Source: a virus. Taken from it: a stretch of DNA of 64,000 nucleotides. This document shows, piece by piece, positions 1-64,000 of this stretch (the stretch's first letter is position 1; each line of letters opens with the position of its first letter). Both the position numbers and the translations under genes were made by a program. The notes beneath the pieces were generated by a model that had not been told where the DNA came from, did not search any database, and saw only the letters and a list, made by a program, of their open reading frames with translations. The stretch is from positions 1 through 64,000 of IMG/VR virus record IMGVR_UViG_3300028794_000198, one strand, 5' to 3'.

Positions 1-142
1 ACTACTAGCGCTAGTAGCTACCTACTAGTCGCCGCCGAACTAGTAGTTGGCCCGAGCCCGCACAGCAGAGCGCCCCGCACCCGGCGGACCGGGGCGGGGC
101 TTCAACTCACGCAGCCAGCATGGGTTGGTTGATGTGACGAGC

Positions 143-406
143 CTACTGGCCGCCACCGACAACGCCGGGGCGCGACGACAGGCGGTACTCGTCGACGGGC
201 GGCGACCAGTCCATGGCGGCGATCTCCGCGTACCGGTCGCGAGCCTCCTGTAGCAGCGTCTGCGTGTGGTCGATCAGCTCGGCGCGGACCTGCTCGGGAA
301 GGTGCTCGGCGACGTTGGAGGCCAGCTCGCCGTACTTCACGATCAGGCCTTGCGTGAGGTTCAACAGTGCGCCGATACGCGGGTCCGTGTCCGCCTGAGT
401 GGTCAT
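143..406 (-). CDS. hypothetical protein
   Basis: ORF from ATG (MTTQADTDPRIG...), helical content, no recognised motif. Confidence 0.55.
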   Translation of the reverse strand: MTTQADTDPRIGALLNLTQGLIVKYGELASNVAEHLPEQVRAELIDHTQTLLQEARDRYAEIAAMDWSPPVDEYRLSSRPGVVGGGQ

Positions 407-426
407 GCCGCCAGGATCGCAGACGG

Positions 427-624
427 TCACGTCTCCTCGGGCCACTCCGTCAACGTCTCGCCCGTCTCCTCGTCGACGAGCACGATCCGGGCGCCGGGCA
501 GGCCGTGCTCGCCCACCCACGACCGGAACTGGCGTCGGGCCGTCGACTCCTTGGCCCACCATCCGTGCATCACCGGGCGGCCGTCGGTGGTCAGGGTGAG
601 GTGGTAGCGGTCCGGGGCGGTCAC
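427..624 (-). CDS. small hypothetical prophage protein
   Basis: GTG start (VTAPDRYHLTL...GWW...WP); resembles small ORFs usually found divergent from DUF6233 genes in Streptomyces prophages (recalled, not searched). Confidence 0.6.
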   Translation of the reverse strand: MTAPDRYHLTLTTDGRPVMHGWWAKESTARRQFRSWVGEHGLPGARIVLVDEETGETLTEWPEET

Positions 625-656
625 ACCCCCAGGATGCCAGCCGGCGACCCCACCCC

Positions 657-677
657 TAGACTCGAACACATGTCCGA
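657..677 (+). promoter_or_regulatory. -10 box TAGACT with overlapping LexA (SOS)-like box
   Basis: TAGACT at 657-662. TCGAAC-ACAT-GTCCGA at 662-677 is 1 mismatch from the actinobacterial consensus TCGAAC-N4-GTTCGA and covers the ATG at 670. Confidence 0.6.
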
Positions 678-996
678 CCTGACGCCTGCTGAGCGCCTCG
701 CCAAACTCCGCACCCTGGAAGCCTGGCTCGACTGGCAGCTGCGGGATACGAGGCGGAAGATCGAGCAGGCTGAGCAGCAGGCCAAAGCGACAGGCGGCTA
801 CATCACCGAGCAGGAACGCAAAGCCGGGCAGGCCGTCGGTGCCACCATCCACCTCGCCACCTGCACCCACATCGGACCGCCCGCCGCCACCCTCACCGAA
901 GCCGAAGCCCGCTTCGCCCTCGCCAAAGACAAGGGCTTCATGCACCCGTGTGAGCACTGCCGGCCCGACCGGGAACTCGGGCTCAGCGAGTACTAG
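670..996 (+). CDS. DUF6233-like protein (C-terminal H...C...CxxCRPD metal-binding motif)
   Basis: IHLATC...HPCEHCRPDRELG C-terminus after an N-terminal coiled coil; probably leaderless. Confidence 0.7.
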   Translation: MSDLTPAERLAKLRTLEAWLDWQLRDTRRKIEQAEQQAKATGGYITEQERKAGQAVGATIHLATCTHIGPPAATLTEAEARFALAKDKGFMHPCEHCRPDRELGLSEY

Positions 997-1124
997 TCGG
1001 CGCCAGTACACCAAACCCCGGCTGCCTGGACTGGGTGGCCCGTTCTGGTGAGATCCCGGGATCCGCCTCCGCGGGGCCAGGGCCCCGACGTACAGTCCTG
1101 GCTTCGGCGTCGAAGGGGGACGAA

Positions 1125-1247
1125 ATGATCGGATTGGCGATCTCGCTGGTGCGGCTGTCGCTGCGGCTCAGCTTCGGGATGATGGACATGATGGTGTGGA
1201 TGTGCACCCTCGGAAAACTCGACCCGCGGATGCGCCGCTTCGTCTGA
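1125..1247 (+). CDS. small hydrophobic peptide
   Basis: AAGGGGG RBS before ATG; 40 aa. Confidence 0.4.
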   Translation: MIGLAISLVRLSLRLSFGMMDMMVWMCTLGKLDPRMRRFV

Positions 1248-1282
1248 CGGCCTCTGTCAGACCCGGCAGCGATGATGGGCGC

Positions 1283-1468
1283 ATGACGATCACCATGAAG
1301 AGTTTCGCCCTCACCTGGACCGACACTGACGGCACCCACCGCGCGTCCGCCGTCGCCTACGACGAGCGCAGCGCCGAGCAGCGGCGAGACGGACTGGTGG
1401 CGGCGAAGGCCACGGACGTTGAGATCGTGCCGGTCAAGCCCGGGGAGCTGCCCGAGCCGAAGGCGTGA
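1283..1468 (+). CDS. hypothetical protein
   Basis: GC3-rich ORF MTITMKSFALTW...PVKPGELPEPKA. Confidence 0.6.
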   Translation: MTITMKSFALTWTDTDGTHRASAVAYDERSAEQRRDGLVAAKATDVEIVPVKPGELPEPKA

Positions 1469-1792
1469 CGCGGGAGGGATCCAGTTGCCTGGTTCCGACC
1501 TGATCCCGGCAGATGGGGCGGCACGGGGAGGTTGCCCTATCCTTCCGCCAGCGGTCGCCACCCGCCCTTCCGTGCCGCAGTCTCAGGATGGCAGAACGCG
1601 GCCGGGAAAACTCACGGGCGGTGGGGGAAAACCGAACCTCCGCCAAGACGGGGGAGCCTGGCGGAGGCGTACTCAGTGTGGCACGGGGCGGTGACAGGAC
1701 GGCAGCGTTCCGTCTACCGTGGCCGGGCGGCCTGCCTCGTTCGCAGCGACCCTTCGGGGCGTGGGGGAAACCCCGCTGGCAGGCCGCACCTC

Positions 1793-2836
1793 TCACTCCC
1801 CCTCAAGAGCCCGCATTGCTGCGGTGATCTCGTCCTGCATCTTGTATGACGGCGAGCGGTCGAGTGCCCCGGCGGCCCGGTCGTAGCGGCGAGTGGTGCG
1901 CGGGTCGGCGTGCCCCATGGCGTCCTGCACATCCGCGAGGGGGACGCCCTTGCTCAAGAGTGCCGTCGCGTAGGAGTGGCGTAGCGAGTGGGGCGACAGT
2001 TGGTCGGCATGCGGAAGACCTGCGGCCCCGGCAACGCGGCGGACGAGGCGGAAGGCGGCCGGCTCATCCATCGGTTTTCCGGTGTTGGTGACGAACAGCA
2101 GATCCTCGGGCTCCGGTTGGCCCCGCTCCGCGAGAAGCGCCTCCACCGCCTCGACGGCCATGGGCACGAGGGCGAAGCGCTTCTTGTGGTCGCGTTTCGT
2201 GATGAGGTCGATGACGCGGTGCCCCTGGTCGTGACCGAGGGCTCCGACGGGGGCGTTGAGGATCGAACCGATTCGGGCGGCGGTGACGGCGAGCATGACG
2301 AGCAAGGCGTAGGTGCGGGCCGTCTCGTGCTTTCGGGCGTAGGTGAGGAGGGCTGCCAGTTGCGCCGCCGTCATTCCTCGGGTCGGGGAGTCGTCGGCGG
2401 AGACCGAGGGCCGCTCCATGCCGAAGAACGGGTTGCGCTCGGCCGCCTCGGCGCGCACCAGGTAGGCGTACCAGCTTGATGCGGCGGCGAGTCGGCGGGC
2501 CCGGGTGGACTTCGCGAGCTCGGCCTCGGCGAGGGCGGCGGCGTACTGGTCTGCCTGGAGTGGCCGCGCGAGTGCCGGATTAGCTTCGCTGGCCGCGCAC
2601 CAGGCGAGCCACCAGGACGCGTCCTTGGCGTAGGCGGTTCGGCTGTGGAGGGACTTCCGGCGGGCGAGCCAGGTGGCGGTCGCCTCGACGACGTTGGGTG
2701 CGGCGCCGGCGTTGCGGAGGAGCGAGAGGAGGGCGTCTGGCGAAGAAGCGGGCGGGGCGCCCCGGAGGGAGAGCTGCGGGACGGCGGTCGGCTCCAGGAA
2801 CGCGGGCCGTTCGGGCACTGCGGGAAGGTCGGCCAT
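1793..2836 (-). CDS. tyrosine recombinase, XerC/Cre-like (probable resolvase)
   Basis: Catalytic R (TAARIG), K (TKRD), HxxR (HSLRH), H (GHADP) and Y (TRRY); core-binding domain STRARRLAAASSWY; no arm-binding domain apparent. Confidence 0.93.
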   Translation of the reverse strand: MADLPAVPERPAFLEPTAVPQLSLRGAPPASSPDALLSLLRNAGAAPNVVEATATWLARRKSLHSRTAYAKDASWWLAWCAASEANPALARPLQADQYAAALAEAELAKSTRARRLAAASSWYAYLVRAEAAERNPFFGMERPSVSADDSPTRGMTAAQLAALLTYARKHETARTYALLVMLAVTAARIGSILNAPVGALGHDQGHRVIDLITKRDHKKRFALVPMAVEAVEALLAERGQPEPEDLLFVTNTGKPMDEPAAFRLVRRVAGAAGLPHADQLSPHSLRHSYATALLSKGVPLADVQDAMGHADPRTTRRYDRAAGALDRSPSYKMQDEITAAMRALEGE

Positions 2837-2872
2837 CACCACAGGATAACGGTCATTATTCTGTAGTGATGG
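2833..2872. promoter_or_regulatory. loxP/dif-like recombination site
   Basis: CCATCACCACAGGATAA-CGGTCA-TTATTCTGTAGTGATGG: 17-bp inverted arms (15/17 match) around a 6-bp asymmetric spacer, with a dif-type ATAA-N6-TTAT core. Confidence 0.7.
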
Positions 2873-2940
2873 AGAACGCCGAACCTGGTCAACTGGCCGC
2901 GCTTCACCCGACGTTATGCGCTAGCCCTCACGTTCCCCAC

Positions 2941-2982
2941 GGTTGACGCATGCGCATACCTCTGCCATGGTTGACGCATGCG
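2941..2982 (+). repeat. 14-bp direct repeat GGTTGACGCATGCG (probable operator/promoter)
   Basis: Exact copies at 2941-2954 and 2969-2982; each contains TTGAC and the palindrome CGCATGCG. Confidence 0.75.
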
Positions 2983-3014
2983 GAAAACGTCCGCATCCTT
3001 CCAGGGGGAACGCC

Positions 3015-3509
3015 ATGGCGCGCATCAACGTGTACAGCTACGCAGAGGACGAGTACGACGAGACCACCCTCGCCGGATGGTTCAACCCCGACTCATCCGC
3101 GAAGTTCGACGAGGGCACGGAGTGGGACGGCAACAACCACGTCTCCGTGAACGCCGTCGGCCAGTACGGGCACCAGATGCTCTACCGGACCAAGGGGGGT
3201 CGCTGGGTCCTCTACTTCTGGTCCCAGTACCAGGGCGTCGCCGAGAAGCACGAGTTCATCGACGACAACGCAGCGAAGGACTGGCTGCTCCGCAACAACC
3301 ACGACGGCGCGATCGAGCAGTACTTCGGCAAGCTCGACGAGGAGTCCGGCCCGAGGCTCGGCGGTCGCCCGTCGATCGGCCCCAAGGTCGAGGTCCGGAT
3401 CCCCGAGGAGATCCTGACCCGCGTTGACGCCTTCAAGGGCGACCGCGAGCGGGCCGACGCGCTGCGCGACCTCATCGCCGCCGGGCTCGACGCCCTCGAA
3501 TCCGCCTGA
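3015..3509 (+). CDS. hypothetical protein with C-terminal ribbon-helix-helix (CopG-like) domain
   Basis: GRPSIGPKVEVRIPEEILTRVDAF...RADALRDLIAAGL; RBS AGGGGG. Confidence 0.8.
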   Translation: MARINVYSYAEDEYDETTLAGWFNPDSSAKFDEGTEWDGNNHVSVNAVGQYGHQMLYRTKGGRWVLYFWSQYQGVAEKHEFIDDNAAKDWLLRNNHDGAIEQYFGKLDEESGPRLGGRPSIGPKVEVRIPEEILTRVDAFKGDRERADALRDLIAAGLDALESA

Positions 3510-3604
3510 GCCCCGACCTCCCCGAACGATAGCCGCACAGCGAAACGCCCCCGCCCTCCGCGCCGCCAGATGGCAGCGAGAAGAACGGGGGCGGTGGCGT
3601 TCGG

Positions 3605-5296
3605 TCAGGCGGCGCGGTTCTCCCACGGCCAAGCCGCGTCGCGGCCAGCCTCCAGGAGCGGGATCATCCTGAAAGCGTGGTCCGTGAGCCCGCCGAAGGT
3701 GTGACGGCCCGCGCTCCCGGACGGCATGGCGCCGGGCTTGTAGCCGGCCATGTTCCACATGTAGACCGGCACGGTCGTCGGTACGAGGTCGTCGATGGCC
3801 GTCTCGCGCATGCCGCCGTAGCGCTCCATGTTGGAGGGGAGCCATCCGGGCCGGGTCTGTTCGTCGGTGACGATGACGATCCGGTTGTGGCGGAGCAGGT
3901 CGAAGTGCTGCTTGATGGCGGACGGGATGTCGGTGCCGTCGTTCCGGCTGTACTTCTCGATGAGCTTGAGGACGCTTCCGCCCTTGGGTACGTCGACGGT
4001 CTTTGAGCTGCCGCCGAACTCGACGAGCGTCGCGTTCTCTGCGCGCATCGCGAGCGCCGACCCGAAGACTGCGGCCTGTTCGGCGAGCGGGATGTCGGAG
4101 GTGTTCGGGGTGGAGAAGCCGTAGCCCGGGAACATCGACGGCGACCGGTCCACCAGGATCAGCGTCCGGCCCGACAGTCTCGGCACGTTGGCCAGCGAGT
4201 GGTTCAGGGCCTGCTCCAGTGCGTGCGCCCACCGCAGTGAGGGAGCGTGCTTGTAGGCGGCCCACCAACGGAACGGGAACATGCGGGACTTCGCCACCTG
4301 CTCTGGGTCGGCGAACCGCGCGCAGATCTGCGCGGCCACCGCGTCAGAGACTCCGGCCTCGTCGAAGTTCCTGAGGTTCCGCGCGAGCGCCATCACGCCC
4401 ATGGATGGGATGACCGCCTCCCAGGCCGCCTTGTCCATCGGCCCCTGAAGCCAGCCGGCCAGCGCCTCCCACGTCATGCCCGCCCGGCTCAGCTCACCGC
4501 TGGCGTCGACGTTCTCCGTGACGAGCTGGCGCCGCTCTTCCAGTGGGAGCGTCATGAGCCGCTGCCGGTTCAGGAGCAGCGGCAGCCTGCCGGGAATCTC
4601 CTCGTCGTTTCCGTGTCGCCGGTCGAGGGCGTGCCGGAAGAGGTGGCCCTGCCACGGCTTGTCGTCTGCGGGTGCGGCGTGGACGAGGTTGAGGACGTCG
4701 CCGAAGCGGTAGCCCTTCGAGTCGGTGTCGTACTTCAGCAGCGAGCGCTCGTTGTACAGGCGCTGTACGGCGTCGGCGATGCCGCGCTTCACCGGCTTGG
4801 GGACCTTGCGGCCGTAGCGGGATGTCCAGTAGCCGAGCAACTCCCCCGGCTCGTCGGGGCGCTGGAGGACGGCGTCGATGACGCGGCGGTTCCAACCGCC
4901 GTTCGTGGACGCGTCAGCCGCGGTCTCGCGATTCCATCCGGCGGGGTCCGTGCCCTTGTCGCCTTCGAGCCGTGCCTTCACGAACTCGGCCGCGCCGACG
5001 ATCGCCGCGGTCCGCATGTTGCCCTCACCGCGCAGCCAGCCGAGCAGGCCAACCGTCCAGGCCGGGTCTTCGACGGCGAGCTGCCGAACGAGCTGCGTGT
5101 ACCGGTCGTCGCGGTCGCCGCCCTTCTCGTAGAACGCGTCCTGGCCAACGAAGTTGGAGACGGCGAGCAGGAAGAGTTCGGAGCGCGCGTCGCGGAGATG
5201 CCCGGTGGCGCCTTCGTGGGTGACGGTCCGCTCCCCGGTGGTGGTCACGGGCGAGTGGACGGCGGAACGAGTCGAGCGCGTGTTGAAGCGAGACAC
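3605..5296 (-). CDS. TROVE-domain Ro60/Rsr-like ribonucleoprotein
   Basis: N-terminal SELFLL...FYE, ALARNLRNF, PFRW, vWA MIDAS motif DRSPS, GTDI and VTDEQ; GTG start after GAGGGG RBS. Confidence 0.95.
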   Translation of the reverse strand: MSRFNTRSTRSAVHSPVTTTGERTVTHEGATGHLRDARSELFLLAVSNFVGQDAFYEKGGDRDDRYTQLVRQLAVEDPAWTVGLLGWLRGEGNMRTAAIVGAAEFVKARLEGDKGTDPAGWNRETAADASTNGGWNRRVIDAVLQRPDEPGELLGYWTSRYGRKVPKPVKRGIADAVQRLYNERSLLKYDTDSKGYRFGDVLNLVHAAPADDKPWQGHLFRHALDRRHGNDEEIPGRLPLLLNRQRLMTLPLEERRQLVTENVDASGELSRAGMTWEALAGWLQGPMDKAAWEAVIPSMGVMALARNLRNFDEAGVSDAVAAQICARFADPEQVAKSRMFPFRWWAAYKHAPSLRWAHALEQALNHSLANVPRLSGRTLILVDRSPSMFPGYGFSTPNTSDIPLAEQAAVFGSALAMRAENATLVEFGGSSKTVDVPKGGSVLKLIEKYSRNDGTDIPSAIKQHFDLLRHNRIVIVTDEQTRPGWLPSNMERYGGMRETAIDDLVPTTVPVYMWNMAGYKPGAMPSGSAGRHTFGGLTDHAFRMIPLLEAGRDAAWPWENRAA

Positions 5297-5334
5297 AAGA
5301 AAGCCCCTCACATGGAGGGGAGGTCCAGCAGTGA

Positions 5335-5477
5335 GGTGCCCGAGATCAAGGTCGGCTGCGGAGACAAAGCGCTCTAGGCCACTGAGCTACCTCCGGTCCG
5401 CTGGACCGGTGGACGGGATTCGAACCCGCGTCTCTCTCTTAGCAGGAGAAGTATCCGCCGCCTGCGCACCGGGCACC
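5335..5477 (-). ncRNA. Y RNA, YrlA-like (tRNA-mimic domain)
   Basis: Terminal stem GGUGCCCG/CGGGCACC encloses a T arm (GCGGG-UUCGAAU-CCCGU), a closed acceptor-like stem and a D arm (GCUC-AGUGGCCUA-GAGC) in permuted order; lies directly upstream of the Ro60 gene. Confidence 0.9.
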
Positions 5478-5489
5478 CCCGATGCTGTG

Positions 5490-5558
5490 CCTCCCGAGAT
5501 CAAAGTCGGGACCGGTGTCACTTTCCAAAGAAGTAACCGGGCCCTGCGCACCGGGAGG
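5490..5558 (-). ncRNA. second, short Y RNA (YrlB-like)
   Basis: Shares CCCGGUGCGCAGG, UACUUCU and CCGAC(C/U)UUGAUCUCGGG with the first Y RNA; terminal stem CCUCCCG/CGGGAGG; no tRNA domain. Confidence 0.8.
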
Positions 5559-5626
5559 TGCATGAAGTTGTGTGACCACCATACCCACATCAACCGGTAA
5601 CACGTCCACCAGATAGAACAACACGC

Positions 5627-5655
5627 CCCACCCTCCTGCCGGAGCAGGGGGTGGG
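5627..5655. terminator. stem-loop between the lysis genes and the Y RNA/Ro60 unit
   Basis: CCCACCCTCCTGC/GCAGGGGGTGGG imperfect inverted repeat. Confidence 0.45.
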
Positions 5656-5815
5656 ACGTTGTCGTCGTGTGCGGGAGCCCATCCCGCAGGTTCGCGGTCC
5701 AGCAGCAACCAGCCTGGAGTGTGCACACCTTCAGCCGGTCACCGATGCTGCCGTTCGGGCAACCAAGGGGAGCGGCCCCAAGGTCCCTCGCCAGACGCGA
5801 GGTATTGAGATCAGG

Positions 5816-5986
5816 CTACGCCGGCTCCTCGTCGACAGGCGGGGGCGGCGGATCCGGTTCCAGGAACGGCGAGATCGACGGCTCCGGAATCGGCTGCGGG
5901 TCGAGGCGGCCCATACGCTCCAGGGAGCCGGCGTCGGCCGCGGTGTCGTCGCGGCGGGGCTCACGGGCGACGGGCGGTTCGGTCAT
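5816..5986 (-). CDS. small Pro/acidic-rich protein
   Basis: GGAG RBS; MTEPPVAREP...; last ORF of the lysis operon. Confidence 0.5.
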   Translation of the reverse strand: MTEPPVAREPRRDDTAADAGSLERMGRLDPQPIPEPSISPFLEPDPPPPPVDEEPA

Positions 5987-6000
5987 TCGCACTCCAGTTC

Positions 6001-6354
6001 TCACGCGTCGATGTTGCGGATGTAGCGTGCCGCCTGATCCGTCATCGGTTCAGCAGCCGGCGGTTCCAGTCCGGCCTTCTTGATGTGGGAGACCAGCGAC
6101 CGCACCCGGTGGAGGAGCCAGCCGATCGCCTCGTCCTGGTCGCCGATCCGCTCCCGCTGCTTCTCCGAGTCCTCTTCCTGGCGCAAGACCCGTGCCTCCA
6201 GGCGCTCAATGGCCTTGCCCTGCTGTTCGGTGATGGCGGTGAAGTCGTCGCGGCGTTCCTGCCGCTTCGTTCTCCGCGCCGACCGGGCGGAGACGACGCC
6301 GCCTGCTGCGGCGACCACCGCCATGCCCGCCTGAACCCAGGTGTCAACGCCCAT
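6001..6354 (-). CDS. lysis-cassette membrane protein (1 TM + coiled coil)
   Basis: N-terminal hydrophobic helix followed by a coiled coil; overlaps the upstream gene. Confidence 0.75.
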   Translation of the reverse strand: MGVDTWVQAGMAVVAAAGGVVSARSARRTKRQERRDDFTAITEQQGKAIERLEARVLRQEEDSEKQRERIGDQDEAIGWLLHRVRSLVSHIKKAGLEPPAAEPMTDQAARYIRNIDA

Positions 6355-6778
6355 CGTTGCTCTCGAATCTCTTGGGCCGGGGCGGTTCGCGCCATCCGGC
6401 AACGACCATCACCGGTACAGCCAGCGCGCCCCACACGGCAGCGGCCACCCACCCTCTCGGGAAGTCGCCTTGCAGCCACGACACCAGGTAGGACAGTGTC
6501 CACGGCAGGTCGATCAGCGGCAGGATCAGGAAGCCGGGCCAGTCGACGCCCTGCGGCAGCCACGCAGACGCGATGGCGATGAGTCCGGTGCCGATCCATA
6601 GCCAGCCCCATACGTGCAGCGGCAGCATCTGTGTTGCCAAGGTGAGCCCGCGCTGATCGGGCTGCGGGGCGATGATCTGCCCGTATCCGACCAGCGCCCA
6701 CACCGTTCCGTAGGAGAGGAGGATCGCGCCGCGGTGTCCGAGCTGGCGAAGCAGCCGCCGGATGATACGGCGCGGCAC
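6344..6778 (-). CDS. lysis-cassette 4-TM membrane protein
   Basis: Four hydrophobic Trp-rich segments. Confidence 0.75.
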   Translation of the reverse strand: MPRRIIRRLLRQLGHRGAILLSYGTVWALVGYGQIIAPQPDQRGLTLATQMLPLHVWGWLWIGTGLIAIASAWLPQGVDWPGFLILPLIDLPWTLSYLVSWLQGDFPRGWVAAAVWGALAVPVMVVAGWREPPRPKRFESNDGR

Positions 6779-7129
6779 TCAGGCCGCCAGGTTGAGGTCT
6801 TCGCGGGTGACGCGCGCCGTGACCTGAGTGCGGGACCACAGGCCGATGACGACGGTCACCAGCGACAGCCACAGCGCCTGGTGGTCGGCGTCCAGCTTCA
6901 GCCCGAAGCCGACTGCGGCAGCGACGAGGGCCTGCGCAAGGTTGAACACGGCCGCACCCATGGCGTCATGCGCCATGACGGCGATGGCCAGGGCGACGGC
7001 GCAGGCGGCGACCGTGTTGACGGTGGCCTGCTGTGTCTGGGTGGCGTGGAAGACGTAGGCCGAGCCGAGCTTCACCAGGATGCTGACGAAGGCCAGGACC
7101 GCAGCCGGTTCGCGTCCGAAGATCTTCAT
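6779..7129 (-). CDS. putative holin
   Basis: MKIFGREP... start and ...RTQVTA end; multiple TMs; in the lysis cassette. Confidence 0.7.
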   Translation of the reverse strand: MKIFGREPAAVLAFVSILVKLGSAYVFHATQTQQATVNTVAACAVALAIAVMAHDAMGAAVFNLAQALVAAAVGFGLKLDADHQALWLSLVTVVIGLWSRTQVTARVTREDLNLAA

Positions 7130-7680
7130 GGGGTTCTCGTTTCCTGTTCGGCGAGCCAGCGCCGGACGGTCTGGTTGTGTCTCGCGTCGGCTAGGGCGTT
7201 GTGCTCGGCGCCCTCCTGCTTCGGGAGTGCGTCCCAGGCGATGCCGAGGCGGCGGGCTTCCTGCTGGATGTCGTTGGTGAACATCGGCACCCCGGCCGGG
7301 AGCGCGATCATCGGGCCCCACAACTGGGCGAGCGCGACGTGGTCGTAGGCCCCGTAGTTCGCCCACAGTTCGACGTCCGGTCCGGCCGCGCGGATGAACT
7401 CGGCGACCTCGGAGGCGATCGTCTTCCGGTGCTTCACCCGGTGGTCGGCGTAGTGGAACAGCCAGCGTTTCGGCATGTGGATCCGCTGGTCACCGTGCCC
7501 CTTCGGGAGGCTGGGGACGACGTTCTGCATCAGCCACGGGTGCTTCCGAATGCGGCGGACGGGCATGTCGCGATTGACGGCGTCGTACTCGCGGCCGTCG
7601 TCGCACACCATGCCGATGGAGATCAGCTCGATGGTGCGGCCGTCCTCCAGGAATTCGAGATCGTAGAAGACGTCGGTCAC
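7126..7680 (-). CDS. DEDDh 3'-5' exoribonuclease, Rv2179c/RNase AS (DUF5051)-like
   Basis: FYDLEFLEDGRTIELISIG, WANYGAYDHV, HNALADARH; start and stop overlap both neighbours. Confidence 0.88.
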   Translation of the reverse strand: MTDVFYDLEFLEDGRTIELISIGMVCDDGREYDAVNRDMPVRRIRKHPWLMQNVVPSLPKGHGDQRIHMPKRWLFHYADHRVKHRKTIASEVAEFIRAAGPDVELWANYGAYDHVALAQLWGPMIALPAGVPMFTNDIQQEARRLGIAWDALPKQEGAEHNALADARHNQTVRRWLAEQETRTP

Positions 7681-8546
7681 GCGGCATCGGGCACGTCGAG
7701 GTGGATGACGACCTGGCTGACGGCCGCCTCGATGGCCGCCTTGACCTCGGCGACCAGGGCGGGCACGTCGATCGCGGCATCGACCTTGCCGATCGCCGTG
7801 GCGAGCGCGGTGAGGGCTGCGGTCTGCGCGGCCTCGGTGGCCACGATCTTCAGGGCGTCGTAGTGGATGTGCGCCAGGTAGTACCCGGCACCGTGGACGA
7901 CCGGGTTGCCCTTCGCGTCCTTCTCCGTCAGCGAGCTGATGGAGAGCAGGTTGTCGTGCAGCGTCTTCAGCTGTGCGGCCTGGTCGGGGGTCATGTCGGT
8001 CTCCTGGGGTGTCGTCTTGCCGGTTGCGCGGGCGACGATGCCCGGGAACACGACGTTCTTGAACTGGGTCACGCGCGCGTCGCCGGGGCAGCTGTGCCCG
8101 TTCGGGTTCCATGAGCCGAACAGACGGTGGTAGCCGTAGCCGGGATCGTCGGCGCTACGGCAGATCCGCAGCGGGATGCCGTGCTGCTCATGCAGCCACG
8201 CGCCGAGCTTGATGAGCGACTCGACCTGCGCAGCCGTCCACGCGTCGGAGGCCTGCAGGTTCGATGCCGACTCCAGCGACACCGCGCCCGTTCCGTCCGC
8301 GCGCCGGTTCGCTGCGGCGTTGGCGTCCGCACGGGTCTCGGTGCCGATGAACTGCCCGAGCGACCCGTCGTACCCGAGGCCGAAGTGGGACTCCAGGTTG
8401 GTCGAGTCGCGCCAGTACTCGTAGGTACGTTGCGGCGTCCACGGGGCGACGATGCTGTGGAGGATGAACTGTGTCGGCCGGATCGCGGGCTGCGCATCCG
8501 ACTCCGGCTGCAGTTCCATCCTCGCGGCACCTGGATACCAGGCCAT
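7677..8546 (-). CDS. endolysin, N-acetylmuramoyl-L-alanine amidase
   Basis: ILHS, ESHF, SLES, GYHR and HSCPG amidase_2 motifs. Confidence 0.88.
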   Translation of the reverse strand: MAWYPGAARMELQPESDAQPAIRPTQFILHSIVAPWTPQRTYEYWRDSTNLESHFGLGYDGSLGQFIGTETRADANAAANRRADGTGAVSLESASNLQASDAWTAAQVESLIKLGAWLHEQHGIPLRICRSADDPGYGYHRLFGSWNPNGHSCPGDARVTQFKNVVFPGIVARATGKTTPQETDMTPDQAAQLKTLHDNLLSISSLTEKDAKGNPVVHGAGYYLAHIHYDALKIVATEAAQTAALTALATAIGKVDAAIDVPALVAEVKAAIEAAVSQVVIHLDVPDAA

Positions 8547-8614
8547 GGGCCCCCCTTGTCTGGGCATGAAAAAAGGCCCGGCCATCGGCTCGGGCGGGCG
8601 GGTGTTGCGGCCGG

Positions 8615-9208
8615 TCAGGTGGTGATGAGGAATCCGACGTGCAGCCGCAGGTTGGTGGCGTTGCCGATGTCTTCGGAGGCGGTGCGCAGGGTGCAGAGGC
8701 CGTCGGTTCCGACGACCCATCCGCCGTGCACGATTCCGGTGTCGAAGCAGGAGGTGATCGTGTCGTGGGTGGGTCGCCAGCCGGACGGCAGAGTGCAGCA
8801 GACGGTGTCGGCGATGTTGCCGCCGGTGGCGACGATGTTGCTGCCGGTGCGGGTCAGGAAGACGTCGATGGTGACGCTGCGGCCTTGCCGGAACCCGAAG
8901 AAGTCCTGGAGGCTGAAGCCGCTCGCGGCGGTCAGGCCGCTGGTGGTGCTGGTCAGGGACGGCTGAGGGGTCACCCAGCCGCTGCCGTCGTACACCTCCA
9001 GACGGTCCACATCCTGCAGCCAGGTCGCCATGCCGTCGACGGGCGCCGACGTTCCCGTGAGTGTGGCGCCGCGCGCGGACGCGGACGCGAACCGCATCAC
9101 CGAGCGCTGAGCAACCCCGTTGGCGATGTTCTTGGCCAGGACTTCGGCGTTGGGCGCATCGGCCAGCGAGGCGATGCTGACGCCCTGCCCGTAGTCATCG
9201 GTGGACAT
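8615..9208 (-). CDS. minor tail protein
   Basis: MRFASASAR...GMATWLQD...LPSGWRP motifs typical of tail-tip proteins; position. Confidence 0.75.
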   Translation of the reverse strand: MSTDDYGQGVSIASLADAPNAEVLAKNIANGVAQRSVMRFASASARGATLTGTSAPVDGMATWLQDVDRLEVYDGSGWVTPQPSLTSTTSGLTAASGFSLQDFFGFRQGRSVTIDVFLTRTGSNIVATGGNIADTVCCTLPSGWRPTHDTITSCFDTGIVHGGWVVGTDGLCTLRTASEDIGNATNLRLHVGFLITT

Positions 9209-9222
9209 AGAGCCCTCTCAGG

Positions 9223-9981
9223 TCAGGCGAAGCGGTGCAGCCGCAGCCAGGAGTCGGTGTAGACGAAGGTTGCGGTGGCGTTGATTGCGCCCTGGGCCCA
9301 CGCCACAGCGAAGTTCCCGGCCGTGGCGGCGACCCGGACCGTGCCGCGGATCTGGACCCCGAACGTGGTCGTGGTGATGCCGCCGTAGGTGCGGGTGCTG
9401 GCGATGTCGGTCGTTTCGGTGCGGAGGGTGTAGCCCCAGGTGGAGATGACGTCCTGCTGGGTTCCGCCTCCCGCCGTGGCGGAGGTGACGGTGATGCCGT
9501 TGCCGAGACCCTGCCAGTCCCCGAGCGTTCCCGCCGGGGAACTCCAGCCGATGAGGACGTCGCTGGCGCCCGAGTACTTGATGTACGCGTCGAGCGTGTA
9601 CTTGGCGTTCGCCGTTACAGGCAGCGTCATCTGCGGGTCCGCGGCGGCCGTGTTCGTGCTGGCGCGGGACAGGTCGGTGGTGCGGGGAGCGGATCGCGTG
9701 GCGCCGATCGGGTCGCTGCCGGTGGCGAGCCGGCCGCGGGTGATGAGATTGCCGGCGCTGTTCTGGTCGACGACGATGACGTCGCCCACGGTCGGCTGCA
9801 GGTAGGACTCCATGCAGCGGACAGTCATGCCGTCCGCGACGACGGTTCCCGTTCCGGTGGCGGTGACGGTGGCGAGCCGCCAGTCCGAGCCGCGCACGGT
9901 GGCCGACTGTTCGCCGGTGCGCCGGGCCTGCTGCTGCAGTGCCGATTTGAGGTCGCGGGTGGAGCTGTGGGAGGACTTCAC
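9223..9981 (-). CDS. minor tail protein
   Basis: N-terminal OB-like region (YLQPTVGDVIVV), beta-rich C-terminus; GTGA overlap. Confidence 0.75.
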   Translation of the reverse strand: MKSSHSSTRDLKSALQQQARRTGEQSATVRGSDWRLATVTATGTGTVVADGMTVRCMESYLQPTVGDVIVVDQNSAGNLITRGRLATGSDPIGATRSAPRTTDLSRASTNTAAADPQMTLPVTANAKYTLDAYIKYSGASDVLIGWSSPAGTLGDWQGLGNGITVTSATAGGGTQQDVISTWGYTLRTETTDIASTRTYGGITTTTFGVQIRGTVRVAATAGNFAVAWAQGAINATATFVYTDSWLRLHRFA

Positions 9982-11072
9982 GAGTCTTCCTTGGCGCTGA
10001 TCGTGGTGATGGGGAAGCCGCCTCCGGTGTCGAGGGGTACGGAGAAGGAGGCGGCCTGGTGGAGTTCGCGGCTGCCGTCCTCGTGCGTGACCCTCAGGAC
10101 GTCGCCCGGCTCCAATGCGGGGTTGGGCAGTGAGCTGATGTCCCCGGACGCGTTGGGCGCTTTGGCCTGCGCCAGTTTCAGCCGGGCAGCGTTCGTGCAG
10201 GCCGCCAGCGTGATGAGCGTGGATGAGCTGTAGAAGTCGGGCCGCCTGCCGAACGGTCCACTCCAGTACGTGGGCGATCCGGGGTCGTCGTCGGTGGCCA
10301 GATAGGAGACGGGTGCCACGTTGTCGGCGGTGTTCTCGCCCGACGCCAGGATGCCGTTGAAGACTTTGTCGGCCGACATGGCGCGGGTCGCGGAAATGTA
10401 GACGCCGCCCTCGACGGCCTCGATCGCCCACACCGGCGTGGCAGTCGACAGGTCGGGCAGGGTGGCGATGACGAAAACCCCGTCGGCGTTGGAGTACACC
10501 TCGGCGCCGGCCGCCGCGGCGATCTCCTGACAGCCGGCCCACGGGTCGGCCTGAATATCGAAGGCGCGCGAGCCGATGGTGACGTCGGTGATCTGGCTGA
10601 TGATGTTGGCGGTGGGCAGGCTGCGGAGGATGAGCGCGTTGATGGCGGACACGACGGTGCCGGTTGCCGTGTAGGGCGCCGTGAACTTGTCGTCGCCGAC
10701 CACCACCTCAAGGCCTTTTCCCTGAAGTGTCACCGGGCCTTGCGTGACGTCGCCGTCGATGTTGTCGAGCCGGAACACGCCGAGTGGCACGAGGTCGGGC
10801 GGGGTGCCGTCGCCGTAGTCGACGCCGCGGGCGATCTGTAGCCGGGCCCCGTAGGTGGCGATCTGGTCGGCGGCTGTGCGCGGGATGAGGGTGGGGTCGG
10901 CGACGGTGACGGTGCAGGTGCGGCGGATCGCCTGCGACCTGTCGACGGTCACCGATCCGCCGGTGTGCGGTATGTCGATGACCTGGCCGGTTGTCAGGAA
11001 CAGTTGCACCTGCGTGGCGGGGGCGTGGGTTTCGGCGAGCCGGGCGAGGAAGCGGTCCGAGACGGCGTACAT
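9978..11072 (-). CDS. minor tail protein (DUF5047/Tal-hub-like)
   Basis: GGSVTVDRS..IRRT, VPLGVFR, PNPALEPGDV. Confidence 0.8.
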   Translation of the reverse strand: MYAVSDRFLARLAETHAPATQVQLFLTTGQVIDIPHTGGSVTVDRSQAIRRTCTVTVADPTLIPRTAADQIATYGARLQIARGVDYGDGTPPDLVPLGVFRLDNIDGDVTQGPVTLQGKGLEVVVGDDKFTAPYTATGTVVSAINALILRSLPTANIISQITDVTIGSRAFDIQADPWAGCQEIAAAAGAEVYSNADGVFVIATLPDLSTATPVWAIEAVEGGVYISATRAMSADKVFNGILASGENTADNVAPVSYLATDDDPGSPTYWSGPFGRRPDFYSSSTLITLAACTNAARLKLAQAKAPNASGDISSLPNPALEPGDVLRVTHEDGSRELHQAASFSVPLDTGGGFPITTISAKEDS

Positions 11073-11076
11073 GCGC

Positions 11077-13311
11077 TCACCCCCTCCGCTGGTCGAGGAG
11101 GACGGCCTCCCAGGTGGCGTATGCGTCGAGGGCGTCCTGCCAGGTGTCGAACTCGGTGAGGATGTCCTGCCAGGTGCGCCCTGCGGCGCCGTTGACGGCT
11201 GTGGTGACGGGCATGTCGGTTTCGATGAGCGGCAGTGTCCAGGTGCGCCATTCGTCCTGGGCAAGGGTGCCGAAGCGGGCCTCGGGGACGGCTCCGACGG
11301 TGACGTACATGTCGTCGACGCCCATGCCGGGTACGGCCTGCCACAGCAGGACGTTGCCGGAGTCGAGCAGCTGGTGCAGGGCCCGTCGTTCTTCGTCGGA
11401 GCGTGTCGCGACCGCGAGGTCCCCTTCGAGTCCCTGGCGGCTCCCGTACAGGGTGACCTTGTTGCGGCGCCCGCGGATCACGAAAGAGGCTTGCTCGATG
11501 GGCCGTTGCCAGTCCGGTGCTTTCCCGACCAGCACTTTCGTGTTGCGCTGCGGGTTACCGGGGTCCTTCAGCCAGGCTTCGTTGACGTCGGCGAGGGCGA
11601 CGGTGGCGTAGTCGCTGGTGCGGGTGGCGGCGATGAGGGAGGCGGGCGGGTAGATCTCGATGTGGTAGCGGACCGGCACGTTCAGTGGCGCCTCGTGATC
11701 CTCAATGATCATGAGGTCGGAGGTGATGACCTGGTGGTCGATCAGCCCGGACGTGCCGCGAACCAGGGTGCGGGAGCCGTCAGGAAGCTCCCGGTACACG
11801 CTCAGTTCGTAGTCGAGGGGAAGTTCCCGCAGCGTCAGCTCGATGTAGCCGTCGTCGGAGAAGCTCTCGACCTCGGTGAGCGGCAGAACCTGCCACAGTG
11901 CGGCAATGTCGGTGTGCAGCACACTGCTGACCGCAGACGCGGTCACCACCAGTTCCATCGCCGCCTGCGTCGCATTCGCCGGGGCGACTGCGTCCGAGGT
12001 CAGCACGTACCAGGACGACCCCGGCAGGGTGTAGGACACGCCCGTGGACGTGCCGAGATCTGCGCCCACCGCGCTGTACCAGTGCACCCGGATCGTCGCC
12101 GACGACCAGGTGCCGACTGCGGGATGCGCAACGACGAGTGCGCGGAAGTTCTGGCCTGCCGCGACCCCGGTGAACGTGGCCGACCGGATGGTGGAGGCGG
12201 TCGCGGTCGCCGAGGTAGCGGCGAGGGAGTAGGAGCCCTCGAAGTAGCTCAGACCCCACGGGGTGGTGCGGGCCAGGGTCGCCACGCCAGTCGGGACCGT
12301 CCACCCGGCGATGCCCTGCTCGAAACTGGAGTCCGCATACGGGAGGAGGCTCCCGGCCTGCAACTTGGGCGTCACCGTCACGACGACGGTTTCCAGGCGC
12401 AGCACCTGCCCGGCGGACGCCGAGTCGAGTCCTGCCGCCACAGAGCAGGTAGCCGCATTCGACGGCGCGAATGCGGAGGCGCGCTGCCGGTACATGCCGG
12501 TCGCCGGCGTAGGCGGCGCCAGCGTGCTGCGCTGGGCGCCGACCTGGTTGCCGGTGACGTCGTAGAAGCGCAGCTCAAGCCATGCCGTCGACGCAACTGT
12601 CGGCGGCTGTAGGTAGGCGTAGGCCAGGTATTCGGTGCCCGGCGTCACTGCTGGTCGGTCCACCGCCAGCACCGACGCGTTACCGGCGGCGACCGCGGTC
12701 ATCGACAACGCGTGCCCGCCGGCGAGGTAGTTGTCGACGGCCCACGACATGACCGGCACCTGCCGGGACACAGTCGCGTTGACGACCGCAGCCCAGCCGG
12801 CGGCGTCGATCTCGGTCGACTCGGTGTTGAAGCCGAATAGGTTGCCGGTCGTGCGGATCGGCAGGCCGAGGTAGACGTTCTCCCAGTAGTGGGAGACGGT
12901 CGCGCCGACCTCGGTCGAGGACAGCAGCACCTGCGCCTGCGTTGCCCCGGACGGCGCGGCCCCGGCCACGGATACGCGGTGCCAGCCGCCTGAGGATCCG
13001 GTGGTGGTGACCGACCAGGTGACGGACAGTTCGGTGCCCGACGAGTTGAGCCAGCGGATGCCGATCCGCTCCCCCACCACTCCGGCCGTGTCGGAGAACG
13101 TGTAGTAGGTGGTGCCTGCGGCGATCGGGTAGGAGGAGACGGTGCGGGCCTGCATTTCGCCCGCGGCAATGGATTTGACGGCGAGGCAGCCGTCTCCGTT
13201 GCGGCCTCCGACGCCCTGCACGATCGTGCAGTTGAGTTTGGTCGTCCAGCCCGACATGTTCGGGTCGACGGCCTCGGTGGTCGGGCTGAGGAGGTTTCCG
13301 GGGATTGCCAA
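11077..13311 (-). CDS. distal-tail (Dit-like) minor tail protein with three repeated CBM-like domains
   Basis: Follows the tape measure gene; three ~150-aa beta repeats (GNLL...APSGATQA); C-terminal DHEAP...WLKDPG; TTG start after GAGGAGG. Confidence 0.75.
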   Translation of the reverse strand: MAIPGNLLSPTTEAVDPNMSGWTTKLNCTIVQGVGGRNGDGCLAVKSIAAGEMQARTVSSYPIAAGTTYYTFSDTAGVVGERIGIRWLNSSGTELSVTWSVTTTGSSGGWHRVSVAGAAPSGATQAQVLLSSTEVGATVSHYWENVYLGLPIRTTGNLFGFNTESTEIDAAGWAAVVNATVSRQVPVMSWAVDNYLAGGHALSMTAVAAGNASVLAVDRPAVTPGTEYLAYAYLQPPTVASTAWLELRFYDVTGNQVGAQRSTLAPPTPATGMYRQRASAFAPSNAATCSVAAGLDSASAGQVLRLETVVVTVTPKLQAGSLLPYADSSFEQGIAGWTVPTGVATLARTTPWGLSYFEGSYSLAATSATATASTIRSATFTGVAAGQNFRALVVAHPAVGTWSSATIRVHWYSAVGADLGTSTGVSYTLPGSSWYVLTSDAVAPANATQAAMELVVTASAVSSVLHTDIAALWQVLPLTEVESFSDDGYIELTLRELPLDYELSVYRELPDGSRTLVRGTSGLIDHQVITSDLMIIEDHEAPLNVPVRYHIEIYPPASLIAATRTSDYATVALADVNEAWLKDPGNPQRNTKVLVGKAPDWQRPIEQASFVIRGRRNKVTLYGSRQGLEGDLAVATRSDEERRALHQLLDSGNVLLWQAVPGMGVDDMYVTVGAVPEARFGTLAQDEWRTWTLPLIETDMPVTTAVNGAAGRTWQDILTEFDTWQDALDAYATWEAVLLDQRRG

Positions 13312-13321
13312 GATGGCCTCC

Positions 13322-16300
13322 TCAGCCCGCGTTGAGTACCTGGATGAGTTCGCCCTGCGCGGTGTGGACTTCGGCGCGGGCGATGGAGGCGATGCCCTCG
13401 TTGCCGACCCATACGTTGAGCGACAGGTCGCCGAGCTGCTGCGTCGCCGACTGGTGGGCCAGCGACGACAGTGCACCGGCCTGCGCCGACGTGAATACGG
13501 GTTCGGGCTTTCCGGTGCCGTTGTAGGCGAGGTTCATGCCGGGTTGTAGGTAGCCGCCGCTGTCGTATTTGCCGGGCTGGAAGCCGTACCAGGAGGGGAA
13601 CAGGCTGTTGTTGTAGCCGCGGGCGCTGGGGCCCATGTGCACGCCTGCGCCGCCGCTGCTCTCCACATTCGTCTTGCCGAGGGTGCCCGCTGTGTGGCCG
13701 ACACCGGCCGCGGTGATGCCGACCCGGAACGGCGAGTTGCCGTGGTACACCCAGCCGGGCGGCGCCGTCTTCCCGGAGAAGGCGTGCGTCGACCAGCGGC
13801 GGTGGGGCTTCTCGCCTCGGATGACGGACTCGATGGCGCTCATGAAGCCACTGCAGTCCCAGGATGGGTTTCCGTTGCCGCCCCACTGGTAGGGCAGACC
13901 GTTCTGGGTTTTTGCCCAGTTCAGTGCGGCTGTGATGCGGGGGCCGCCGACTCCTCCGGCGCCCTTCGCGTCGGCCTTTTTCGAGTAGCCGAACATCGCG
14001 TCGATGATCTTGTTTGGGATGTTGCGGATCATCGACCCGAAGCCGGTATCCATGCCCGGGAAGTTCGCGAGCAGCGGGTTTACGACGTTCTTCACGCCTG
14101 CCCGCGCCGACGACTCCAAGGTGTCGCCGAGCCAGCTGGCGCCCTTCTTAATGGCATTCCACACGTCAGATCCGGCGCCGGACACGGCGCTGATGCCCTT
14201 GCCGATCCAGCCGAAGATCCCGCCGTCCGCGAACGACTGCACCGGGTAGATGCCGCCACTGGCGTACTTGAGGGAGGTGTCGGTGTGCGTCTTCGGGTTG
14301 CCGCCGAACACCGGGGCCAGGGCCGCCTTGACACCTTGCGCGCCCTGCGACTTGGCGATTGAGTTCATGGCGCCGACGAAGCCGCTGCCGACGGCCCGGG
14401 TGAACTCGGGCCGCATGATGGCCTCGCCGCCCGACAGTTCCAGCGCCCCGCCGGTCGGGGAGATGAACTGGTGGACGTCCTTGCCCGGGCTGTAGCCGGG
14501 CATGATGCCGCCGCTCGCGAATTTGAACGCGCCCAGCTTCGGTGCGCCGAACGCGGATGCAACCTTGTTCCAGACGCCGCGGATGCCGTTGTTGTAGACG
14601 GTGTCGACGATGAACTGGACGGGCGCCTTCGCGATCGCCTTCAGCTTGTCCCACTGCGACTTGATGGCGCCGACCGCGGTCTGGAACCAGCCGCCGAGCC
14701 CCTTCAGGATCAGGTGGAAACTATCGAAGACCGGCTTGATGCCGACCCGGTAGCCCGCCTTGATGACGGAGACGATGCCGTCGATGGCGGGCTTGATGCC
14801 GCTCCTCCACAGCCACTTCGCCCCGTTGGCGATGTTGGTGAAGGTGGGCGAGAGGGCGTTCTTCCACAGCCAGGTGCCTGCTTGAGCGAAGGCGTGGAAC
14901 ACGCCGACCATCAGGGCGATGTTCGGCTTGATCCCATTCGTCCACAGCCACTTCGCGAGCGCCGCGATGCTGCGGAAAGCGGGCTGGATGGCGACCTGCC
15001 ACAGGGCCAGTCCGGCCTTGCCGAACACCTTGAGCACGGCGATGATCGGGAGGATCGCCGCAACCACCATGATCGTGAACAGGATCTTGGCAGCCGCCCA
15101 GATGAAGCGGAACGCCGGACCGATCGCGTTCGTCCACAGCCACGACGCCCAACGGCCCACCGTCTGCAGGGCCGTCCAAATGGCCATGAACGTGGGCTTC
15201 AGGATGTTGTTCCAGGCGAACAGGGCGACGGTCTGGATGCCGCGCCAGGCCGCCTGGACGCCCTCGCGGAACCAGCTGAACCGGTTGTAGGCGTAGATCA
15301 CGAAGCCGACGAGGGCGACGATCGCCAGCGCGATCAGCACATACGGGTTCGCCTTTGCGGCGGCGTTGAGAGCCCACTGGGCGATCGCCCACAGCTTCGT
15401 CGCGACGATGATCCCGTAGATCAGCAGGATGAACCAGGGCGCCTTGTCCGCGATGATGCTGATCGCGTTGGCGGTCCCGCCGAGTAGTTTCAGCAGCGGC
15501 CCCGTCAGCGGTGACAGGGCCTCGCCGACATTCAGGAACGCGCCAGCTATCTTGCCGAGCGTGTCGGCGAGGAGTGGGCCCTTCTCCGCCGAGTACGACA
15601 GGAAGTGCTCGAACTCCGGCGAGCCCTTCAAACCGGTCGCCCATTTGGCGAACTTGCCGGTGATCCGCTGCATCGTCTTCGAGATGCCGTCCATGTGCGG
15701 CAGGAAGGCGTCGACGATGCCCGCCATCCCCTTGATGATGTTGCCGAACGTGACGCCCAGGCCAATGATCGCGGGCTTCACGGAGCCCTGCAGATCCTTC
15801 TTGAAGCCCTGCCAGAACGGCGTCTTCACGCTGGCCGACGCCCGGTCCTGCAACCCCTTGATCGCAGACGCGGCCTCTGTCACGAACAGCGTCAGCGACG
15901 GTAGCGTGTTCTTCAGCGACACCAGCGCCCGCGTGAAAATCGGCATCACCGCAGGCTGAAGCGACTTCGACCAGGCGCCGAACGCCGTCCGCAGATCGAG
16001 GTAGGCGTTCAGCGTGTCCCGCGCCGCCGGGGTCAGCTTGGCGAGCGCAGCCTGATATTTGGACTGCGCGACGGCAGCCTGATCGACGCCCCCGGCCGCC
16101 GACTGCGACGCGGAGGCAATCTGGCGCTGAGCCGAAGCGATCGAGTCGGCGGCGTTCTGCTGTGCGATACCGACGTTGCGCTCAGCCTGCGCAACCTTCT
16201 GCTGCGCGTCGGCGATCGACCGGGCATTCTGGACCGCCGTCTGCGCCTGGTTGTCCTGGGCGTCCTTCAACGCCTTCGTCTGTGCGGCCACATTCTGTTG

Positions 16301-18028
16301 CGCCGAGGTGAGCTTGTCCTGCGCCGACGTGTACGTCTGGGAGCCCTTGACCCCAGCCTTGTTCGCGGCAGCCGTGTCCGTGGCCTGCCGCGCCGTCGCG
16401 GTCTGCTGTTCCTTCTGGTGCTGGACGGCCTCGTCGTACTGCAGTTGCGCCTGCTCGCGCTGCAGGGCTGTCGCCTTCGACCCGGCCGCGTTGACCGCGT
16501 TGAGGTTCTGACGGGCCGCCTTCACCTGAAGGTCGGCGTCCCGCTGCGCCAGCTTGGAGTCGGCGAGCTGGCTGTTCATGTCCTGGAGCTGGCGGCTCGC
16601 CTCCTGCCGGGCAGACACCAGATCCTTCTGCGCCCGCGTGGCGTCCTTCTGTGCCTGAGCCAGCGACGTTTCGGCCTGCTCGACCTGCTGCTCGGCCTGC
16701 CGTGTGCGCTGACCCGCCTGGACGATCGCGTCCGAGACGCCCTGCTTGGCCTGCCGCACCTGCTGCTGCGCCGCCGCGATCTGCTGCGCCCCGTTGCGCT
16801 CGGCCGTCGCCAACGCCTGCTGCGCGCCGGCCATCTGCAGCGCCTTCGACGCGCCCTGCGACGACGCCTGCGCACCCTTGTAGGTGGCGTTGGTGGACGC
16901 GTCCTGGGCGGCCTTCTGGGCCTGAAGTACCGTGCCGATCTGCTTGAACGCAGGGATCGCCACCAGAGCGATGGCGCCAATGCCAGCACCGGCGGCCGTT
17001 GCGGCAGCAGCGACCGCGCCCAGCCCGGCCGCGATCACCGGCAGGATCGGCAGGATCGCCGGACCGAGGGCAATCGCCGCGAACACCAGGTTGTTCATTC
17101 CGCCGACCGCGCCAGTCGTATCGACGTCGACCCGGGCGTTCTGGCCGTCCAGGCGGTTGACCTGCGCCTGGAATGCGGCCAGTTGGGCAGCCGCAGCGGC
17201 GGTGTCGACGCGAACCCCGACGTTCGGAGTCTCGCTCGACAGGCGTGCGAGGCGGGTCTGGATTTCGGTGATGCGGGCCAGCGCCGTGGCCGCGTCGATG
17301 TCGATGCCCACGCGCGCGTCGGCCAGCGACGACAACTGCGCCCGCAGGCGGGCGATCTCGACCTCGGCGGGCGTGGTGTCGGCGCCAATGTTGACGTTCG
17401 GCAGCGATGCTTCCGCCTGTCGGACAGCCTCCCTCAGGCGGGTACCAAGCTGCCCGTCCGTCTCCACCCGGATCCGGGCAGGATCAGCCGACAACTCGTC
17501 GATCTGCGCCCGCAACGCCTGCAGTTGCGCAATCGCCGCCGCCGTGTCCGCGCGCACCGCAATGTTGGGATGGGCCGCGCCGAGCCGGCGCAGCCGCTCC
17601 TCGATGTCCGCGGCCTGTGCGCGTGCCGTGGCCGCATCAATGTCGATGCCGATGCGCTTACCAGAAAGGGATTCCAGCTTGGCCCGCAGCCGGGCCAGAT
17701 CCGCGTCGACGCCCGTGTCGCCCAGCTTGACGTCCAGCTTGGGCATGCTGCGGAATGCTTCAGTGAGCTTCGCCTTCAGCGAGCGCGCGAACGCCCCACC
17801 GGTATCCGACCCTTGCCGAGTGGCGGCAGGCTTGGCCGCCTTCGCCCCGTCGTTGATGCCGTCCCGCACTGCCGCCGTCAGGTGGGTGACGATCTGGCGG
17901 CCGATGATCTTACCGACCTCGTCGCCGATCTTCGACGCCGGTGGCACCAACGCGGCCCGTAGGCGGCCCTCGATGCCCTGCGCGTTCGGCAGAACATCGA
18001 CTTCGACGGATCCGACACTGATGGCCAC
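13322..18028 (-). CDS. tape measure protein with C-terminal NlpC/P60-like domain
   Basis: 1568 aa, Ala/Gln coiled coils, periodic Trp/Phe, GLPYQWGG...DCSGF...GHT. Confidence 0.95.
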   Translation of the reverse strand: MAISVGSVEVDVLPNAQGIEGRLRAALVPPASKIGDEVGKIIGRQIVTHLTAAVRDGINDGAKAAKPAATRQGSDTGGAFARSLKAKLTEAFRSMPKLDVKLGDTGVDADLARLRAKLESLSGKRIGIDIDAATARAQAADIEERLRRLGAAHPNIAVRADTAAAIAQLQALRAQIDELSADPARIRVETDGQLGTRLREAVRQAEASLPNVNIGADTTPAEVEIARLRAQLSSLADARVGIDIDAATALARITEIQTRLARLSSETPNVGVRVDTAAAAAQLAAFQAQVNRLDGQNARVDVDTTGAVGGMNNLVFAAIALGPAILPILPVIAAGLGAVAAAATAAGAGIGAIALVAIPAFKQIGTVLQAQKAAQDASTNATYKGAQASSQGASKALQMAGAQQALATAERNGAQQIAAAQQQVRQAKQGVSDAIVQAGQRTRQAEQQVEQAETSLAQAQKDATRAQKDLVSARQEASRQLQDMNSQLADSKLAQRDADLQVKAARQNLNAVNAAGSKATALQREQAQLQYDEAVQHQKEQQTATARQATDTAAANKAGVKGSQTYTSAQDKLTSAQQNVAAQTKALKDAQDNQAQTAVQNARSIADAQQKVAQAERNVGIAQQNAADSIASAQRQIASASQSAAGGVDQAAVAQSKYQAALAKLTPAARDTLNAYLDLRTAFGAWSKSLQPAVMPIFTRALVSLKNTLPSLTLFVTEAASAIKGLQDRASASVKTPFWQGFKKDLQGSVKPAIIGLGVTFGNIIKGMAGIVDAFLPHMDGISKTMQRITGKFAKWATGLKGSPEFEHFLSYSAEKGPLLADTLGKIAGAFLNVGEALSPLTGPLLKLLGGTANAISIIADKAPWFILLIYGIIVATKLWAIAQWALNAAAKANPYVLIALAIVALVGFVIYAYNRFSWFREGVQAAWRGIQTVALFAWNNILKPTFMAIWTALQTVGRWASWLWTNAIGPAFRFIWAAAKILFTIMVVAAILPIIAVLKVFGKAGLALWQVAIQPAFRSIAALAKWLWTNGIKPNIALMVGVFHAFAQAGTWLWKNALSPTFTNIANGAKWLWRSGIKPAIDGIVSVIKAGYRVGIKPVFDSFHLILKGLGGWFQTAVGAIKSQWDKLKAIAKAPVQFIVDTVYNNGIRGVWNKVASAFGAPKLGAFKFASGGIMPGYSPGKDVHQFISPTGGALELSGGEAIMRPEFTRAVGSGFVGAMNSIAKSQGAQGVKAALAPVFGGNPKTHTDTSLKYASGGIYPVQSFADGGIFGWIGKGISAVSGAGSDVWNAIKKGASWLGDTLESSARAGVKNVVNPLLANFPGMDTGFGSMIRNIPNKIIDAMFGYSKKADAKGAGGVGGPRITAALNWAKTQNGLPYQWGGNGNPSWDCSGFMSAIESVIRGEKPHRRWSTHAFSGKTAPPGWVYHGNSPFRVGITAAGVGHTAGTLGKTNVESSGGAGVHMGPSARGYNNSLFPSWYGFQPGKYDSGGYLQPGMNLAYNGTGKPEPVFTSAQAGALSSLAHQSATQQLGDLSLNVWVGNEGIASIARAEVHTAQGELIQVLNAG

Positions 18029-18058
18029 CGGGAGCCTCCCCCCGGCGCAGTACGGCGC

Positions 18059-18900
18059 CTACCTGGTGAGCTGGAACAAGAACTCGGCGCTGGCCAGGGA
18101 CAGTTGGACCTTCGGCTTAATCGGCTTGCTGCCTGGGCGCCGAACGGGCTCCGGGGCCTTCGGGCGCTTAGCCTTCGACTCGGTGTTGGCGCAGATCAGC
18201 ACGTACTCGACGCGGCGCGTGGCGTCCACGAGGGCCGCCGTCAGCTGCTCCAGCTGGGACCAGCGGCCCTTTTCCGGCTCACCCTTATCGCCCTGCTCGG
18301 CGAGTTCCTCGTCGGACAGGCTGTTGCGGAGTGCGGTCCAAGTGGCGGACTCGGGGGGCAGGTGCTGGATGAGGACCCGCAGGCGTCGCCACGACATGTC
18401 GCCGCGGTGCACGTCGAGGAGGTCGACGCCGTTGTAGTAGCGGAGCAGGTCGGCTTCTACCGCCTCCGCGTGCGCCTCGACGACGGATCGGGTCCACTGG
18501 ATTTCCCCAGGCTCTCACCGGCACGTTCGGCAGCAGAGCCCACCATCTCGCCGAACTGCTCGTTCGTCGGGTCGAGTTCGAGGTAGAGGTCGTAGTCCTC
18601 AGGGTGAAGGACGATGCCCGCGAACGCGTCGACTTGCCCGTTTCCGAGCAGGCGCTGCCATGACTGCCGCCACGCGCCGGGCGGGATGATGCGCACCTCG
18701 CCTTCGGCGCCGTCTGCCCCGCAGAGCGTGGCCGTGACGTACTTGTTGACGGCCTCGGCTTCCTGCGCTTCCGCCGAGGAAACGTCCAGGTCGTCCTCGA
18801 AGTCCTCCTCCGGGGCGGCGACGGGACGTGTCGTCGCCGGACGGGATGCGGCGCGTGCTGCTGTACGCGGCTTGCCGGTGGTGGTACGCGTGTTGGCCAC
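18059..18900 (-). CDS. tail assembly chaperone, -1 frameshifted (G-T) product
   Basis: -1 shift at GGGGAAA (18502-18508) joins ...ESLG to EIQWTRSVVEAHAEAVEADLLRYY...LPPESAT. Confidence 0.85.
18457..18900 (-). CDS. tail assembly chaperone (G product)
   Basis: Between major tail and TMP genes; ends ...SLGKS... Confidence 0.85.
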   Translation of the reverse strand: MANTRTTTGKPRTAARAASRPATTRPVAAPEEDFEDDLDVSSAEAQEAEAVNKYVTATLCGADGAEGEVRIIPPGAWRQSWQRLLGNGQVDAFAGIVLHPEDYDLYLELDPTNEQFGEMVGSAAERAGESLGKSSGPDPSSRRTRRR

Positions 18901-18991
18901 GGCGCGGGCCTCCGTTCATTCAGGGCGCGGGCAGGGGTGTGAAGGTGGACGGGCCGGGCCCGCGCCAGGGTTGGCGGCCCGTCCACCCGTC

Positions 18992-19582
18992 TCAGGAGCC
19001 GGTGTACGCGGGCGTCACCGGCAGCTTGTCCGTGTGGTAGACCGTGTTTCCGGCGTCGTCCGGGTAGGAGGTGACGGTGATCTCGTAGCCGCTGATTTCG
19101 TCCTGCTTGAAGCTGACGTCGGAGCGGTCCGAGATCTCGCCCTGGGGGACGTAGAAGCCGCGCGAGGTGTCACCATCGAAGATCGCGAACCACCAGGCGC
19201 GACGGTCCGGAGTCGGGGACGCGGTCTCCGCGAACGAGGTGAGGCCGCTGGTCCCGTCCGGGACGAGGTCGCCCGCCGGGATGCGGTACATGACGCTCTG
19301 GACGGAGACGCGGGCCGTCTCCCACAGGGTGATCTTGAACGTCCGGATCGACTTGATGATCGTCGTGCGGATCGGGCTCGTGAGGCCCCACGGGGTGAAC
19401 TCCTGCGAGTCCTCGTCGAAGCCGTAGGTCAGGCCGTCGTCCGAGATGCAGCCCAGCGGCTCCCACGGAGTCGGAGGCTGAAGGAGCGGCGACGTCGGGC
19501 TCGACGTGCCAACGTCGGACACCCAGCCGCCACCGTTCGTGCCGATGATCGTGAGGTCCGCCGCGCGGGTGATGTTGACCAT
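18992..19582 (-). CDS. major tail (tube) protein
   Basis: LGCISDDGL...TPWG...YEITVTSYPD; GGAG RBS. Confidence 0.9.
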   Translation of the reverse strand: MVNITRAADLTIIGTNGGGWVSDVGTSSPTSPLLQPPTPWEPLGCISDDGLTYGFDEDSQEFTPWGLTSPIRTTIIKSIRTFKITLWETARVSVQSVMYRIPAGDLVPDGTSGLTSFAETASPTPDRRAWWFAIFDGDTSRGFYVPQGEISDRSDVSFKQDEISGYEITVTSYPDDAGNTVYHTDKLPVTPAYTGS

Positions 19583-19664
19583 GAAGGGTCTCCAGACATG
19601 CGAAAACCCCGCACGGCGGCGAGGTTCAGAGGGAAACAGGGTCCGGCGCGGGCCCGAAAGCCGG

Positions 19665-20057
19665 TCAGGAGACCGGGTGACAGAAGATTTCGTAGGTGCC
19701 GCCAACCCGGCGCAGGGCGACGTTCTCGTAGTCCCTCGGCCCGGGCAGCGTCAGTGCCGCCACCCGACCGAACACGACCGTGTCCCCGAAAGAGCCGGGG
19801 AGGTCGCCCGTGAGCCAGGCATGCACTGACCGGCTCCAGGTGATCGCAGCGGAACGGGTCTCGCCGAAAACGTCCATGTCGACGAGGAAGCGGGCGAGCC
19901 GGAACCCGTCGTCGCTACCGGCCGGAACCTGCTGGAACCGGATGGTCGGCAGCTCGTTGAGCAGATTGTTGTCGAGCTCGTCCCGCACCACGGCATCCGG
20001 GAAGCGGGCCGTGGCCCGGGTGATGAGTTCCAGCTCGATGTCGACGAGGGCGGTCAC
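19665..20057 (-). CDS. tail terminator / tail completion protein
   Basis: Position; VDIELEL...GSDDG...VDMDVF. Confidence 0.75.
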   Translation of the reverse strand: MTALVDIELELITRATARFPDAVVRDELDNNLLNELPTIRFQQVPAGSDDGFRLARFLVDMDVFGETRSAAITWSRSVHAWLTGDLPGSFGDTVVFGRVAALTLPGPRDYENVALRRVGGTYEIFCHPVS

Positions 20058-20383
20058 TAGTCGCCGCCCCCCATCTGTGCGGCCCGCAGCAGCACATGAT
20101 GCGCAGGAACCTTCTCGGTTCCGTACTCCACCCAGCGGGCGTAGTAGGCCGTGTTGCGGACGACCGCGACCGCACGGTCCCGGCGACGCCCGCCGCGAGC
20201 CTTGCTGTCCGTCTCCCACGACTCCTTGTAATGGCCCGGAGTGGGGCTGCTGTCGTCAACTGGCGACAGCGTGATCGCCACATCCTTGATGACTTCGGCC
20301 CGGCGCAGCATCTCCGCCTGCATGCCCGGCATCCGCAGCATCTGGCCGACGCCTTGCCGCTTCATCTTGAACCGTGCTGCCAT
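20057..20383 (-). CDS. HK97 gp10-like neck protein
   Basis: YARWVEYGT motif. Confidence 0.8.
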   Translation of the reverse strand: MAARFKMKRQGVGQMLRMPGMQAEMLRRAEVIKDVAITLSPVDDSSPTPGHYKESWETDSKARGGRRRDRAVAVVRNTAYYARWVEYGTEKVPAHHVLLRAAQMGGGD

Positions 20384-20418
20384 ATCCCCTCCATCGACTC
20401 GCGCATCAGGGGGCGGAC

Positions 20419-20739
20419 ATGGACGTGAAGGGCGTGCTCGGCACGATCAGCTTCGACGGGGAATGGGTCACGATCACGAAAACGCCGGCCGGGCCGAAGC
20501 CCGCGCCGGTGCGGATTCGGGCCGCAGTCGTCACGGGCACACGGTTCAAACGAGGAACCCGGCTCATGCACGGCTACGTGCAGTTCGAATTCCCGGGAAG
20601 CCGCGCCAGCGGAGAGAAGAAGGGGCTGGCCTTCGGTGGCCGGCCGCCCTACGGAGACCCGTACAGCCTCTCCATCCCCCACAAGAGCAACGACGGCGCC
20701 GAAAAGCTGGTCGCAGCCGTCGAGCAGGCCCGCGGCTAG
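20419..20739 (+). CDS. DUF4429-like (PH-like) protein, antisense moron
   Basis: MDVKGVLGTISFDGEWVTI...GYVQF...; AGGGGG RBS; opposite strand to the late operon. Confidence 0.7.
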   Translation: MDVKGVLGTISFDGEWVTITKTPAGPKPAPVRIRAAVVTGTRFKRGTRLMHGYVQFEFPGSRASGEKKGLAFGGRPPYGDPYSLSIPHKSNDGAEKLVAAVEQARG

Positions 20740-21098
20740 CCGGTCACCCGGTCGGCTGCGAACTGGATCGGACCGCGGGTCCCGGTGAACGGGCTGCGAC
20801 CCCAGTCGCCGGGCTCGCCCGTGATGTCGCAGACGACGGACCGGATCACGGCCCGGTCCGTCGTCATCAGCGGTCTGCCAGCGGATACATAGACGGTCCA
20901 CCCGGTGATGACGGTGTCCCGCGCCTGCTGCTCCGGACCGCCCACCTGCGGGGTCTCGGCGCGCGGCGTCACCACGCACCCCTTCAAATCGAACGACTCG
21001 TCCGGGCCCGGCAGCGGCTGCCCGCGCGGATCGCGGCCCGGCGACAAGCCCGTGCGCATGATCCGCACCGTCTCGCCGAAGGGATACGGGGCAGGCAT
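20736..21098 (-). CDS. head-tail stopper/closure protein
   Basis: Position; GEPGDWGRSPFTG...RVTG. Confidence 0.75.
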   Translation of the reverse strand: MPAPYPFGETVRIMRTGLSPGRDPRGQPLPGPDESFDLKGCVVTPRAETPQVGGPEQQARDTVITGWTVYVSAGRPLMTTDRAVIRSVVCDITGEPGDWGRSPFTGTRGPIQFAADRVTG

Positions 21099-21514
21099 CA
21101 CACCCACCCCCAGCCCGGCTCGTACTCCTCGCCGACTCCAAGGCCACTGTCGGGCGGCCATGACGCCCACGGATCGGCGGTGTCCGGCGTGGGGTCCACC
21201 GTGAAAGCACCACCGCGGCCGGCCAGCGACTTGAGCGCCGACTTGTCGGCCTTCGTGAGATACAGGCCGCCCGAGCCGGACGGGCGCTGCACCGACATGG
21301 GGCCGATCGTCTCGTAACTGACCTGCTGCGGATTCACATAGGCACGGCCCGCCACCGACAAGACGACAGCCTCCGCACCCTCCGGGAGCGGCTTAACGAT
21401 CGTCTGACAGAGCGATAGCGCCGACGCGATCAACAGGTCGGCCCGGTCACCGTCGATCTCGTCCAAGCCGAGGAACAACCCGAGCTCCTCGACAGTCGGC
21501 GGGGTGAAAGCCAC
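21098..21514 (-). CDS. head-tail adaptor
   Basis: RAYVNP..YETIGP...GLYLT..D...L. Confidence 0.8.
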   Translation of the reverse strand: MAFTPPTVEELGLFLGLDEIDGDRADLLIASALSLCQTIVKPLPEGAEAVVLSVAGRAYVNPQQVSYETIGPMSVQRPSGSGGLYLTKADKSALKSLAGRGGAFTVDPTPDTADPWASWPPDSGLGVGEEYEPGWGWV

Positions 21515-21522
21515 GACGCCTC

Positions 21523-22551
21523 CTATCCGGCCAGTCCCTCTACGGCTCCGCACCAGGCAGCCAGGTCGGCCGTCGGATCCAGCTCGGCAGACCGGGCCTT
21601 CGCCCGCTTGCCGGCGAGCCGGTACTCGGACGCCGTGCGCAGCTTCCGGATCACCGCCTCGTAGCCGTCGAGATCCTGACGCTCGATGAAGATGCCGCCC
21701 TCGCCGAGCGACTCACACAGGCCCGGGGTGGGGTGGGCCAGGACTGGGATCCCTGAAGCGAGCGCCTCGACGCCTGCCCGGCCCCACGACTCGTAGGACG
21801 ACGGCATCAGCAGCAGGCGCGTCCGCGCATACACCGTGTCGCGCATCTCGTGCCCGGAGACGTGCTCGACTTCCTCGACGTTCGGCAGGTCCGAGTAGTC
21901 GGTCTGCTCGCCGTAGGAGCCCTTCGCCGCCAGGAACTTGATGTCCGGCATGCGCTTGGCCAGCTTGTGGAACAGCAGGCCGCCCTTTTCCGGGTTGGTG
22001 TTGACCAGCGTCACCCGGTCGCCGGGCTTCGCCGCATACTCCTTGGCGAACACCGGAGGGCGAACAACGATCGACTGCTCGGGCCGGATGCCCTTGGGGT
22101 GGTCCACGAAGTGCAGTTCGGCCTCCCGGGCCATCCACTGCGAGTTGTAGACCGCCAGCGCCGTCGAGCCCGACGCCATGTCCCGGAACGTTGGCAGGAA
22201 CGTGTTGTGGCAGATCGACACGAACGGCTTCCCGTAGCCGCGGGCCAGTGCGGCAGTCGACGGCACATTCTCCAGGTGGGACACCAGAACGCTCGCCCGC
22301 CGGACCGCAGTTGCGAAGTCCAGGCGGGACTCCAGCGGCACCACCTTCACGCCGTCCAGCTCATACGGTTCATGATCCTCGCCGTAGCGGGACAGCCACA
22401 CCGTGACCTCGTGCCCGCGCTCGACGAGAGCCCGGAACATCGACCAGGCCATCCACTCCGCCCCGGCATTGTGCCGGGGCGGGGCGGCGTGCAGCCGGGC
22501 AACGACCTGCATCGCCCGACTGCCCTTCCCGCCGCCGCGGGCCTGCGTCAC
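21523..22551 (-). CDS. GT4 (GT-B) glycosyltransferase
   Basis: GAE, RGHEVTV, YNSQW, KGG, PS..ESWGRAGVEAL..GIPV (EX7E); start overlaps the capsid stop. Confidence 0.9.
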   Translation of the reverse strand: MTQARGGGKGSRAMQVVARLHAAPPRHNAGAEWMAWSMFRALVERGHEVTVWLSRYGEDHEPYELDGVKVVPLESRLDFATAVRRASVLVSHLENVPSTAALARGYGKPFVSICHNTFLPTFRDMASGSTALAVYNSQWMAREAELHFVDHPKGIRPEQSIVVRPPVFAKEYAAKPGDRVTLVNTNPEKGGLLFHKLAKRMPDIKFLAAKGSYGEQTDYSDLPNVEEVEHVSGHEMRDTVYARTRLLLMPSSYESWGRAGVEALASGIPVLAHPTPGLCESLGEGGIFIERQDLDGYEAVIRKLRTASEYRLAGKRAKARSAELDPTADLAAWCGAVEGLAG

Positions 22552-23507
22552 GACGAGGAGCCGGCCGTGCCGGTGTACTTGACGAACGCCTGTGCGTCAC
22601 CCTGCACGTAGCCGTAGAACGCCTCTGCGAGGATCAGCACCAGGTTCTCCTGGAACGCCGAGTGGACGCCGCCGTCCTCGTCGACGTAGGTGGCCTCCTT
22701 GGAGATCCGCACGGTGATGTCCATGCCGACGCCGTAAGCCGCCTGCGACCAGTCTCCGCCGATCGCGCGCAGGCCCGTGTCTGAGCTGGTGGACTGGCGG
22801 CGCTGCTTGCCCGACACGCTCCGCGAGTACGCGAGCGGCTCACCGATCAGCGTTCCCGCCGACGCCATCTGCGTGCCCGGGACGGTCGTGTCGACGAGGA
22901 TCGGACGGCCCGTGGTGTCCGTCGCGAGCAGCAGACGCGGCTTCAGCCGGTGGTCCGCCACCGTGCCGGTGTAGTCCCAGTCGTCGTTGATGACCAGGCC
23001 CATGCCGTTGACGAAGTCCGCCCACACGCCGCCGTCCGCCTGCGTGGCCGTGCCGAGCGCGATCGAGTTGGTGGTCTCCGCGAGGTAGTCGTCGAACGGG
23101 CCGGCCGCGCCCTTCATGGTGAGGCCGTGGATCGCCGCGTGGTCGAAGGCGCGGGCGAAGGCCGTCGGCAGATCCCGCTGCAGCTGCGTGTACAGCCCGC
23201 CCGCGTTGGTCATCGCGACCTCTTCGGCCACCGGGATGAGGACGGCGACCTTCTTCGCGGTCATCTGCTTGATGCTGACCCCGCCGCTCGACAGCGGCTT
23301 CCGGGCGGCCTGGCCGACCCAGTCGGCGACCGGCACGTCCATCGGGATCGGGATCGACGTGGTCGCGTCGATCGCGAGCGGCGCCGGACGGGCGAGCGCC
23401 ATCACCGCGGACTGCTCGACGCTCTTCTCGAAAATGGGGCCGGCGAGGGTTCGCGGCAGGAGTGAAGCGTTGACATCACTCAGCTTGATCGGGGCCGTAG
23501 CCACCAT
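22548..23507 (-). CDS. major capsid protein (HK97 fold)
   Basis: WVGQ..RKP, KKVAVLIPV.EE, FDHAAIHG, FQENLVLILAE. Confidence 0.93.
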   Translation of the reverse strand: MVATAPIKLSDVNASLLPRTLAGPIFEKSVEQSAVMALARPAPLAIDATTSIPIPMDVPVADWVGQAARKPLSSGGVSIKQMTAKKVAVLIPVAEEVAMTNAGGLYTQLQRDLPTAFARAFDHAAIHGLTMKGAAGPFDDYLAETTNSIALGTATQADGGVWADFVNGMGLVINDDWDYTGTVADHRLKPRLLLATDTTGRPILVDTTVPGTQMASAGTLIGEPLAYSRSVSGKQRRQSTSSDTGLRAIGGDWSQAAYGVGMDITVRISKEATYVDEDGGVHSAFQENLVLILAEAFYGYVQGDAQAFVKYTGTAGSSS

Positions 23508-23525
23508 GATTCCTTCTTTCGGCAG

Positions 23526-24173
23526 CTACTTCAGCTGCGCATGGAGGAACCCCTGGAACTCGTCCTCAGGGGTCAGAGGGGCCTGCTTGTTGTTGGCGCC
23601 GGACGCCTGTGTGCGGTCCGGTGCGGGGCGCCGCGGGCCCTCCTGGGGCTGGGATTTCGCCCAGTGCGGCTTGCGCTCCAAAAGCGCCTGGAGGTCGGCC
23701 TCGATGGCCGCCTCGTCGATGTCGCCGTCAGAGTCGATGTACGAGTCGAGGTCCAACTCGCCGAGCGGGTCGTCCGCGTCGGCGAACGACGTTGCCGCCA
23801 GGGCCTGCACCTGAGTTCGCACCAGGCGCTCGCGGGTCTTGGTGATCCGCTCGTTCGCTGCGGCCAGCTGGTCCGTCAAGCGCTCGGTGTCGGACTTCTC
23901 GGCGTCCTTGAGGCGCTGCAGCTCGGCCGCCTTCGGCTCCAGCTCCTTCAGGCGCTTGCGGAGGTTCTGGGCCTCCGAGTTCGCCTTCCGGATCTTTGCC
24001 TCGGCCTGCTTTCGGTCGAACGGCGTCTCCTCGGTCCCGGTCTCCGCCGCCTGGGCGTCGTCCGTAACCTCGGTGGTGTCATCGACCTCTGCGGCCTCGT
24101 CGGGCGAAATGACGCCCTCCGCGACCTGCTGGACAACTGCGTCGGTCTTGGCGTTCTCGTTCTCTTCGGGCAT
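23526..24173 (-). CDS. capsid scaffolding protein
   Basis: Acidic N-terminus and coiled coil; directly upstream of the capsid gene. Confidence 0.85.
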   Translation of the reverse strand: MPEENENAKTDAVVQQVAEGVISPDEAAEVDDTTEVTDDAQAAETGTEETPFDRKQAEAKIRKANSEAQNLRKRLKELEPKAAELQRLKDAEKSDTERLTDQLAAANERITKTRERLVRTQVQALAATSFADADDPLGELDLDSYIDSDGDIDEAAIEADLQALLERKPHWAKSQPQEGPRRPAPDRTQASGANNKQAPLTPEDEFQGFLHAQLK

Positions 24174-24252
24174 GACGGATCGGCCCTCCAGGGGCTGTGG
24201 AAATGAGAAAGGCCGCCACCAGGGCGACCTCGTCGAACGTTGAGCGCGGTTG

Positions 24253-25044
24253 TCAGCCGTGCTCGGCTATGGCCCGCCGGAACAGGCGGAGCTGATCGCC
24301 GGAATGGCCTGCGGCGTACTGCTGGTACAGGCGATCCCACTCCTGGGCGTGAGGCGACAGCTCGAAGCGCTGACCTCGGAAGACGGGGACGATCGCGCAG
24401 TGGCAGTCGTTGTGGAACTTCACGACCGAGGCGTCGCCAGTGAACAGTTCGTTCGCATCCCGGCCCGCCGTCTGGGCGTTCCGATAGACGGCGCCCCTGG
24501 ATGCCATCAAGCGACAGAACGCACAGGCCCCCAGCGCGGCAGCGCGGGCATAGGCGACAGCCTGCGGATCCGAATTCACCGCCTGCCGGAGTGTGGCCCT
24601 GCCCCGATCCGCAACCAGCTTCTGTGTCGCGCCGTCGGCTTTGGTCATCGCGGCTTCGAGCCGCACATCCAGAGGCTTCTGCTGGGCAACCGTGGCGACA
24701 GCGTCGTCGCGCGGCCACAGGTCTTTCGTCGCCCACCGCATCGCGCTGTCCACCTGCTCGCCCGGCGGGGGATCCGCCAGCGGCACAGTGAATGCCCCCG
24801 CCGCACCGGCAGAGACCCGCTCCCCGTCGTAAAAGTCGGCAGCCAGAGTCGCCGACACCTCCGAGTAGCGGGCCACGATCGCGGCGACAGCCTCAATCCA
24901 GGGCGGCACCGAGGTCTGCAGCCGAGACGGGTTGATGAGACGCCGAATCCCCCGCAAGTCCCGCAGGAGCAGCCGGGTGAGCCCCAACTGGGCGGCGCGC
25001 CACCGGCCAGCCGACGCGGAGCCGTCAGAGGTTGTTGACGCCAA
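24253..25044 (-). CDS. MuF-like minor capsid / head maturation protein
   Basis: CAFCRLMASRG..Y and HNDCHC motifs. Confidence 0.85.
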   Translation of the reverse strand: MASTTSDGSASAGRWRAAQLGLTRLLLRDLRGIRRLINPSRLQTSVPPWIEAVAAIVARYSEVSATLAADFYDGERVSAGAAGAFTVPLADPPPGEQVDSAMRWATKDLWPRDDAVATVAQQKPLDVRLEAAMTKADGATQKLVADRGRATLRQAVNSDPQAVAYARAAALGACAFCRLMASRGAVYRNAQTAGRDANELFTGDASVVKFHNDCHCAIVPVFRGQRFELSPHAQEWDRLYQQYAAGHSGDQLRLFRRAIAEHG

Positions 25045-26491
25045 GGCCGACCTCCGGCGGAGTCACCGCAGGCGAACTAGCTCCGGCGCCGAGTTCGGCC
25101 AGCCGATCCATCAGGGAGTTACTTCCGGCCTGGCCTGCAGACCGGGAGCGGTCAGCGCGAACCCGCTGCCGCTGGCCTTCCGTCAAGCCCGCCATCTCCA
25201 ACGTCACATCGGAATCGGCAGGCAGAATGCCCGCCTGGACCAGCTTCACCGTGGCGTCCGCCTGCGCGGCCACCGTCGGCGTCGCCGGGTTGCGCCACAC
25301 CGTCTCGATGCGGCGTGTCTTGTCCGGCGGCTCGCCGTCCCGCACCCACAGCGCGAGGCGCATGGCCTGCTGCCAGGCCGCCCCATACCGGCGGATGCGG
25401 CGCTCGGACCGCTTCACCAGCTTCGCCTCGGTCGACCGGATGGCATCCGCCGAGGCAGGGTTGTCGGTCGTGTAGCCGAGCATGTGGGGCGGCAGGCCGA
25501 ACTGCGCCGACATGATCCGCGCATACAGGTCGATGATCCGCGTCATCGCCGTCGGATCGTGAGCCGCGAACTGGCCCACGTCCGGAACGTTGCCGTCCTC
25601 GTCCCGCTCCAGAGCGAGCACGCGGCCGATGTACGTCTCCCAGGCACTCTTCGCGTTGCCCTCCGCATCCTGGAAGGCGGACTCGGAGGCGCCGAGGATG
25701 TAGCGCTGCGGGGCGCCGAAGAACTCGGCCGCCACCTCCATGCCCATCAGGCGCCGGCATGCAGCATCAGTGATCGACATGACCTCGGGGGTGATCTCCG
25801 ACCTGCCCACCCGGTCCGCGGTGCGCTGGCGGTTCGCCATCCGCACCACCGGCACGACACCCAGGTTATGGATGTCCCGGTCGACGACCTCCCAGCCGCC
25901 CGACTCCGACGGCAGCGCCGTGACGGTCTGATCCGGCAGGTACAAGACGATCATCCGCTCCTCGGGGCCCGACTCCAGATACGAGTCGGCCCGGCACTCA
26001 CGGAGTGCCGCAGTACCCATGCGGATCCGGGCGTCCCACAGCAGCGTCATGTCGAGCGGGGACTCCACCGTGATCAGTGGCGGGCAGTCCGGGGTGCCGC
26101 AGTCACCCGAGCCGACCGCGAGGTACTCGCGGCCGTACACCAGGGCGTCCAGGTGCGCGAGGGACGACTCGTCGAAGAGGTCGTTGGCGTCGGCGATCTC
26201 GTCAAGATCCGACGAGTCGGAACCGTCCTTCCATCGGAACGCCTCCAAGTCGAGGCGCTCCTCCAGGGACTCGACGCCGACCCGAGGCCATCCGATCACC
26301 GTATGCAAGCCCTTGAGCTGCGGCGGAATCGAGATACCCAGATCGCGCACCAGCTGCTCGCCGTTGAAGTACGAGTCCCGCAACTGCAGCGCCCACCGGT
26401 CCCGCAGCATGTCCGCGCGCAGCATGTTGATCAGCGCAAGTTCGTCGTCCGACAGATACACCAGCGGCAGTTCAGGGATCGAGACAGTCAC
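25025..26491 (-). CDS. portal protein (SPP1 gp6-like)
   Basis: GWPR, GRSEI, PQRYILG, NPASADAI. Confidence 0.93.
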   Translation of the reverse strand: MTVSIPELPLVYLSDDELALINMLRADMLRDRWALQLRDSYFNGEQLVRDLGISIPPQLKGLHTVIGWPRVGVESLEERLDLEAFRWKDGSDSSDLDEIADANDLFDESSLAHLDALVYGREYLAVGSGDCGTPDCPPLITVESPLDMTLLWDARIRMGTAALRECRADSYLESGPEERMIVLYLPDQTVTALPSESGGWEVVDRDIHNLGVVPVVRMANRQRTADRVGRSEITPEVMSITDAACRRLMGMEVAAEFFGAPQRYILGASESAFQDAEGNAKSAWETYIGRVLALERDEDGNVPDVGQFAAHDPTAMTRIIDLYARIMSAQFGLPPHMLGYTTDNPASADAIRSTEAKLVKRSERRIRRYGAAWQQAMRLALWVRDGEPPDKTRRIETVWRNPATPTVAAQADATVKLVQAGILPADSDVTLEMAGLTEGQRQRVRADRSRSAGQAGSNSLMDRLAELGAGASSPAVTPPEVGLGVNNL

Positions 26492-28260
26492 CGCAACACC
26501 ACCACCCTGCCTTTACCGCGCACGGTGGAGCGCTTCTGATTCTTCGGACTGTTCAACACCAGGCGCCGCAGCATGCGGGCGCCGACCATGCACACCGCGA
26601 GGTCGATTTTCCGGGCGGACTCGCGGTGCTCCTTGCCGATCGTGATCCCCCAAGCATTCGTCCGCCTGCGGGCATTGATCACATGGGTGCGCATCACCTT
26701 GTGGCCGTCGTGGGCCAGGTTCCGCTGCAGCACATCCTCATGCGCGCGCTTCACCGCGTCGGTAAACGTCTCCTGATTGCGGCGGTCACGCATGTCCCAG
26801 CGAACCGCGTGCGCCTTCGGGCCGGCCGATACGGCGCGCAGCGTGAGCTTCTTCCCGAATGCCTGCCCCCAGCGGTCCAGGTAGGTGTCCCAGTACATTT
26901 CGCCGTCGTCGTCCTTGCCGGAGCCGGGGTCGGCATAGAACGCCAGCACCCTGAACCGTCCGAACGCGTTGGCCACAACGCCGTCGACGTCCTCGCGCGG
27001 CACCTGGTACGGCATATAGCCCGGCGTTTCCGGCGACGGCCAGTTCGGAGGCCTCTGCCACACGCCCAGCGTCGACACCAGACCGTCCGACATGCGGCAG
27101 GCCGCCAGGCCCGTCGCATCGTCCGACTTTGAACCGTCGAAGAAGAGGACGACCTCGTCACCGTCTGCCAGCGCCAGATCCTCGCGCTTGCAGGCATCCC
27201 ACTCGTAGCGGGCCAGCCACGCATCCTCCGCCGCGGCGATCTGGTTGAACCAGAAGCGCCGACTGCGGGAAGGCGGGTTGCGGACGTCGAGGATCGACTT
27301 GATGATCCGGGGAATGTTCAGCCAGACCGAGTCGCCCCGGACGGCAAGCAGCACCTTCTCCAGCCACGGCCTGGTGAGCTTCGCCTCGGGCGGCGCCTCC
27401 AGCGAGTCGTACAGAATCCCCGTGTCCTCGGCGCGGCCTGCCTCGGCCGCCTCGTAGGCGTCGCGGGTCTGCTCAGCGACCGAGTCCTCGCCGGGCTCGA
27501 ACGCGTTGGTGATCGCGAATGTCCGGGCCGAACCGTCCGCCGACTTCGTAGCGTTGCGCTCGATCGTGGCGGCCATCTCGTGGCCCTGGTTCGACTCGAT
27601 CCAGTGGTGCGTCTCGTTGAGCAGGGTGAAGGTGGTCCGGCCGCCCTCAAGGGCGCGCGGCGAAGAGGTCACGGCCTCGATGCGCGCCTGCCCCTTGTGG
27701 GCGTAGACGATCTCCTTGCCGACATCGATGCCGAACTCGGCCCTGGCTTTCGGGGTGAACAGTGACCCGAAGATGATCATTGTGTTGCGGGTCTGATCCT
27801 TCGACACCGCAGCCACCTGCACCCACGGCTCCAGGTGGGGCTCGCCGACCGCCTGCCCCTCCGGCACGCCACTCTCGTCGTCCGGGCCGGCAATCCGCCC
27901 CGACCAGCGGGACGGGCCGACGAACTCGACAGCGCACAACGTAGCGCCGAACGGATCCTTGCCCCAGCCCTTCAAGCGCTGAAGCACGGCATCTCGGTAC
28001 GCGAACTCGCCGGTCACTGGATCGAGGGCAAACCACCACAGGACCAAGCGGACCTGCTCGCTCGTGTACCGCCACCGCTCACCGCGATGCTGAAGATAGG
28101 CGCCCGTCCACACGAGAACATGCCAGCCGAGCGTGAACGCCGGCTTGATGAACAGGCCGTCCTCGCCGCGCGTCCAGGTCGGCCCGATGACAACGGGCGT
28201 GACCTCGTCCGGGACTTCCTCGACCGACTGCTCAGCCACCGAAGGCGGAGCGGTAGTCAT
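26488..28260 (-). CDS. terminase large subunit
   Basis: RLKGWGKD Walker A, LLNETH, FDGSKSDDAT, KIDLAV. Confidence 0.95.
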   Translation of the reverse strand: MTTAPPSVAEQSVEEVPDEVTPVVIGPTWTRGEDGLFIKPAFTLGWHVLVWTGAYLQHRGERWRYTSEQVRLVLWWFALDPVTGEFAYRDAVLQRLKGWGKDPFGATLCAVEFVGPSRWSGRIAGPDDESGVPEGQAVGEPHLEPWVQVAAVSKDQTRNTMIIFGSLFTPKARAEFGIDVGKEIVYAHKGQARIEAVTSSPRALEGGRTTFTLLNETHHWIESNQGHEMAATIERNATKSADGSARTFAITNAFEPGEDSVAEQTRDAYEAAEAGRAEDTGILYDSLEAPPEAKLTRPWLEKVLLAVRGDSVWLNIPRIIKSILDVRNPPSRSRRFWFNQIAAAEDAWLARYEWDACKREDLALADGDEVVLFFDGSKSDDATGLAACRMSDGLVSTLGVWQRPPNWPSPETPGYMPYQVPREDVDGVVANAFGRFRVLAFYADPGSGKDDDGEMYWDTYLDRWGQAFGKKLTLRAVSAGPKAHAVRWDMRDRRNQETFTDAVKRAHEDVLQRNLAHDGHKVMRTHVINARRRTNAWGITIGKEHRESARKIDLAVCMVGARMLRRLVLNSPKNQKRSTVRGKGRVVVLR

Positions 28261-28672
28261 CGAGCGCCGTCACCTTCGCGCCACCCTGCGAGGCGGGCTT
28301 CTTCCGCTCCAGCTCCATGCGAGCCCGACGCCGGTCGCCCTCCGTCGTCAACAGCGACGACATGACGCTGTTCAGGGCGGCCACCAACTGGCCGTTCGGG
28401 CCGCGCTCCGACAGCAGCACCTTCGACATCAGGTCGGCGGCATACCGGGCCACCGCCCAGTCCGACGGCTGATAGAACGCGGACTGCCCCGACTCGCGCA
28501 GCGACAGATACCAGTCGGCGGAGATCGGATGCCACAGCGGATCAGCATCCGGCAGATCCGGCAGATCGTCCGGCGCCCCCGACGGGGCCCTCGTGACGGA
28601 ATCCTGCTCTTCCTTCGAGCGATGGCCCATGCGCTCCTCGGAGCGCTTACCGATAGGTCCACGAGCGCCCAT
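28232..28672 (-). CDS. terminase small subunit
   Basis: SGQSAFYQPSDW...LLTTEGDRRRARMEL. Confidence 0.88.
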   Translation of the reverse strand: MGARGPIGKRSEERMGHRSKEEQDSVTRAPSGAPDDLPDLPDADPLWHPISADWYLSLRESGQSAFYQPSDWAVARYAADLMSKVLLSERGPNGQLVAALNSVMSSLLTTEGDRRRARMELERKKPASQGGAKVTALDDYRSAFGG

Positions 28673-28758
28673 GACGACCTCCAGGGTCAGAGCGCGCCAC
28701 CAGGGCGCACGGAGGGCTGGAAACGACAGCGCCCCAACTCAGGGACGCCGCCGGGGCG

Positions 28759-29385
28759 TCAGAGCGAGGCGACCAAACCGGCCGCATCAGGCAGCACGGC
28801 AAGACTCAACGGCGTACCCGGAACCCGGTCACCGACGATGATGTAGCGGCGATCCGAGTACACCTCGAACGCCAACTCCCCCTTGCGGATACGGCGGCCT
28901 GCCGGGACGGCGCCGCGGAACCACAGGTGCAGGCCGGTACCGGACCGGCCGCGTTCCATGTACGTCGGCGGCAACCGGTCCACGATCGCCTGCGCCCACG
29001 GAAGGACGCTTCCATCCTCGACCGCATGGTCCAGGTCGACGACCATGATGCCGTCGCCGGCCGTGAGGACGAAGCCGATGCCGTCGCCCGTCTTGGATCC
29101 GGCGACTGCGGCGTAGTCCGACCAGGACGACGGGTCCTTCACCGAGGCGAAACGGCCGTCGGTGCGCAGCGGCACCTTGTCCTTGTGCCGCACCCAGCGG
29201 GGACGTGAGGTCAGCTCGGCGGGAATACGGGCCTGCTGCTCGGCAGCAAGGGCTGCGTCACGCTCACGCTTGCGGGCCCGAGCTGCGAGGACGCGATGCG
29301 AGTTGGAGCAGTAGCGGCGGTCCGACCGGTGCATGACCGGCAGCTCTCCCCCGCAGTGCGCGCACCTCTGAAGCGTCTCTGGCAT
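28759..29385 (-). CDS. prim-pol (AEP, NrS-1 N-terminal-like) domain protein with N-terminal Zn finger
   Basis: CAHC...YCS; IPAEL..RWV, GIGFVL, VDLDH, E..RSGTGLH, EVY..RY. Confidence 0.75.
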   Translation of the reverse strand: MPETLQRCAHCGGELPVMHRSDRRYCSNSHRVLAARARKRERDAALAAEQQARIPAELTSRPRWVRHKDKVPLRTDGRFASVKDPSSWSDYAAVAGSKTGDGIGFVLTAGDGIMVVDLDHAVEDGSVLPWAQAIVDRLPPTYMERGRSGTGLHLWFRGAVPAGRRIRKGELAFEVYSDRRYIIVGDRVPGTPLSLAVLPDAAGLVASL

Positions 29386-29504
29386 GCATCCAGGATAGCG
29401 CCGCCTGTTAACGACTATAGGCATTTGAGCTGCACTGTTACCGGCCTGCGACATAGCTCAGCCACCCGAGCGGACTGGACCACTTAGGCATACTCGCAGG
29501 TCAG

Positions 29505-29600
29505 GGGCCTTGGAAACCCGGGGGGGATGTCAGGTGCTATACGGGCCCGATCCTAAAGGATCATGGGTGGGGGGTACGCCCCCTATGTCCGTTTAGGGTT
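29505..29600. other. probable cos/packaging region
   Basis: Non-coding stretch with G/C runs and short palindromes between the HNH cluster and terS; assignment is positional. Confidence 0.4.
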
Positions 29601-29610
29601 GGATCAAGGT

Positions 29611-29790
29611 TCAGAGATCATCCGGATCAGCCTCGTGCGTCCAGGCGTGGGCGATCACGTCCGTGAGGTCAGGCTCAACGCTCATGATCAGCATGTTGCC
29701 TTCGCGACCTCTCGACGTGATCACTGTCGTGATCGGTACTGCGACGTCGCACTCGGGACAGTGGACCTGGACCGCACCGACCGCTGCCAC
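29611..29790 (-). CDS. small Zn-ribbon protein
   Basis: CPEC...H...H. Confidence 0.5.
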   Translation of the reverse strand: MAAVGAVQVHCPECDVAVPITTVITSRGREGNMLIMSVEPDLTDVIAHAWTHEADPDDL

Positions 29791-29816
29791 GCTCGCCTCC
29801 CCGGTGGCCGACGTAC

Positions 29817-29993
29817 CTACCGGCTGGCCTGCTCCCTGCCGTCGAGGGAGTGGTGCACCAGCAGCCAGCCCGTCGACCCGTCCTCCTGGGTGGCCGGCCT
29901 GACCTCGGGCCCGCACGCGCAGTCGGGCTCGCTGGTGCTGGTGTCGTGGTCGACCAGGTCGTGCTGTGGTGTGACGTGAAGGGTGTTGGTCAC
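29817..29993 (-). CDS. small hypothetical phage protein
   Basis: CACGP...HHSLDGRE. Confidence 0.6.
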   Translation of the reverse strand: MTNTLHVTPQHDLVDHDTSTSEPDCACGPEVRPATQEDGSTGWLLVHHSLDGREQASR

Positions 29994-30253
29994 CGCCGCT
30001 TGGCCCCGCCTCGCAGTGCCTTGGCGTGAGCGCTCGTGCTCATGCCTGTCGCCGCGATATGCCTCAGCTGGCAGTATCCCTTGGCTCGCGCCCCAAGATG
30101 CTTTGACAGGAGTCGGTTGCATCGGGACCAGTCGCCTGGTGTACCCCAGCGGATCTTGGCCGCCCCGACCCCGTGGGTCCAGTAGTTGCGCAGGGTCTGG
30201 GCGTTGCCGCCGCCTTTGCGTCCGCCGTTGCCTTGCCTGCCGCGTGCCATCAC
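29990..30253 (-). CDS. small basic phage protein
   Basis: LRNYW..G.GAAKIRWGTPGDW.RC...GYC..H. Confidence 0.7.
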   Translation of the reverse strand: MMARGRQGNGGRKGGGNAQTLRNYWTHGVGAAKIRWGTPGDWSRCNRLLSKHLGARAKGYCQLRHIAATGMSTSAHAKALRGGAKRR

Positions 30254-30459
30254 GTGCCACCCTTCTCCAGCGCGGGCCCGCCCTGTGGTGCGTCTACCCG
30301 CATGATGCTGCGGATCTGCTCACGGGGTACGGCGAAGCAGGTGCCGGCTTCGTCTTTGAAGATGGCCCAGTCGGGGGTGAACTCGACGGTGAGTGCGTCG
30401 TCTTCGAGGAGGACGTCTTCGCCGCGTCGCTCGTTGTGGACGATGAGGTAGGCGGGCAT
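30250..30459 (-). CDS. hypothetical protein
   Basis: Coupled ORF with RBS. Confidence 0.6.
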   Translation of the reverse strand: MPAYLIVHNERRGEDVLLEDDALTVEFTPDWAIFKDEAGTCFAVPREQIRSIMRVDAPQGGPALEKGGT

Positions 30460-30469
30460 AGTCACCGCC

Positions 30470-30763
30470 TTACAGGAGTCCTGGGTGCCGCTCGGGCTGG
30501 CGCTTCCGCCCGGGCGGCGGGTTGGCGGCCTTAGCCGCGCGGCCCTCTGCGCTGGACTTCAACCCATGGCATGTGGCGCAGACGCCTTGAAGTCGATCCT
30601 CTGCATGATCGTCAGTCTTGGCCTCGACGTGATCGCAGTGACTGCTCGGCCGTACCCCGCAGATCTTGCACGTCGGGTCGCGGGCGAGCACCTTGGCACG
30701 AATGGTCGACCAGTTCGACGGCAGCCGGCTCTTGCGGTCCGAGTTCTTCCAGCCTCCGCTCAC
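30470..30763 (-). CDS. HNH endonuclease (packaging-associated)
   Basis: RD..C..CG....DH...LQGVCATCH..KS. Confidence 0.88.
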   Translation of the reverse strand: MSGGWKNSDRKSRLPSNWSTIRAKVLARDPTCKICGVRPSSHCDHVEAKTDDHAEDRLQGVCATCHGLKSSAEGRAAKAANPPPGRKRQPERHPGLL

Positions 30764-31038
30764 GGCTGCGCCTCGGCGTTGGGGTCGTCCTTCCGCCCTG
30801 GGCGCCAGTCGGTGACGAGGTCGAGGGTGAGCGTGCAGTCGTCGGGGTTGTAGCCGGTGATGCGGTAGACGACTTGGTCGGCGATGTTGACGTTGCCGCC
30901 TTCGATCCTGATGAAGAGGCCGGGGCCCCCAACGGCGTCGACGTCCATCTTCGCCCGCTGCGGGGCTTCGTCGACGACGACGCCTTTCCCGAGGTGGCGG
31001 CTGATCTGGATGTCTCCGTACTCGGTGCCGCTCATCAC
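30760..31038 (-). CDS. hypothetical protein
   Basis: Coupled ORF. Confidence 0.6.
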   Translation of the reverse strand: MMSGTEYGDIQISRHLGKGVVVDEAPQRAKMDVDAVGGPGLFIRIEGGNVNIADQVVYRITGYNPDDCTLTLDLVTDWRPGRKDDPNAEAQP

Positions 31039-31230
31039 CTACTCCTCACCGCTGCTGCTGGGTGACCAGCCTGCGAATCCGGCGCGCCGGTCGGCCGGGC
31101 TGCTTGCGGTGGCGACGCCGTATAGCCGGATGGCGGTTTCTTCGGCGCGTCGGAGTGCGTCGTCGGCGCCGCTGATTTCGACGGTGATGTCGCGGGTGCC
31201 GTCGGACAGCTTGACTGTCACGTCAGGCAT
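31039..31230 (-). CDS. hypothetical protein
   Basis: MPDVTVKLSDG... Confidence 0.55.
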   Translation of the reverse strand: MPDVTVKLSDGTRDITVEISGADDALRRAEETAIRLYGVATASSPADRRAGFAGWSPSSSGEE

Positions 31231-31429
31231 CGGCGTGGGGCAGCGCGGCGTTCTCGATGAGGTAGTTACCTGCTTCGACGAGTAGGGCGCCGAGGGCTCG
31301 GTAGACGTCTTCTGCGTAGAGCGTGCCGCCACGAGGGGCGACGGCGAGGGTGCCGATGCGTCCTCCGATTGGGGTGGCTCCGGGGAGGCAGGTGGTGACC
31401 TCTACGGGTGCTGTGATCTCTGCAGCCAT
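31223..31429 (-). CDS. hypothetical protein
   Basis: AGGAG RBS. Confidence 0.5.
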   Translation of the reverse strand: MAAEITAPVEVTTCLPGATPIGGRIGTLAVAPRGGTLYAEDVYRALGALLVEAGNYLIENAALPHADA

Positions 31430-31456
31430 GGCGCTGGCTCCTGTGGTCGTCAAGGG

Positions 31457-31873
31457 TTACGGCTTCCAGCGACGCCCGAGTAGCGCTTCGGGCACGTCGC
31501 TGGTGGTGATGGGCGGGGTGATCCAGTGGGCGAGGCGTGGGCCGGTGCTCGACTTGCGCTCGGGCGGTGTCGGCTGGTCAAGGCTCGCGAGAATCTCGGC
31601 GGTTACGCCTTGGGCGTGCGCGAGGTCGAGCAGTTCGGGGCAGTCGTTGAGGTTGTCGACGTTCGCCAGATCCATGTCGCTGTAGGTGCCGCAGCCGTGG
31701 CAGGCGATCGCGTAGGGGTTCCTCGGGTCGAGCGTGTGCCGGGCGAGGATGCGGCGGTCCGCCTCGCAGCGGCGCAGGATGGGCGCGGCTTCGTCGCTCG
31801 GAATGCAGTCCTCTTCGATCGACCGCTCAACAGTGTGGACTTGCTGGGTGATCCAGGCGTGGAGATCCGTCAC
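31457..31873 (-). CDS. DUF6221-like protein
   Basis: LRRCEADRRILARH...CHGC...CPELLDLA. Confidence 0.7.
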   Translation of the reverse strand: MTDLHAWITQQVHTVERSIEEDCIPSDEAAPILRRCEADRRILARHTLDPRNPYAIACHGCGTYSDMDLANVDNLNDCPELLDLAHAQGVTAEILASLDQPTPPERKSSTGPRLAHWITPPITTSDVPEALLGRRWKP

Positions 31874-32148
31874 GGCGTCTCCTCGGTGCTGGCGCCTTGC
31901 GGGGCCGGGAATCCGGAGAGGTCATCCGTGAGCGCGTTCCACGTCGACTCGATGTGGTCTTTCGTGGTGCTCTGCGCGGCGGCTTGGACGTAGGCGCGGA
32001 TGGCTTCGGCCTGGTCGCGGACGTCGATGGGGATGGCGCTGACGACTGCGTTGAGGCAGGTCTTGTCGGCACCGTGCTCGTCTTCGTGGTTGAGCATGGC
32101 GATAGTCAGGTCCCATACCCATTTGGGCAGGACAGTGTTGGAAGCCAT
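31870..32148 (-). CDS. hypothetical protein
   Basis: Coupled ORF. Confidence 0.55.
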   Translation of the reverse strand: MASNTVLPKWVWDLTIAMLNHEDEHGADKTCLNAVVSAIPIDVRDQAEAIRAYVQAAAQSTTKDHIESTWNALTDDLSGFPAPQGASTEETP

Positions 32149-32169
32149 GGGCGCGGGCCTTCCGTGGGT

Positions 32170-32373
32170 TCAGGCGATGGGCGCGCCGCACCACGTGCAG
32201 CGCGGCGCGATGCTGTGCGGGGCGCCGCGTCCGTGGCGTCCGCGCTTGTGGAGGTATCGCATGCGTGCGGCGTAGGCCCGCGAGTAGACGGCCACGTACA
32301 GGCTGTGGAGGCCGCCCGACTCGCGCCTGAAGCTGCGGATGTGGCGGTAGGCGAACTGCTGCACACCGTTCAC
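32170..32373 (-). CDS. small basic protein with CxxC
   Basis: GGGAGG RBS; ...RCTWCG. Confidence 0.45.
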   Translation of the reverse strand: MNGVQQFAYRHIRSFRRESGGLHSLYVAVYSRAYAARMRYLHKRGRHGRGAPHSIAPRCTWCGAPIA

Positions 32374-32386
32374 GTGGCGCCTCCCG

Positions 32387-33070
32387 TCAGGCGGGGATGG
32401 TGGCACGTTCGGTGAGCAGTGCCCGGACCGTATCCGGCTGCCCGGTGGCGTCGACGTACCGCTGACACAGCTGCCCGTTGGCGACGTGCTGGGGTGTGCC
32501 GTGGCCAACCTCGGGCGGGTGCCACAGGTGGGTGATGGTGCCCTGGTGAGCGACGGTCGAGCCGAGGAGTGCGTCGGCGGCGATGCGGTACGCGGCATCC
32601 TCGAAGCCGTAGGCGACGAACCGTTCGTCCATGCCGCCCGCTGCCCACCAGCTCGCGGGTTGGATGACGAGGACGCCGCCGGTGGCCCATTGGTGTTCGA
32701 GGTCGACCGCACAGTCGGAGGCCGGCGCACCTGCGAGGTAGTCGGCGGTGCCGTGCCGTGAAAGGCCCCGGTACCAGGTGTACGGCAGGTGCAGCACGCC
32801 GTCCGTAGCCGCCTCGATCGCGGCATGCAGGGGCTCGCGCTCGGGGAGGGTGTCGGCGTCGCAGAGGACGACGACGTCTGCCCCGGCTGCCTGCGCCTGC
32901 CGGACGCCTTCGTTGCGGCTTCCAGCGCGGGAGAACGGTGTGTGCCCGCTGTCGACGTCGAGGGGGATCGCGTCGGGCAGTAGCTGCCGCAGGTGGGCGC
33001 GGACGTACTCGTGGTGGGCGTTGCGCTCCGGGGTGCCGGGCCGCCACGGGATGACGACAGCGACGGTCAC
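32387..33070 (-). CDS. GT2/GT7-like glycosyltransferase
   Basis: VVIPWR, FSRAGSRNEG, DAD, GGMDERF..YGFED, HLWH. Confidence 0.88.
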   Translation of the reverse strand: MTVAVVIPWRPGTPERNAHHEYVRAHLRQLLPDAIPLDVDSGHTPFSRAGSRNEGVRQAQAAGADVVVLCDADTLPEREPLHAAIEAATDGVLHLPYTWYRGLSRHGTADYLAGAPASDCAVDLEHQWATGGVLVIQPASWWAAGGMDERFVAYGFEDAAYRIAADALLGSTVAHQGTITHLWHPPEVGHGTPQHVANGQLCQRYVDATGQPDTVRALLTERATIPA

Positions 33071-33085
33071 GCGCGGCTCCTTCCT

Positions 33086-33484
33086 TCAGAGCCACATCAC
33101 GGCAGCGGCATTGATCGCCAAGTGCATCGCGTTGTCCGCAATGATCAGTAGCCAGACGGCCAGCCAGACCGGTCGGTCCTTGTGGTAGCCCGTCGCCGAG
33201 CACTCCGACCACGGATGCCAGTAGGAGCGCGGAGCCAGGAAGTTCTTTGCCCACACGACGTGCCGCGCTAGGCGGTAGTGATCGATGACCGCATGGGTCA
33301 CGACGATGACCGCGAGCGCGACAGGCGACCGGGTGACGAGCAGGAATGGCAGGCCGTAAGTAAGCGCGTGCGCCCAGGCTGGCCACCAGCGCTTCGTCTT
33401 CTCGTTGGCCATCCAGTCGGATTGCAGGACGTAGTCCCCGAAGAGGTGGGCGAGGAGTAGGCCGAACGCAACCTCACCGGTCAC
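33086..33484 (-). CDS. DUF3307 membrane protein
   Basis: AHLFGDYVLQSDWMA..K, H...Y, HAVIDH, ADNAMH. Confidence 0.85.
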   Translation of the reverse strand: MTGEVAFGLLLAHLFGDYVLQSDWMANEKTKRWWPAWAHALTYGLPFLLVTRSPVALAVIVVTHAVIDHYRLARHVVWAKNFLAPRSYWHPWSECSATGYHKDRPVWLAVWLLIIADNAMHLAINAAAVMWL

Positions 33485-34071
33485 AGGGCCCGCCACACCG
33501 ACCATGGCCGGTCGGCTTCGACGCGCTCCATCTTCAGCTTCGCGGCTAGCTCGTCCTGCCGCTCACGCGCCCAGGTCGTGACGCCGAGCCAGCCGTGCCC
33601 GTCCGACGGCTCATCCGACACGGGCCAGTCGAGGGCTAGCAGGCCGCCCTTCTTCACCACCGCACGCAGGTTGCTGACGAGTTGCTCACCGGTCGCGTAG
33701 TCGTGGTGGATGAGCACGGCGAGGCAGTACGCGGCGTCGAACTTGCGGCGGCCGAGATGCCTCCCGAAGTCGGAGCCGTCGGACTGGAACGTGGTGAGGC
33801 CGGGGTCGCGTTCGGCGAGCGCCGCAAGCATGCGCGGAGAGGCGTCGACGCCGGTCACGTCGTAGCCCATGGCGCGGAGCGGAATGGCGACGCGGCCGTC
33901 TCCGCATCCGAAGTCGAGCACCCGCGCTGCGGCAGGAATATCGGCGGCGAGGAGGACGGCCTGCGCCCGCCCGGATGCCCGGTAGGCATCCTCGGAGATG
34001 CCGCGCGTGGGGTGGATGGCGCCAGCCGCTTCAGGCTGGTCCCACGCCTTGATGACGTCTTCGGCGCTCAC
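33481..34071 (-). CDS. class I SAM-dependent methyltransferase
   Basis: VLDFGCGDGR, GVDAS..ML, FD....VLIH. Confidence 0.88.
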   Translation of the reverse strand: MSAEDVIKAWDQPEAAGAIHPTRGISEDAYRASGRAQAVLLAADIPAAARVLDFGCGDGRVAIPLRAMGYDVTGVDASPRMLAALAERDPGLTTFQSDGSDFGRHLGRRKFDAAYCLAVLIHHDYATGEQLVSNLRAVVKKGGLLALDWPVSDEPSDGHGWLGVTTWARERQDELAAKLKMERVEADRPWSVWRAL

Positions 34072-35321
34072 GACTTCCTCCCTACGCGGATGGTGGTGAC
34101 ACCCGACTGATCCGGCATGTAGCCGTGAGGGTCGATAACGACCGAGCCGGGCGGGAGGCGCAAGTGCAGGAACGCATCATGCCGGGTGGCGATCACGATG
34201 ACGCCGGGCTCGTCGGGGGCGAAGGTGCCACCGCTGTCGACGTGCGGATCCCAGTGCTCCACGTCGAGGTCGCGCGCCCGAAGCTGGTGGGCGAGAAGCA
34301 GCCCAGCGGAGCCGTTCACGAGGCTGACGTTGGGCTTGTACGCCTTGCCGAGGATGCAGATCGGCAGGCCGCTCATGCGGTGCCAGTGCTCAACCAGATC
34401 GGCCAGCCACGCGGACTGCTGCTCGCGGGCGTCGGAGACGTAACCCATCAGGTCGACGGACAGGTCAAGGCGCTGGGCCAGCCAACTCATGGCCTGGTTG
34501 TCGCGGGGGTGGCAGGCTCCAGAGTCGCCCATGCCGCCGCGCATGTAGGCCGGCGAGGTGATGCGGTCGGTGGCGAGTGCGAGCCCATCGGCGACTTGGT
34601 CGCAGTCGGCGCCGGTTTTCTGGCAGATCTCCATGACCATGTTCGCGAACACGATCTTCATGGAGACGAAGCAGTTGTAGGCAACCTTCGTCAGCTCGGC
34701 GGACTCGATCGACACGGCATGCACGGGCCGGTCATGCACGGTGCGGTACAGGTCTGCGATGTCGGCGACAGCTCCAGCGTCGTCGCTGCCGAGGAGGACG
34801 AACTCGGGGTGGAGGAAGTCCTGCACGGTGGTCGACATGGCAATGAAGTAGGGCCCGTAGACGAGTCGCACGTTCGGCCCGCACAGCGGGGCGAGGTAGG
34901 CGCGGGTAGTGCCGGGCAGCATGGTCGAGATGACGACCAGGGTGATCTGCTTGTCCTGCGCCTCGGCTGCCTGGGCGACGTCGCGGACGGCTTGAATGAG
35001 GTAGCCGTACTCGAAGTCGACCGGCTCGTCGATGATCGGTGTCTCGCCGCCGTATCGCGGGTCGTGCGGGGTCTGCACGGACACCATGACGATGCCCTCG
35101 CTCGCCGCGACCACGTCGGACGGCGAAGGGGCGAGGATCATTCGGGAACCGTTGAGGAGTTCCTCAATGCCAGCCTCTTCCGGCGGTGGCACTTGTCGGT
35201 TGAGGATCTGTTGCGGCCGGGGCGAAGGGTCGTAGCCGACGATGTGATGCCCGCCATGCTTCTCCATGGCGAGCGCACACGTGAGCCCGAGCTTCCCGAG
35301 ACCGATCCAGCCGAGCCTCAT
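34068..35321 (-). CDS. UDP-glucose/GDP-mannose 6-dehydrogenase family
   Basis: GLGKLG, VQTP, STMLPGT, SAELTKVAYN, GACHPRD (catalytic Cys), AYKPN. Confidence 0.92.
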   Translation of the reverse strand: MRLGWIGLGKLGLTCALAMEKHGGHHIVGYDPSPRPQQILNRQVPPPEEAGIEELLNGSRMILAPSPSDVVAASEGIVMVSVQTPHDPRYGGETPIIDEPVDFEYGYLIQAVRDVAQAAEAQDKQITLVVISTMLPGTTRAYLAPLCGPNVRLVYGPYFIAMSTTVQDFLHPEFVLLGSDDAGAVADIADLYRTVHDRPVHAVSIESAELTKVAYNCFVSMKIVFANMVMEICQKTGADCDQVADGLALATDRITSPAYMRGGMGDSGACHPRDNQAMSWLAQRLDLSVDLMGYVSDAREQQSAWLADLVEHWHRMSGLPICILGKAYKPNVSLVNGSAGLLLAHQLRARDLDVEHWDPHVDSGGTFAPDEPGVIVIATRHDAFLHLRLPPGSVVIDPHGYMPDQSGVTTIRVGRKS

Positions 35322-36100
35322 CCGGCCGCCTCCTTCTTGCGTAGGACGGCCGCGAGGTATTGGCCGGTCGGGGTGAGGTATTCGCATCGCTCAACAGCGA
35401 ACAGGTCGCCGAAGCGCTGTTCCAGACGGTCGCGGCTGTACCAGTCGGCATATTCCCCGACCTGGTCGAAGTAGCGGACGAAGCGTTCGAAGCCCGGGTC
35501 GGTGGTGGCGTCGTCGGGCGGCTCGGTGCCGGTGGCCTGGATCCAGCCGCGGTCGGAGTAGAGCATCAGCCGGGCGACGCCGTCGGGCCGGAGGATTTGG
35601 TGGGCGCGTTCCATGACCTGGCGGGCCCACGGGATGTGGTGGAGGACGCCGTTGCAGTGGAACACGTCGTAGCTGCCGGGATCGGCTTCGATGTACGGCG
35701 GTTCGCCGAGCGCGCGGTAGATCGTCAGCGCGGGCTGTTCGGCGATCCGGTCGGCGTACAGGCCGAGGACGCGCACGGCGAGGTGCAGGTTGTCGACGCT
35801 GATGTCCGCGAGGTCGACGCGGTTCCCGGCGAGGGCGAGCTCCAGGGCCTCGACGCCGACGCCACAGCCAAAGTCGAGCACATCCTGGCCGCCGGGCTCG
35901 TCGAGGCCCATGAGGTCGCGCCATAGGCCGTCATGGTTGCGCCAGCCGCCGTAGCGGGTGGCGCGCATCTGCTCGACCAGGGCCCGCAGTTCGTCGTCCG
36001 GCTTTGCGAGCAGGTCGGCGGCGGGGATGTAGCCGACGTCGTCGACGGGCGGACGCGACCATGCAGCACGCTGCCGTTCGAGGAAGCCTTCGTCGGTCAC
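35318..36100 (-). CDS. class I SAM-dependent methyltransferase
   Basis: VLDFGCGVG, ADIS, GVLHHIP, LRPDG. Confidence 0.88.
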   Translation of the reverse strand: MTDEGFLERQRAAWSRPPVDDVGYIPAADLLAKPDDELRALVEQMRATRYGGWRNHDGLWRDLMGLDEPGGQDVLDFGCGVGVEALELALAGNRVDLADISVDNLHLAVRVLGLYADRIAEQPALTIYRALGEPPYIEADPGSYDVFHCNGVLHHIPWARQVMERAHQILRPDGVARLMLYSDRGWIQATGTEPPDDATTDPGFERFVRYFDQVGEYADWYSRDRLEQRFGDLFAVERCEYLTPTGQYLAAVLRKKEAAG

Positions 36101-36750
36101 CGGGCCTCCGTGGCGATCAGGGCGCGAAGAATCGTGACGTCGGCGGCTCGGGCGGCTTCCATGGCGGGGCTGCCGTAGTCGGCGGTGCGGTAGCCGGCCA
36201 GTGATTCGGCGCGGGTCTGGTCGTCGTGTCCGCCCGTGAGGTCGGCCCGGTCGTGCAGGATTTCGATGTCGACACGTTCGTGCCGGTCGAGGGACTGACC
36301 CAGATATTGGATCCACGAGTCGCAGTGCGGCGACAGGGAGACGTGCCCGAGGCAGTCGGTCCAGGCTGCGGGCCAGATCGGGAAGGTGTTGCAGGTCGCG
36401 ATGTCGTTGCTGCGCGGCCACAACGCGCCGGGCTCCTGTTCGCGGACTGCGGCGTCCCAGCCTGGCGTGAGCATGCGGGCGTCGTCGTTCCACAGCATCA
36501 GCCACTCGCCGTCAGCCTGCTCGGCGAGCCGGTTGACGTACTCGTGCAGCCGCGGATAGCCGAAACGTTCCGGTGCTGTCCAAGTGCTGGCCTGCCACGG
36601 GAGTTCGGCGTTCAGTGTGGCCTCGTCGTCGGGGTCTGCGGCGACGAGGATCTGAATGCTGCCGGGCCGGTCCGCGAGGTCAAGGAGGCTACAGATGGAC
36701 TCAACGAGGGCCTTCGGCCGGCCGCGGGAAGGCAGCAGGATCGAGATCAA
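36097..36750 (-). CDS. GT2 glycosyltransferase
   Basis: TTG start, ILLPSRGRP, ADPDD, WNDD, HCDSW. Confidence 0.85.
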   Translation of the reverse strand: MISILLPSRGRPKALVESICSLLDLADRPGSIQILVAADPDDEATLNAELPWQASTWTAPERFGYPRLHEYVNRLAEQADGEWLMLWNDDARMLTPGWDAAVREQEPGALWPRSNDIATCNTFPIWPAAWTDCLGHVSLSPHCDSWIQYLGQSLDRHERVDIEILHDRADLTGGHDDQTRAESLAGYRTADYGSPAMEAARAADVTILRALIATEAR

Positions 36751-36800
36751 CCGGCCACCGTCCCGCGAGTGGGGATGATGACGAGCAGGTCGTCGGCCAT
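36747..36800 (-). pseudogene. 17-codon remnant of a GT2 glycosyltransferase N-terminus
   Basis: AGGAGG RBS followed by MADDLLVIIPTRGTVAG*; VIIPTRG matches the GT2 first strand. Confidence 0.6.
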
Positions 36801-36812
36801 GGCGCGGGCCTC

Positions 36813-37106
36813 CTAGTAGACGGTGAGGATGCCCGCCCTGTAGACGGGCGTTTCGGTTCCTGCCGCCCAGGTGATCCACACGCTGTATTCGCCCGCAGTG
36901 AGCGCGGTGGTGCCGCCTGCGGGGCCGACGAGGATGCGGGCCCAACTGGTGGCCCATTCGCCGTTGAACCAGTCGCTGGTGCCCGGGTTGCCGCTGGTGG
37001 CCATGAACGCGAACTTGGGGGCGACGGCCACGTTGATGAGGCTGCCGGACAGGCGGGAGCTGGCGGAGATCCGCACATATTCGGTGCTGGTGGCGGCTAT
37101 CTCCAT
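36813..37106 (-). CDS. small Ig/BppU-like virion protein (module 2, gene C)
   Basis: STEY...ARILVGP...G.Y.VW...AGILTV; paralog of 38358-38642. Confidence 0.75.
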   Translation of the reverse strand: MEIAATSTEYVRISASSRLSGSLINVAVAPKFAFMATSGNPGTSDWFNGEWATSWARILVGPAGGTTALTAGEYSVWITWAAGTETPVYRAGILTVY

Positions 37107-37945
37107 GGCCTGCTCACCGCCCATCCGCTGACGGGGTGCCCGAGTTGCACGTCGACGTCGATGGTGGCGCCGACAAGAGCGGCGGTGAGCGTCGAGCCGC
37201 CGGTGAGGGCTGCGCCGGTCATGGCGGTGATGGCGGGGGCCGCAGCGCCGAGTGCGGCGTCGGCGGTGAGGTCCGCTGTGACGATGGTCCGTGCGGTGGC
37301 GGCGGCGGCGAGGGTGGTGTCGCTGGTGAGGGCGGCGGTGGCGAAGAAGGTGGCGGCGGCCGTCGTGGCCGTGTTGACGTTGTCGAACTCGGTGAAGTTC
37401 GTGGTGCCGTTGTTGCGGTAGGAGTACAGGTCAAGGGCGCACGTGTTGCGGGTGGTTCCGGCGGTGATCCATGCGGGGGTGGCGAGGGTGCGCCGGTTCG
37501 TCCACGTGCTGCCGTCGGTGCTGGTGTCCCAGTACACGTTGGTTCCGTCTTCACGGAAGCGGAGCCACAGGTGTGTGACGGCGCTGTAGGTGAGGACGGT
37601 GGCGCCCGCATCGGAGTAGGCGACGTTGGATTCGAGGCGCAGCGTCCCGGCAACGGTGTTGATGTTGAACGCGAGGTTGGTGCCGTCGGTGACGTTGATG
37701 ACGGAGAACGCAGTCTGGGCTTCGACGGTGGCACTGGCCGCGGCTGCCGCGGTGGGGACTTGCAGGTAGACGCTGCTTCCGGCGAGGGTCCACACCTTGG
37801 CGGTCTGGTAGCCGGAGTAGTTGCCTGCAATGCAGGGGATGTGGGCGCGTCCGCCGGTTTCGGTGCAGCCGCCGTAGGCGTTGCCCCAGTCGGGTCCGAT
37901 GATGTTGTCGTTGAAGTTGTCTACGAGGGTGGCGATGAGTGCCAT
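37097..37945 (-). CDS. fibre protein: lectin-like head + ~3 Ala/Thr repeats (module 2, gene B)
   Basis: DNFND...FDNVN beta-sandwich, repeat region, C-terminal IDVDVQLGHP..W. Confidence 0.75.
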   Translation of the reverse strand: MALIATLVDNFNDNIIGPDWGNAYGGCTETGGRAHIPCIAGNYSGYQTAKVWTLAGSSVYLQVPTAAAAASATVEAQTAFSVINVTDGTNLAFNINTVAGTLRLESNVAYSDAGATVLTYSAVTHLWLRFREDGTNVYWDTSTDGSTWTNRRTLATPAWITAGTTRNTCALDLYSYRNNGTTNFTEFDNVNTATTAAATFFATAALTSDTTLAAAATARTIVTADLTADAALGAAAPAITAMTGAALTGGSTLTAALVGATIDVDVQLGHPVSGWAVSRPWR

Positions 37946-37958
37946 GCCGCCTCCTCAG

Positions 37959-38342
37959 CTACGCGAGGGCGAGCGTGAGGGTGCCTGCGGCGATGCGCAG
38001 TTCGTCGCCCGCTGCGACGGTGCGGCTGGTGCCGACGGCCCCGTACCAGAAGCGGATGGGGGTGCCTGCGGAGTCCCAGATTTCTACGCCCACGACAGTG
38101 CAGGCGGGCATGCCGGTCCAGGAGAGGTCAGCACTGTTGGAGGTGGCTCCGCTGCTGGCGGCGGCGACGGTGAGGGTCTTGCGGGCGTAGGAGCCGCCGG
38201 TGACCTCGGTGCCTGCGGTCGCGTCGTTGCCGTTCGCGGTGACGAGCGCGACCTTGAGGGGGGCGGTGGGGGCGGTGGTGGTGTTGCCCATGAGCCAGTC
38301 GAGAGCCCTGTTCTCGGCTGTATTTGAAAGGTTGTCGCTGAT
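37959..38342 (-). CDS. small fibre-associated virion protein (module 2, gene A); ATC at the expected start
   Basis: AAAGGGGG RBS, then ATC-AGC-GAC-AAC (ISDNLSNTAENRALDWLMG...EVTGGSYAR); similar architecture to 40340-40738. Confidence 0.7.
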   Translation of the reverse strand: MSDNLSNTAENRALDWLMGNTTTAPTAPLKVALVTANGNDATAGTEVTGGSYARKTLTVAAASSGATSNSADLSWTGMPACTVVGVEIWDSAGTPIRFWYGAVGTSRTVAAGDELRIAAGTLTLALA

Positions 38343-38357
38343 GAGACTCGCCCCCTT

Positions 38358-38642
38358 TCAGGTGACGGAGAGGATTCCGGCTTTGCGGACGACGTTTTCG
38401 GCGCCGGGCGGATCGAGGTTGATCCACACCCGGTAGTCGCCTGCCGCAAGTTCGAGGCTGCTGTCGGGGCCGACGAGGATGCGGGCGGCGCCGCTCACCC
38501 AGTCCGCGGCATGCCATTCACCGTCGGCGGGATCACTGCGGTGGGCGACGACGGCGATCCGCACCGGAGTACTTCCGGTGTCGACGCCGGCCGGGAGGGT
38601 CGCAGGCACGTGCAGGTATTCGGTGGAGGAGGCGGGGATCAC
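38358..38642 (-). CDS. small Ig/BppU-like virion protein (module 1, gene C)
   Basis: SSTEY...ARILVGP...GDYRVW...AGILSV. Confidence 0.75.
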   Translation of the reverse strand: MIPASSTEYLHVPATLPAGVDTGSTPVRIAVVAHRSDPADGEWHAADWVSGAARILVGPDSSLELAAGDYRVWINLDPPGAENVVRKAGILSVT

Positions 38643-40318
38643 CACGTTGCGCCCACCTTCCAGCCGGTGTCCTGCGGCTCGGCGGCGACCCACGGGTCGC
38701 CGTGCGGTATCCCTGCCGCCCAAGGGCTATAGGGGGCGCCGACGGTGACGTCGATGTCGTCGTGGGTGGAGATCAGCGTCCCGCTGGCCGTGAGCGTCGC
38801 GGTGGCGGCGAGCGCCGTACTGCCGATAGAGGCTTTGACCCCTGACGCCGCCAGTACCGCTGCGATGTCCAGGACGGTTCCCGCGACTGCCGCGCGGCTG
38901 CCTGCCGCCGCGAGAGTGACCGTGGCGCTCAGGGCGGCGTCTGCGAGTACGGGTGGAGTGCCCGTGACTCCGTCGGCCGTCAGGGCGGCCGTGACTGCGA
39001 GGGCGGCTGTACCGGTGCGGCCGGCCTGCCCTTGTGCGGCCAGACCTGCTGTGACGGCGAGGCCGGTGTCGGCGGTGGCGCCTCGCTGTCCGGCCGCGGT
39101 GAGGGATGCTGTGGTGCTGAGGGTGGCGTCGCCGATGGATGCTGTCTGCCCGGCGGCGGTCAGGCCCGCGGTTGCGGGAAGCGCCGCGTCTGCCTGGGTG
39201 GCGCGCATTCCGTCCGCGTCGAGCCCCGCTGACGTGGTGAGTGCGGCCTGCCCTGGGTGATCGACCAGCCCGGCGGCGGCCAGGTTCGCGCTCGCGGTGA
39301 GCGCAGCGCCGCCGACTGCGGTTGTTGCGCCGTCTGCGGCGAGGCCTGCCGTGATGGCGAGGCTTGCCGCTGCGGAGGCGCCGCAGGTCCCAGCTGCCGT
39401 CAGGGTCGCGGCGGGCGCGAGGCTCACATCGCCGGTCGTTGCCCGTAGGCCTGCTGCGGTGAGGGTGGCTGCGGGTGCCAGCGCCGCGGCGCCTGCTGTG
39501 GCGCGAGTGCCGTCCGCCGTCAGGGCCGCCGAGGATGGCAGGGTTGCGGCGCCGGTTGTGGCCCGTACTCCGCCCGCCGACACGCCGGCTGTGGCAGCCA
39601 GGCCCGCGTCTCCGGCCGTAGCCCGAAGGCCACCGGCCGTCAGAGCGGCGGCGGAGGCCAAGGTCGCGCTACCGGTAGCGGCCCGGACTCCAGCAGCGGT
39701 CAGGCCCGCCGTGGCCGCCTGTGCCGCGCCGCCGGTGGTGGCCCGCAGACCGGCCGCGGACAGTGTTGCCGTGTTGGCCAGTGCCGCGTCGCCTGTGGTG
39801 CCGGAGGTGACGTCGGCTCCGGTGAAGTTGTCGAAGCGGAGCGAGTTACTCGACTCGGCGCGGATGCCGACGCTCGTGCCGCTGGTGACGGCCGTGTTGG
39901 TGACGGAGACGCGCGAGATCCCGTTGACGAAGCCTTGGATCGTCGACCCGACGGCCTGCACTTTCGCCACATCGCCCGCGACGGCTGCCGCGGTGTAGCT
40001 GCCGATGGATACAAAGGATCCGCCGACGACGGAGAAGAGGGTCCACGTGGTGCCGTCGTTGCGCCACAGGTAGCCCTGGGTGATCGTCGTGTTGCCGCGA
40101 CACCAGACGCCGTGACTGAGCGCTGCGGTCGCGGTGATCGTGATCTGGGCGGAGTTGTCGTTGGTGGCCATCGCGCCGGTCGCGCGGATGACGATGGTGC
40201 CGCCCGCGGATCCCGATGAGAGTTGGCTGGAGACGATCGACCAAGTGCCGGACACCGCAGTCCAGTTGGCGCCCGGGCTTCCGTCGGCCCGGTTGAAGTC
40301 GTCGCTGAAGCTGGTCAC
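38639..40318 (-). CDS. fibre protein: lectin-like head + 17 x 20-aa Ala/Thr/Gly repeats (module 1, gene B)
   Basis: FSDDFNRADG...FDNF head; repeat consensus xAxLxxxAxLxAxGxxxxxG; C-terminal DIDVTVGAP..PW. Confidence 0.8.
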   Translation of the reverse strand: MTSFSDDFNRADGSPGANWTAVSGTWSIVSSQLSSGSAGGTIVIRATGAMATNDNSAQITITATAALSHGVWCRGNTTITQGYLWRNDGTTWTLFSVVGGSFVSIGSYTAAAVAGDVAKVQAVGSTIQGFVNGISRVSVTNTAVTSGTSVGIRAESSNSLRFDNFTGADVTSGTTGDAALANTATLSAAGLRATTGGAAQAATAGLTAAGVRAATGSATLASAAALTAGGLRATAGDAGLAATAGVSAGGVRATTGAATLPSSAALTADGTRATAGAAALAPAATLTAAGLRATTGDVSLAPAATLTAAGTCGASAAASLAITAGLAADGATTAVGGAALTASANLAAAGLVDHPGQAALTTSAGLDADGMRATQADAALPATAGLTAAGQTASIGDATLSTTASLTAAGQRGATADTGLAVTAGLAAQGQAGRTGTAALAVTAALTADGVTGTPPVLADAALSATVTLAAAGSRAAVAGTVLDIAAVLAASGVKASIGSTALAATATLTASGTLISTHDDIDVTVGAPYSPWAAGIPHGDPWVAAEPQDTGWKVGATW

Positions 40319-40339
40319 GACGGCCTCCCCGTCAGGGCG

Positions 40340-40738
40340 TTACGCGGCCTGCGGGCTTAGCGAGACGGAATGGCTCGTCAATGTGAAGGTATCGGCGGAC
40401 GCCCACGCCTTCGAGGCGGTGAGCTGCACCGAGTACAGGAACGTTCCGCCGGTCACGGCGGTCCACACGGAGATGTCCGTGATCGTTTCCGAGGTGCCGC
40501 CGTTGGTCCACGCCGGGTTGGTGCCGGTCAGCGCGAGGGCGGATCCGGCCGACGATGCGGCGTGCGTGAAGATGACGCGGGTCGCGGAGCCTGCGCTGAT
40601 CGCCGTCGTCCCGGCCGCGCCCGGGTTGGCGGTGTGGAGCTGCGCGTACTCGGCTGCGACCGGGCCGAAGGCAGCACCCGCCGCGCGCAAGGTGTTGAGC
40701 AGGTTGGAGACCAGGGTGGTGGAGAGTCCTTCAGCCAT
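40340..40738 (-). CDS. small fibre-associated virion protein (module 1, gene A)
   Basis: QLHTANPGAAGT...VWTAVTGGTFL...DTFTL. Confidence 0.75.
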   Translation of the reverse strand: MAEGLSTTLVSNLLNTLRAAGAAFGPVAAEYAQLHTANPGAAGTTAISAGSATRVIFTHAASSAGSALALTGTNPAWTNGGTSETITDISVWTAVTGGTFLYSVQLTASKAWASADTFTLTSHSVSLSPQAA

Positions 40739-40850
40739 CGGTCAGTTCCTCGTCTTCCGTGGCGGGCTCGACGGCGTCGGGCTGCTGGGGTGCGGGCGTG
40801 ACTTCGCCGGATGCTTCGACGGTGAGGGTGATGACGTGTTCGTCGGCCAC
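40731..40850 (-). CDS. small acidic protein
   Basis: AAGGAG RBS; VADEHVITLTVEASGEV... Confidence 0.55.
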   Translation of the reverse strand: MADEHVITLTVEASGEVTPAPQQPDAVEPATEDEELTDG

Positions 40851-40860
40851 GGCGGTCTCC

Positions 40861-40986
40861 TTACGGGTGGGCGCCGTGTGGCGCGTCGACTGCGGGCTGG
40901 GGTGCGACGGGCCCGTCGGCGATGTAGGCGACCGGGCCGACCATCCAGGCGAGGACGAACAGCACGGTGATGACGGCCCGCCGCAT
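40861..40986 (-). CDS. small membrane/secreted peptide
   Basis: MRRAVITVLFVLAW...; AGGGG RBS. Confidence 0.45.
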   Translation of the reverse strand: MRRAVITVLFVLAWMVGPVAYIADGPVAPQPAVDAPHGAHP

Positions 40987-41072
40987 AGCGCCCCCTGAGG
41001 TCAAGTCCCGCCGCCCGGCGTAGGGGTGGACGACGGGACGTTCGGGGCTCGAAGTGAGCGGCCAGCCCCGGC

Positions 41073-41333
41073 TCAGGCGGTTTCCATGAGGTGCCAGACG
41101 AGTTGGCCGCCGGGTGCGAGCGCGGTGCCGACGTGGTCCAGGTTGTCGGGCATCGACTGTCCGGTGCCGTAGACACGGAAGCTGCGAATGTCGGACGCCC
41201 CGTCGGCGTGGCGGGCCCAGACTTCGACGGCGTGGACGTTCCGGCAGTCGACGTGCACGATCTCGCCGGAGAGCTGCAACGGATGCCAGCGGTCGTCGAC
41301 GGGGATCTCGTACCGCCAGATCGCGTCTGCCAC
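41073..41333 (-). CDS. small phage protein (xGTG...WHL type)
   Basis: IWRYEIP...VYGTG...HVGT...VWHL. Confidence 0.7.
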   Translation of the reverse strand: MADAIWRYEIPVDDRWHPLQLSGEIVHVDCRNVHAVEVWARHADGASDIRSFRVYGTGQSMPDNLDHVGTALAPGGQLVWHLMETA

Positions 41334-41454
41334 CGCTGCCTCCGTCCGGGTTGTTGCCCGCACGGCCCCCACGCGAGGCCGTGCGGGCTGGTTGGGCCGA
41401 GCGCTGAGCGCTTCAAGGCCCGCCCTGCGCAGCTGCCACCGCGCGCAGGGGGCT

Positions 41455-41694
41455 TCAGGCGGCGAGTAACGTCGTCTGCCGCTGAGGAAGTGGTGGCGGC
41501 GGGGTTGGCGTGATCAGCTCGCGAGTGTCCGGGTCTCGCTTGGCGGGGTCGATCTCCATGAGGTCGTAGCGGGCGTTCTTGCCCTTGCCGTAGACGGAGA
41601 TGCGGCCTTCGGATGCCCAGCGCCAGATGGTGCCGATGGGGCGTCCGGTCCAGTAGGCCATGTCGGCTGCGGTGACGAGTGCGGTGGAGGGCAT
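41455..41694 (-). CDS. excisionase/MerR-like HTH protein
   Basis: GRPIGTIWRWASEGRI...RYDL.EI. Confidence 0.75.
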   Translation of the reverse strand: MPSTALVTAADMAYWTGRPIGTIWRWASEGRISVYGKGKNARYDLMEIDPAKRDPDTRELITPTPPPPLPQRQTTLLAA

Positions 41695-41713
41695 GGTCAC
41701 CTCCGGGAACGAC

Positions 41714-41740
41714 GAAGGCCACCCGGTGGGGGGTGGCCTT
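41714..41740 (-). terminator. stem-loop
   Basis: AAGGCCACCC-GGTGG-GGGTGGCCTT. Confidence 0.5.
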
Positions 41741-41819
41741 AGCGCGAGACTTGAGCGATCTAAGCAGATGATCGCTTCGGTTACCGACGATTGTCAACCT
41801 CGTCGGCCACAACTAACGC

Positions 41820-42593
41820 TTACGTCGCGCTACGCCCTCCGCTCGCAAGGGACTTCAGATCCGACAGGAAGTACAACTGGACGCCGTTCTCGTCACGGAG
41901 GACGTGATCGAGCTTCTTCCGGTGGATCCACACGCGCGCCGTTCCGAGTCGAATGCCGAGTTGGCGCGTCCCGACTTCCAGGGTGACGAGGTGCGCGGTG
42001 AGGGGGAGTTCAGGGAGTCGAGCGCGACTGGGGCGTTGCCGGAGGTTCTGAAGCGTGGGCCACGCCGGGTCCGGGGCCCCGAACTCCTCACGGACCTGGG
42101 CAATGTGCGCGTCGAGCGTGGCGTGGCGAGTGAAGTATTCGGCAGCGTTGCTGAGCCTGAGGTTGCTGAACTGCTGGTGCCGATCGGCCTCTTCCGGGCG
42201 TCCACCCGGCTCCCAGGCAAGGATCTCGTCAGGGAGGAGTCCCGCGAATCGCTTGCGCGGCTTCGCGGTGTAGCCGATCTTTACCAGCCTCCCCCGTCGT
42301 GCGTAGTACACGATCGATGAGGGGATGCGGCTGGGACGTCGATCCTCTTCGTCTTGAAGGTGCTGCGCATACTTCCGTCGACCGTCGGCGATCGCCTGAC
42401 CTATCGACTCGGCGTCGAGGTCTCCGCCTGTTCGCCGGATCCGCTGGAGTTCGGCGGCGATGAGAATGAAGGCGGGTTCACTCTGATCGACCGTCTCCAC
42501 CAGGGCCTGAACGCTAGGGCGGACTCCGGACGACTCTTCGCGCGCAAGCCCGTAGGGCCTAGCGATCGGGATCTTGTGGTTACTCTGGACCAT
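41820..42593 (-). CDS. GIY-YIG (T5orf172/MUG113-like) domain + C-terminal HTH
   Basis: IVYY...VKIGYT..P..R, EPGG..EE..RH..F, EYF; GTARVWIHRKKL. Confidence 0.75.
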   Translation of the reverse strand: MVQSNHKIPIARPYGLAREESSGVRPSVQALVETVDQSEPAFILIAAELQRIRRTGGDLDAESIGQAIADGRRKYAQHLQDEEDRRPSRIPSSIVYYARRGRLVKIGYTAKPRKRFAGLLPDEILAWEPGGRPEEADRHQQFSNLRLSNAAEYFTRHATLDAHIAQVREEFGAPDPAWPTLQNLRQRPSRARLPELPLTAHLVTLEVGTRQLGIRLGTARVWIHRKKLDHVLRDENGVQLYFLSDLKSLASGGRSAT

Positions 42594-42707
42594 GTTGGCG
42601 CTCCTTCGTAGCGTCGGCCACGCCCCGGGACCGGTCGCACGGTCGCCGGGGTCTCAACTGCCCCAATTCTACCGGCTTTTGGATCTATTCGCGGGCCTTT
42701 GCGCAGG

Positions 42708-43016
42708 TCAGTGACGCAATCCTGCGACGATGCCGGAGGCGAGGTACACGACCAGCCCCACGATCACCAGCGGCCAGACGAGCGCGAAGGCGGCGGCCAG
42801 CAGGGCGTGTGAGAGTCCGTGCCCGTTCGTGGGTGCGCCTTTGGTGAGCACCATGTTGACCGCCCACAGTGCGAGTCCGATGCAGAGGTAGACAGCGACG
42901 CCGAGCTTGGGCGGGCCGGACGCCGCGAAGGCGACCGCGACGACCATGGCGGCGCCGATGAGCCAGGCGGCAGCGTAGATCCTGAACAGGCCCTGGTTGG
43001 GGCTCGCTTCGTTCAT
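42708..43016 (-). CDS. 3-TM membrane protein
   Basis: Three hydrophobic segments. Confidence 0.6.
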   Translation of the reverse strand: MNEASPNQGLFRIYAAAWLIGAAMVVAVAFAASGPPKLGVAVYLCIGLALWAVNMVLTKGAPTNGHGLSHALLAAAFALVWPLVIVGLVVYLASGIVAGLRH

Positions 43017-43213
43017 GGCGTGTGTCCGTGCTTCTCGTGCGGTTCGACACGGCAGACCGTGCACTGTAGGCAGATGCAGTAGCCCGGCTCCCCGCGCGGG
43101 ATGCGAGGGTCAGCGCAACGGACGCAGTGGCATACGCATTCAACGTCCATCGCGGGCGGGTGGCCGCACTTGCTGTTCGCCTGATCAGGGCTAGCGAGGC
43201 TCGTCTCGTTCAC
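43013..43213 (-). CDS. small Cys-rich protein
   Basis: CVCHCVRC...CICLQC. Confidence 0.5.
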   Translation of the reverse strand: MNETSLASPDQANSKCGHPPAMDVECVCHCVRCADPRIPRGEPGYCICLQCTVCRVEPHEKHGHTP

Positions 43214-43431
43214 GTCGCCTGCCCTTCCGTGTCCGGGTCGACCCGGAACTCCTCGACGTCACACGCCGGAGCGCCCCACTGGGTGGCGTTCCCTTCGCGG
43301 ACTCTGCGGGCGTGCTCGGCGCGTCTGGCTTCAATCCACGCGTCCGCCTTCTGCCGGGTACTGAACACGCCACGGACGACGAGGCCGACGTCGTATCCAG
43401 TGTCTTCCGTGACGACATACACATCGCTCAC
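43210..43431 (-). CDS. hypothetical protein
   Basis: VYVV...GVFST..KA. Confidence 0.6.
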   Translation of the reverse strand: MSDVYVVTEDTGYDVGLVVRGVFSTRQKADAWIEARRAEHARRVREGNATQWGAPACDVEEFRVDPDTEGQAT

Positions 43432-43652
43432 GGCGTCTCCTCGTGCCACTCTTCGAGCATCGCCTCGATGCGCCTGAGGGTCTGCGCATGGTCCAGGACC
43501 ACGGTCCCGTCCGGCTGGGTGACGTCCTCCGGAACGCATTTCCCATTGTCGACTCCTGCGGCGAGGAAGCCGATCGCGTCCTCGATGTCCTCGCAGGGCA
43601 TTTCGTGGAGCCGGTGGTACTGGTAGTAGCGGGCTCCGAAGTCGTCGCTCAT
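43428..43652 (-). CDS. hypothetical protein
   Basis: Coupled ORF. Confidence 0.6.
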   Translation of the reverse strand: MSDDFGARYYQYHRLHEMPCEDIEDAIGFLAAGVDNGKCVPEDVTQPDGTVVLDHAQTLRRIEAMLEEWHEETP

Positions 43653-43879
43653 GTGGTCTCCTCGCCCGCGTCGCCGATGCCGAGTTCACGTTCGAGCCGG
43701 GCGATCTTCGCACGGTCGGGGCGTGGTCGGGGACGCCGCCAGTCGTGTGCAATCAGGTTCCAGACGGGATGGGGCCACCGTAGCCACAGGGGTGCGCCCG
43801 GCTCGGCGCCGTAGATGCCGCAGAGGCCGGTATAGGTGACGGCGAACAGGCTCAAGATGACCGCCAAGACATCGTTCAC
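43649..43879 (-). CDS. small membrane protein
   Basis: N-terminal TM; RPDRAKIARLERELG. Confidence 0.6.
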   Translation of the reverse strand: MNDVLAVILSLFAVTYTGLCGIYGAEPGAPLWLRWPHPVWNLIAHDWRRPRPRPDRAKIARLERELGIGDAGEETT

Positions 43880-44337
43880 GGCGCCCACTCTTCACCCTTG
43901 TGCTCCGGATGCCCGACGAACGGCTGGGCAAGAATGCCGAGTCGCCGGTTGACTCGCTCGTCGCGTCCACAGTCACACGGACTGCCGATCCGAGCATCGT
44001 GGCAGGTCTCTCCACCGTCGCGCTCTTCGGTGGCCGCCGCGCATGTCCACCAGCAGTCCTCGACGACCTGATGCCGTTCGGCGAGCAAGTCGTCGACGAG
44101 CGCGAGCTTGGCGTCGAGGTCGGCGAGGACGCCCGGGTCGGCGGCGGACTCGCCGTACTTCTCGAAGAACTCGTCCATGCCGATCCGGTGGAACTCGCCG
44201 AGCATGACGTGCGGATCGTCCTGGCTGTAGACGGCTGTCCACTGGAACGGCAGGTCGCCCCGAACCGACTGCTTCCGTGTCTCCTTGTCCCGCGCTTCCG
44301 TGTACCTGGCGCGCAGAAACTCGGCGATCTCGCTCAC
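43876..44337 (-). CDS. DUF6221-like protein
   Basis: IAEFLRARY.E...DP..VLADLDAK...LAQPF..HP. Confidence 0.7.
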   Translation of the reverse strand: MSEIAEFLRARYTEARDKETRKQSVRGDLPFQWTAVYSQDDPHVMLGEFHRIGMDEFFEKYGESAADPGVLADLDAKLALVDDLLAERHQVVEDCWWTCAAATEERDGGETCHDARIGSPCDCGRDERVNRRLGILAQPFVGHPEHKGEEWAP

Positions 44338-44528
44338 GGCACATCCCTCTCACTCTGTCGCCCCGCGAAGGCCATGAAGATGGCACCCGCGCTGCCGAGA
44401 ATCGCCAGACCTCCTGGGGCGATGTACCTGAGTCCGGCGGTCGTCACCCAGATCCCGGTACACAGCCCCGCGAGGCCAAGGATGAGCAGCGTCGAGGTGT
44501 AGATGGCGTTCTCCTTCCGAACGTTCAC
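44334..44528 (-). CDS. small 2-TM protein
   Basis: Two hydrophobic segments; GTGA overlaps. Confidence 0.55.
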   Translation of the reverse strand: MNVRKENAIYTSTLLILGLAGLCTGIWVTTAGLRYIAPGGLAILGSAGAIFMAFAGRQSERDVP

Positions 44529-45331
44529 GCCGCGACTCCTGCCGCTTCGGCGAGCACGGCTTCCTGTGCGGCCCGGAGTTCCCGCCACTCCCCGATCGTC
44601 TCCCACTTCGCGTTGCATCCGCCGCAACGCACCCGGTGGCTGGCTGCGGACGCGGTGAGCGGCGTCCAGCACGGCCCGTCGTCGAGGCGCACGGGACAGT
44701 TGCCGATCTGCACCCGGCCGGGCCGCCGCTCGTCGTTGACGATGGCCGTGCACTCGCCGTGCAGCTTGCCGATCTCGTCGATGTCCTGGCCGACCTCCTC
44801 GTAACTGCCGCACGCCCACAGCAGGTTGTTCGCGAGGAAGGCGGTGCGACGCTGCACAGCGTCCGCCGCATGGTCGGCACGCCAGTACGGGTAGACGCGA
44901 TCCTCGCGCACTGCCTCACCGACACGTCGGGCCCCGCCCTTGTCGCGCCAGACCGGATAGACGGTGCGAGGTGCAGTGGGCGGCGGGGTGGGCCAGCCGA
45001 GCGCTTGCCGCCACGAGTCCTCAATCGCCTGAAGCCTGGCCGCAACACCGCCGGACCCGACGAGGGCGAGGACTTCGAGCCGGAGCGGGACAGGTGCGGT
45101 GCGGCTACTGGATGAGCTGCCGCCGGGCTGGCGGGCGCCACGCATGAGAGCGGCCGTGGTGTCGAGCTTCCGGAACAGGACGGGGAGTTCAGCGATGCGG
45201 GCCAGGGTGACGTCGCCGCAGGGCCGGCACGCCCACCGGTCGAGCTCGTCGGCCCACAACTGCCGTCCGCAGCGAGGGGTGACGCATGTCGGCCATTCGT
45301 AGCTGTCGTCGTCGGGGGTGTGGTCGCGCAT
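44525..45331 (-). CDS. Zn-finger phage protein (possible late-gene regulator)
   Basis: Cys pairs at both termini (CVTPRC, CRPC, GNCP...C, CGGC). Confidence 0.65.
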   Translation of the reverse strand: MRDHTPDDDSYEWPTCVTPRCGRQLWADELDRWACRPCGDVTLARIAELPVLFRKLDTTAALMRGARQPGGSSSSSRTAPVPLRLEVLALVGSGGVAARLQAIEDSWRQALGWPTPPPTAPRTVYPVWRDKGGARRVGEAVREDRVYPYWRADHAADAVQRRTAFLANNLLWACGSYEEVGQDIDEIGKLHGECTAIVNDERRPGRVQIGNCPVRLDDGPCWTPLTASAASHRVRCGGCNAKWETIGEWRELRAAQEAVLAEAAGVAA

Positions 45332-45421
45332 GGTGCAGTCCTCCGGCGGTGGTACGGGGAACGGGGGCACTACTGAGCCAATGATGCTCTACGTGATTGA
45401 CACGGCGGGCCATTGGCACAG

Positions 45422-45640
45422 TCAGGTGCCGCACTCCACAGCCCGCACGCATCCCCGGCATTCCCCGACCGCCCCGACGACGTACCCGCTGGCGAGCAGC
45501 CCGCTCTTCCCGCAGGCGGCGTGCAGCAGCTCCCACCACCGCTGCTCCTCGGGCCGGCGGACGCGATGCCGGGTGCGGCCGTTGACGAACCGGACGCGCG
45601 CCGGGTATTCGTCGGCGATCGACGGGGCGGGGGCGGTCAC
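45422..45640 (-). CDS. small Cys/His protein
   Basis: H...ACG...CRGC. Confidence 0.5.
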   Translation of the reverse strand: MTAPAPSIADEYPARVRFVNGRTRHRVRRPEEQRWWELLHAACGKSGLLASGYVVGAVGECRGCVRAVECGT

Positions 45641-45876
45641 GGAACGGCTCGGACGGGGATCGTCGCGGTCGACGACCACCAGGTCTCGCGGGTCTCCGGG
45701 TTGCCCGGGCCGGTGCGACGAGAGAAGTCCTCGCCCGCAGTCACCCGGTACTCGTAGCTGCCGTCAGGCCACGGGCCCTTCACCTCGCGGACGGTGGCGG
45801 TCCCGGCGCGGGCGGCGGCCCACTGCTGGCCGTAATGCCGGACGCGGGTGCCGACGCGGACGGGGTGGGTGCTCAT
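45637..45876 (-). CDS. small SH3-like hypothetical protein
   Basis: VGTRVRH...TATVREV. Confidence 0.55.
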   Translation of the reverse strand: MSTHPVRVGTRVRHYGQQWAAARAGTATVREVKGPWPDGSYEYRVTAGEDFSRRTGPGNPETRETWWSSTATIPVRAVP

Positions 45877-46166
45877 CGCGTCTCCTTGCGTGTCGCCCGC
45901 CGTTCCCAGGCGAGCAGCCCGGCAACAGCGGCCTTCTGGATGGTGGCTTCGACCGGGTTGCGGGTGCGCCCACCATCGGCGAACCACCAGTTCCACCCGT
46001 TGCGGCCCGTGCGCGACGTCCCGCCGTAGGACGGTTCGACGACGACCAACACCCGACCGCCGGAGACGACATGCCAGTTGCGGGTGTCCGCCCAGTCGGG
46101 GGCTTTCACGATCTCAGCGGCGTCGATGACGGCGCGGGCCGCTTTCGCGGACAGGGGGCGGGTCAT
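45873..46166 (-). CDS. hypothetical protein
   Basis: Coupled ORF. Confidence 0.6.
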   Translation of the reverse strand: MTRPLSAKAARAVIDAAEIVKAPDWADTRNWHVVSGGRVLVVVEPSYGGTSRTGRNGWNWWFADGGRTRNPVEATIQKAAVAGLLAWERRATRKETR

Positions 46167-46459
46167 GCCGTCTCCTTGCCGGCTCGGTCGGCGAGTCGCG
46201 CGAGCGCCGCTGTGGTGTCGGGCGCGTTCCCGGCGTATCCGCCACCGGGTCCGTAGGCGGTGGGCATCTGGCCCGCGCGGGTGGGAATGTTGATGGCTCC
46301 GATGAACGTCTCATCGGTCGGCTGGTCGCCTTTGAACAGCCACAGGTAGGCGGTTCCGAAGGTGTCGGTGCCGATCGCGATGCTGTGGCCGGGTGGGGTG
46401 GTGTCGTCGACACCGTGCCAGTTGATCGCGCAGTGGGCGGCCAGGAACTTGGCGGGCAT
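46163..46459 (-). CDS. hypothetical protein
   Basis: GAGGA RBS; coupled. Confidence 0.6.
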   Translation of the reverse strand: MPAKFLAAHCAINWHGVDDTTPPGHSIAIGTDTFGTAYLWLFKGDQPTDETFIGAINIPTRAGQMPTAYGPGGGYAGNAPDTTAALARLADRAGKETA

Positions 46460-46461
46460 GG

Positions 46462-46608
46462 TCAGTCCTCGTCTCGGTTGATGTCGCGGTCGCCCCACCA
46501 GCGGTCGAAGCGGGCGGCTTCGGCCGGGGTCTCGTCCCACTCCCGCGCCCCGGGTTCGGTCAGCGGCTCCGGCATGGGCGCCGGGGCAGGCTCGGGCGGG
46601 GCGGTCAC
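46462..46608 (-). CDS. small hypothetical protein
   Basis: GTGA overlap. Confidence 0.4.
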   Translation of the reverse strand: MTAPPEPAPAPMPEPLTEPGAREWDETPAEAARFDRWWGDRDINRDED

Positions 46609-46892
46609 GGCTGGTCGTCGCAGACGCACGCCTCGTGCGGGAACCAGCACGGCCTGGGGTGGGCCTTTGAGGCGTCGCGGACGGCGATGATGGCGCCGAT
46701 CTCGTCGTTGCTGAGGCCTTTGGCGAGGCGGTAGCTCTCGCGCCAGCCGTCGGCCTCCGCGTACTGCTCGTCGTTGTCGGCGAGGAGCCGCAGCGCTATG
46801 TCTCGCGCTTCCTGCACGGTCAAGGCGGGGTCGTTCAGGCGCTTGCGGATCTGGTCGATCTCGTCGTTGGTGAGCGGCTGGTGGGTGGTCAT
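46605..46892 (-). CDS. hypothetical protein
   Basis: Internal repeat LTNDEI/LSNDEI. Confidence 0.55.
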   Translation of the reverse strand: MTTHQPLTNDEIDQIRKRLNDPALTVQEARDIALRLLADNDEQYAEADGWRESYRLAKGLSNDEIGAIIAVRDASKAHPRPCWFPHEACVCDDQP

Positions 46893-47434
46893 CGGGGCTC
46901 CTCGCCTTCGGCCGGGTTGGTGACGGTGACGCCGTCGCGGGTGCGGGACAGGACGCGGTCGTACTCGCGCTTGGGGTCGTCCCAGCCGCCTCCACCGCCA
47001 TCGAGGGTGAGGGTTTTGGCGTTGGCGCGCTTCACCTTGTAGGTGCTGGTGACGGCGAGGTCGCGCCGGAAGTCGCGGACCTTGACGATGTCGCCGGGCT
47101 GGAAGTCGGAGCGCTGCCACGGCCGGGAGCGCGTCGCTTCGACTGCCGCAAGGTCCGCTACGTCTTTCGCCTGGCTCGCTTTCTGCTGCGCCCGGGCGGC
47201 CATCTCGCGGGCTTCGATGGCGCGGCGGGTGGCGTTGTCGGCGCGGTCGCGGTCGCGGACTGCGGACCGGTAGGAGTGGTGGCCGACGAGGAGCGGCTGC
47301 CCGCCGGCGAACCGGCCGTACATGCCGGATGCGTGGTCGCTCATCTGGTCGGCGGTCTTCTTGAGTTCGTCCGCTCGCCGTTGAAGACGCTCGGCGTCGC
47401 GCTGTTCGGGGTTTTCGTTCGCGGCGTCCACCAC
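46889..47434 (-). CDS. DUF3560-like hypothetical protein
   Basis: GQPLLVGHHS..S..R motif; C-terminal FQPGD.V...RANAKT. Confidence 0.65.
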   Translation of the reverse strand: MVDAANENPEQRDAERLQRRADELKKTADQMSDHASGMYGRFAGGQPLLVGHHSYRSAVRDRDRADNATRRAIEAREMAARAQQKASQAKDVADLAAVEATRSRPWQRSDFQPGDIVKVRDFRRDLAVTSTYKVKRANAKTLTLDGGGGGWDDPKREYDRVLSRTRDGVTVTNPAEGEEPR

Positions 47435-47440
47435 GTGCTC

Positions 47441-47701
47441 CTATCGGTTGAGGCCGGGCAGGTCGCCCCAGCCGTGTACGAGCCCCGGGTTGTGGGCGGC
47501 CAGTACCTTGGTGGCGGCAGCGATCCGGGCGAGCGCCGCCTGCCGACCTTCCTCATAGCGGGGCTGTCGGCAGAGGGAGAGGTGGACGCAGGCTTCCCAG
47601 GATTCGCGGCGCGCGTCCCGGATGTGGGGCGGGAGTTGCCGGGCGGCTAGGTCGGCGACTGCATCCGGGACGGGGACGGTGTACGGCGGGCGGGCGATCA
47701 C
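47441..47701 (-). CDS. hypothetical protein
   Basis: ...KVLAAHNPGL. Confidence 0.55.
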   Translation of the reverse strand: MIARPPYTVPVPDAVADLAARQLPPHIRDARRESWEACVHLSLCRQPRYEEGRQAALARIAAATKVLAAHNPGLVHGWGDLPGLNR

Positions 47702-47934
47702 GGCTTCCGCTCCCCCAGCGCCCCGATGGCCGCGATGACGTCGGCGACGCCCCGGTTGTAGGCCTCGTCGGTTTCGTCGCCGGTCGCGTCGGTGAGGTAC
47801 TCGCCGCGCGCCGCCTCAATGGCCTTGGCCAACTGGAGGGCGTCGTGCTCGGCGAGGATGCTTTCGGCTTCTGCGCGTTCGGTGCATCCGCTGACCGTGA
47901 TCGCGCCGATGATGTACTCGGTCGGGTTCTGCAT
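47698..47934 (-). CDS. hypothetical protein
   Basis: GAGGAG RBS. Confidence 0.6.
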   Translation of the reverse strand: MQNPTEYIIGAITVSGCTERAEAESILAEHDALQLAKAIEAARGEYLTDATGDETDEAYNRGVADVIAAIGALGERKP

Positions 47935-48009
47935 GTCGATCTCCTCAGGCGGCAAGTCGGGCGACGGTTCGGTGGTGGAGCCCGGCCTCGAAAGGCCGGG
48001 CGGGGCGGG

Positions 48010-48333
48010 TCAGGACAGTTCGGTGAAGCACAGCCAGGCGGCCCGGTCCCGGCCGCTGTAGCCGAGGGCCTGGATCGCGTGCGCGAGTTGGACGTCCCAG
48101 CCGGCCTGCTGCTCCGGGGAGATGCCCGCCGCGCTCCGGTACTCGCCGGGCTCGACCTCCTTGCTGTAGGCGACCAGGAAGATCTGCTCACCCTGGTTGG
48201 AGCCGCCGGCCGCAGAGTGCACGTCGGGGCACCGGTCCTTGATCGTGTCCAGGACTTCGTCGATCCGTTCGGCCTCATCGGCGTCGGAGCCGACGTGCAG
48301 GCCGTAGGCGAGGAATGCGGTGTTCGTGTCCAC
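48010..48333 (-). CDS. hypothetical protein
   Basis: AFLAYG...VEPGE. Confidence 0.6.
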   Translation of the reverse strand: MDTNTAFLAYGLHVGSDADEAERIDEVLDTIKDRCPDVHSAAGGSNQGEQIFLVAYSKEVEPGEYRSAAGISPEQQAGWDVQLAHAIQALGYSGRDRAAWLCFTELS

Positions 48334-48388
48334 GGGGAGACCTTTCGTCGCGGGGCCGGACTGATTCGGGCGCAAGGGTGTTGCGTTG

Positions 48389-48422
48389 CGTAGGGGGCCC
48401 GGGTTGTCCCGGGCCCCCTACG
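48389..48422. terminator. perfect stem-loop
   Basis: CGTAGGGGGCCCGGG-TTGT-CCCGGGCCCCCTACG. Confidence 0.6.
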
Positions 48423-48429
48423 GTTCGAT

Positions 48430-48621
48430 CTAGCCCATCATCCGGCGCCACACCGAGACGGTCTCCTCGTCGCCGCTGATGTTGAATTCGACCTTCCCGT
48501 TGTCTTGGATCTTGGTCGATACGCTGAGCCCGCCCTCCCGGAGTGCGTCGCGGTTCTCCTTGAGGGTGGTGCCGCGCAGGTCTTCGGTCGTGCGGGTGAA
48601 GCTGAACCGGCTCTTCGCCAT
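48430..48621 (-). CDS. small hypothetical protein
   Basis: AGGGAG RBS; consensus promoter upstream. Confidence 0.65.
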   Translation of the reverse strand: MAKSRFSFTRTTEDLRGTTLKENRDALREGGLSVSTKIQDNGKVEFNISGDEETVSVWRRMMG

Positions 48622-48664
48622 GTGAACTCCCTGTTGAGGTGTCGTTCCGTCTTGCGATACCTCA

Positions 48665-48734
48665 AATATAGTGGGTACCCATCAATACGTCAAGTGGGTA
48701 CCCACTAGATCTTTTCATGGGTACCCACTACACT
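48665..48734. promoter_or_regulatory. divergent promoters with three palindromic operators TGGGTACCCA
   Basis: Operator centres at 48676/7, 48699/700 and 48722/3 (23-bp period). Leftward TTGACG-17-TATATT; rightward -10 TACACT 6 nt before ATG 48741. Confidence 0.8.
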
Positions 48735-48740
48735 CGACAC

Positions 48741-49016
48741 ATGGACACTCCACCCAAGCCGTTTCAGCAGCTCACCGCCCTCGCCGGCTCCGAGAGCATC
48801 GAGCGCGCCCAGGCCCTGACCGAGGCGTTGAAGGCCATCCCTGACCTTCAACACTGGCTGCGGGAGCAGCGCCAGCACGTCGTCCGCACCCTCCATGAGC
48901 GGGACGGAATCAGCTACACCGACATGGCGCCCGCCCTCGGGGTCAAGCCTGAGCGCGTGTCAGGCATTGCCCGTGGCCACAGCCGTTCATCAAGGAAGGG
49001 CAGCGCCGAGGGCTGA
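48741..49016 (+). CDS. small HTH regulator
   Basis: GISYTDMAPALGVKPERVSGIARG; leaderless. Confidence 0.8.
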   Translation: MDTPPKPFQQLTALAGSESIERAQALTEALKAIPDLQHWLREQRQHVVRTLHERDGISYTDMAPALGVKPERVSGIARGHSRSSRKGSAEG

Positions 49017-49052
49017 CCGGCGCCCGGTGGATGGCCCGCGCCGCACCCGACA

Positions 49053-49092
49053 CGCAAGCCCCGACCGGAGACGATCCCGGTCGGGGCTTGCG
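49053..49092. terminator. stem-loop between convergent genes
   Basis: CGCAAGCCCCGACCGG...CCGGTCGGGGCTTGCG. Confidence 0.65.
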
Positions 49093-49106
49093 AGTGCCCG
49101 GGCAGG

Positions 49107-49646
49107 TCACCGCTGGTTGATGTTCTTGACCCAGACGGCCCGGGTGTTGGTGGTGCGGTGCTCGTGATATTCGGGCCCGTTGTGGTGGTGCACGTCGGGC
49201 ACGACAGCCCGCTTGGCCTTGCCGATGGCACCCCCGACGGCGGTCACGACCATGGCGAAACCGGCGAACGGGAGGGCAACGGTCAGAACACCGGCCAGGG
49301 TCACGGTGGACAGGCTGTGGATAACCGACGACAGGCCCTTGCAGGCGAGCCAGACCGCACAGCCGAGGCCGATGGATCCGACACCGACTCCGATGGAGCC
49401 GACGGCGATTCCGAGCGCCCAGGCGGGCACGATCCGGCTGTCGGGCTGCGGGACGGGCGGGGTGGTGCCAACGCGAGGCCCGTCCTCGAATGACGGGATG
49501 CTCTCGTCGTCGACGCGGACGGCGGTGGGCTTGTCGGTGCCGATCTCGTCGAGGGCTGCGAAGAGGCGGCGGATGTTGTCGCGGTCGGCTTGCGTGGCCT
49601 GCCCGGCCGCGGCGGCGGTGGGCGTCGGCTCGGGCAGGTCGAGCAT
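49107..49646 (-). CDS. SpdD-like 2-TM protein
   Basis: Pro-rich N-terminus, 2 TMs, C-terminal HHHNGP..H; downstream of traB. Confidence 0.6.
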   Translation of the reverse strand: MLDLPEPTPTAAAAGQATQADRDNIRRLFAALDEIGTDKPTAVRVDDESIPSFEDGPRVGTTPPVPQPDSRIVPAWALGIAVGSIGVGVGSIGLGCAVWLACKGLSSVIHSLSTVTLAGVLTVALPFAGFAMVVTAVGGAIGKAKRAVVPDVHHHNGPEYHEHRTTNTRAVWVKNINQR

Positions 49647-49672
49647 GGGGTGAGGTCTCCTTCGGGTAGTGG

Positions 49673-50320
49673 TTACGGGGTGGCAGCCTTGGCGGTCGCC
49701 TTGGCCGGCTTCTTGCGGGTGCTGGTCTTGGGTGCGGGTGTGGGCGGCGACGGGGCCATGGCGGCTGCGGCGGTCTGCTGCGCGTACCACTTGCCGCCGA
49801 CGCTCGCCCCGCCGTGCACCTGCTTCTCGTGGGCCCGCAAGGCGCTGGTGGCCTTCTTGGCGTCCTGGAAGCGGGGCTTCACCTTCTTGCCGCAGGGGCA
49901 GCTCCAGCCGATCAGGCCGGAGCCTTTGTCGGCACCGAACCGGCTCGCCTTGTAGACGGCCCACTTGCTGGCCGTGGCCTTGGTGCCCTTCGCGGGGCAG
50001 GGCTTGGATCCGGTGAGGGTTCCGTCCTTGGCCCGGGTGGCGATCTGTCCGTTGCCGTGGCAGGTGGTGCAGTTCTCGTGGGTGATGCGGCGGATGGCCG
50101 CGGCCTTGCGGGAGGTGGTCACGTCGCGGTGGGTGTCGACCATGGGGGCGATGACCCGCAGCACCAGCCAGGTGCCGAGGCGGGCGTGGAGCGGGCCGCT
50201 GCGCGGGATTTTGACCCGCCGGGCGGGATGCGTGCGCCGGACGGCGGTCGCGGTGGTGCGGCGGCGCGCCGGGGCCTTGCGGCGGGCGGTCGGCCGCCTT
50301 GCGGAACGCTTCGCTGCCAT
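49673..50320 (-). CDS. basic Zn-finger protein of the transfer region
   Basis: CTTCHG.G, CP, CPCG...H...H; Arg/Lys-rich ends. Confidence 0.7.
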   Translation of the reverse strand: MAAKRSARRPTARRKAPARRRTTATAVRRTHPARRVKIPRSGPLHARLGTWLVLRVIAPMVDTHRDVTTSRKAAAIRRITHENCTTCHGNGQIATRAKDGTLTGSKPCPAKGTKATASKWAVYKASRFGADKGSGLIGWSCPCGKKVKPRFQDAKKATSALRAHEKQVHGGASVGGKWYAQQTAAAAMAPSPPTPAPKTSTRKKPAKATAKAATP

Positions 50321-50361
50321 GATCGGGACTCCTTCTCAAGAACTTCACATATGTGGATCAA

Positions 50362-50504
50362 TAGGGTGTCTATGGGCCGTCTTTGGCCCGACTAAGGCCC
50401 GTCTATGGCCCGGCTACCTGCGGTTCCTCTTGATCGCCCAGTCGGGCCATAGACGGGGTGAAGACGGGGGTTAGGCGGCCCGTAGACGGGCCATAGTCGG
50501 GCCC
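50362..50504. repeat. clt-like locus: two inverted arrays of an 11-bp unit (consensus TAGACGGGCCA)
   Basis: 5 reverse units at 50362-50416 and 6 forward units at 50439-50504, overlapping the 3' end of traB. Confidence 0.85.
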
Positions 50505-52570
50505 AACAGGCCTGCGGCGGCCTGCTCAACAGACTCTCGGGACCAGCCGCGGACCTGCGCCCGGCCATCCCACTCCTGACGGATCGCCGTCACCGACGGG
50601 GCATGCTTCCGAAGCAGCTGAGAGAGGCCGTTGGCGTCCATCTGCACGCCCGCCTCGCCGAGCGCGGGGAGCAGTTCCTCGGTCGTCGGCAGGAACGTCT
50701 TCGCGCCGAACGCCCGCAGCAGAACGGCGACCGTCGCCGCATCCTCCACACCGCCCTGCTCGTCGAGAGCGACGAGGCGGTCGGCCAGGGACGCTTCGCC
50801 CGCCGCACCATCGCGGCGGATCACGTGCAGCAGGTTGGCGGCGGCGAGGCTGGCGTGGTCGAACCAGGGACGTCCGGCGTCCTTGCGGTCCTTGACGGCC
50901 TGCCGAATCTGGTCACGCTCGAACCGGTTCCACCGCCACAGCACGGGCCGGTCGAAGCCAGGGCCAGCGATGTAGAACTTGCCGGCGTCGTAGACCCGCT
51001 CGTCGTCGACGGCCGGACGCAGCCGGTCGGGACGGTATCCCGCCGCGGAGGCCCCCTTACCCAGGACAAGGGGGATGTCCTCGCTGCGCGCGGCGAGCAT
51101 CACCCGGTAGGTGACGGCGCTGGCGATGGCGTCACCGAGGGAGTCTTGTGTGGCTTCCTGGGCGGCGAAGAGGAGGTAGACGCCGGTCTCGCGGCCGATG
51201 CGGAGGATCTCGATGGCGAGTTCCTTGGCTTCCTTGGGTAGGAAGATGAACTCGTCGATCAGGCCGAAGATGGCGGGCTCTTCGGGGGTGGGCTCCCACA
51301 GGTCGCCCATCTCCTTGGCCGACTTGACCTGATTGCGGGCCGAGGCGATGTCGCGCAGCCAGCGCAGCTTCTCCGTGCACTCCTTCGGTCCACGGATCGG
51401 CGGCAGCGCCATGACCTCGGAGAACTCGCGGATTCCGTCCTTGACCGGGTCCATCTCGATGGCGATGGCGTCCCGGCATGCGGTGATGACCTCGGCGAGG
51501 CAGCGCAGCGCCCCCTTCGTCTTCGCCGACCCGGACGAACCGATGACCATCATGAACATTCCGCGCAGGCGCATCTCCAGCAAGGTGCCGTCCATGCAGC
51601 GGCCGTACACCACCGCATCCTTCACCGACAGGCTGTTCGGCGAGTGCACCGACGGCCGGGGCATGTCGGCGAACGGATCCGACTGCACGAGACGCAGCGT
51701 GAGGTGGGAGTTGTCCTCCGGGTCCGGCTCGCACAGGGTCTGCCCCTTGCCGATGCCGAAGTGGGAGTCCAGCTTGCTCATTACGGCGTTGACCTGCTCC
51801 GGCGCCGCCCCCTTGAGGACGACGTCGATCTCCCAGCCCCAGCCACGGTAGCCGAGCACGCGCACCGCGCGGGTGTCGATGCCCTCCCAGGCGAGCGCCC
51901 GGGTGACGCACTGCTCGACCTTGTCCGGCGACTGCGCAACCGCGAGCGGGAACGGCTCGTCGCTGGTCGGGTCGTCCTGCTCGGCGACGATCTGCTCGGG
52001 CGCAAGGCCGGTGTTGTTGAGCCGGTAGCGCCCGTACCAGGTGACGGCGGAGGCCACGGACAGGGCGAGCACGCCTGGCGTGATCCACCACGAGTCCGCG
52101 GCGGTCATGCCCGCTTCGGCGACGAGCGCCCACCAGCCGGCGAGGTTGAGTGCGGCCAGCGCGCCGGCGCCCCAGCCGAGGAACTTCCAGCGCCGGTGGC
52201 GGATCTCGGTGTTGCGGCGCCAGTCGGTCGACGAGGTGACGCCGCCGATCGCCTCCTGATAGTCGTGGGAGCGCAGGTACCGCCAGCCGAGGAAGGAGAC
52301 AGCGCCGGCGCCGGCGCCGAACCAGCGAGCCGCCGTCCAACTGCCGCGCACCGACAGGCCGACAGCGCGCCCGGTGGTCTTGGCGACGACCATGGCCGCG
52401 CTGCCGGTCTTCCGCAGTACCGGGTAGGCCGGCTCGTAGGGCAGGAGGACGCCAGGCGCGATGTCGTCGTCGAGTTCCCCGGACAGGTCGTCGGGGACTT
52501 CGAGCTCGCCCGGGATCACCTTCGTCAGGTCCCAGCCGGGCGGGAGTTCCGGGTTCATCTCGAGGCTCAT
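50471..52570 (-). CDS. traB: TraB-like FtsK/SpoIIIE conjugative DNA translocase
   Basis: N-terminal TMs, Walker A GSSGSAKT, MDPVK, Walker B LIDE, RIGRETGVYL..AAQ, C-terminal wHTH. Confidence 0.85.
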   Translation of the reverse strand: MSLEMNPELPPGWDLTKVIPGELEVPDDLSGELDDDIAPGVLLPYEPAYPVLRKTGSAAMVVAKTTGRAVGLSVRGSWTAARWFGAGAGAVSFLGWRYLRSHDYQEAIGGVTSSTDWRRNTEIRHRRWKFLGWGAGALAALNLAGWWALVAEAGMTAADSWWITPGVLALSVASAVTWYGRYRLNNTGLAPEQIVAEQDDPTSDEPFPLAVAQSPDKVEQCVTRALAWEGIDTRAVRVLGYRGWGWEIDVVLKGAAPEQVNAVMSKLDSHFGIGKGQTLCEPDPEDNSHLTLRLVQSDPFADMPRPSVHSPNSLSVKDAVVYGRCMDGTLLEMRLRGMFMMVIGSSGSAKTKGALRCLAEVITACRDAIAIEMDPVKDGIREFSEVMALPPIRGPKECTEKLRWLRDIASARNQVKSAKEMGDLWEPTPEEPAIFGLIDEFIFLPKEAKELAIEILRIGRETGVYLLFAAQEATQDSLGDAIASAVTYRVMLAARSEDIPLVLGKGASAAGYRPDRLRPAVDDERVYDAGKFYIAGPGFDRPVLWRWNRFERDQIRQAVKDRKDAGRPWFDHASLAAANLLHVIRRDGAAGEASLADRLVALDEQGGVEDAATVAVLLRAFGAKTFLPTTEELLPALGEAGVQMDANGLSQLLRKHAPSVTAIRQEWDGRAQVRGWSRESVEQAAAGLLGPTMARLRAA

Positions 52571-53868
52571 GACGGGTCCTTCTGGGTGCTCTGCTCAAGG
52601 CGTGCCTGAGTGCGGGCGATAGGGCTGGGCGGCTGGCTGTCGCCGGCCCGTCGGACGGGCGGAGTGCCGCCGTTGTTGCGGCGCCCGTCGGGGGCGTTCG
52701 GGTCACGCTTGGAGCGGGGACCCTTTTGGGATTCGATCAGCGAGAACTCGCCGAAAACGGGCGCTTCAGTGACGGTCCGCATGTGGGCCTGTGCGGCGCG
52801 CGACTGAGCTTCGATTTCGGGACGGATTCCGACCGTCTTGCAGCCGGTAACGAGGAACCAGGACTCGGCCCAGATCTGGTCCGTGACGAACCTGGAACCG
52901 CGCGCGGAACGGATCGCGTCAGCGACCTGCCACACGTCGCCGTGCGTCGCCTCGCGGTCGGCGTCCTTGCGGGTCTGCTCCTCCTCGGCGGCCTTCTCGC
53001 GGGCCACCCTCTCGGCTGCCGCTTTCGTATCGGCAGCCTGCTTCTCGGCGCGCGCCTTCTCGCGGGCGGCGTCCGCCTGGGCCTTGGCGCGCTCGGCAGC
53101 CCGGCGCTCACGGCCGGATGGGATCCCGTCGACCTTCTGCGCGATGCCGTGCTCGTAGGTCATCAGCACGATCGGTCCACCGAGGGAAGCGATCGCGCCG
53201 ATGATGCCGGCGTTGAGGCCGATCGCCGGGTCGGTCATGCCGCCGTACAGGTTGACGGCTGCGGCGATCACGGCGCCAACCATGATGCCGACGCGGTAGG
53301 GGCGAACGTCGCGCCGGTGGGCAACCGCCCATGCGGCGCCGAACGCGAGGACGAGGGCGAAGCCTTCGAGCAGTGCCGGGGCAGCGATGAGGAACTTGCG
53401 GTGCGGGTCCCAGAAGTGCATGAACTGCACCGGCGCTGCGATCACCAAGCCGACGGCATAGATGCCGCGGGCGCCCCACTTCCACCAGCGCTCCGAACGC
53501 TTCTGCTCCTTGGCGATCCGCACCTCCAGAGCTTCCGCCTCAGCCTCGGCCGCGTCTGCCTTCTCCCGATCCGCTTCGGCCTTGGCGGCTTCGGCGGCCT
53601 TCTTGGCGAGGTAGACGTCGTGGTCGGCCTGCTTCCTCTCCTGGGCCAGGCGGGCTCGCTCGTTGGTGAGCCGTTCTTTTTCGGCTTGTTCGGCGGCGAG
53701 GATCTCGGCAGCCTTCGCCTCGCCTTCAGCCTTGATGCGTAGCGCGTCGGCTTCAGCAGCAGCCCGGGTGCGGATCGCCTCCGCCTCGGCCAGCGCGCGC
53801 GGGTCGAACCGCGGCTCGGGCGAGGCCAGCGGCGAGCCGTTGACCTTCTTCTCGACGGAGGTTGTCAC
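52567..53868 (-). CDS. SpdB/DUF2637-like membrane protein with coiled coils
   Basis: Four-TM core (APALLEG...AAAVN...G...) flanked by Ala/Glu/Lys coiled coils; coupled to traB. Confidence 0.75.
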   Translation of the reverse strand: MTTSVEKKVNGSPLASPEPRFDPRALAEAEAIRTRAAAEADALRIKAEGEAKAAEILAAEQAEKERLTNERARLAQERKQADHDVYLAKKAAEAAKAEADREKADAAEAEAEALEVRIAKEQKRSERWWKWGARGIYAVGLVIAAPVQFMHFWDPHRKFLIAAPALLEGFALVLAFGAAWAVAHRRDVRPYRVGIMVGAVIAAAVNLYGGMTDPAIGLNAGIIGAIASLGGPIVLMTYEHGIAQKVDGIPSGRERRAAERAKAQADAAREKARAEKQAADTKAAAERVAREKAAEEEQTRKDADREATHGDVWQVADAIRSARGSRFVTDQIWAESWFLVTGCKTVGIRPEIEAQSRAAQAHMRTVTEAPVFGEFSLIESQKGPRSKRDPNAPDGRRNNGGTPPVRRAGDSQPPSPIARTQARLEQSTQKDPS

Positions 53869-53886
53869 GATCGGGTCCTTTCGGAT

Positions 53887-54090
53887 TCAGCCGCGCGGGG
53901 CGGCGCGGTGGGCGATGAACGTTGCGGTGGCGTTGGCCGCGCTGTAGGCGGTCGCGTAGAACACGGCGACAGCTGCGGCGACCGTGACGACGGTGGGGGC
54001 GCCGAGCGTGCTGACGGCGGTCAAGGTGACGGAGGCGACCAGGGCGGATGCGACGCCGATCGCAACCAGGACGAGACGGTTCAGGCACAT
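53887..54090 (-). CDS. small 2-TM protein (Spd-like)
   Basis: Hydrophobic; GAGGGG RBS. Confidence 0.55.
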   Translation of the reverse strand: MCLNRLVLVAIGVASALVASVTLTAVSTLGAPTVVTVAAAVAVFYATAYSAANATATFIAHRAAPRG

Positions 54091-54091
54091 G

Positions 54092-54289
54092 TCAGCCCCT
54101 CCCCCGCCGGGTCGTCTTGCGCCAGCCGAAGCCGCCGGGGAGGTTCCACGACGTGGTACGACGGCCGGTCGAACTGCGGGTGTAGTGCGGCGTGTTCTTG
54201 CCGCCCAACGTGATCGACCAGCTGTGCAGGCCGATGTTGACGCGGACACCGGGCAGGACCCGGAAGGACTTGCGGAAGGTGATCGGCAT
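54092..54289 (-). CDS. DUF4236-like protein
   Basis: FRKSFRVLPGVRVNIG..S.S...LPGG. Confidence 0.8.
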   Translation of the reverse strand: MPITFRKSFRVLPGVRVNIGLHSWSITLGGKNTPHYTRSSTGRRTTSWNLPGGFGWRKTTRRGRG

Positions 54290-54567
54290 CAGACCGTCTC
54301 CGATCCGAGCGGCACCGGCGTGAAGCCGACCTCGCCGTCCACCTTGTCCGGGAAGTCAGGGCCCGCGACCTGGTGCGATCGCATCCGGTAAGGGCGCTGC
54401 AGCCGCCACACCATCGGCGTGTAGTCGAAGGCCACGGTGTAACCGTCGGCGGTCGGCCAGTCCAGTTCGGAGGCGGCGCGGACTGCGTCGGTCGGGTCGG
54501 CGGCGCGAACCCACTCGGTGTAGACGCCGGACGGGCGGGTCGGCCAGGTCACGCTGTACTTCTTCAT
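54289..54567 (-). CDS. hypothetical protein
   Basis: GAGGAG RBS. Confidence 0.6.
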   Translation of the reverse strand: MKKYSVTWPTRPSGVYTEWVRAADPTDAVRAASELDWPTADGYTVAFDYTPMVWRLQRPYRMRSHQVAGPDFPDKVDGEVGFTPVPLGSETV

Positions 54568-54602
54568 GCGGTGCTCCTCTCAGGGGTGGGGTCGGGGGCC
54601 GC

Positions 54603-54776
54603 TCAGCCGCCGATTTCCTTCAGGTAGGCCTTGGCCTCGCTCTTCGAGACCTCCAGGCAGGTGGCGACGATCGTTGCGTCGGCGTCGGGGTTGACCTCCC
54701 GGATCGCCTCGATGCGGCGGATGTGCTCGTCGTGCCGGACCGGGTTCTGCGGCACGTTGCGGTTGAACAGGCCCAT
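54603..54776 (-). CDS. small HTH-like protein
   Basis: MGLFNRN...ATIVATCLEVSKSEAKAYL; below the ORF-track cutoff. Confidence 0.55.
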   Translation of the reverse strand: MGLFNRNVPQNPVRHDEHIRRIEAIREVNPDADATIVATCLEVSKSEAKAYLKEIGG

Positions 54777-54788
54777 ATCGGGTTCCTC

Positions 54789-55085
54789 TCAGGCGGGCGC
54801 GCCGGTGCGCGCCTTGTGGAATTCGCGGATGAACTCGTCGGTGAGCCCGGCGCCGAGTGCGGCCCCGACCGGGCCGATCCCGGTCACGTCAGCGGCCCAC
54901 AGCTCCAGCCACGCCATACGGGTGGCGGCGTAGTTGATGACCGGGCGCATGCAGCGGATCGCGAACACGACCGCCCCGAGCGCGCACATGACGGTCAGGG
55001 CGAGGGCCCGCAGCGCCCACCGGCCCGCGAACCGGGCAGCGAGATGCAGCCGACCGGGCTTCGCGGTGATCAGGTACGGGCGCAT
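54789..55085 (-). CDS. small membrane protein
   Basis: GAGGAG RBS; one TM. Confidence 0.55.
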   Translation of the reverse strand: MRPYLITAKPGRLHLAARFAGRWALRALALTVMCALGAVVFAIRCMRPVINYAATRMAWLELWAADVTGIGPVGAALGAGLTDEFIREFHKARTGAPA

Positions 55086-55102
55086 GCGGACTCCTCTCGG
55101 GG

Positions 55103-55615
55103 TCAGGCGATGGTGTGGATGGGTGCGCGCCGGGCCACACGAACGGGTCCGGCGGCGGGGTTGAGGTGGGCGGCGAGGCGCTCCAGTTCGCAGGCCTGGG
55201 CTTCGCCGTCGTCCCACTGCGCGTCGTACTGCTCCAGCTCGGCGGCCGGGAGCCGGGACAAGGCTTCTTCGGTGCGGAACTTTTCGACCCGCCGCACGCC
55301 CGGTCGCAGCATCTGCGCGGCGTGCACGAGTTCGTGAATGACGGTCTTGTCGACCTCGGACGCGTCGTAGAGGTGGGCTTGGGCGTTGACGACGGCGAGG
55401 ACCCGGTCGAGGCCGTACAAGGTGCAGCCGTACAGGCCGTCGTCGTCACCGGCGAGGAGGCGGGTGAAGTAGGTGCCGGTGACGAGGAGTTCCACCCCGA
55501 GCAGGCGCACACCCATCTCGCTCTCGACGAGCGCGGCGGCCTGGTCGGCAATGGCGCACACCCGGTCCAGGACTGGGCGTCGGGCCGGGCCGATGGCGTA
55601 GGCGTTGACCTGCAC
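55103..55615 (-). CDS. HEXXH zincin-like protein
   Basis: TVIHELVHAAQ...E.QA..LE. Confidence 0.7.
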   Translation of the reverse strand: MQVNAYAIGPARRPVLDRVCAIADQAAALVESEMGVRLLGVELLVTGTYFTRLLAGDDDGLYGCTLYGLDRVLAVVNAQAHLYDASEVDKTVIHELVHAAQMLRPGVRRVEKFRTEEALSRLPAAELEQYDAQWDDGEAQACELERLAAHLNPAAGPVRVARRAPIHTIA

Positions 55616-55644
55616 GGGGGGCTCCTCTCGGGGTTGGGGGTCGG

Positions 55645-55830
55645 TCAGTTGCCGGGCTTGAGCTCGTCGGCGGTGTAGCCGCGGTAGCCGAGGACGGCCT
55701 CCTTGACGCGCCCGTCGATGCCCTTGACGGCGAGTTCACCGCCGGACTTGGAGCCGTCGTCGACGACCGTGCCGGTCTTGCCCTTCGCGTCGCCGGTGGT
55801 GACGGTGACCTTGTCGCCCTTGCGGAACAT
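55645..55830 (-). CDS. KOW/SH3-like small protein
   Basis: FRKGDKVTVTTGDAKGKTGTV. Confidence 0.7.
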   Translation of the reverse strand: MFRKGDKVTVTTGDAKGKTGTVVDDGSKSGGELAVKGIDGRVKEAVLGYRGYTADELKPGN

Positions 55831-55988
55831 GCGGGACTCCTTCGGTTCGGTGAATGGATGTGCTGGTGCCGGTCGTGCTGGGCGCCGCACCGTGGGGGCG
55901 ATGCGGTCCCCGGCAGGACCAGGGGGTGGAGCCGTGGCGGCGAGGCCGCGGGGGAACGAATCCCACCGCCACGGCGATCAGGGGCCGC

Positions 55989-56135
55989 TCACCAGTACTT
56001 GGCGTCGGCGGGGTCGATCTTCGGCAGCTTCCGGGCCGTCTTGCGCAGGGCGTCCGCTTCACGCTTGGCGCGGGCGACTGCGGCGGGGTCGGGCTTCCGT
56101 GGCGGGGGCGCGTCGTCGCGCTTGCGGCCGAACAT
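55989..56135 (-). CDS. small basic protein
   Basis: MFGRKRDD...DAKYW. Confidence 0.45.
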   Translation of the reverse strand: MFGRKRDDAPPPRKPDPAAVARAKREADALRKTARKLPKIDPADAKYW

Positions 56136-56353
56136 CACAGGTAGCTCCCCGGGTCGGCCGCGACGAGCACCTCGCGCGACAGGTCACCCTGGGCCGGGCC
56201 GACCACACTGTCCGCCTCCAGCAGATCCAGCAGCCGGCAGGCCGTCTGGTAGCCGACTCGGAGACGCCGCTGCAGGCTCGTCACCGACGCGGACTGGAAG
56301 TAGATGACGTGGGTGCGGGCCTCGGCCAGCAGCTCCGGTGTCACGGCGGCCAT
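56135..56353 (-). CDS. stand-alone FtsK gamma (wHTH) domain protein
   Basis: ASVTSLQRRLRVGYQTACRLLDLLEADSVVGP...REVL matches the FtsK-gamma signature. Confidence 0.88.
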   Translation of the reverse strand: MAAVTPELLAEARTHVIYFQSASVTSLQRRLRVGYQTACRLLDLLEADSVVGPAQGDLSREVLVAADPGSYL

Positions 56354-56562
56354 CAGGCAGCTGCCGGGTAGTTGAAGCCGTCGAGCTCGGCAAGCAGGTC
56401 GGCGTCGGCGGCGAGCCGGATCTCCGCCCGACGGGCCTTGCTGGCGGCGGCGTACTCGGTGAACACGTCGGAGATCGACAGGACCGTCGGGACGAGCACC
56501 AGGGCGCGGTCGGCGCCGCCCGTCAACGTGGCGTGATCGGCGGAGAGCAGGAAGGGGGACAT
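56353..56562 (-). CDS. hypothetical protein
   Basis: Coupled ORF. Confidence 0.5.
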   Translation of the reverse strand: MSPFLLSADHATLTGGADRALVLVPTVLSISDVFTEYAAASKARRAEIRLAADADLLAELDGFNYPAAA

Positions 56563-56609
56563 GGCGGGGGACCTTTCAGGTCGCAGAGAACGTGGAAGGG
56601 GGGCGGGGG

Positions 56610-56870
56610 TCAGGCGGTGCGGCGGCTGGGCAGCCACAGGCGGCGCTTGGGCTCGGGCTCGACGGGCGCGACCGCCTTCGGCTGCTGCAAGGCGTCGGCG
56701 ATCCGGGCGAGCTGGATGTTGGTGGCCTGCTGCTCGGAGACCAGCGCGAGCAGGGCGTACAGGACGGCCTGCTGCTCGCCTTCCGTGCTGGTGATGCGGA
56801 GGCCATGACCGTCCCTGCCGTCGAGGCGGCGCCGCACGGTGGTCAGGTGCTGCTCGGTGGTTCCGGACAT
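56610..56870 (-). CDS. hypothetical protein
   Basis: GGGAG RBS. Confidence 0.55.
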   Translation of the reverse strand: MSGTTEQHLTTVRRRLDGRDGHGLRITSTEGEQQAVLYALLALVSEQQATNIQLARIADALQQPKAVAPVEPEPKRRLWLPSRRTA

Positions 56871-57030
56871 GAGGGGACTCCCATTGGTGGGGCGAAGGTG
56901 GATGCCACGGCGGCGGGACGGGGGGATTGTCGAACCGCCGCCGTGGCGGTCTAGGGGTTAGGCCTTCGGCCGGGTCTCGGACTCCCGGTTGGCCTTGGCG
57001 ACCTTCCGGGAGAGTTCGGCGCGCTCTGAG

Positions 57031-57210
57031 TCAGTCACCGGACTCACCGTCCGGCAGGAACTTGCCGCCGTCGCGGTGCGCATAGCTGACGTAGACGCCT
57101 TTTACGAGTGGGGCGCGGACGATGGCCATCAAGTCATCAGGCCAATAGCCGAGGAACACCTCGTCCACGCTGGCCGCCAACTCCTCCTCCGGCGACGGGT
57201 CGGCAGTCAC
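57031..57210 (-). CDS. hypothetical protein
   Basis: GTGA overlap; VTADPSPEEELAA... Confidence 0.45.
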   Translation of the reverse strand: MTADPSPEEELAASVDEVFLGYWPDDLMAIVRAPLVKGVYVSYAHRDGGKFLPDGESGD

Positions 57211-57401
57211 GGCGCCACCACCGTCAACTGCGGGGTGCCAACCTTGTAGGCGACGAAGCCGGTGGCGAGCCGCTGCCCGGTCGCAGCGTCGGCGACCGCG
57301 ATCCGCAGCAGCGGGCCGCCGTCGAGAGGCTCGGCAATCGCGCCGATCACCTCGTCGGCCTTCGCCTGCGCCGCCGTCAGGCGTGCCAGGTCGGCGGTCA
57401 C
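57207..57401 (-). CDS. hypothetical protein
   Basis: VTADLARLTAAQAKADEVI... Confidence 0.55.
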   Translation of the reverse strand: MTADLARLTAAQAKADEVIGAIAEPLDGGPLLRIAVADAATGQRLATGFVAYKVGTPQLTVVAP

Positions 57402-57571
57402 GACTCGGCCTCGACGTCCGGGACGACGACCAGGAAGCGGTCGGTACGGATGTCCTGCACGACGGTCGCCGGGACGCCCTGGTCGCGGAACTGCTTCGCC
57501 TGCTCCTCCGCGGGCCAGGAGCCGCGCGGGTGGGAGGCCGGCGAGGTGGCGAGAACCTTGCGGCCGGTCAC
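57398..57571 (-). CDS. hypothetical protein
   Basis: PRGSWPAEEQA...FLVVV. Confidence 0.55.
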   Translation of the reverse strand: MTGRKVLATSPASHPRGSWPAEEQAKQFRDQGVPATVVQDIRTDRFLVVVPDVEAES

Positions 57572-57768
57572 GACGCACCGTCCTCGGTGAGGATGAACGT
57601 CGCGGACTTGAGGTCACCGAACGCGCTGGCCCGCTCGCGGCCGAGCTGCGTGTGCTCAGCCGCCGTAGTGGCGGACTCGGTTCGATCGGCGATGTCGGTG
57701 ATGCGACCGCGGGCATCGGCCTGAAGCGTGGCCGCGGCGGCGATGTCCTTCTTGCTGAAGCAGCCCAT
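57568..57768 (-). CDS. hypothetical protein
   Basis: MGCFSKKDIAAA... Confidence 0.5.
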   Translation of the reverse strand: MGCFSKKDIAAAATLQADARGRITDIADRTESATTAAEHTQLGRERASAFGDLKSATFILTEDGAS

Positions 57769-58133
57769 CACGCACCTGCCGTCTGCGGGTGCGGGCCGCG
57801 GGGACGCTGCGGGAGGCGCGGCTCGTTCGCTTTGGCGTGGTCGTCGGAGGCGACGAGGTGCAGCAGACCGGCGTCGGCGAGGGTAGCGCGGGAGCCGGCC
57901 ATCAGCTCCTCGGCGAACTCCCACGAACGGACATCCAGCGCGGGCAGACCGTTGCCGGTTGCAGCCTTCGCCGCCAGCTCGGCAGCGTGCAGGGCGGCCG
58001 ACTCGTAGCGGGTCACCGCATCGACAACCGGCTTCGGGAAGGCGAGACGCAACTCCAGGCGGGCCGGAGTGGGGACGGCCGGAGTGGGGAGCGGTGCGGT
58101 GGGGGTGTGCGGGGAAGTGCTGGTGGCGGCCAT
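57768..58133 (-). CDS. hypothetical protein, first gene of the Kor-controlled operon
   Basis: GAAGGA RBS; ...LADAGLLHLV. Confidence 0.6.
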   Translation of the reverse strand: MAATSTSPHTPTAPLPTPAVPTPARLELRLAFPKPVVDAVTRYESAALHAAELAAKAATGNGLPALDVRSWEFAEELMAGSRATLADAGLLHLVASDDHAKANEPRLPQRPRGPHPQTAGA

Positions 58134-58215
58134 GAGCGGTGTTCCTTCCTCTGGTCGTAAGTCGCACAAAACGGTGTGGCCGCCATTTCGTCGGCCTTCC
58201 GGCGATGCGATACTG

Positions 58216-58277
58216 ACGGTAGACCGGTGGTCCACCGGTGTCAACCAGTTGACCGGAGGGAGAACCGTCCCTATGGT
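58216..58277. promoter_or_regulatory. back-to-back promoters with a palindromic operator
   Basis: Leftward TTGACA-17-TACCGT with ACCGGTGG-T-CCACCGGT (58223-58239) in the spacer; rightward TTGACC-17-TATGGT. Confidence 0.8.
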
Positions 58278-58311
58278 CAAGAGACATCCAGCGAAAGGAG
58301 AGGAAGGAGCG

Positions 58312-59031
58312 ATGCTTGGATACGCCGAAATCGCCGCACACTTCAGGAGGCAGATCACCGACGGGGAGCTCAATCCCGGAGATGCGATGCCGTCCTATAC
58401 GGAGGCCTCCGACCAGTTCGGGGTGAACCGAACGACGGTGGTCCGCGCCTACGACATCCTCAAATCCGAAGGACTGGTCGCCAGTCGACCCGGAAAGGGA
58501 ACGACCGTCGCCGCCCGCCCCAGCGTCATCATCAGCGGCGTCGACCGGCTTGACCGACTGAGCCGGACTGGTCGACGTTATGGGCCCGGAGAGGACTCGA
58601 CAGGCCACCGTGTGATGTGGCGATCGGCGTATGACGTCGACGTGTGCCGCGCTCTTGAGATCGAACCGGGCGACGAGGTCGTGATCCGCATCCGCACGTT
58701 CCGACAGGACGGACGGGCGACAAGTGTCGGCATCTCGGTCTACCTGCCGCGAACTGTCGCCGAGGTCCAAGAGCTCGCCGAGAGCGAACGGATGGGGCGC
58801 TTCTTCGGTGAGATCTACACCGAACGCACCGGACGCGAAGTCACCAAGGGGCAGCGCACAGCCCATGCTCGGCAAGCCTCGCAGGACGAGATCGATGCCC
58901 TGCAACTCAACGTGCCCGCCCACATGGCGGTGTCCGTCCTCGTCACGAACGTGACCTTCCACGACGAGGAGGGCCCACTCGCCTACTGGGAAGACGTCTA
59001 CGCGCCGGGGGAGAAAATCCCGACCGCGTAG
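58312..59031 (+). CDS. GntR/HutC-family repressor (KorSA/TraR-like)
   Basis: YAEIAAHFRRQI..GEL.PGD.MPS...FGVNRTTV.RA...L.SEGLV..RPGKGT plus UTRA domain; divergent from the transfer operon. Confidence 0.9.
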   Translation: MLGYAEIAAHFRRQITDGELNPGDAMPSYTEASDQFGVNRTTVVRAYDILKSEGLVASRPGKGTTVAARPSVIISGVDRLDRLSRTGRRYGPGEDSTGHRVMWRSAYDVDVCRALEIEPGDEVVIRIRTFRQDGRATSVGISVYLPRTVAEVQELAESERMGRFFGEIYTERTGREVTKGQRTAHARQASQDEIDALQLNVPAHMAVSVLVTNVTFHDEEGPLAYWEDVYAPGEKIPTA

Positions 59032-59129
59032 AACGCGAAAGGCCGAGCGGTTGCACCCGCCCGGCCGTTTCGACCAGCGAGTTGCTGCTCGCTGATCTTC
59101 AACCGTCACTCGCCAGAGAGAAGGTCTCG

Positions 59130-59606
59130 ATGACCACTGTACTGCCCGCCCAGGCCTCTGCCCCCGCGACGTCTGTCACTCCCCCGCCCCGGACGTGGTC
59201 GTTCGTCGACCGCCGCACCGGTGAGGCCGTCGAGTATCGATGCATGGACAACTGCACCCTGGATCATGGCCGCGAGGTGGGGCGCGCCATCTTCCGTGAG
59301 GACGTGTGGTGCTGGACGTGGGCCGAGTCCATGACTCTGCCAGTCAACGAGAACGGAACGCCGGAGGAGATGGCCGTCCTCTCCACCGTCATCAAGGTCG
59401 AGCCGTTCTCCCGAACGATCTCCCAGCGCCTGCCGTATGCGGTCGTCGAGCTGGTCGAGGACCAGTTCATCGAGAACCTCGACCCCGACGGCTACGAGAC
59501 GCTCATCCGCACACTGTCCGACCGCCTCGACCAGATGCGCGCCACGCACCGCCGGCTCGTTGGGATCCGCGCCGCATACATGGCCCGGCAGGTGCGCGCC
59601 GCCTAG
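59130..59606 (+). CDS. DUF6907-like protein
   Basis: C...C..DH...C; LDPDG...L. Confidence 0.65.
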   Translation: MTTVLPAQASAPATSVTPPPRTWSFVDRRTGEAVEYRCMDNCTLDHGREVGRAIFREDVWCWTWAESMTLPVNENGTPEEMAVLSTVIKVEPFSRTISQRLPYAVVELVEDQFIENLDPDGYETLIRTLSDRLDQMRATHRRLVGIRAAYMARQVRAA

Positions 59607-59698
59607 CGCCTTCAGTCCTCCCGCAACCAACCCGCAGGCGGCCCGGCGAGTTCCCATCGTCGGGCCCCGCGTCATCCGCAAACCTGGAGCATAGGTAC

Positions 59699-60400
59699 AT
59701 GCTGATTCACCGCAGGCCAGACCCCGCCGAAGCTGAGGCCGCCCAACGAGCTCTTCTGTTGGATGGGCGTCTGAGCCTTCTGACCGTCGGCGTTCTGATG
59801 AAGATTCTCAATCGCGCCCCCGAGTGGCAGATCAACGCCAAAACATTCCATGCAATGTGCGAGGAGGGGCGTGGCATCGGCGCCGAATCAGCACGCAGCA
59901 TTCGGATGGCGTTCCGCGAGCTCGAAACGATCGGCTACATGCGCCGCACCAAGGGCAAGAAGTCCAACGGCGACTTCTACACGTGGCTTGAGGTGTCCGA
60001 TGTTCCGCACCAGTTCGCACCCTTCAGCCTGGCGGAACAACCGTCGGAGCCGGTCGCAGGCTACGAGCACGGAACGATGCCGACCGAAGGCTTCGTCTAC
60101 ATAATCAGCCCGGCAGAAAGTCGCGTCGTGAAAATCGGCACGACTGTGGATGTGTCGACTCGACTGCGGAGCATGCAGACGTCCAACCCTCAACTGCTCG
60201 TCGCCCGATGGTCGTGCCTAGGGAACGTCGAGCTGGAAAGCTTCCTTCATCGCCGATTCGACCCCATCCGCGTCAAGGGTGAGTGGTTCGATTTCGGCGA
60301 CGGGGATCCCATCGCCGAAGTTTCCGCAGCGGCGGAGTACTTCTACGAGTTGCCGTTTGGCTCCCTGAGTGAACCGGCAGTCGCGACCGAGCCGATCTGA
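59699..60400 (+). CDS. N-terminal wHTH + GIY-YIG (T5orf172-like) domain
   Basis: FRELETIGY; FVYII....VKIGTT....RL..MQTSNP...LE..LH..F...R..GEWF. Confidence 0.8.
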   Translation: MLIHRRPDPAEAEAAQRALLLDGRLSLLTVGVLMKILNRAPEWQINAKTFHAMCEEGRGIGAESARSIRMAFRELETIGYMRRTKGKKSNGDFYTWLEVSDVPHQFAPFSLAEQPSEPVAGYEHGTMPTEGFVYIISPAESRVVKIGTTVDVSTRLRSMQTSNPQLLVARWSCLGNVELESFLHRRFDPIRVKGEWFDFGDGDPIAEVSAAAEYFYELPFGSLSEPAVATEPI

Positions 60401-60460
60401 CGCTCAACACTTCGGCTCCCGCCTCCATCGTTAATACGCGGGGCCGCAGGCCCGGCCTTA

Positions 60461-60772
60461 GTGCGTGCGTGCGCGAGGCGGAAGCGGCAGGCGGGCAAGC
60501 CTGTCGATCATCGACGACGACCACATTTCAACGAGAGGTTCACTGTGGGACTGACGAAGGAGCAGATCGGCAGGCTCGAAGCCGACACCAGGATCGACGG
60601 GTCGGACCGCCGGCTGCTGATGTCGCTGTGCGACTACGACCCGGGGGACGGCTCGGACGACAGTGGATGGGGCGGACTCCGGGTGATGTTCCGAAAGCTG
60701 GAGGCCGCCGGATACCTGACGATCGACGGACTCCACGTTCACGTCCGAGTACTTGAAACGGAGGCGCGATGA
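60461..60772 (+). CDS. small wHTH-like protein
   Basis: FRKLEAAGYL; start uncertain. Confidence 0.45.
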   Translation: MRACARRKRQAGKPVDHRRRPHFNERFTVGLTKEQIGRLEADTRIDGSDRRLLMSLCDYDPGDGSDDSGWGGLRVMFRKLEAAGYLTIDGLHVHVRVLETEAR

Positions 60773-61074
60773 GCAACATCCCGTACACCCACTGGTCGTA
60801 CTTCCCAGACGAGGCCACCGCGCGCCGCTGCGCCCAGGATCTCGCCGACTACATAACCCGCGTCCGTGAGCCGCTGCCGGACAGCACCGACTGGCTGCTG
60901 CTGGCGGGCCGGGACGTCAGCATCGACCACCTCGTAGCGCGCCACCGGGAGGTCGCCGCGATCGTCGAGCGGCACGGCGGCCGGTACGACGGCGGGGAGG
61001 CGGCCTACCTCGGAACGGGCCGGCCGGTCGCGGACCCGATGCTGATCGAGGACGACGACGGGGCCACTACGTGA
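60769..61074 (+). CDS. RraB-like (regulator of ribonuclease activity B) domain protein
   Basis: H.SYFPDEA.A..C...W.L...HGGRYDG. Confidence 0.6.
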   Translation: MSNIPYTHWSYFPDEATARRCAQDLADYITRVREPLPDSTDWLLLAGRDVSIDHLVARHREVAAIVERHGGRYDGGEAAYLGTGRPVADPMLIEDDDGATT

Positions 61075-61454
61075 TCGCCGCCGCGGTCATCACCCACGCG
61101 GCCCGCGTCCTCCTCATCCGCCGCACAACCCCGGAGGCCGCCCTTCTGTGGTCGTTCCCTGCGGGCAAGCTGCACCCCGACGAGTCCCCTGTCGAGGCCG
61201 CTGTCCGCGAGGCCCTGGAAGAGGCGGGCGTGACGGTGGCCCCGCTCCAACTGCTGGGTGAGCGCACGCATCCGGTGACGGGCCTACGCGTCGTCTACAT
61301 CGCCTGCGAGCTGGTCGGTGGCACGGCGCATGCGGCGTCGCCTCGCGAGGTGGCAGAAGTCCGCTGGGCGCGCCTCAGTGAGCTGCCAGGGCTGATCCCT
61401 GGCGGCATCTACGCACCGGTGCAGGCCTTCCTCGAAGGAGTCCTACCGCCGTAG
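61071..61454 (+). CDS. NUDIX hydrolase (Pif-like context)
   Basis: Intact Nudix box GKLHPDESPVEAAVREALEEAG. Confidence 0.92.
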   Translation: MIAAAVITHAARVLLIRRTTPEAALLWSFPAGKLHPDESPVEAAVREALEEAGVTVAPLQLLGERTHPVTGLRVVYIACELVGGTAHAASPREVAEVRWARLSELPGLIPGGIYAPVQAFLEGVLPP

Positions 61455-61547
61455 CTCTCCGCCTCGCCCGCACCATCAGCCCTTCCGTCCCTCACCCATC
61501 CACCCACCCCTAAACTGACCCGGCCGCCGCCGAAAGGACCCTCCCGT

Positions 61548-61937
61548 ATGCGCCCCGCCGACTACCGCGACTACCTCGTCGACCTGCTCAAGAACAGCTC
61601 TGACGTGCAGCGAGTGCAGGTCATCGACTCCGGCAAGCATCCTTACGCCCTGGCCGCGACGGTGGCGGGCAAGGAGCGCCGCTGGCAGGTGATCGGCCAG
61701 CTGGCGGACGGCGCAAAGCACGCGACTCCGACGGCGCCGGTGCACTCAGGCCCGCCCGCGTACACAGCGGCGCCCGCCACTGGCGCGCCGGATGCGTGGC
61801 TGGCCGGTGTGATCGGTGCTGCGGAGCCTGCGGACACGGAGCGGCTTGAGGTGTGGTCGACACGCAAGAAGACGGGCGAGCCCGGGGTGACCGTGCATTT
61901 TCACAACGGCGAGCGCGCCTTCGTGCGCCTCATCTGA
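61548..61937 (+). CDS. hypothetical protein
   Basis: AAGGA RBS; GC3-rich. Confidence 0.7.
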   Translation: MRPADYRDYLVDLLKNSSDVQRVQVIDSGKHPYALAATVAGKERRWQVIGQLADGAKHATPTAPVHSGPPAYTAAPATGAPDAWLAGVIGAAEPADTERLEVWSTRKKTGEPGVTVHFHNGERAFVRLI

Positions 61938-62014
61938 GCCCTTCCTGCGACTGGCCGGCTGCCGCATCGTGGGTCGCGCAGGAAGCACCTCCGCCCGTTG
62001 AAGGAGATCTGCTC

Positions 62015-62164
62015 ATGCGCAACCGTGTCGACCCCACCCAGTGCTCGGCCTCCTGTCCCGTCTGCGGCGCCTACGGCAGCGCAGAGCCCGGCCAGCCGAC
62101 AGCTCAGCATCAGGCTCAGGGCAGCCGCGAGATGTGTCCTGGCAGCGGCCAGCCGGCCGTCTGA
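62015..62164 (+). CDS. small Zn-ribbon protein
   Basis: AAGGAG RBS; CPVCG...H...CPGSG. Confidence 0.6.
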   Translation: MRNRVDPTQCSASCPVCGAYGSAEPGQPTAQHQAQGSREMCPGSGQPAV

Positions 62165-62175
62165 GCGCGCACGCG

Positions 62176-62207
62176 AAAAAGCCCCGCACCATCAGGTGCG
62201 GGGCTTC
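62176..62207. terminator. bidirectional terminator
   Basis: AAAAAGCCCCGCACC-ATCA-GGTGCGGGGCTT between convergent operons. Confidence 0.75.
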
Positions 62208-62226
62208 GCCGTGTCCCGGTTGCCCC

Positions 62227-62505
62227 TCAGTCCTCTTCCGCCGCGTGCGCCAGTTCGTTGGCGAGCCGCTTCAGCGCCCGGTCCGCATTGGCGGGCACTT
62301 CGCGCATGTCTTCGTCGCCGTCTGCAGTGGCTGCTTCGAGGAGGGCGCGGATCGGTGCCCGGAGTTCGAGGACGGCTTCCCGGAGTTCCAGGAGGATCTC
62401 CTGCGCGCTGTCGGCGTCCGCGGGCAGGTCGGTGACGTCGAGTTTGGCGGCGGCGGCGCGGATCTGGGCGGCGAGTTCCTTGCTGAGACGGACGTTGCGG
62501 GGCAT
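62227..62505 (-). CDS. hypothetical protein
   Basis: Helical ORF. Confidence 0.55.
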   Translation of the reverse strand: MPRNVRLSKELAAQIRAAAAKLDVTDLPADADSAQEILLELREAVLELRAPIRALLEAATADGDEDMREVPANADRALKRLANELAHAAEED

Positions 62506-62520
62506 CAGGGCTTCTGTCGG

Positions 62521-62670
62521 TCAGAGGATGTGCAGGAGGGTCCACAGCGCGGCCTTGAGTACCCAGTTGACGAGCGTGAGCATCCCGAGCGCGGCAACGA
62601 TCAGGGCGGCGCCTCGCGGGACGCGGACCTCTTCGTTCAGCCAGTGCGGGTCGCGGTCGGTCACGCTCAC
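62521..62670 (-). CDS. small membrane protein
   Basis: One TM; GTGA overlap. Confidence 0.45.
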   Translation of the reverse strand: MSVTDRDPHWLNEEVRVPRGAALIVAALGMLTLVNWVLKAALWTLLHIL

Positions 62671-63125
62671 CGCCGCCGCCGCGCCGGCCCATGCGACGGC
62701 TGCCAGGCGGGCCGGTCGCGTGGTCGGGGCGGCTTGCCGCAGTCGTCGCACCCGACGGCCTCGGGTAGGTGCCGGAAGGCTTCTTTGATCTGCCTGAACT
62801 GGTCGGCGACGCGTTGGAGCAGCGGCTGGAACGCGGCACGGAGACTCTCCTGCATCTCGGCCAGGACCGCTTGCGCTTCGATGGCCGCGAGATCCGCGTG
62901 CGGGCCAGGTCGTCCGAGTTCGGCGGCGATGACGGCTGCCTGGGCTTCGGCCGGGGTGAGGTCATGCCGTTCGATGAGCCGGCCGATGAGGACGTTGGCC
63001 CCGTTCATCCGTGGGCGCACAGCCGGTGGGGGCGGCAGGTCGGGCGCCCACCGCATGGCGCCGCCGCTGACGTCCCAGTCGTCGAGGGCGGTGTCGATCT
63101 GGCCGAGGACGTCGTCGGTGCGCAT
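62667..63125 (-). CDS. hypothetical phage protein
   Basis: IDTALDDW.VS..AMRW.P; RDRPAWQ. Confidence 0.65.
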   Translation of the reverse strand: MRTDDVLGQIDTALDDWDVSGGAMRWAPDLPPPPAVRPRMNGANVLIGRLIERHDLTPAEAQAAVIAAELGRPGPHADLAAIEAQAVLAEMQESLRAAFQPLLQRVADQFRQIKEAFRHLPEAVGCDDCGKPPRPRDRPAWQPSHGPARRRR

Positions 63126-63126
63126 C

Positions 63127-63384
63127 TCAGGTCTCCTTCTGGTGGTGCGGGCAGCTGCACGGCGCCATGTCCTGCTTGCGGGTGAGCCGACAGGAGGCGT
63201 GCTGCCGTCCGGCCCACAGCAGGAGTTCGTCGGCCATGTCGGGGCGCCGTAGGCCGGCTACTTCGAGGGCGCGGGCCATCTGGCAGGCGGTGGAGTCGTA
63301 GGGGCCGAGGTCGACGACGGCGAGGAGGTGGTCGGGGAGTTTGTCGCGGTCGCTGCCGGGCGGCGGCGGGGTCCAATCGGTCAC
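63127..63384 (-). CDS. hypothetical phage protein
   Basis: STAC...H..CR...CSCPHH. Confidence 0.65.
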   Translation of the reverse strand: MTDWTPPPPGSDRDKLPDHLLAVVDLGPYDSTACQMARALEVAGLRRPDMADELLLWAGRQHASCRLTRKQDMAPCSCPHHQKET

Positions 63385-63602
63385 TGCTGCTCCTTCTGCC
63401 GGTCGAGCTGGTCGATGAGCTGCGCCGCCCCGTCGCTGAAGCTGCGCTCCGGCGCTCCAGCAGGGCAGTCGTGTCCGCAGAGCGGGCAGATCCGGGCGTT
63501 GATGGCGTCCCGTATCCAGCGCCTGGCGGTGTGGGCGGCGGCATACGCCGAGGGTCCGAGGATGATGCCGACGGCGAGCGCGATCCAGTTGGCGGTACTC
63601 AC
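63381..63602 (-). CDS. small membrane protein with CxxC
   Basis: N-terminal TM; CPLCGH. Confidence 0.5.
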   Translation of the reverse strand: MSTANWIALAVGIILGPSAYAAAHTARRWIRDAINARICPLCGHDCPAGAPERSFSDGAAQLIDQLDRQKEQQ

Positions 63603-63817
63603 TTGCCGCCTTGTCCGGCTCGGTGCCCGTTCTTCTCGTGGCGTTCTGCTGCGGCGATGAGGACGGCGAGGGACGGGATGTCGTCGTTGGTGTCCCAGGT
63701 GCCGACGTCGCCGACGCCGATCAGGTTGTTGTTGCAGGCGTCGCAGGTGAGGGCGACGGTTGGGTGTCCGCCGGTGGGGTCGTCGCCGGTGACGTGGTAC
63801 TCGTCGAGATTGACCAT
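63599..63817 (-). CDS. small hypothetical protein
   Basis: CDAC...H...H. Confidence 0.5.
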   Translation of the reverse strand: MVNLDEYHVTGDDPTGGHPTVALTCDACNNNLIGVGDVGTWDTNDDIPSLAVLIAAAERHEKNGHRAGQGGK

Positions 63818-64000
63818 CACTCGCCCTCGCTTTCCAGCGGCCAGCGCAGGTCGTCGCTGCTGGTCGGCGAGTTGTCCGCCCCGTTGTCCACCGACTCGCA
63901 CGCCCTGACCTGCACGTTCGCGATTGTGGGCCCGTTTTTGTCCGCCGGAATGTCCGCAGCGGTGTCCGTGGGTCCGTCGAGTGCGGCAAGGGTGTCGCGC

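What the first reader, a model, noticed from the sequence alone, without database searches (positions are those of the whole stretch)
3605..5558. Phage-encoded Ro60 ribonucleoprotein unit with two Y RNAs
Seen: a full-length TROVE/vWA protein preceded on the same strand by two structured RNAs that share the same terminal-stem sequences (CCCGGUGCGCAGG ... UACUUCU ... CCGACYUUGAUCUCGGG). One is 143 nt with a tRNA-like domain, the other about 69 nt without. Known: bacterial Rsr binds YrlA/YrlB RNAs, is tethered to PNPase in Deinococcus, and often sits with rtcB; Ro/Y RNA genes have been reported in some phages. No rtcB/rtcA is adjacent here. Inference: a moron that remodels RNA decay or repair, or counters tRNA-targeting defence, with two interchangeable RNA partners.
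Basis: partly seen in the sequence, partly recalled or inferred. Interest (0 to 1): 0.85.

Follow-up and report, generated by a model that had tools for sequence, protein, structure and literature searches.

The report
Prophage Ro60 gene with two Y RNAs
A Streptomyces-type prophage carries its own copy of the ring-shaped RNA-binding protein Ro60 preceded by two small partner "Y RNAs", one of them a tRNA look-alike; it is real and well conserved, but it is a further example of a protein-RNA module already described in bacteria and phages.

Summary
A 69-nt hairpin RNA (5558..5490) and a 143-nt YrlA-type RNA with a tRNA-like domain (5477..5335) lie upstream of a Ro60/Rsr gene (5296..3605).

Both RNAs share the same terminal-stem sequences. 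The structure shows strong covariation across 28 homologues. The protein model matches every solved Ro60 structure over its full length.

The cassette lies inside a temperate prophage, between the lysis genes and the repressor-like/integrase module. It is conserved in at least 24 related prophages.

This is a known kind:
- YrlA RNAs next to Ro60 were reported in 22 phages (Chen 2014).
- M. smegmatis has YrlA and YrlB upstream of rsr.
- Thermus phage phiLo Ro60 with two upstream Y-like RNAs was solved and shown to bind host PNPase (Hu 2025).
- This scan has also reported the same Streptomyces-prophage cassette at least seven times on other DNA.

Added here:
- The prophage clade nests within chromosomal Streptomycetaceae rsr genes.
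- Four of five lysogens checked also keep a host rsr array, whose short Y RNA has identical terminal stems.
- Rfam's YrlA model misses this whole subfamily.
- The tRNA-like module matches no particular host tRNA.
- An RNase AS-like exoribonuclease lies 1.6 kb upstream.

Function is inferred, not shown.

The parts
5617..5669 (-). G+C-rich hairpin followed by GUUGUUCU; probable terminator ending the upstream lysis/membrane-protein genes and insulating the cassette
   Evidence: Sequence. Terminator-like scan hit 5649-5626. The spurious mir-4433 alignment displays the long hairpin. Analogous hairpins stand at the same place in related loci.
5572..5608 (-). Promoter-like region: TGGACG (5608-5603), 19 nt, TATGGT (5583-5578). 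The inverted repeat GTTACC..GGTCAC (5601-5572) spans the -10 element. Inferred, not shown.
   Evidence: The sequence is conserved in L002, L004, L010 and L018. The inverted repeat is unique in the window. The strict sigma-70 scan found no promoter, so this part is weak.
5490..5558 (-). Short Y RNA (YrlB-like), 69 nt. It has a terminal bulged stem (CCUCCCGG/C-U-CGGGAGG), an internal loop, a second stem, and an apical U-rich hairpin carrying UACUUCUUUGG.
   Evidence: Fold -30.7 kcal/mol, z -2.3. Alignment A2 of 24 homologues gives 15 consensus pairs, 6 with compensatory changes. CM R2 scores 80.5 bits, E 3e-14.
5335..5477 (-). YrlA-type Y RNA, 143 nt. The same terminal bulged stem is extended by GGUG/CACC. 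It then has stem 2, the UACUUC motif, a V hairpin with YUAA, a T-arm (GCGGG-UUCGAAU-CCCGU), a closed acceptor-like hairpin, a D-arm (GCUC-AGUGGCCUA-GAGC) and an anticodon-stem-like closing helix.
   Evidence: Rfam YrlA 25.2 bits, E 0.0043, below gathering score. RNAalifold on 28 homologues. Pair counts: 97% paired, 18/33 pairs compensatory, 0/500 shuffles reach this. The closing helix covaries: AGAG:CUUU, GGGG:CCUU, CCAU:AUGG, CUGA:UCAG, CCGA:UCGG. CM R1 scores 144 bits.
5304..5320 (-). Hairpin CCCCUC-CAUGU-GAGGGG followed by CUUUCUU. It is terminator-like after the Y RNAs, and its 3' arm is the Shine-Dalgarno sequence of rsr, 7 nt before GTG 5296.
   Evidence: Terminator-like scan hit. Conserved in nearly all related loci. 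The role is inferred.
3605..5296 (-). rsr / Ro60 orthologue, 563 aa from GTG 5296 (the longest ORF starts at GTG 5311, 568 aa). It has a TROVE HEAT-repeat ring and a vWA domain with a DxSxS MIDAS motif (VDRSPS).
   Evidence: Pfam TROVE and VWA_2. phrog_850. phmmer against PDB finds only phiLo Ro60 9KOP/9L5Y, E 1.8e-25. AF2 model pLDDT 83.4, pTM 0.82. Foldseek hits over the full length to 9KOP, 1YVP, human Ro60 and 2NVO, E 2e-17 to 2e-12. dN/dS is 0.18-0.36 against relatives.

Best explanation
This is a self-contained Ro60-Y RNA ribonucleoprotein cassette carried as accessory cargo by a temperate Streptomyces-type phage.

Order on the minus strand:
- a terminator-like hairpin closing the lysis genes,
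- a promoter-like region,
- a 69-nt YrlB-like hairpin RNA,
- a 143-nt YrlA-type RNA with a tRNA-like domain,
- a hairpin that contains the ribosome-binding site,
- rsr.

Shown here: the protein has the Ro60 ring fold. Both RNAs carry the same conserved, covarying terminal bulged stem. That stem holds CGGU where more distant relatives have the canonical CGAA Ro-binding motif.

Inferred from the characterised D. radiodurans, S. Typhimurium, M. smegmatis and Thermus phage phiLo systems:
- The RNAs are cut out of one transcript.
- Each binds the outer face of the Ro ring through the terminal stem.
- The variable upper part of the RNA (the tRNA-like module in one, a U-rich hairpin in the other) recruits or gates partners. 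The most likely partner is the host 3'-5' exoribonuclease PNPase.
- The phage would thereby change which structured RNAs are degraded or spared in the infected or lysogenic cell.

The direction of the effect (stimulating decay of structured RNA, or damping PNPase as in phiLo) and the timing (lysogeny or lytic growth) are not known.

The cassette looks like a shortened copy (B-A-rsr) of the host chromosomal array (A-B-A-rsr).
For: - Identity of the protein.
- Identity and structure of the RNAs.
- Conserved position directly upstream of rsr on the same strand in 82 loci.
- Prophage context.
- The CGAA motif stands at the homologous position in L027 and L028 (alignments).
- Purifying selection on rsr.
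- The phage clade of 24 nests among chromosomal Streptomycetaceae rsr genes.
- Four of five lysogens also have a chromosomal rsr (63-64% identity) preceded by an A-B-A array, whose B unit has identical terminal stems.
- The hosts encode PNPase.
- Published mechanism for relatives: Chen 2014 (PMC4201824) and Hu 2025 (PMC12135203).
Against: - There is no expression or binding data for this locus. No RNA run holds it.
- The Rfam YrlA gathering score is not reached (25 against 69 bits).
- The Ro-binding motif reads CGGU, not CGAA. In phiLo each CGAA nucleotide mattered three- to four-fold for binding.
- The promoter is only weakly predicted.
- The PNPase partnership is extrapolated from distant systems.
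- The classification of loci as 'chromosomal' rests on three annotated loci plus conserved synteny groups, and the tree is FastTree only.
Confidence: 0.8

Rival explanations
1. PNPase damping. As reported for Thermus phage phiLo, the phage Ro-Y RNA complex binds host PNPase and slows it. This would protect phage transcripts or disturb host RNA processing, rather than specialising PNPase for structured-RNA decay. This is a variant of the main reading with the opposite sign.
For: The closest solved relative is phiLo Ro60. In vitro its complexes with Yrl1 or Yrl2 cut PNPase activity by about 70-76%. The hosts encode PNPase.
Against: Sequence identity to phiLo Ro60 is only about 24%. The phiLo host lacks its own Ro60, whereas most lysogens here have one. 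In D. radiodurans the complex stimulates decay of structured RNA (abstract of PMC4201824).
Confidence: 0.3
2. Counter-defence decoy. The tRNA-like Y RNA, held by Ro, soaks up or mis-directs host anticodon nucleases or other tRNA-targeting defence enzymes.
For: The YrlA module contains T-, D-, acceptor- and anticodon-stem-like elements. The module types differ among otherwise close cassettes.
Against: No module matches one particular host tRNA. Only generic T- and D-arm similarity was found to the 62 tRNAs of a related lysogen. The anticodon loop is replaced by the Y stem. The host's own chromosomal arrays carry the same kinds of module. No RNA ligase or cyclase is present on the provirus.
Confidence: 0.08
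3. Cis-acting leader. The two structured elements act mainly as Ro-binding sites in the 5' leader of the rsr mRNA (autoregulation), not as stable stand-alone RNAs.
For: They lie on the same strand directly upstream. The only terminator-like hairpin between them and rsr also holds the ribosome-binding site. In M. smegmatis the Y RNAs come from one precursor.
Against: In every characterised system the equivalent units accumulate as discrete Ro-bound RNAs. The unit boundaries are sharply conserved terminal helices with conserved linkers. Unit numbers vary from 2 to 5.
Confidence: 0.07
4. Neutral passenger. A piece of host chromosome was picked up by imprecise excision and has no role for the phage.
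For: The phage clade nests within host rsr genes, and the cassette lies near the prophage end.
Against: It is retained intact in at least 24 diverged prophages. dN/dS is 0.18-0.36. The RNAs are highly conserved. The phage copies have promoter regions unlike each other and unlike the host's.
Confidence: 0.05

Closest known systems
Mycobacterium smegmatis rsr locus with YrlA and YrlB, and mycobacteriophage YrlA RNAs (Chen et al. 2014, RNA 20:1715, PMC4201824)
   Same: - An actinobacterial Ro60 orthologue with two Y RNAs upstream on the same strand, from one precursor.
- One RNA has a permuted tRNA-like domain (V, T, closed acceptor, D). The other is a long hairpin with a pyrimidine-rich loop.
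- Phage-borne versions were reported: 22 phages.
   Different: - The order here is short RNA first, then YrlA.
- The Ro-binding motif reads CGGU instead of GNCGAA.
- Rfam's YrlA model does not reach its threshold.
- The cassette sits in a temperate Streptomyces-type prophage and seems derived from the host's own three-RNA array.
Thermus phage phiLo Ro60 with Yrl1 and Yrl2 (Hu et al. 2025, NAR 53:gkaf470, PMC12135203; PDB 9KOP, 9L5Y)
   Same: - A phage-encoded Ro60 with two Y-like RNAs directly upstream.
- It is the best sequence and fold match in the PDB.
- The RNAs have a stem-bulge-stem layout.
- No PNPase is encoded on the phage, but the host has one.
   Different: - Identity is about 24%.
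- The phiLo RNAs have the CGAA motif and no described tRNA-like domain.
- The phiLo host has no Ro60 of its own, whereas 4 of 5 lysogens checked here do.
- No biochemistry exists for this locus.
Deinococcus radiodurans Rsr-Yrn1-PNPase (RYPER) and Salmonella Typhimurium rsr-yrlBA-rtcBA operon
   Same: A Ro60 ring plus a Y RNA with a tRNA-like module and a second, simpler Y RNA. The fold matches 2NVO.
   Different: No rtcB or rtcA is linked here. No sigma-54/RtcR control is evident. The carrier is a phage.

Membership tests
Ro60 / Rsr (TROVE + vWA ring protein) | [quoted passage not shown] | tested here: met
   Pfam TROVE 46.6 bits (cut-off 23). VWA_2 scores 24.5 bits, just under its 27-bit cut-off, E 4.4e-5. 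phrog_850 E 2.4e-44.
Ro60 / Rsr (TROVE + vWA ring protein) | Full-length HEAT-repeat ring plus vWA fold, as in the solved Ro60 structures | tested here: met
   AF2 model pLDDT 83.4, pTM 0.82. Foldseek hits to 9KOP, 9L5Y, 1YVP, human Ro60 and 2NVO at E 2e-17 to 2e-12, TM 0.60-0.74, over about 540-585 alignment columns.
Ro60 / Rsr (TROVE + vWA ring protein) | MIDAS motif DxSxS in the vWA domain | tested here: met
   VDRSPS is aligned to the phiLo motif VDVSGS. D383, S385 and S387 are invariant in 42 homologues.
Ro60 / Rsr (TROVE + vWA ring protein) | Binds Y RNA in vivo or in vitro | not testable with these tools
   Needs a gel-shift assay or immunoprecipitation.
YrlA (Rfam RF02553) | Reaches the Rfam gathering score (69 bits) | tested here: not met
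   25.2 bits, E 0.0043 in a 600-nt search. No hit at gathering score in the window, nor in 15 related loci.
YrlA (Rfam RF02553) | Encoded within 4 kb of a Ro60 orthologue on the same strand (criterion of Chen 2014) | tested here: met
   It ends 39 nt upstream of the rsr start codon on the same strand. The same holds in 82 related loci.
YrlA (Rfam RF02553) | tRNA-like domain: T-arm, closed acceptor-like stem-loop, D-arm in that order, with a V region beginning YUAY | tested here: met
   The RNAalifold consensus contains the T, acceptor-like and D helices, with 100%, 94.6% and 100% of cells paired and compensatory changes. CUAA/UUAA stands before the closing helix.
YrlA (Rfam RF02553) | GNCGAAN0-1G motif near the 5' end | tested here: not met
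   The window reads CCCGGUGCG. The aligned position in the divergent relatives L027 and L028 reads CCCGAAGCG / CCCGAAGUG. It is therefore a positional equivalent with two changed bases.
YrlB-type second Y RNA | [quoted passage not shown] | tested here: met
   Shared 27-nt and 28-nt blocks. The fold is a long interrupted hairpin with an apical CUUCUUUGG. There is no sequence family to test against.
Prophage accessory gene ('moron') | Lies inside the prophage, outside the core modules, with its own promoter and terminator | tested here: inconclusive
   The position between the lysis genes and the repressor-like/integrase module is shown. The flanking hairpins are shown. The promoter is only a weak consensus match, and expression in lysogeny was not tested.

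The most novel reading that the evidence does not exclude
The prophage cassette is a captured, shortened copy of the host's own rsr-Y RNA array, and its Y RNAs keep host-identical Ro-binding stems. Phage Ro and phage Y RNAs could therefore mix with, or compete with, the resident host Rsr system. Together with the phage's RNase AS-like 3'-5' exoribonuclease in the lysis cassette, an RraB-like protein and a NUDIX hydrolase, this would form a phage toolkit for taking over host RNA decay.
Probability: 0.2. Interest if true: 0.55.

Novelty: new member of a known kind. Interest (0 to 1): 0.3.

Why it matters
Ro60-Y RNA particles are conserved from bacteria to humans, yet what they do for a phage is still open. 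The only biochemical study of a phage system (phiLo, 2025) used a host that has no Ro60 of its own.

These Streptomyces prophages offer a natural case in which a phage copy and a host copy share Y RNA binding sites in one cell. Culturable lysogens are available, for example S. griseoflavus JCM 4479. That makes cross-talk and the effect on PNPase testable.

There is also a practical point. The Rfam YrlA model misses this whole Streptomycetaceae subfamily, and tRNA finders miscall it as tRNA-Ser, so annotation pipelines will mislabel these loci.

As a discovery it is ordinary: the kind is known, and this scan has already reported the same cassette on other DNA.

Tried and rejected
- **Specific tRNA mimicry.** I fetched all 75 tRNA genes (62 distinct) of a lysogen carrying the closest relative. 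I aligned both halves of every YrlA module type to them. Only generic T- and D-arm matches appeared, with no consistent identity. Rejected.
- **ARAGORN 'tRNA-Ser(gct)' at 5472..5402.** The acceptor pairing it uses (CCGGUG/CACCGG) is not conserved in other module types. Rejected as a tRNA gene.
- **A general phage operator.** I tested whether the inverted repeat over the -10 element (GTTACC..GGTCAC) recurs elsewhere. It occurs only once in the window, so no regulator could be assigned.
- **RNA-seq support.** No RNA holder is listed. Only DNA metagenomes appear, and the single full holder is probably the source sample.
- **Rfam at gathering score.** Nothing in the window or in 15 relatives.
- **Literature on Streptomyces Y RNAs.** No paper holds 'Streptomyces', 'Y RNA' and 'Ro60' together. 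Two reviews (PMC10870794, PMC6047535) and the supplements of Chen 2014 are not held. I therefore could not check whether Streptomyces loci were in their list of 254 species.
- **PafBC promoter motif.** The paper I read does not print the RecA-NDp motif. That lead stays unverified.
- **First ORF picks.** In some high-GC loci the first ORF pick was off-frame. I redid it by tblastn. L027, L029, L030, L069, L077, L081 and L082 were left out of the tree as partial, frameshifted or lacking the N-terminal motif.
Full report
**What is there**

The feature lies on the minus strand of a 68% G+C window. The window is the first 64 kb of a 90,048-bp IMG/VR provirus record that is rated complete. Reading 5' to 3' on the minus strand:

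- A long G+C-rich hairpin with a U-containing tail (5669..5617).
- A promoter-like stretch (TGGACG, 19 nt, TATGGT; 5608..5578).
- A 69-nt RNA (5558..5490) and a 12-nt linker.
- A 143-nt RNA (5477..5335).
- A short hairpin, CCCCUC-CAUGU-GAGGGG, followed by CUUUCUU (5320..5304).
- An ORF that runs to 3605.

The longest ORF starts at GTG 5311. Most homologues have ATG five codons further in, and GAGGGG sits 7 nt before that codon. I therefore take GTG 5296 as the start, giving 563 aa.

**The protein**

- Pfam finds TROVE and, just under its cut-off, VWA_2.
- PHROGs finds phrog_850 'RNA-binding protein' over the whole length.
- phmmer against all PDB sequences finds only the Ro60 of Thermus phage phiLo (9KOP/9L5Y, E 1.8e-25). 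The MIDAS DxSxS motif aligns.
- An AlphaFold2 model built on 42 homologues has pLDDT 83.4 and pTM 0.82.
- The model matches phiLo Ro60, Xenopus and human Ro60 and D. radiodurans Rsr over their full length. E-values run from 2e-17 to 2e-12 and TM-scores from 0.60 to 0.74. After these, only isolated vWA domains score.

It is a Ro60/Rsr orthologue.

**The RNAs**

The two units share a 27-nt 5' block (85% identity) and a 28-nt 3' block (79% identity). The exact 13-mer CCCGGTGCGCAGG occurs nowhere else in the window.

The terminal blocks pair into a helix with a bulged U and an internal loop. The helix is extended by CCU/AGG in the short RNA and by GGUG/CACC in the long one.

The long RNA is a top Rfam match to YrlA in E-value mode, but at 25 bits it is far below the gathering score of 69. 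ARAGORN miscalls part of it as tRNA-Ser.

*Conservation in other loci*

- I fetched 29 viral and 53 genomic loci that encode relatives of the protein, at 36-83% identity.
- In the great majority, the same units stand directly upstream of the gene on the same strand. A few truncated or divergent loci gave no hit.
- The number of units ranges from 2 to 5. L027 has five, and L028 has two short ones only.

*Structure of the long RNA*

- RNAalifold on 28 distinct long units predicts the YrlA layout unaided. It finds the terminal stem, stem 2, the T-arm, a closed acceptor-like hairpin and the D-arm.
- On that structure 97% of cells pair, against 83.5% in shuffles and 35-48% in slid controls. Eighteen of 33 pairs show compensatory changes.
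- The anticodon-stem-like closing helix was missed by the alignment, but it covaries clearly: AGAG:CUUU, GGGG:CCUU, CCAU:AUGG, CUGA:UCAG and CCGA:UCGG.
- The hairpin with a CUGCUAA loop before the T-arm corresponds to the 'V' element and YUAY motif of Chen et al..

*The short RNA and the binding motif*

- The short unit gives 15 consensus pairs, 6 of them with compensatory changes.
- The published Ro-binding motif GNCGAA is not present as such. The window has CCCGGUGCG where the divergent relatives L027 and L028 have CCCGAAGCG or CCCGAAGUG at the aligned position.

**Context**

*Neighbouring genes*

- Downstream of rsr lie a convergent repressor-like gene (2943-3509) and a tyrosine integrase (2842..1793).
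- Upstream lie small membrane-protein genes, an endolysin amidase (8720..7677), tail genes and a 1568-aa tape-measure-size gene.

The cassette is therefore inside a temperate prophage, in the accessory zone between lysis and integration.

*Other RNA-metabolism genes on the provirus*

I confirmed that it is an Rv2179c/RNase AS-like 3'-5' exoribonuclease (PF16473, 52 bits).
- Homologues of that gene lie within 3 kb upstream of the cassette in nine related viral loci. This may be shared backbone rather than a functional link.
- An RraB-like gene and a NUDIX gene lie at 60.8-61.5 kb.
- No RtcB or RtcA is encoded in the 90-kb record.

**Origin**

- On a FastTree of 73 Ro proteins rooted on a Dactylosporangium sequence, the window falls in a clade of 24 sequences. 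All 24 come from viral records or have phage-type neighbours (local support 94).
- That clade nests among Streptomycetaceae sequences with no phage neighbours.
- Three of those non-phage loci were annotated. They sit among ordinary chromosomal genes such as an acyl-CoA dehydrogenase, an MFS transporter, a PPTase and a LuxR regulator. Others form conserved synteny groups across species.
- In four of five lysogens with a prophage-type gene (78-83% identity) there is a second, chromosomal rsr at 63-64% identity.
- That chromosomal gene is preceded by a long-short-long array. Its short unit has the same terminal stems as the window's short RNA.
- rsr is under purifying selection, with dN/dS 0.18-0.36.
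- The long RNA is 97% identical in L004 and L009, although their rsr genes are only 81% identical at the DNA level. Other close cassettes carry quite different tRNA-like modules. The modules therefore look shuffled.

**How it probably works**

By analogy with the characterised systems, both RNAs would be processed from one transcript and bind Ro through the shared stem. The upper parts would recruit or gate partners, most likely host PNPase, which the hosts encode.

In D. radiodurans this tethering specialises PNPase for structured RNA. In phiLo the complex slows PNPase in vitro by about 70-76%. Which applies here, and whether the cassette acts in lysogeny or during lytic growth, cannot be told from sequence.

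The hairpin that holds the ribosome-binding site suggests partial termination after the RNAs and restrained translation of rsr. That is an inference.

The tRNA-decoy idea got no support. The module types match only generic tRNA features.

**Comparison and verdict**

- YrlA RNAs next to Ro60 were reported in 254 bacteria and 22 phages.
- M. smegmatis has YrlA and YrlB upstream of rsr on one precursor (Chen 2014).
- A phage Ro60 with two upstream Y-like RNAs has been solved and tied to PNPase (Hu 2025).
- This scan has already followed up the same Streptomyces-prophage cassette on at least seven other genomes and reached the same verdict.

The finding is real and cleanly documented, but it is a new member of a known kind. 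The modest additions are:

- the apparent host origin of the cassette;
- the co-residence of a host paralogue with identical Y RNA stems;
- the CGGU variant of the binding motif;
- the failure of the Rfam model on this subfamily;
- the neighbouring RNA-decay genes.

Noticed in passing
window 7126-7680 (-): An Rv2179c/RNase AS-like 3'-5' exoribonuclease gene (PF16473, 52 bits) lies between the endolysin and the membrane-protein genes. Homologues lie within 3 kb upstream of the Ro cassette in nine related viral loci: L002, L003, L007, L009, L010, L014, L017, L018 and L019.
   Followed up: partly
window 60769-61454 (+): An RraB-like gene (PF06877, 29.9 bits) is directly followed, with a 4-nt overlap, by a NUDIX hydrolase gene (75.5 bits). 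These are further RNA-metabolism candidates on the same prophage.
   Followed up: partly
window 5402-5472 (-): ARAGORN calls a tRNA-Ser(gct) inside the YrlA-type RNA. The call uses a V hairpin with a canonical-looking 7-nt loop (CUGCUAA) and a CCGGUG/CACCGG pairing followed by U-CCA. Only this module type (window, L004, L009, L013, L022) has the internal UCCA.
   Followed up: partly
L027:2250-2960: A divergent viral locus (44% identity) carries an array of five Y-RNA-like units before rsr. The units have the canonical CGAA motif in the terminal stem. L028 has two short units and no tRNA-like one. In L018 the long unit keeps only a T-arm-like hairpin.
   Followed up: partly
L012, L021, L023, L024, about 60-100 nt upstream of the first Y RNA: These cassettes have a different promoter region, TTGTCACCC-N8-TACAGT. 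From memory it resembles the mycobacterial RecA-independent DNA-damage promoter (the PafBC motif). The paper I read does not print the motif, so this is unverified. The window's own promoter region does not look like it.
   Followed up: no
L139-L142 (chromosomal rsr loci of lysogens G002-G005): The host chromosomal rsr genes are preceded by three Y RNAs (long, short, long). The first long unit has CCAGG...CUCUGG terminal stems instead of CCCGG...CUCGGG.
   Followed up: partly
L073 (CAZYSQ010000001.1): A contig labelled 'uncultured Acholeplasmataceae' carries a Ro gene 62% identical to the window's, with Y RNA units and an integrase-like match. A Streptomyces-type cassette does not fit that label, so the contig is probably mis-binned.
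   Followed up: no
window 5572-5601 (-): The inverted repeat GTTACC-N18-GGTCAC spans the -10-like hexamer of the cassette and is unique in the window. It is conserved as GTTACC..GGTAAC in L002 and L018. It is a candidate operator with no assigned regulator.
   Followed up: partly

Follow-up and report, generated by a model that had tools for sequence, protein, structure and literature searches.

A six-gene locus probably encoding two beads-on-a-rope accessory fibres in a temperate Streptomyces siphophage

Gene content and organization of the locus

The window analysed, a stretch of 64,000 nucleotides (positions 1 to 64,000 of the IMG/VR record IMGVR_UViG_3300028794_000198), is part of a 90-kb genome that is classed as a provirus and belongs to a temperate Streptomyces siphophage (prophage). 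Six genes, all on the minus strand and most of them translationally coupled, were found in the order A1-B1-C1-A2-B2-C2, as an earlier sequence-only reading had proposed. The gaps between A1 and B1 (21 nt) and between A2 and B2 (13 nt) each contained a ribosome-binding site for the B gene, the stop codon of B1 overlapped the GTG start codon of C1 (GTGA), and the ATG of C2 overlapped the end of B2 by 10 nt. The module genes head the late operon and are co-oriented and contiguous with the packaging genes downstream, a position directly upstream of the terminase gene that is kept in many relatives. The coordinates of the neighbouring genes agree with the context described before, namely outside the tail operon (tape measure gene at 13322-18028), upstream of the large terminase gene (26488-28260), and adjoining a glycan cassette after C2 (33481-36957), which comprises a glycosyltransferase-like gene, two methyltransferase genes, and a UDP-glucose dehydrogenase gene.

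Bead proteins

Both A proteins are members of the Gp80 bead family PF23140. A1 (40340..40738, minus strand), a bead (whisker / Fiber-I) subunit of 132 aa, matched this family with 70.2 bits (E 2.6e-19; cut-off 27 bits) as well as phrog_240, the PHROG label of the bead family being 'head protein'. It retrieved chain a of PDB 8JOU with an E value of 1e-6 as a single sequence and of 7e-12 with a profile. The second bead paralogue, A2 (37959..38342, minus strand), shares 25% identity with A1 and counts 127 aa from an ATC codon (38340-38342) or 110 aa from the ATG (37959-38291). The open reading frame starting at the ATG matched PF23140 at model positions 18-127 (E 2.5e-19, 70.3 bits), and a six-frame match spanned model positions 1-127 at 37971-38333 (85.5 bits). 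Among the relatives, the ATC occurs at the same position in loci L037 and L038, and locus L009 has an ATG.

Rope proteins

B1 (38639-40318, minus strand) is a protein of 559 aa that consists of a head (residues 1-175; 39794..40318), a repeat region of 17 x 20 aa (residues 176-515; 38774..39793), and a C-terminal tail (DDIDVTVGAPYSPW...W...W; 38639..38773, including the stop codon), the repeats being putative docking sites and the tail presumably an anchor-binding segment. The number of repeats agrees with the earlier count. Indeed, residues 176-455 form 14 units in an unbroken 20-aa register, followed by a 3-aa insertion (TPP) and three further units up to residue 515. The mean BLOSUM62 self-score amounted to 1.88 at lag 20 and 1.80 at lag 40, compared with at most 0.52 at other lags, and a unit HMM returned 17 units at 20-aa spacing, with one step of 23 aa. 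The consensus of the unit is G-D-A-A-L-A-A-T-A-T-L-T-A-x-G-x-R-A-T-x. Across 235 units from relatives, G15, A13, A9, L11, and L5 were conserved at 88-100% (L5 88%, L11 90%, and G15 100%); the latter three are the residues noted before as L4, L10, and G14 in another numbering. A 60-bp tandem repeat was not detectable in the DNA, and the conservation thus follows the pattern of a strand rather than that of the DNA.

The shorter B2 (37097..37945, minus strand; 282 aa) has a head (approximately residues 1-190), about three to four degenerate 20-aa units (approximately residues 191-262), where about three had been counted before, and a tail (IDVDVQLGHPVSGW...PWR), and its best self-comparison lag was 20. 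Its homologues in loci L009 and L037 count 278-280 aa.

The heads of both B proteins may be ConA-like, as suggested by leads from predicted folds or features. The B1 head is a predicted ConA-like beta-jelly-roll and the presumed distal tip. Its ESM Atlas model aligned over residues 1-170, with TM values of 0.81-0.87, to clusters bearing PF06439 (a ConA-like 3-keto-disaccharide hydrolase family) and PF23918 (DUF7257, a domain of phage minor tail proteins). The B1 head also matched phrog_2804 (virion structural protein), and its counterparts in relatives are 65-87% identical. Similarly, B2 matched phrog_14065, and a feature search placed its head nearest to GH43_C2/DUF1349 ConA-like clusters. 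Neither head had a Pfam match at E <= 0.1, and BLASTP found no similarity between the two.

Candidate anchor proteins

C1 (38358..38645, minus strand; 95 aa) and C2 (36813..37106, minus strand; 97 aa) are paralogues with 37% identity (E 9e-17), the size and kinship being as noted before. The AlphaFold2 model of C1 (pLDDT 91.4) has six strands and predicts an Ig-like beta-sandwich, all structural matches being generic Ig-like folds. A set of 196 homologues of C1 was retrieved from Streptomyces genomes and metagenome assemblies, and neither a Pfam nor a PHROG match was obtained. A gp77-family collar was sought and rejected. C1 and C2 did not match PF23148 (Gp77) at E <= 1, compared with 86-100 bits for the controls, gp77 of phage GP4 and gp22 of phage Faith1; a profile comparison of C with gp77 by hhalign gave a probability of 0.1; and no gp77-family gene was retrieved when all six frames of the complete 90-kb genome were searched with PF23148. 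The C profile matched neither the N-domain of the head-tail adaptor of relatives nor the LtfC-like domain of locus L038. The earlier idea of C as an anchor is weakened by this outcome and draws its support from synteny. Given the predicted Ig-like sandwich, an adaptor role analogous to that of gp77 is possible, and synteny makes C1 a candidate anchor or collar.

Variation among related loci

The comparison drew on approximately 45 related loci from Streptomyces prophages and IMG/VR. The same architecture of head, rope, and tail carries 4 to 26 units in these loci, and the lengths of 120 head homologues cluster per 20 aa (Rayleigh R 0.76-0.79, a value reached by none of 5000 uniform nulls), these lengths being non-independent samples since the loci are related. 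In three loci (L008, L012, and L013), an A1-type bead and B1-type repeats occur with a B2-type head, and the repeats of L037, also of the B1 type, carry a third type of head. These natural head swaps indicate that the type of bead follows the type of rope and not that of the head. At the other end of the protein, the type of B tail tracks the gene that comes next, either one of the C1 or C2 type or that of a head-tail adaptor, and the B1-type tail is conserved in relatives only alongside a C1-type downstream gene. This association could be mere physical linkage of adjacent DNA.

The module had been described as tandemly duplicated. The two adjacent modules are indeed paralogous, but the identities between A1 and A2 and between C1 and C2, together with the dissimilar B heads, point to old paralogues and not to a recent tandem duplication, and the second module was present in only four of approximately 15 comparable loci. 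The glycan cassette was not a conserved neighbour of the module in relatives, which leaves the suggested glycosylation of the fibres unsupported.

Comparison with known rope-and-bead systems

The GP4 Fiber I complex of Zheng et al. 2023 (PDB 8JOU) is said to consist of gp80 bead dimers, a rope, and the Ig-like fibre-tail adaptor gp77. In GP4, Bas63, and A1002, bead dimers are strung on a rope by beta-sheet augmentation (PMC13730344, PMC12609058). The protein gp80 in PDB 8JOU is the "Fiber I/whisker" bead of GP4, a Ralstonia podophage in which five gp80 dimers sit on a separately encoded rope that is interlocked with an Ig-like collar (PMC13730344, PMC12609058). The present locus shares with GP4 the bead family PF23140, a rope encoded as a separate polypeptide beside the bead gene, and the gene of a small Ig-like protein downstream. 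Moreover, the GP4 genes are transcribed in the order gp80, gp79, gp78, gp77, and gp79, the presumed rope directly after the bead gene, has a best period of 20 aa, as in the B proteins; no match to gp79 was found in the PDB by sequence. Unlike the podophage GP4 with sites for five dimers, the Streptomyces siphophage has, at the sequence level, ropes of 17 and about three to four units, a ConA-like head (by model) at the free end of the rope, two complete modules side by side, and C proteins that do not belong to PF23148, the family of gp77.

In the Escherichia myophage Bas63 (PDB 9MT4), two whisker dimers sit on the N-terminal rope of an Ig-like collar, a rope strand completing each whisker sandwich (PMC12609058). 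The succession of beads on a rope and an Ig-like domain resembles that of B and the translationally coupled C, which is known here from the genes, but rope and collar of Bas63 are fused in one polypeptide, which accommodates two dimers only and lacks a distal head domain. The sequence profile of A did not retrieve the Bas63 whisker, and the collar of Bas63 matched the C1 model weakly, among generic Ig matches (TM 0.64 by query). [quoted passage not shown] A long rope with many sites, two paralogous beads in one phage, and a globular domain ending the rope are thus common to both. However, the rope of A1002 belongs to the nozzle and bears both types of bead, whereas each bead paralogue of the present locus has its own rope and candidate anchor, and the terminal domain is predicted to be ConA-like and not Ig-like.

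A further counterpart was found in cluster L mycobacteriophages, for instance Faith1, in which gp23 belongs to PF23140 (E 8e-30) and gp22 to PF23148 (E 1e-28), and in which the repeat region of gp24/gp42 has a best period of 20 aa and approximately 13 units. Faith1 gp22, gp23, and gp24 are annotated as hypothetical, head, and minor tail protein, respectively; a literature search did not find a published structure or function for these proteins. These too are actinobacterial siphophages with a PF23140 bead gene directly followed by that of a large protein with 20-aa units. They differ in having a true gp77-family adaptor gene upstream of the bead gene, and in that the rope occupies the C-terminus of a protein that also has a Gly-rich domain.

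Proposed architecture and alternatives

The six genes probably encode two independent beads-on-a-rope accessory fibres, with the number of B units setting the length of each. As A is a bead of the gp80 type, dimers of which are strung on ropes in GP4, Bas63, and A1002, B reads as the rope. Each 20-aa unit would consist of an amphipathic beta-strand of approximately 12 residues, exposing A3-L5-A7-A9-L11-A13 on one side and a Thr-rich face on the other, followed by the invariant Gly15 and a short linker. A would be an incomplete beta-sandwich of the gp80 type that pairs through its N-terminal helix and clamps onto the rope, the strand of which would complete its sheet. Solved ropes use approximately 15 aa per bead monomer, which makes one A monomer per unit most likely; odd and even unit numbers both occur among the relatives, so that a strict rule of two units per dimer is not evident. 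With docking per unit, fibre length would be set by the unit count, namely 17 in B1 and about three to four in B2. Homology to the PF23140 systems supports such a ruler, as proposed in the sequence-only reading, and the variable unit number, the quantization per 20 aa, and the co-variation of bead and rope in relatives fit it.

In an alternative view, which is unlikely, B would be a fibre or minor tail protein that needs no partner, its repeats folding by themselves, for instance into a solenoid or a trimeric beta-structure, and A would be an unthreaded decoration, cap, or assembly chaperone. The B proteins of relatives are annotated just as hypothetical or minor tail proteins, and a 20-residue period would also suit some beta-solenoids, but the leucines at positions 5 and 11 are spaced by 6 and then 14 residues, unlike those of a solenoid with 5- or 10-residue turns. 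In addition, single-chain prediction gives no confident fold for the rope (AlphaFold2 pLDDT of 45.7 for B2 and around 30 for its rope; pTM of 0.39 for whole B1 in the ESM Atlas). The sole solved role of the A family is that of a bead on a rope, and the type of bead changes with that of the rope across the head swaps. Still far less probable is a prophage 'moron' whose products would have their place in the host cell or at its surface, for instance as a surface structure or for superinfection exclusion, and not in the virion. The provirus status of the genome and the position of the module, apart from the blocks of head and tail genes and adjoining sugar-modifying genes, would fit such a role. 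Against it, no signal peptide or membrane segment was evident on reading the six sequences, the genes run contiguously with the late packaging genes at a site kept in many relatives, and the A family and the PHROG matches of the B heads are virion proteins.

In the rope-and-bead arrangement preferred here, the C-terminal tail of B would bind the small Ig-like C, through which the fibre would be held on the virion, with the head-tail joint as the most likely site. In one large class of relatives, the A-B pair is flanked by the genes of the major capsid protein and the head-tail adaptor, and the stop codon of B overlaps the adaptor start codon (translational coupling), which indicates a location at the neck, where the solved anchors of GP4 and Bas63 are found as well (PMC13730344, PMC12609058). 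An anchor on the tail tube, the tail tip, or the capsid surface, with C as a tail collar or a capsid-binding Ig protein, is a less favoured placement with an appreciable chance of being correct. It would agree with the cluster L trio of gp77-type, gp80-type, and rope genes, which lies downstream of the tape measure gene, among genes of minor tail proteins, and with the B2 homologue of L038, which ends in an LtfC-like beta-sandwich in place of the tail and C2 (PF23926 at 23 bits, below the cut-off; phrog_3304), LtfC representing the T5-type L-shaped tail fibre family. A baseplate chain of DT57C was the second, weak Foldseek match of C1. For the capsid, the PHROG label of the beads and the GP4 fibre, which leans on the capsid, may be adduced.

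At the free end, the N-terminal ConA-like domain of B would form a distal, probably carbohydrate-binding tip. The long and the short fibre of the particle would then differ in their tips, which may bind reversibly to glycans of the host surface. More speculatively, and with rather little confidence, the locus may hold two orthogonal sets of bead, rope, and anchor that avoid cross-assembly because each bead paralogue recognizes its own rope unit only, the unit number (4-26) being an evolvable ruler of reach. The strength of the start codon may even match bead dosage to rope length, the bead on the short rope having a conserved, non-canonical ATC as its likely start codon.

Significance

To our knowledge, rope-and-bead fibres have been recognized only since 2023, when cryo-EM structures began to reveal them. 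They are known from three or four phages of Gram-negative bacteria, and annotation of the genes concerned is very rare. The present locus and its relatives would extend this design to Streptomyces siphophages. The relatives amount to a natural experiment, in which 4-26 units occur on the same architecture, heads and anchors are swapped as cassettes, and one genome may combine two orthogonal systems. Since relatives occur in culturable strains, including S. olivochromogenes DSM 40451, S. natalensis ATCC 27448, and S. rishiriensis NBRC 13407, both the code of bead-rope specificity and the ruler hypothesis, according to which fibre length and bead copy number would be proportional to unit number, are directly testable. 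An annotation could thereby be gained for hundreds of 'hypothetical' actinophage proteins, including gp22-24 of the cluster L mycobacteriophages.

Organization of the probable fibre genes

The parent record is a single sequence of 90,048 bp (about 69% G+C), which is classified by IMG/VR as a complete provirus and of which the window represents the first 64 kb. Nearly every gene is located on the minus strand. PHROG matches identified the element as a siphophage, with genes for a tape measure protein (13322-18028), a major tail protein (18992-19705), a major capsid protein (22548-23507), a portal (25025-26491), and a large terminase (26488-28260). Upstream of these head, tail, and terminase genes in the direction of transcription, two adjacent modules on the minus strand each encode a bead-family protein (A), a probable rope protein (B), and a small candidate anchor (C), namely A1 (40340-40738; 132 aa), B1 (38639-40318; 559 aa), and C1 (38358-38645; 95 aa), followed by A2 (37959-38291, counted from ATG; 110 aa), B2 (37097-37945; 282 aa), and C2 (36813-37106; 97 aa). 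In both modules, B and C are translationally coupled, the GTG start codon of C1 overlapping the stop of B1 (GTGA) and C2, from its ATG, sharing 10 nt with the end of B2. The gaps between A1 and B1 (21 nt) and between A2 and B2 (13 nt) each contain a Shine-Dalgarno sequence.

Upstream of A1 are two genes (41073-41372 and 41455-41700, minus strand), one for a DUF7352 protein and one for a small excisionase/MerR-like HTH protein. The sole sigma-70-like promoter match between 32 and 43 kb (TTGACA-18-GATCAT; 41797-41768) lies ahead of these two genes and may be the start of a late transcript covering the fibre modules. Among deposited phages, the only DNA similarity was over 155 bp, to Streptomyces phage Kromp. 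In Streptomyces assemblies and in IMG/VR, kin of the 90-kb element repeatedly made up entire contigs of about 87-95 kb, namely those carrying the related loci L004/L021 (NZ_KQ948479.1; 93,191 bp), L003/L019 (90,308-90,318 bp), L011, L014, L015, and L031, a pattern that would be consistent with a prophage that is extrachromosomal or excises readily. One such contig was binned as a 'Kofleriaceae' MAG, probably through mis-binning.

Bead proteins and the probable rope-and-bead architecture

Both A1 and A2 belong to Pfam family PF23140, 'Podophage GP4 fiber I protein gp80' (E ~2.5e-19, 70 bits; cut-off 27). Similarly, the A proteins matched PDB 8JOU chain a (E 1e-6 alone; 7e-12 when a profile built from relatives was used). 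A separately encoded 'rope' in GP4 carries five gp80 dimers and interlocks with the Ig-like collar protein gp77 (PMC13730344, PMC12609058). In the myophage Bas63, whisker dimers surround the N-terminal rope of an Ig-like collar protein 'like beads on a string', the groove of each monomer taking the rope, which completes an incomplete sandwich (PMC12609058). In the podophage A1002, a rope of about 330 residues bears eleven dimers of two paralogous beads and has a globular Ig-like domain at its end (PMC13730344). Given the family membership of A and these solved architectures, the mechanism put forward by a sequence-only reading of this region, in which each repeat of B docks one A subunit so that B sets the fibre length, is essentially the solved one. 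In the literature searched, this design was not described for siphophages or actinophages.

The two modules quite probably encode two accessory fibres of the rope-and-bead type, a long and a short one, and each fibre would have its own ConA-like tip and its own Ig-like candidate anchor. Such fibres would be part of the virion, with the beads docked on the rope, an anchor site at one end, and a receptor bound by the tip. The stoichiometry is most likely one A monomer per 20-residue unit, as predicted from the sequence, because about 15 residues of rope serve each bead monomer in the solved fibres (about 330 residues for 22 monomers in A1002 and about 60 for 4 in Bas63). Among the relatives, both odd and even numbers of units were present.

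Repeat units of the probable rope proteins

Residues 176-455 of B1 comprise 14 units in a perfect 20-residue register, followed by a 3-residue insertion and by three further units up to residue 515; the tail covers residues 516-559. The mean BLOSUM62 self-score of B1 was 1.88 at lag 20 and at most 0.52 at lags other than multiples of 20. In B2, about 3-4 degenerate units were recognized within residues 191-265, the best lag being 20 as well. The gene order, protein sizes, and repeats reported in the earlier reading, including its contrast of 17 versus about 3 repeats, were thus confirmed by the coordinates and by the register and lag analysis. The consensus of 235 units from relatives was G-D-A-A-L-A-A-T-A-T-L-T-A-x-G-x-R-A-T-x, with G15 (100%), A13 (94%), A9 (91%), L11 (90%), and L5 (88%) as conserved positions. 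Positions 3, 5, 7, 9, 11, and 13 are small and hydrophobic and the opposite face is Thr-rich, so that the unit reads as a putative 12-residue amphipathic beta-strand, with Gly and a short linker at its end. The spacing of the Leu residues ruled out a pentapeptide-repeat or solenoid reading. Furthermore, Tandem Repeats Finder detected no 60-bp tandem array in the B1 DNA, indicating that the repeats are old and kept at the protein level, and ruling out their recent origin by slippage.

The B proteins had no Pfam or PDB match; B1 gave only noise against PDB sequences and no tblastn match in phage records. As judged from sequence, their architecture would fit a rope with extras. Indeed, the best period of GP4 gp79, which is encoded right after gp80, is 20 residues as well; the gp79 sequence has no entry in PDB, and we infer that it is the GP4 rope. 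In the repeat region of gp24/gp42 of cluster L mycobacteriophages, the two best-scoring periods are 20 and 40 residues. This recurrence of the 20-residue period is as expected if the geometry of the bead imposes it.

Variation and modularity among relatives

A search with A1 retrieved 8 loci from Streptomyces genomes and another 38 from IMG/VR, and a tblastn map of the loci placed a B1-type head after A in most of them. Across these relatives, B varied from 338 to 757 aa and from 4 to 26 units, with a spacing of almost always exactly 20 residues. Examples are 356 aa with 7 units (L026), 400 aa with 9 (L006), 420 aa with 10 (L004), 480 aa with 13 (L007), 499 aa with 14 (L011), 559 aa with 17 (the window), 659 aa with 21 (L031), and 757 aa with 26 (L020). 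Among named strains, S. natalensis ATCC 27448, S. olivochromogenes DSM 40451, and S. rishiriensis NBRC 13407 harbour related prophages with 9, 10, and 13 units, respectively. Lengths of 120 further head homologues clustered at about 357, 377, 397, 420, 440, and 460 aa, and their Rayleigh R for a period of 20 (0.76-0.79) was reached by none of 5000 uniform nulls; as the sequences are related, this shows a quantisation of length and not independent events. In many class I proteins, a 23-residue step, represented in the B1 of the window by a Pro-containing insertion, occurs three units before the tail, and this fixed place indicates that the variation in unit number lies upstream of the step.

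Heads are exchanged as well. In three loci (L008, L012, and L013), an A1-type bead occurs with a B2-type head on B1-type units, and L037 carries a third head type on B1-type units. This indicates that the bead type tracks the rope type and not the head type. In L008 (6398-6856), at equivalent positions in L012/L013, and in L014 (6390-7733), an extra gene separates the bead gene from the rope gene; the product of the L008 gene (152 aa) had no Pfam or PHROG match.

Concerning the heads themselves, the ESM Atlas model of the B1 head (residues 1-175) aligned at TM 0.81-0.87 with domains in PF06439- and DUF7257-bearing clusters, DUF7257 being found in phage minor tail proteins; this gives a model-based lead towards a ConA-like jelly roll. 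Similarly, the features of the B2 head were nearest to GH43_C2/DUF1349 clusters, ConA-like too, giving a comparable lead. The AF2 model of B2, made from a 6-sequence alignment, was too poor for a fold search (pLDDT 45.7), and BLASTP revealed no similarity between the two heads.

Candidate anchors

The type of B tail is associated with the downstream gene. The tail 'DDIDVTVGAPYSPW' pairs with C1-type proteins, the 'RW'-repeat tail with C2-like proteins of 103-111 aa, and the basic tail with a 268-aa head-tail adaptor (phrog_442). In the adaptor-type loci, the A-B pair is located between the major capsid gene (PF05065) and the adaptor gene, the start of which is overlapped by the stop of B. As read from gene order and tail sequence, this association suggests attachment at the neck, the anchoring site of the fibres of GP4 and Bas63, although mere linkage could produce it as well.

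C has 196 close homologues in Streptomyces genomes and metagenome assemblies. The C1 model is a six-stranded Ig-like sandwich (pLDDT 91.4), for which Foldseek and VIA-align returned generic Ig-like matches only; the GP4 adaptor (8jou_B; rank 22) and the Bas63 collar (9mt4_G; rank 26) did not stand out among them. C is not a member of the Gp77 family, of which the genome contains none, and neither hhalign nor BLASTP detected similarity to gp77, to the N-terminal domain of the class III adaptor, or to the LtfC-like domain of L038. Because its fold is generic and it falls outside this known adaptor family, C is treated as a candidate anchor, based on position and fold class. In L038, the B2 homologue (8023-9135) has neither the usual tail nor a separate C2 gene after it; its end is instead formed by an LtfC-like beta-sandwich, matched by phrog_1084, phrog_3304, and, below the Pfam cut-off, PF23926 (23 bits). 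This natural fusion of rope and sandwich recalls the rope-collar polypeptide of Bas63.

The second module and the start of A2

Of about 15 comparable loci, only 4 contained A2-B2-C2, these being the window, L009, L037, and L038. The homologues of B2 are constant in length (278-282 aa), unlike those of B1. Identity is 25% between A1 and A2 and 37% between C1 and C2, which argues for an old paralogy or an acquisition. Hence, of the tandem duplication proposed from the sequence, the adjacency of two related modules holds, but not a recent duplication.

The Gp80-domain match of A2 reaches 14 codons upstream of its first ATG (38291-38342, minus strand). Indeed, the six-frame PF23140 match covers model positions 1-127 (37971-38333; 85.5 bits), compared with positions 18-127 for the ATG-started ORF (70.3 bits). 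The in-frame extension corresponds to an N-terminal helix (ISDNLSNTAENRALDWL) and begins at an ATC codon (38340-38342), located 8 nt after the Shine-Dalgarno sequence AAAGGGGG. The same position is occupied by ATC in two diverged relatives, L037 (2369-2380) and L038 (about 7629-7640), and by ATG in L009. As no alternative start codon is present upstream of the A2 ATG in the window, the ATC is kept in L037 and L038, and the PF23140 match is longer, A2 likely starts at a conserved, non-canonical ATC. The counterpart helix of Bas63 pairs the whisker monomers (PMC12609058), and an ATC start would rescue it in A2.

Glycan-related genes

The genes after C2 (33481-36957) encode a glycosyltransferase-like protein, two methyltransferases, and a UDP-glucose dehydrogenase. 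In many relatives, C is followed directly by the terminase genes; the glycosyltransferase-like gene, the first methyltransferase gene, and the UDP-glucose dehydrogenase gene were found in no relative examined, and the second methyltransferase gene in two loci. Since the cassette is not conserved next to the module, the fibre glycosylation suggested earlier is unsupported. Apart from this cassette, another glycosyltransferase-like gene (21523-22551, minus strand; phrog_26352, E 3e-155; phrog_2170 glycosyltransferase, 6.5e-11) comes immediately after the major capsid gene. Glycosylation of the virion has been reported for some mycobacteriophages, and the present phage may have it too.

Related genes in cluster L mycobacteriophages

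Two of the related loci, L001 (5431-8466; gp22-gp24 of Mycobacterium phage Faith1) and L002 (gp40-42 of prophiGD54-2), belong to cluster L mycobacteriophages. Gp22 of Faith1 is a true Gp77-family adaptor (PF23148; 1e-28) and gp23 a Gp80-family bead (8e-30). In cluster L, the GP4-type trio is complete: besides the PF23148 adaptor and the PF23140 bead, a third protein has about 13 units of 20 aa. These genes are annotated as hypothetical, head, and minor tail proteins, an annotation gap that touches more than 100 deposited genomes.

Follow-up and report, generated by a model that had tools for sequence, protein, structure and literature searches.

Among the closest described counterparts of the locus analyzed here are the transfer modules of the Streptomyces plasmids pSVH1, pIJ101 and pFP1, in which the gene for a repressor of the GntR family (TraR/KorA) is divergently oriented, an SpdB2-type gene precedes traB, and the clt locus lies at or after the 3' end of traB (PMC4447253). 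The repeats in clt are recognized by the C-termini of TraB proteins, and SpdB2 is the key spreading protein; SpdB2 homologs borne by phages (phiC31 and VWB) have been noted before (PMC4447253). A similar set of genes, encoding a KorSA-like GntR regulator, an FtsK-like Tra protein, Spd-type membrane proteins and a Pif-like NUDIX protein, is present in AICEs of the pSAM2 type (PMC2440964).

A combination of transfer and phage genes is found in pZL12/phiZL12 (GQ919031), an element of about 90 kb with siphophage late genes that is a circular plasmid with ParA and ParB. Just upstream of its late genes, pZL12 contains a leftward operon that encodes an FtsK-like protein (71c), large/membrane proteins (72c and 73c) and a NUDIX protein (76c), and the GntR gene 80 is divergent from this operon. 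The tra locus of pZL12 reportedly works and mediates conjugal transfer, and the virions are said to carry plasmid DNA (Zhong et al. 2010, J Bacteriol 192:3747).

The record examined here is the 90,048-bp genome of a Streptomyces temperate siphophage (IMG/VR class "provirus"; CheckV, 100%), of which the first 64 kb are referred to as the window. Judged by gene content and order, the module at positions 49107-61454 (Table 1) is a genuine transfer cassette of the Streptomyces plasmid type, as the preliminary description of this DNA had proposed: the core order, with a GntR gene divergent to small genes, a DUF2637 protein and TraB, is identical to that in the plasmids pFP1 and NBC_00285, although the carrier is a phage rather than a plasmid. 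The pointer in the same description to pZL12 as a tra-bearing plasmid-phage is apt as well, given the analogous layout found in GQ919031, which includes the divergent GntR gene.

Table 1. Features of the transfer cassette and adjacent sites (positions in the window)
Feature	Position	Strand	Basis
GC-rich hairpin with a 19-bp stem, between convergent g78 and g79	49050..49095	.	95% complementary
20-gene leftward operon, g98 to g79	49107..58133	-	Gene calls by codon-usage scoring
g79, membrane protein of 179 aa, encoded by the final operon gene	49107..49646	-	phrog_19266, E 2e-13; 2 predicted TM segments
g80, basic protein of 215 aa containing CxxC motifs, encoded downstream of clt	49673..50320	-	15/16 close loci
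clt-like locus, 11-bp units (consensus GGCCCGTCTAT) in two mutually inverted arrays	50368..50503	.	Sequence repeats
TraB-like FtsK-fold dsDNA translocase, 699 aa	50471..52570	-	Profile, PHROG, predicted fold
g82, SpdB2-type (DUF2637-like) membrane protein	52567..53868	-	Family profile alignment, TM prediction
67-aa protein, two predicted TM segments	53887..54090	-	TM prediction
DUF4236 small basic protein	54092..54289	-	Pfam DUF4236, E 1e-14; 8/16 close loci
98-aa single-TM protein, conserved cassette member	54789..55085	-	TM prediction; 13/16 close genome loci
170-aa protein with HELVH (HExxH) motif	55103..55615	-	Sequence; weak SprT-like and M76 matches; synteny
Stand-alone FtsK-gamma winged-helix protein, 72 aa	56135..56353	-	Pfam FtsK_gamma, E 3e-17
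Candidate operator, perfect 17-bp palindrome ACCGGTGGTCCACCGGT, between divergent promoters	58223..58239	.	Sequence
Second palindrome, GTCAAC-CA-GTTGAC	58240..58253	.	Directly after the first palindrome
GntR/UTRA (HutC-type) repressor, TraR/KorA/KorSA counterpart	58312..59031	+	Pfam GntR, E 4e-18; UTRA, E 2e-8
Four genes between repressor and NUDIX: DUF6907, wHTH + T5orf172/MUG113, 75-aa ORF, RraB-like	59244..61074	+	Domain/PHROG searches
NUDIX hydrolase, Pif-like position	61071..61454	+	Pfam NUDIX, E 5e-21

Position of the cassette in the phage genome

The cassette sits between early and late phage genes and is transcribed in the same direction as both. Ordinary phage genes flank it on either side, as reported initially: endolysin (g14), tape measure, terminase, portal and capsid genes on the left, and genes for DnaB, a DnaC-like loader, a replication initiator and RecT/YqaJ on the right. 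The replication module (initiator, DnaC-like loader and DnaB) is of the phage O/P/DnaB type. A genome-wide search detected a single recombinase in the 90-kb record, a tyrosine recombinase with an Xer-like SAM N-domain encoded at 1.8-2.8 kb, 47 kb away from the cassette, as well as a Prim-Pol match at 28.8 kb; there was no serine recombinase across the record. The search for ParA (PF13614) in the record gave no match, and neither did that for DUF3631/RepAM, for which the control was silent too.

The same cassette occupies the same place in relatives of 86-93 kb that have different terminases, the latter being 27-38% identical compared to 67-91% for TraB. One of these relatives (G002) is collinear with the record end to end, another is collinear but inverted, and the contig of a third (G003) is a circular permutation that breaks within the tra operon. 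Prophages of this family carrying the cassette are also integrated in two complete Streptomyces chromosomes; in one (G006), the cassette is located between early genes (DnaB) and the terminase, and in the other (G007), the prophage that harbors it has another late module. Phage genes beyond the cassette are shared by 13 of the 16 close genome loci. The flank on the GntR/NUDIX side is variable. The phage family carrying the cassette is integrative and apparently widespread.

Given that the GntR, Tra, Spd and NUDIX content equals the core sets of AICEs (PMC2440964), that the GntR/NUDIX-side flank varies among relatives, and that the Walker A motif of the translocase is deviant (see below), one could argue that the module represents a mobile element in its own right, namely an AICE or the remnant of an integrated plasmid that landed in a prophage and is either self-excising or decaying cargo. 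We consider this very unlikely. Unlike the pSAM2-type AICEs, the cassette has no int, xis, rep or attP of its own and cannot be an autonomous AICE; in agreement with the initial account, no recombinase or Rep families were found among the scanned module genes, and no direct repeats flank the module. The distance to the sole recombinase, the conserved position both in chromosomal prophages and in relatives whose late modules differ, and, as an argument against decay, the invariant catalytic residues and TraB/clt co-variation described below all speak against this scenario. Moreover, independently built Logan contigs span both borders of the cassette at equal depth (16.0 and 16.1), and a contig from a second sample bridges positions 48002-50384. 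The module is therefore an integral part of the phage replicon, neither a separately excising AICE nor an assembly chimera, which bears out the original single-replicon interpretation.

The plasmid side of the same interpretation, with rep/parAB and a lox-like resolvase, is not supported. On this account, the element would be a pZL12-like extrachromosomal plasmid-prophage, the "provirus" label would be wrong and the tyrosine recombinase would function as a multimer resolvase. The late module is indeed 55-85% identical to that of circular, ParAB-bearing Streptomyces plasmids of 88-92 kb, many TraB homologs reside on stand-alone contigs of 82-95 kb, one relative is circularly permuted, and the recombinase possesses the Xer-like SAM N-domain. 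However, only the late genes are common to the record and the ParAB plasmids, and because of the provirus class, the lack of detectable ParA in the record, the phage-type replication genes and the chromosomally integrated relatives, the recombinase is more simply interpreted as an integrase. The comparison with pZL12 itself yields late genes and tra genes in both elements and one C5-methylase that is 75% identical, but the late, early and replication modules differ, and no orthology is detectable between the translocases (tblastn gave no match at 1e-3). We regard a plasmid-prophage of this kind as improbable.

TraB-like translocase and clt-like repeats

The translocase, originally described as a TraB-like FtsK ATPase, has no Pfam match (8.6 bits against PF01580, FtsK_SpoIIIE, with a cut-off of 24 bits), and its best NCBIfam match is plasmid_TraB (NF041214, E 4e-11, 42 bits vs a cut-off of 800). 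It matches phrog_12531, "FtsK/SpoIIIE-like" (E 2e-73), and for its AlphaFold2 model (pLDDT 71.7), the top Foldseek match is the FtsK motor 2ius (E 5e-13), followed by TcpA and EssC. The protein is 35% identical to the NBC_00285 plasmid translocase over 396 aa. The Walker B motif is LIDEF, and K350, D439 and E440 are invariant across 42 homologs. The Walker A motif, GSSGSAKT, is deviant: of 15 close loci that were scored, 14 have Ala in place of the Gly in canonical GK[ST], giving the pattern GxSGxAK[ST], as opposed to GxxGxGKS in plasmid-type relatives, and the ATPase activity is accordingly only assumed. The C-terminal region (approximately residues 595-677) is predicted to form a winged helix (helix-helix-strand-helix-helix-hairpin, pLDDT of about 83-86), as expected of a TraB protein that would bind repeats next to its own gene.

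Such repeats, announced in the preliminary description as a clt-like locus, are present at the 3' end of traB, where two blocks with an 11-bp period (50368-50416 and 50440-50503) are arranged in inverted orientation, and the last repeat units fall within the final codons of the gene. This arrangement differs from the direct 8-bp repeats described for conjugative plasmids. All four exact GGCCCGWCTA sites in the 64 kb are located inside 120 bp of this locus. The enrichment of exact 7-mers is modest, being reached by 33 of 247 background windows; in this genome, the clt signal rests on the phased, degenerate arrays.

Each of the 23 loci compared has repeat arrays where traB ends (3' side), and the repeat motif changes together with the type of the TraB C-terminal winged helix. 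The AGACGGG/CCGTCTA motif pairs with the "QVRGW" type, CGAGCAG with the "NPRGYKLEALT" type, and CTGCTCA with the "NPRGF" type and one "NPRGY" variant, and a further locus (L046) contains GATCGGC eight times. In two loci (L011 and L013), the C-terminus is swapped on an otherwise approximately 67% identical TraB, and the repeat motif is swapped as well. This co-variation points to TraB and clt as a working pair.

SpdB2-type protein, repressor and operator

The gene immediately upstream of traB, g82, overlaps the traB start with its stop codon, and the two are translationally coupled. Its product combines an N-terminal coiled coil, a TM core (3 predicted TM segments) with coiled-coil flanks and a C-terminal domain, the architecture of SpdB2/DUF2637 proteins. 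By itself, the g82 protein has no Pfam match; PF10935 is matched by 4 of its 17 relatives, and alignment of the g82 family with the DUF2637 proteins of pFP1 and NBC_00285 by hhalign yielded a probability of 99.6% (E 2e-23, 225 columns). A multi-TM gene of 360-575 aa holds this position in 23 of 23 loci. Hence, of the "SpdB/SpdD-like membrane genes" reported earlier, it is the SpdB part that is substantiated; predicted TM segments are also present in g79, g83 and g87.

On the other side of the operon, the divergent repressor, which combines GntR and UTRA domains, aligns along its entire length, at 31% identity, with the GntR protein encoded divergently to the tra operon of pFP1, and shows 39% identity to pZL12.80. 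No other site in the window comes within three mismatches of the intergenic 17-bp palindrome, which, next to a promoter-like site (58249-58277) that adjoins the palindrome region, is a plausible candidate for the operator included in the original annotation. At the opposite end of the operon, the hairpin between g78 and g79 is likely to be a bidirectional terminator, although it was not called by a T-tract-based terminator scan. The NUDIX gene, located downstream of the GntR gene on the same strand, likewise conforms to the initial annotation: its Nudix box is intact (G-x5-E-x7-REALEEAGV), and the protein is 36% identical to 76c from the pZL12 tra operon. Homologs are present in 6 of the 16 close loci.

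Possible roles of the cassette

Taken as a whole, the module is probably a functional plasmid-type cassette for transfer and spreading of double-stranded DNA, and an integrative temperate siphophage carries it as part of its own genome. In lysogenic cells, binding of the GntR repressor to the 17-bp palindrome between the divergent promoters would silence the 9-kb operon, in a Kil-Kor-like manner. Upon derepression, a membrane-anchored, hexameric TraB-like motor would bind the 11-bp-phased clt repeats via its C-terminal winged helix and pump the phage genome, excised as a double-stranded circle, into a neighboring hypha or compartment, the channel through septal cross-walls being built from the SpdB2-type protein along with the small membrane proteins. 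The Pif-like NUDIX protein could damp transfer between cells in which the element is already present. With a complete, repressor-controlled transfer machinery, the phage may thus move between hyphae without virus particles.

Homologs of the translocase alone (32-34% identity) occur in 89 Streptomyces phage records, mostly of about 131 kb and isolated on laboratory hosts, such as NootNoot and Riptide, whose translocases belong to the same family, phrog_12531. We take the phages of about 131 kb to be the lytic cluster BE. In Riptide, the one record inspected, the homolog is surrounded by tRNAs and small ORFs, and GntR, SpdB2 and NUDIX genes are missing from its vicinity, in contrast to the cassette; the published notes on these phages give no tested function for their FtsK-like translocases. 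The solitary occurrence of these homologs makes phage-internal use of the translocase a live alternative. Under this alternative, the cassette would serve infection, with the motor and the Spd proteins carrying replicating DNA across cross-walls such that a single adsorption event would exploit many hyphal compartments during lytic growth or induction, and transfer from lysogen to recipient would be absent or negligible. The location among co-directional early and late genes is compatible with this possibility, and Thoma et al. (2015) have proposed that phage SpdB2 homologs might help phage DNA spread (PMC4447253). The dedicated GntR repressor and operator, the terminator and the Pif-like NUDIX, however, represent the regulation typical of plasmids and AICEs rather than of a phage middle operon, and the analogous pZL12 locus is cited for conjugation (PMC3583192). 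We therefore view an exclusive role in infection as rather unlikely but still deserving of consideration; use in the infection cycle and conjugation are not mutually exclusive.

A broader possibility, which we put forward tentatively, is that a large family of integrative temperate Streptomyces phages amounts to conjugative prophages, whose double-stranded circles, once excised, pass from hypha to hypha via TraB, clt and SpdB2, with TraB winged-helix/repeat specificities private to each lineage, and of which the lone translocases of the 131-kb phages are stripped-down versions. If so, recipients would be lysogenized or infected without virions or receptors, and the lone translocases would spread infection through the compartmented mycelium.

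The concept is not new, with the plasmid-phage pZL12 (2010), the remark on phage SpdB2 (2015) and the FtsK-like genes in lytic Streptomyces phages as antecedents. What is new is that an integrative and apparently widespread phage family carries a full cassette whose TraB represents a non-orthologous clade, and the present analysis adds to the earlier work its complete gene set, its regulation, its spread across the family and the integrative lifestyle. If the cassette works, these phages would have a second, receptor-free route of spread, the host range of phages, resistance to them and the distribution of prophages in Streptomyces would have to be read differently, and the boundary between prophages, AICEs and plasmids would be blurred. 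The cassette also provides a hypothesis for the unexplained FtsK-like genes in many Streptomyces phages, and the pairs of TraB C-termini and repeats offer swappable specificity sets for probing the choice of DNA by FtsK-like motors.

Other genes of the operon

Start/stop overlaps of 4 bp are common among the operon genes. At its distal end, what had been taken for a 413-aa ORF (49107-50348) is in fact two genes, g79 and g80, according to codon-usage scoring and homology; g80 showed only weak DnaJ-CXXCXGXG-like matches. The FtsK-gamma domain is encoded as a separate small protein, unlike in the plasmid modules, where the NBC_00285 translocase contains an FtsK-gamma-like stretch at its N-terminus. 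The HELVH protein, possibly a metallopeptidase judging from its motif, shows 90-92% identity in relatives.

Genome organization and the putative transfer cassette

The genome is a single IMG/VR entry of 90,048 bp, recovered from a root metagenome and classed as a provirus with a CheckV completeness of 100%; the window is its first 64 kb. The GC content varies between 65 and 72% along the DNA, with no compositional break at the cassette, and nearly all of the 149 genes called (self-trained codon-usage scoring) point leftward. From left to right, the tyrosine recombinase gene is followed by those for a Ro/TROVE-vWA protein and an endolysin (g14), and then by a siphophage late module encoding a tape measure protein of 1568 aa, tail proteins, capsid, portal, and large terminase (the last four recognized from homologues annotated in plasmid and phage records). 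Small genes, along with a sugar-modification set, occupy the roughly 20 kb between this module and the cassette (49.1–61.5 kb), beyond which lie early genes for a phrog_2447 replication initiator, a DnaC-like loader, and DnaB, and further on for two C5-methylases, RecT/YqaJ, and a clamp-like protein. With the late module on the left and replication and recombination genes on the right, the cassette is flanked on both sides by ordinary phage genes, as the preliminary description had it.

Several genes outside the cassette are of separate interest. The dehydrogenase and SAM methyltransferase suggest a phage-encoded glycan modification set. The gene for the Prim-Pol domain protein (PF09250, E 5e-9) is the second one upstream of the large terminase gene, an odd position for a primase-polymerase. 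A Ro-like protein is likewise encoded by phage Riptide (~131 kb), which carries the same FtsK-like gene. The sole tRNA-like call adjoins the Ro60-like gene, and none was found near the cassette.

Features of the phage genome and its putative transfer cassette
Feature	Position	Strand	Remarks
Tyrosine recombinase	1793–2842		single copy in record
Ro60-like protein	3605–5296	−	TROVE and vWA domains
tRNA-Ser(gct)-like call	5402–5472	−	ARAGORN
Prim-Pol domain protein	28759–29334	−
UDP-glucose/GDP-mannose dehydrogenase and SAM methyltransferase	34068–36100	−	between packaging genes and tra cassette
Palindrome GTGGGTACCCAC, three copies	48662–48737		between divergent g77 (−) and g78 (+)
Hairpin, 19-bp stem	49050–49095		closes operon
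tra operon	58133 to 49107	−	20 genes
11-bp repeat units, two blocks in opposite orientation	50368–50416 and 50440–50503		consensus GGCCCGTCTAT
traB	50471–52570	−	699 aa
Walker A motif of TraB	51520–51545		GSSGSAKT, residues 344–351
FtsK-gamma winged helix	56135–56353		separate 72-aa protein
GntR+UTRA regulator	58312–59031	+	divergent from tra operon
C5-cytosine methyltransferases, two adjacent	75468–77953		beyond window

The GntR gene and the operon are separated by 178 bp containing a perfect 17-bp palindrome, ACCGGTGGTCCACCGGT, the sole such site in the window, which is adjoined by a promoter-like site; the divergent GntR repressor proposed earlier is present, with this palindrome as its candidate operator. 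The operon starts with small ORFs linked by 4-bp overlaps, followed, in order, by an FtsK-gamma winged helix encoded on its own, an HExxH protein, a protein with a single TM segment, a DUF4236 protein, a peptide with two TM segments, a membrane protein of 433 aa, and the translocase, whose gene overlaps the stop of the preceding one. Past the translocase come a 150-bp gap filled with repeats, a basic CxxC protein, a membrane protein, and the closing hairpin, which was not called by a T-tract-based terminator scan. In a plasmid homologue (L029:6987-9578), the translocase begins with a fused gamma-like stretch, whereas here the gamma winged helix is a protein of its own. To the right of the repressor are genes for a DUF6907 protein, a wHTH-T5orf172 protein, a small ORF, an RraB-like protein, and the expected NUDIX hydrolase, with its Nudix box intact. 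Just downstream of the operon terminator, the GTGGGTACCCAC copies overlap a strong promoter-like site and g78 gives a weak MarR/HTH match; this region looks like a second, putative repressor/operator switch.

The translocase, the membrane protein, and the clt-like repeats

A Pfam search did not recognize the translocase; the top NCBIfam model is plasmid_TraB, with a score far under its cut-off, and the match to the phage family phrog_12531 has an E-value of 2e-73. The protein is 31–36% identical to translocases on 46 Streptomyces and Kitasatospora plasmids and 32–34% identical to counterparts in 89 records of Streptomyces phages, most of them ~131-kb phages; the nearest homologues come from Streptomyces in almost all cases. 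The AlphaFold model (42 homologues, pLDDT 71.7) opens with long helices at the N-terminus, which lead into an alpha/beta domain and a RecA-like core, and ends in a winged helix. In Foldseek, its top matches are FtsK motor structures (E 5e-13), ahead of the conjugation coupling protein TcpA, with EssC/EccC next. The protein is accordingly described as a TraB-like translocase of FtsK fold and a presumed ATPase. The Walker A lysine and the Walker B Asp-Glu are invariant among the homologues. In Walker A, Ala replaces the canonical Gly before Lys; this type, GxSG[SA]AK[ST], is clade-specific, occurring in 14 of the 15 close loci scored (among L033–L048), and GxxGxGKS is retained in the more distant, plasmid-type translocases. 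We treat the substitution as a conserved peculiarity rather than decay, with motor activity presumed. Public data contain at least 120 translocase clusters (90% identity), each at least 52% identical to this protein, several on contigs of 82–95 kb and several on chromosomes of at least 8 Mb.

The 433-aa protein alone had no Pfam match. A profile of 17 positional homologues, 4 of which match DUF2637 directly, aligned with the DUF2637 protein preceding traB on plasmids (pFP1, NBC_00285 plasmid) at 99.6% probability (E 2e-23), which bears out the SpdB-like membrane gene. The Spd-type gene directly precedes traB in all 23 loci examined, and the protein shares the layout of SpdB2 described by Thoma et al., namely a coiled coil, a TM core, and a C-terminal domain (PMC4447253).

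The final repeat units next to the translocase gene fall within the last codons of traB, and all four exact GGCCCGWCTA sites of the 64 kb are located in this locus, although the exact 7-mer count here is, by itself, unremarkable against the background. The clt argument is one of comparison across relatives: repeat arrays occupy the same position in every one of them, and the repeated word shifts with the C-terminal domain of TraB. The word AGACGGG/CCGTCTA goes with the tail "...QVRGW...AAAGL", CCCGTCC or GACGCC with "...RGWER...ALFAPS", CGAGCAG with "...NPRGYKLEALT", CTGCTCA with "...NPRGFKL" and one "NPRGY" variant (L044), and GATCGGC, in 8 copies, with a fifth tail type (L046). In L046 and most loci with "NPRGY/F" tails, background windows of the same locus never reach the observed word count; kinship among the loci would inflate any simple tail/word statistic. 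In two loci, L011 and L013, TraB is ~67% identical to the present one over residues 1–571, with a nearly identical N-terminus, but carries the other C-terminal domain, and the arrays the other word. A joint swap is what one would expect of a winged helix that reads the repeats, as plasmid TraB has been shown to do at clt (PMC4447253). The clt-like locus stands as described, its binding by TraB being predicted.

The observational part of the preliminary description, the components and their flanks, holds, whereas its interpretation, one replicon moving both in virions and by hyphal conjugation, is partly supported. We consider it probable that the phage genome includes, as a part of its own, a working, repressor-controlled cassette for dsDNA transfer and spreading. 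The main rival, under which the same translocase and Spd-type protein only spread phage DNA within infected mycelium, appears rather unlikely.

One replicon

The cassette reads as part of one replicon rather than as a nested element or an assembly chimera. Independently assembled Logan contigs from the likely source sample span 45500–49643 and 49614–64000 without a difference, at depths of 16.0 and 16.1, and a Logan contig from another study spans 48002–50384, which speaks against a chimera. A separately excising AICE would bring recombination functions of its own; however, no recombinase, excisionase, or Rep families were found among the cassette genes scanned, direct repeats flanking the cassette were at chance level, no serine recombinase (PF00239) was detected in the entire record, the sole recombinase of which lies 47 kb away, and the sole Prim-Pol match is at 28.8 kb. 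Given also that relatives keep the cassette, a nested AICE is very improbable.

Of the rep and parAB genes that were to be looked for, a ParA search (PF13614) gave no match, and neither did one for RepAM/DUF3631, the latter being uninformative because its control was equally silent. A plasmid-prophage, in the manner of the ParA/ParB-encoding pZL12, is an improbable reading of this genome. Comparison of the first and last 3 kb of the genome and its three IMG/VR relatives (G001–G003) produced no convincing terminal or att-like direct repeats at ≥14 nt.

Conservation in relatives

Megablast of the 12.3-kb cassette against phage and plasmid collections gave no match. Two of the IMG/VR relatives are collinear with the present genome (G000), namely G002 (86.6 kb) from end to end, cassette included, and G001 in inverted orientation. 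The third, G003 (93.5 kb), is circularly permuted; its contig breaks within the tra operon, between its g88 and g90 homologues, so that the sequenced molecule was circular or permuted with the cassette included. The terminases of the three are only 27–38% identical to that of G000, compared with 67–91% for TraB, which implies that different late modules accompany the cassette. In the complete Streptomyces chromosome G006, the cassette is part of an integrated prophage, with the DnaB region on one side and the terminase on the other; the prophage that contains it in G007 has another late module. Further phage genes outside the cassette are common to G000 and 13 of the 16 close loci (species-representative genomes). 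G003 also carries ~10 kb of extra DNA between homologues of the right-end and left-end genes of G000, with two more tyrosine recombinase matches and a GntR-like gene.

Comparison with known plasmid-phages

The Streptomyces plasmid-phage pZL12/phiZL12 (GQ919031) has the same layout, with late genes followed by a leftward operon that encodes an FtsK-like protein, large and membrane proteins, and a NUDIX protein, and by a GntR gene divergent from it. Identity is 39% for GntR and 36% for NUDIX; the translocases do not match at 1e-3, and pZL12 encodes ParA/ParB, whereas the ParA search found none in G000. Zhong et al. reportedly identified a functional conjugal transfer locus on pZL12 and showed its plasmid DNA inside virions. 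According to citing papers (PMC3583192), pZL12 transfer requires a major tra gene together with its neighbours. Thoma et al. (PMC4447253) suggested that the SpdB2 homologues of phages might help phage DNA to spread. FtsK-like genes also appear in recent papers on newly isolated Streptomyces phages, which offer no tested function for them. Given pZL12, the work of Thoma et al., and these genes, the central idea of two routes is already known in kind. What is new is a Tra clade that differs by sequence, a complete cassette (repressor/operator, gamma-domain protein, SpdB2-type protein, TraB, clt, NUDIX), an integrative lifestyle with phage-type replication, and, evidently, conservation across a sizeable phage family. 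The cassette makes the long-suspected virion-independent spread of phages in mycelial bacteria directly testable. Identity of G000 with pZL12, which was in the collection searched, is ruled out, as only a few genes are common to both; among these is the first of the two C5-cytosine methyltransferases, 75% identical to pZL12.27c.
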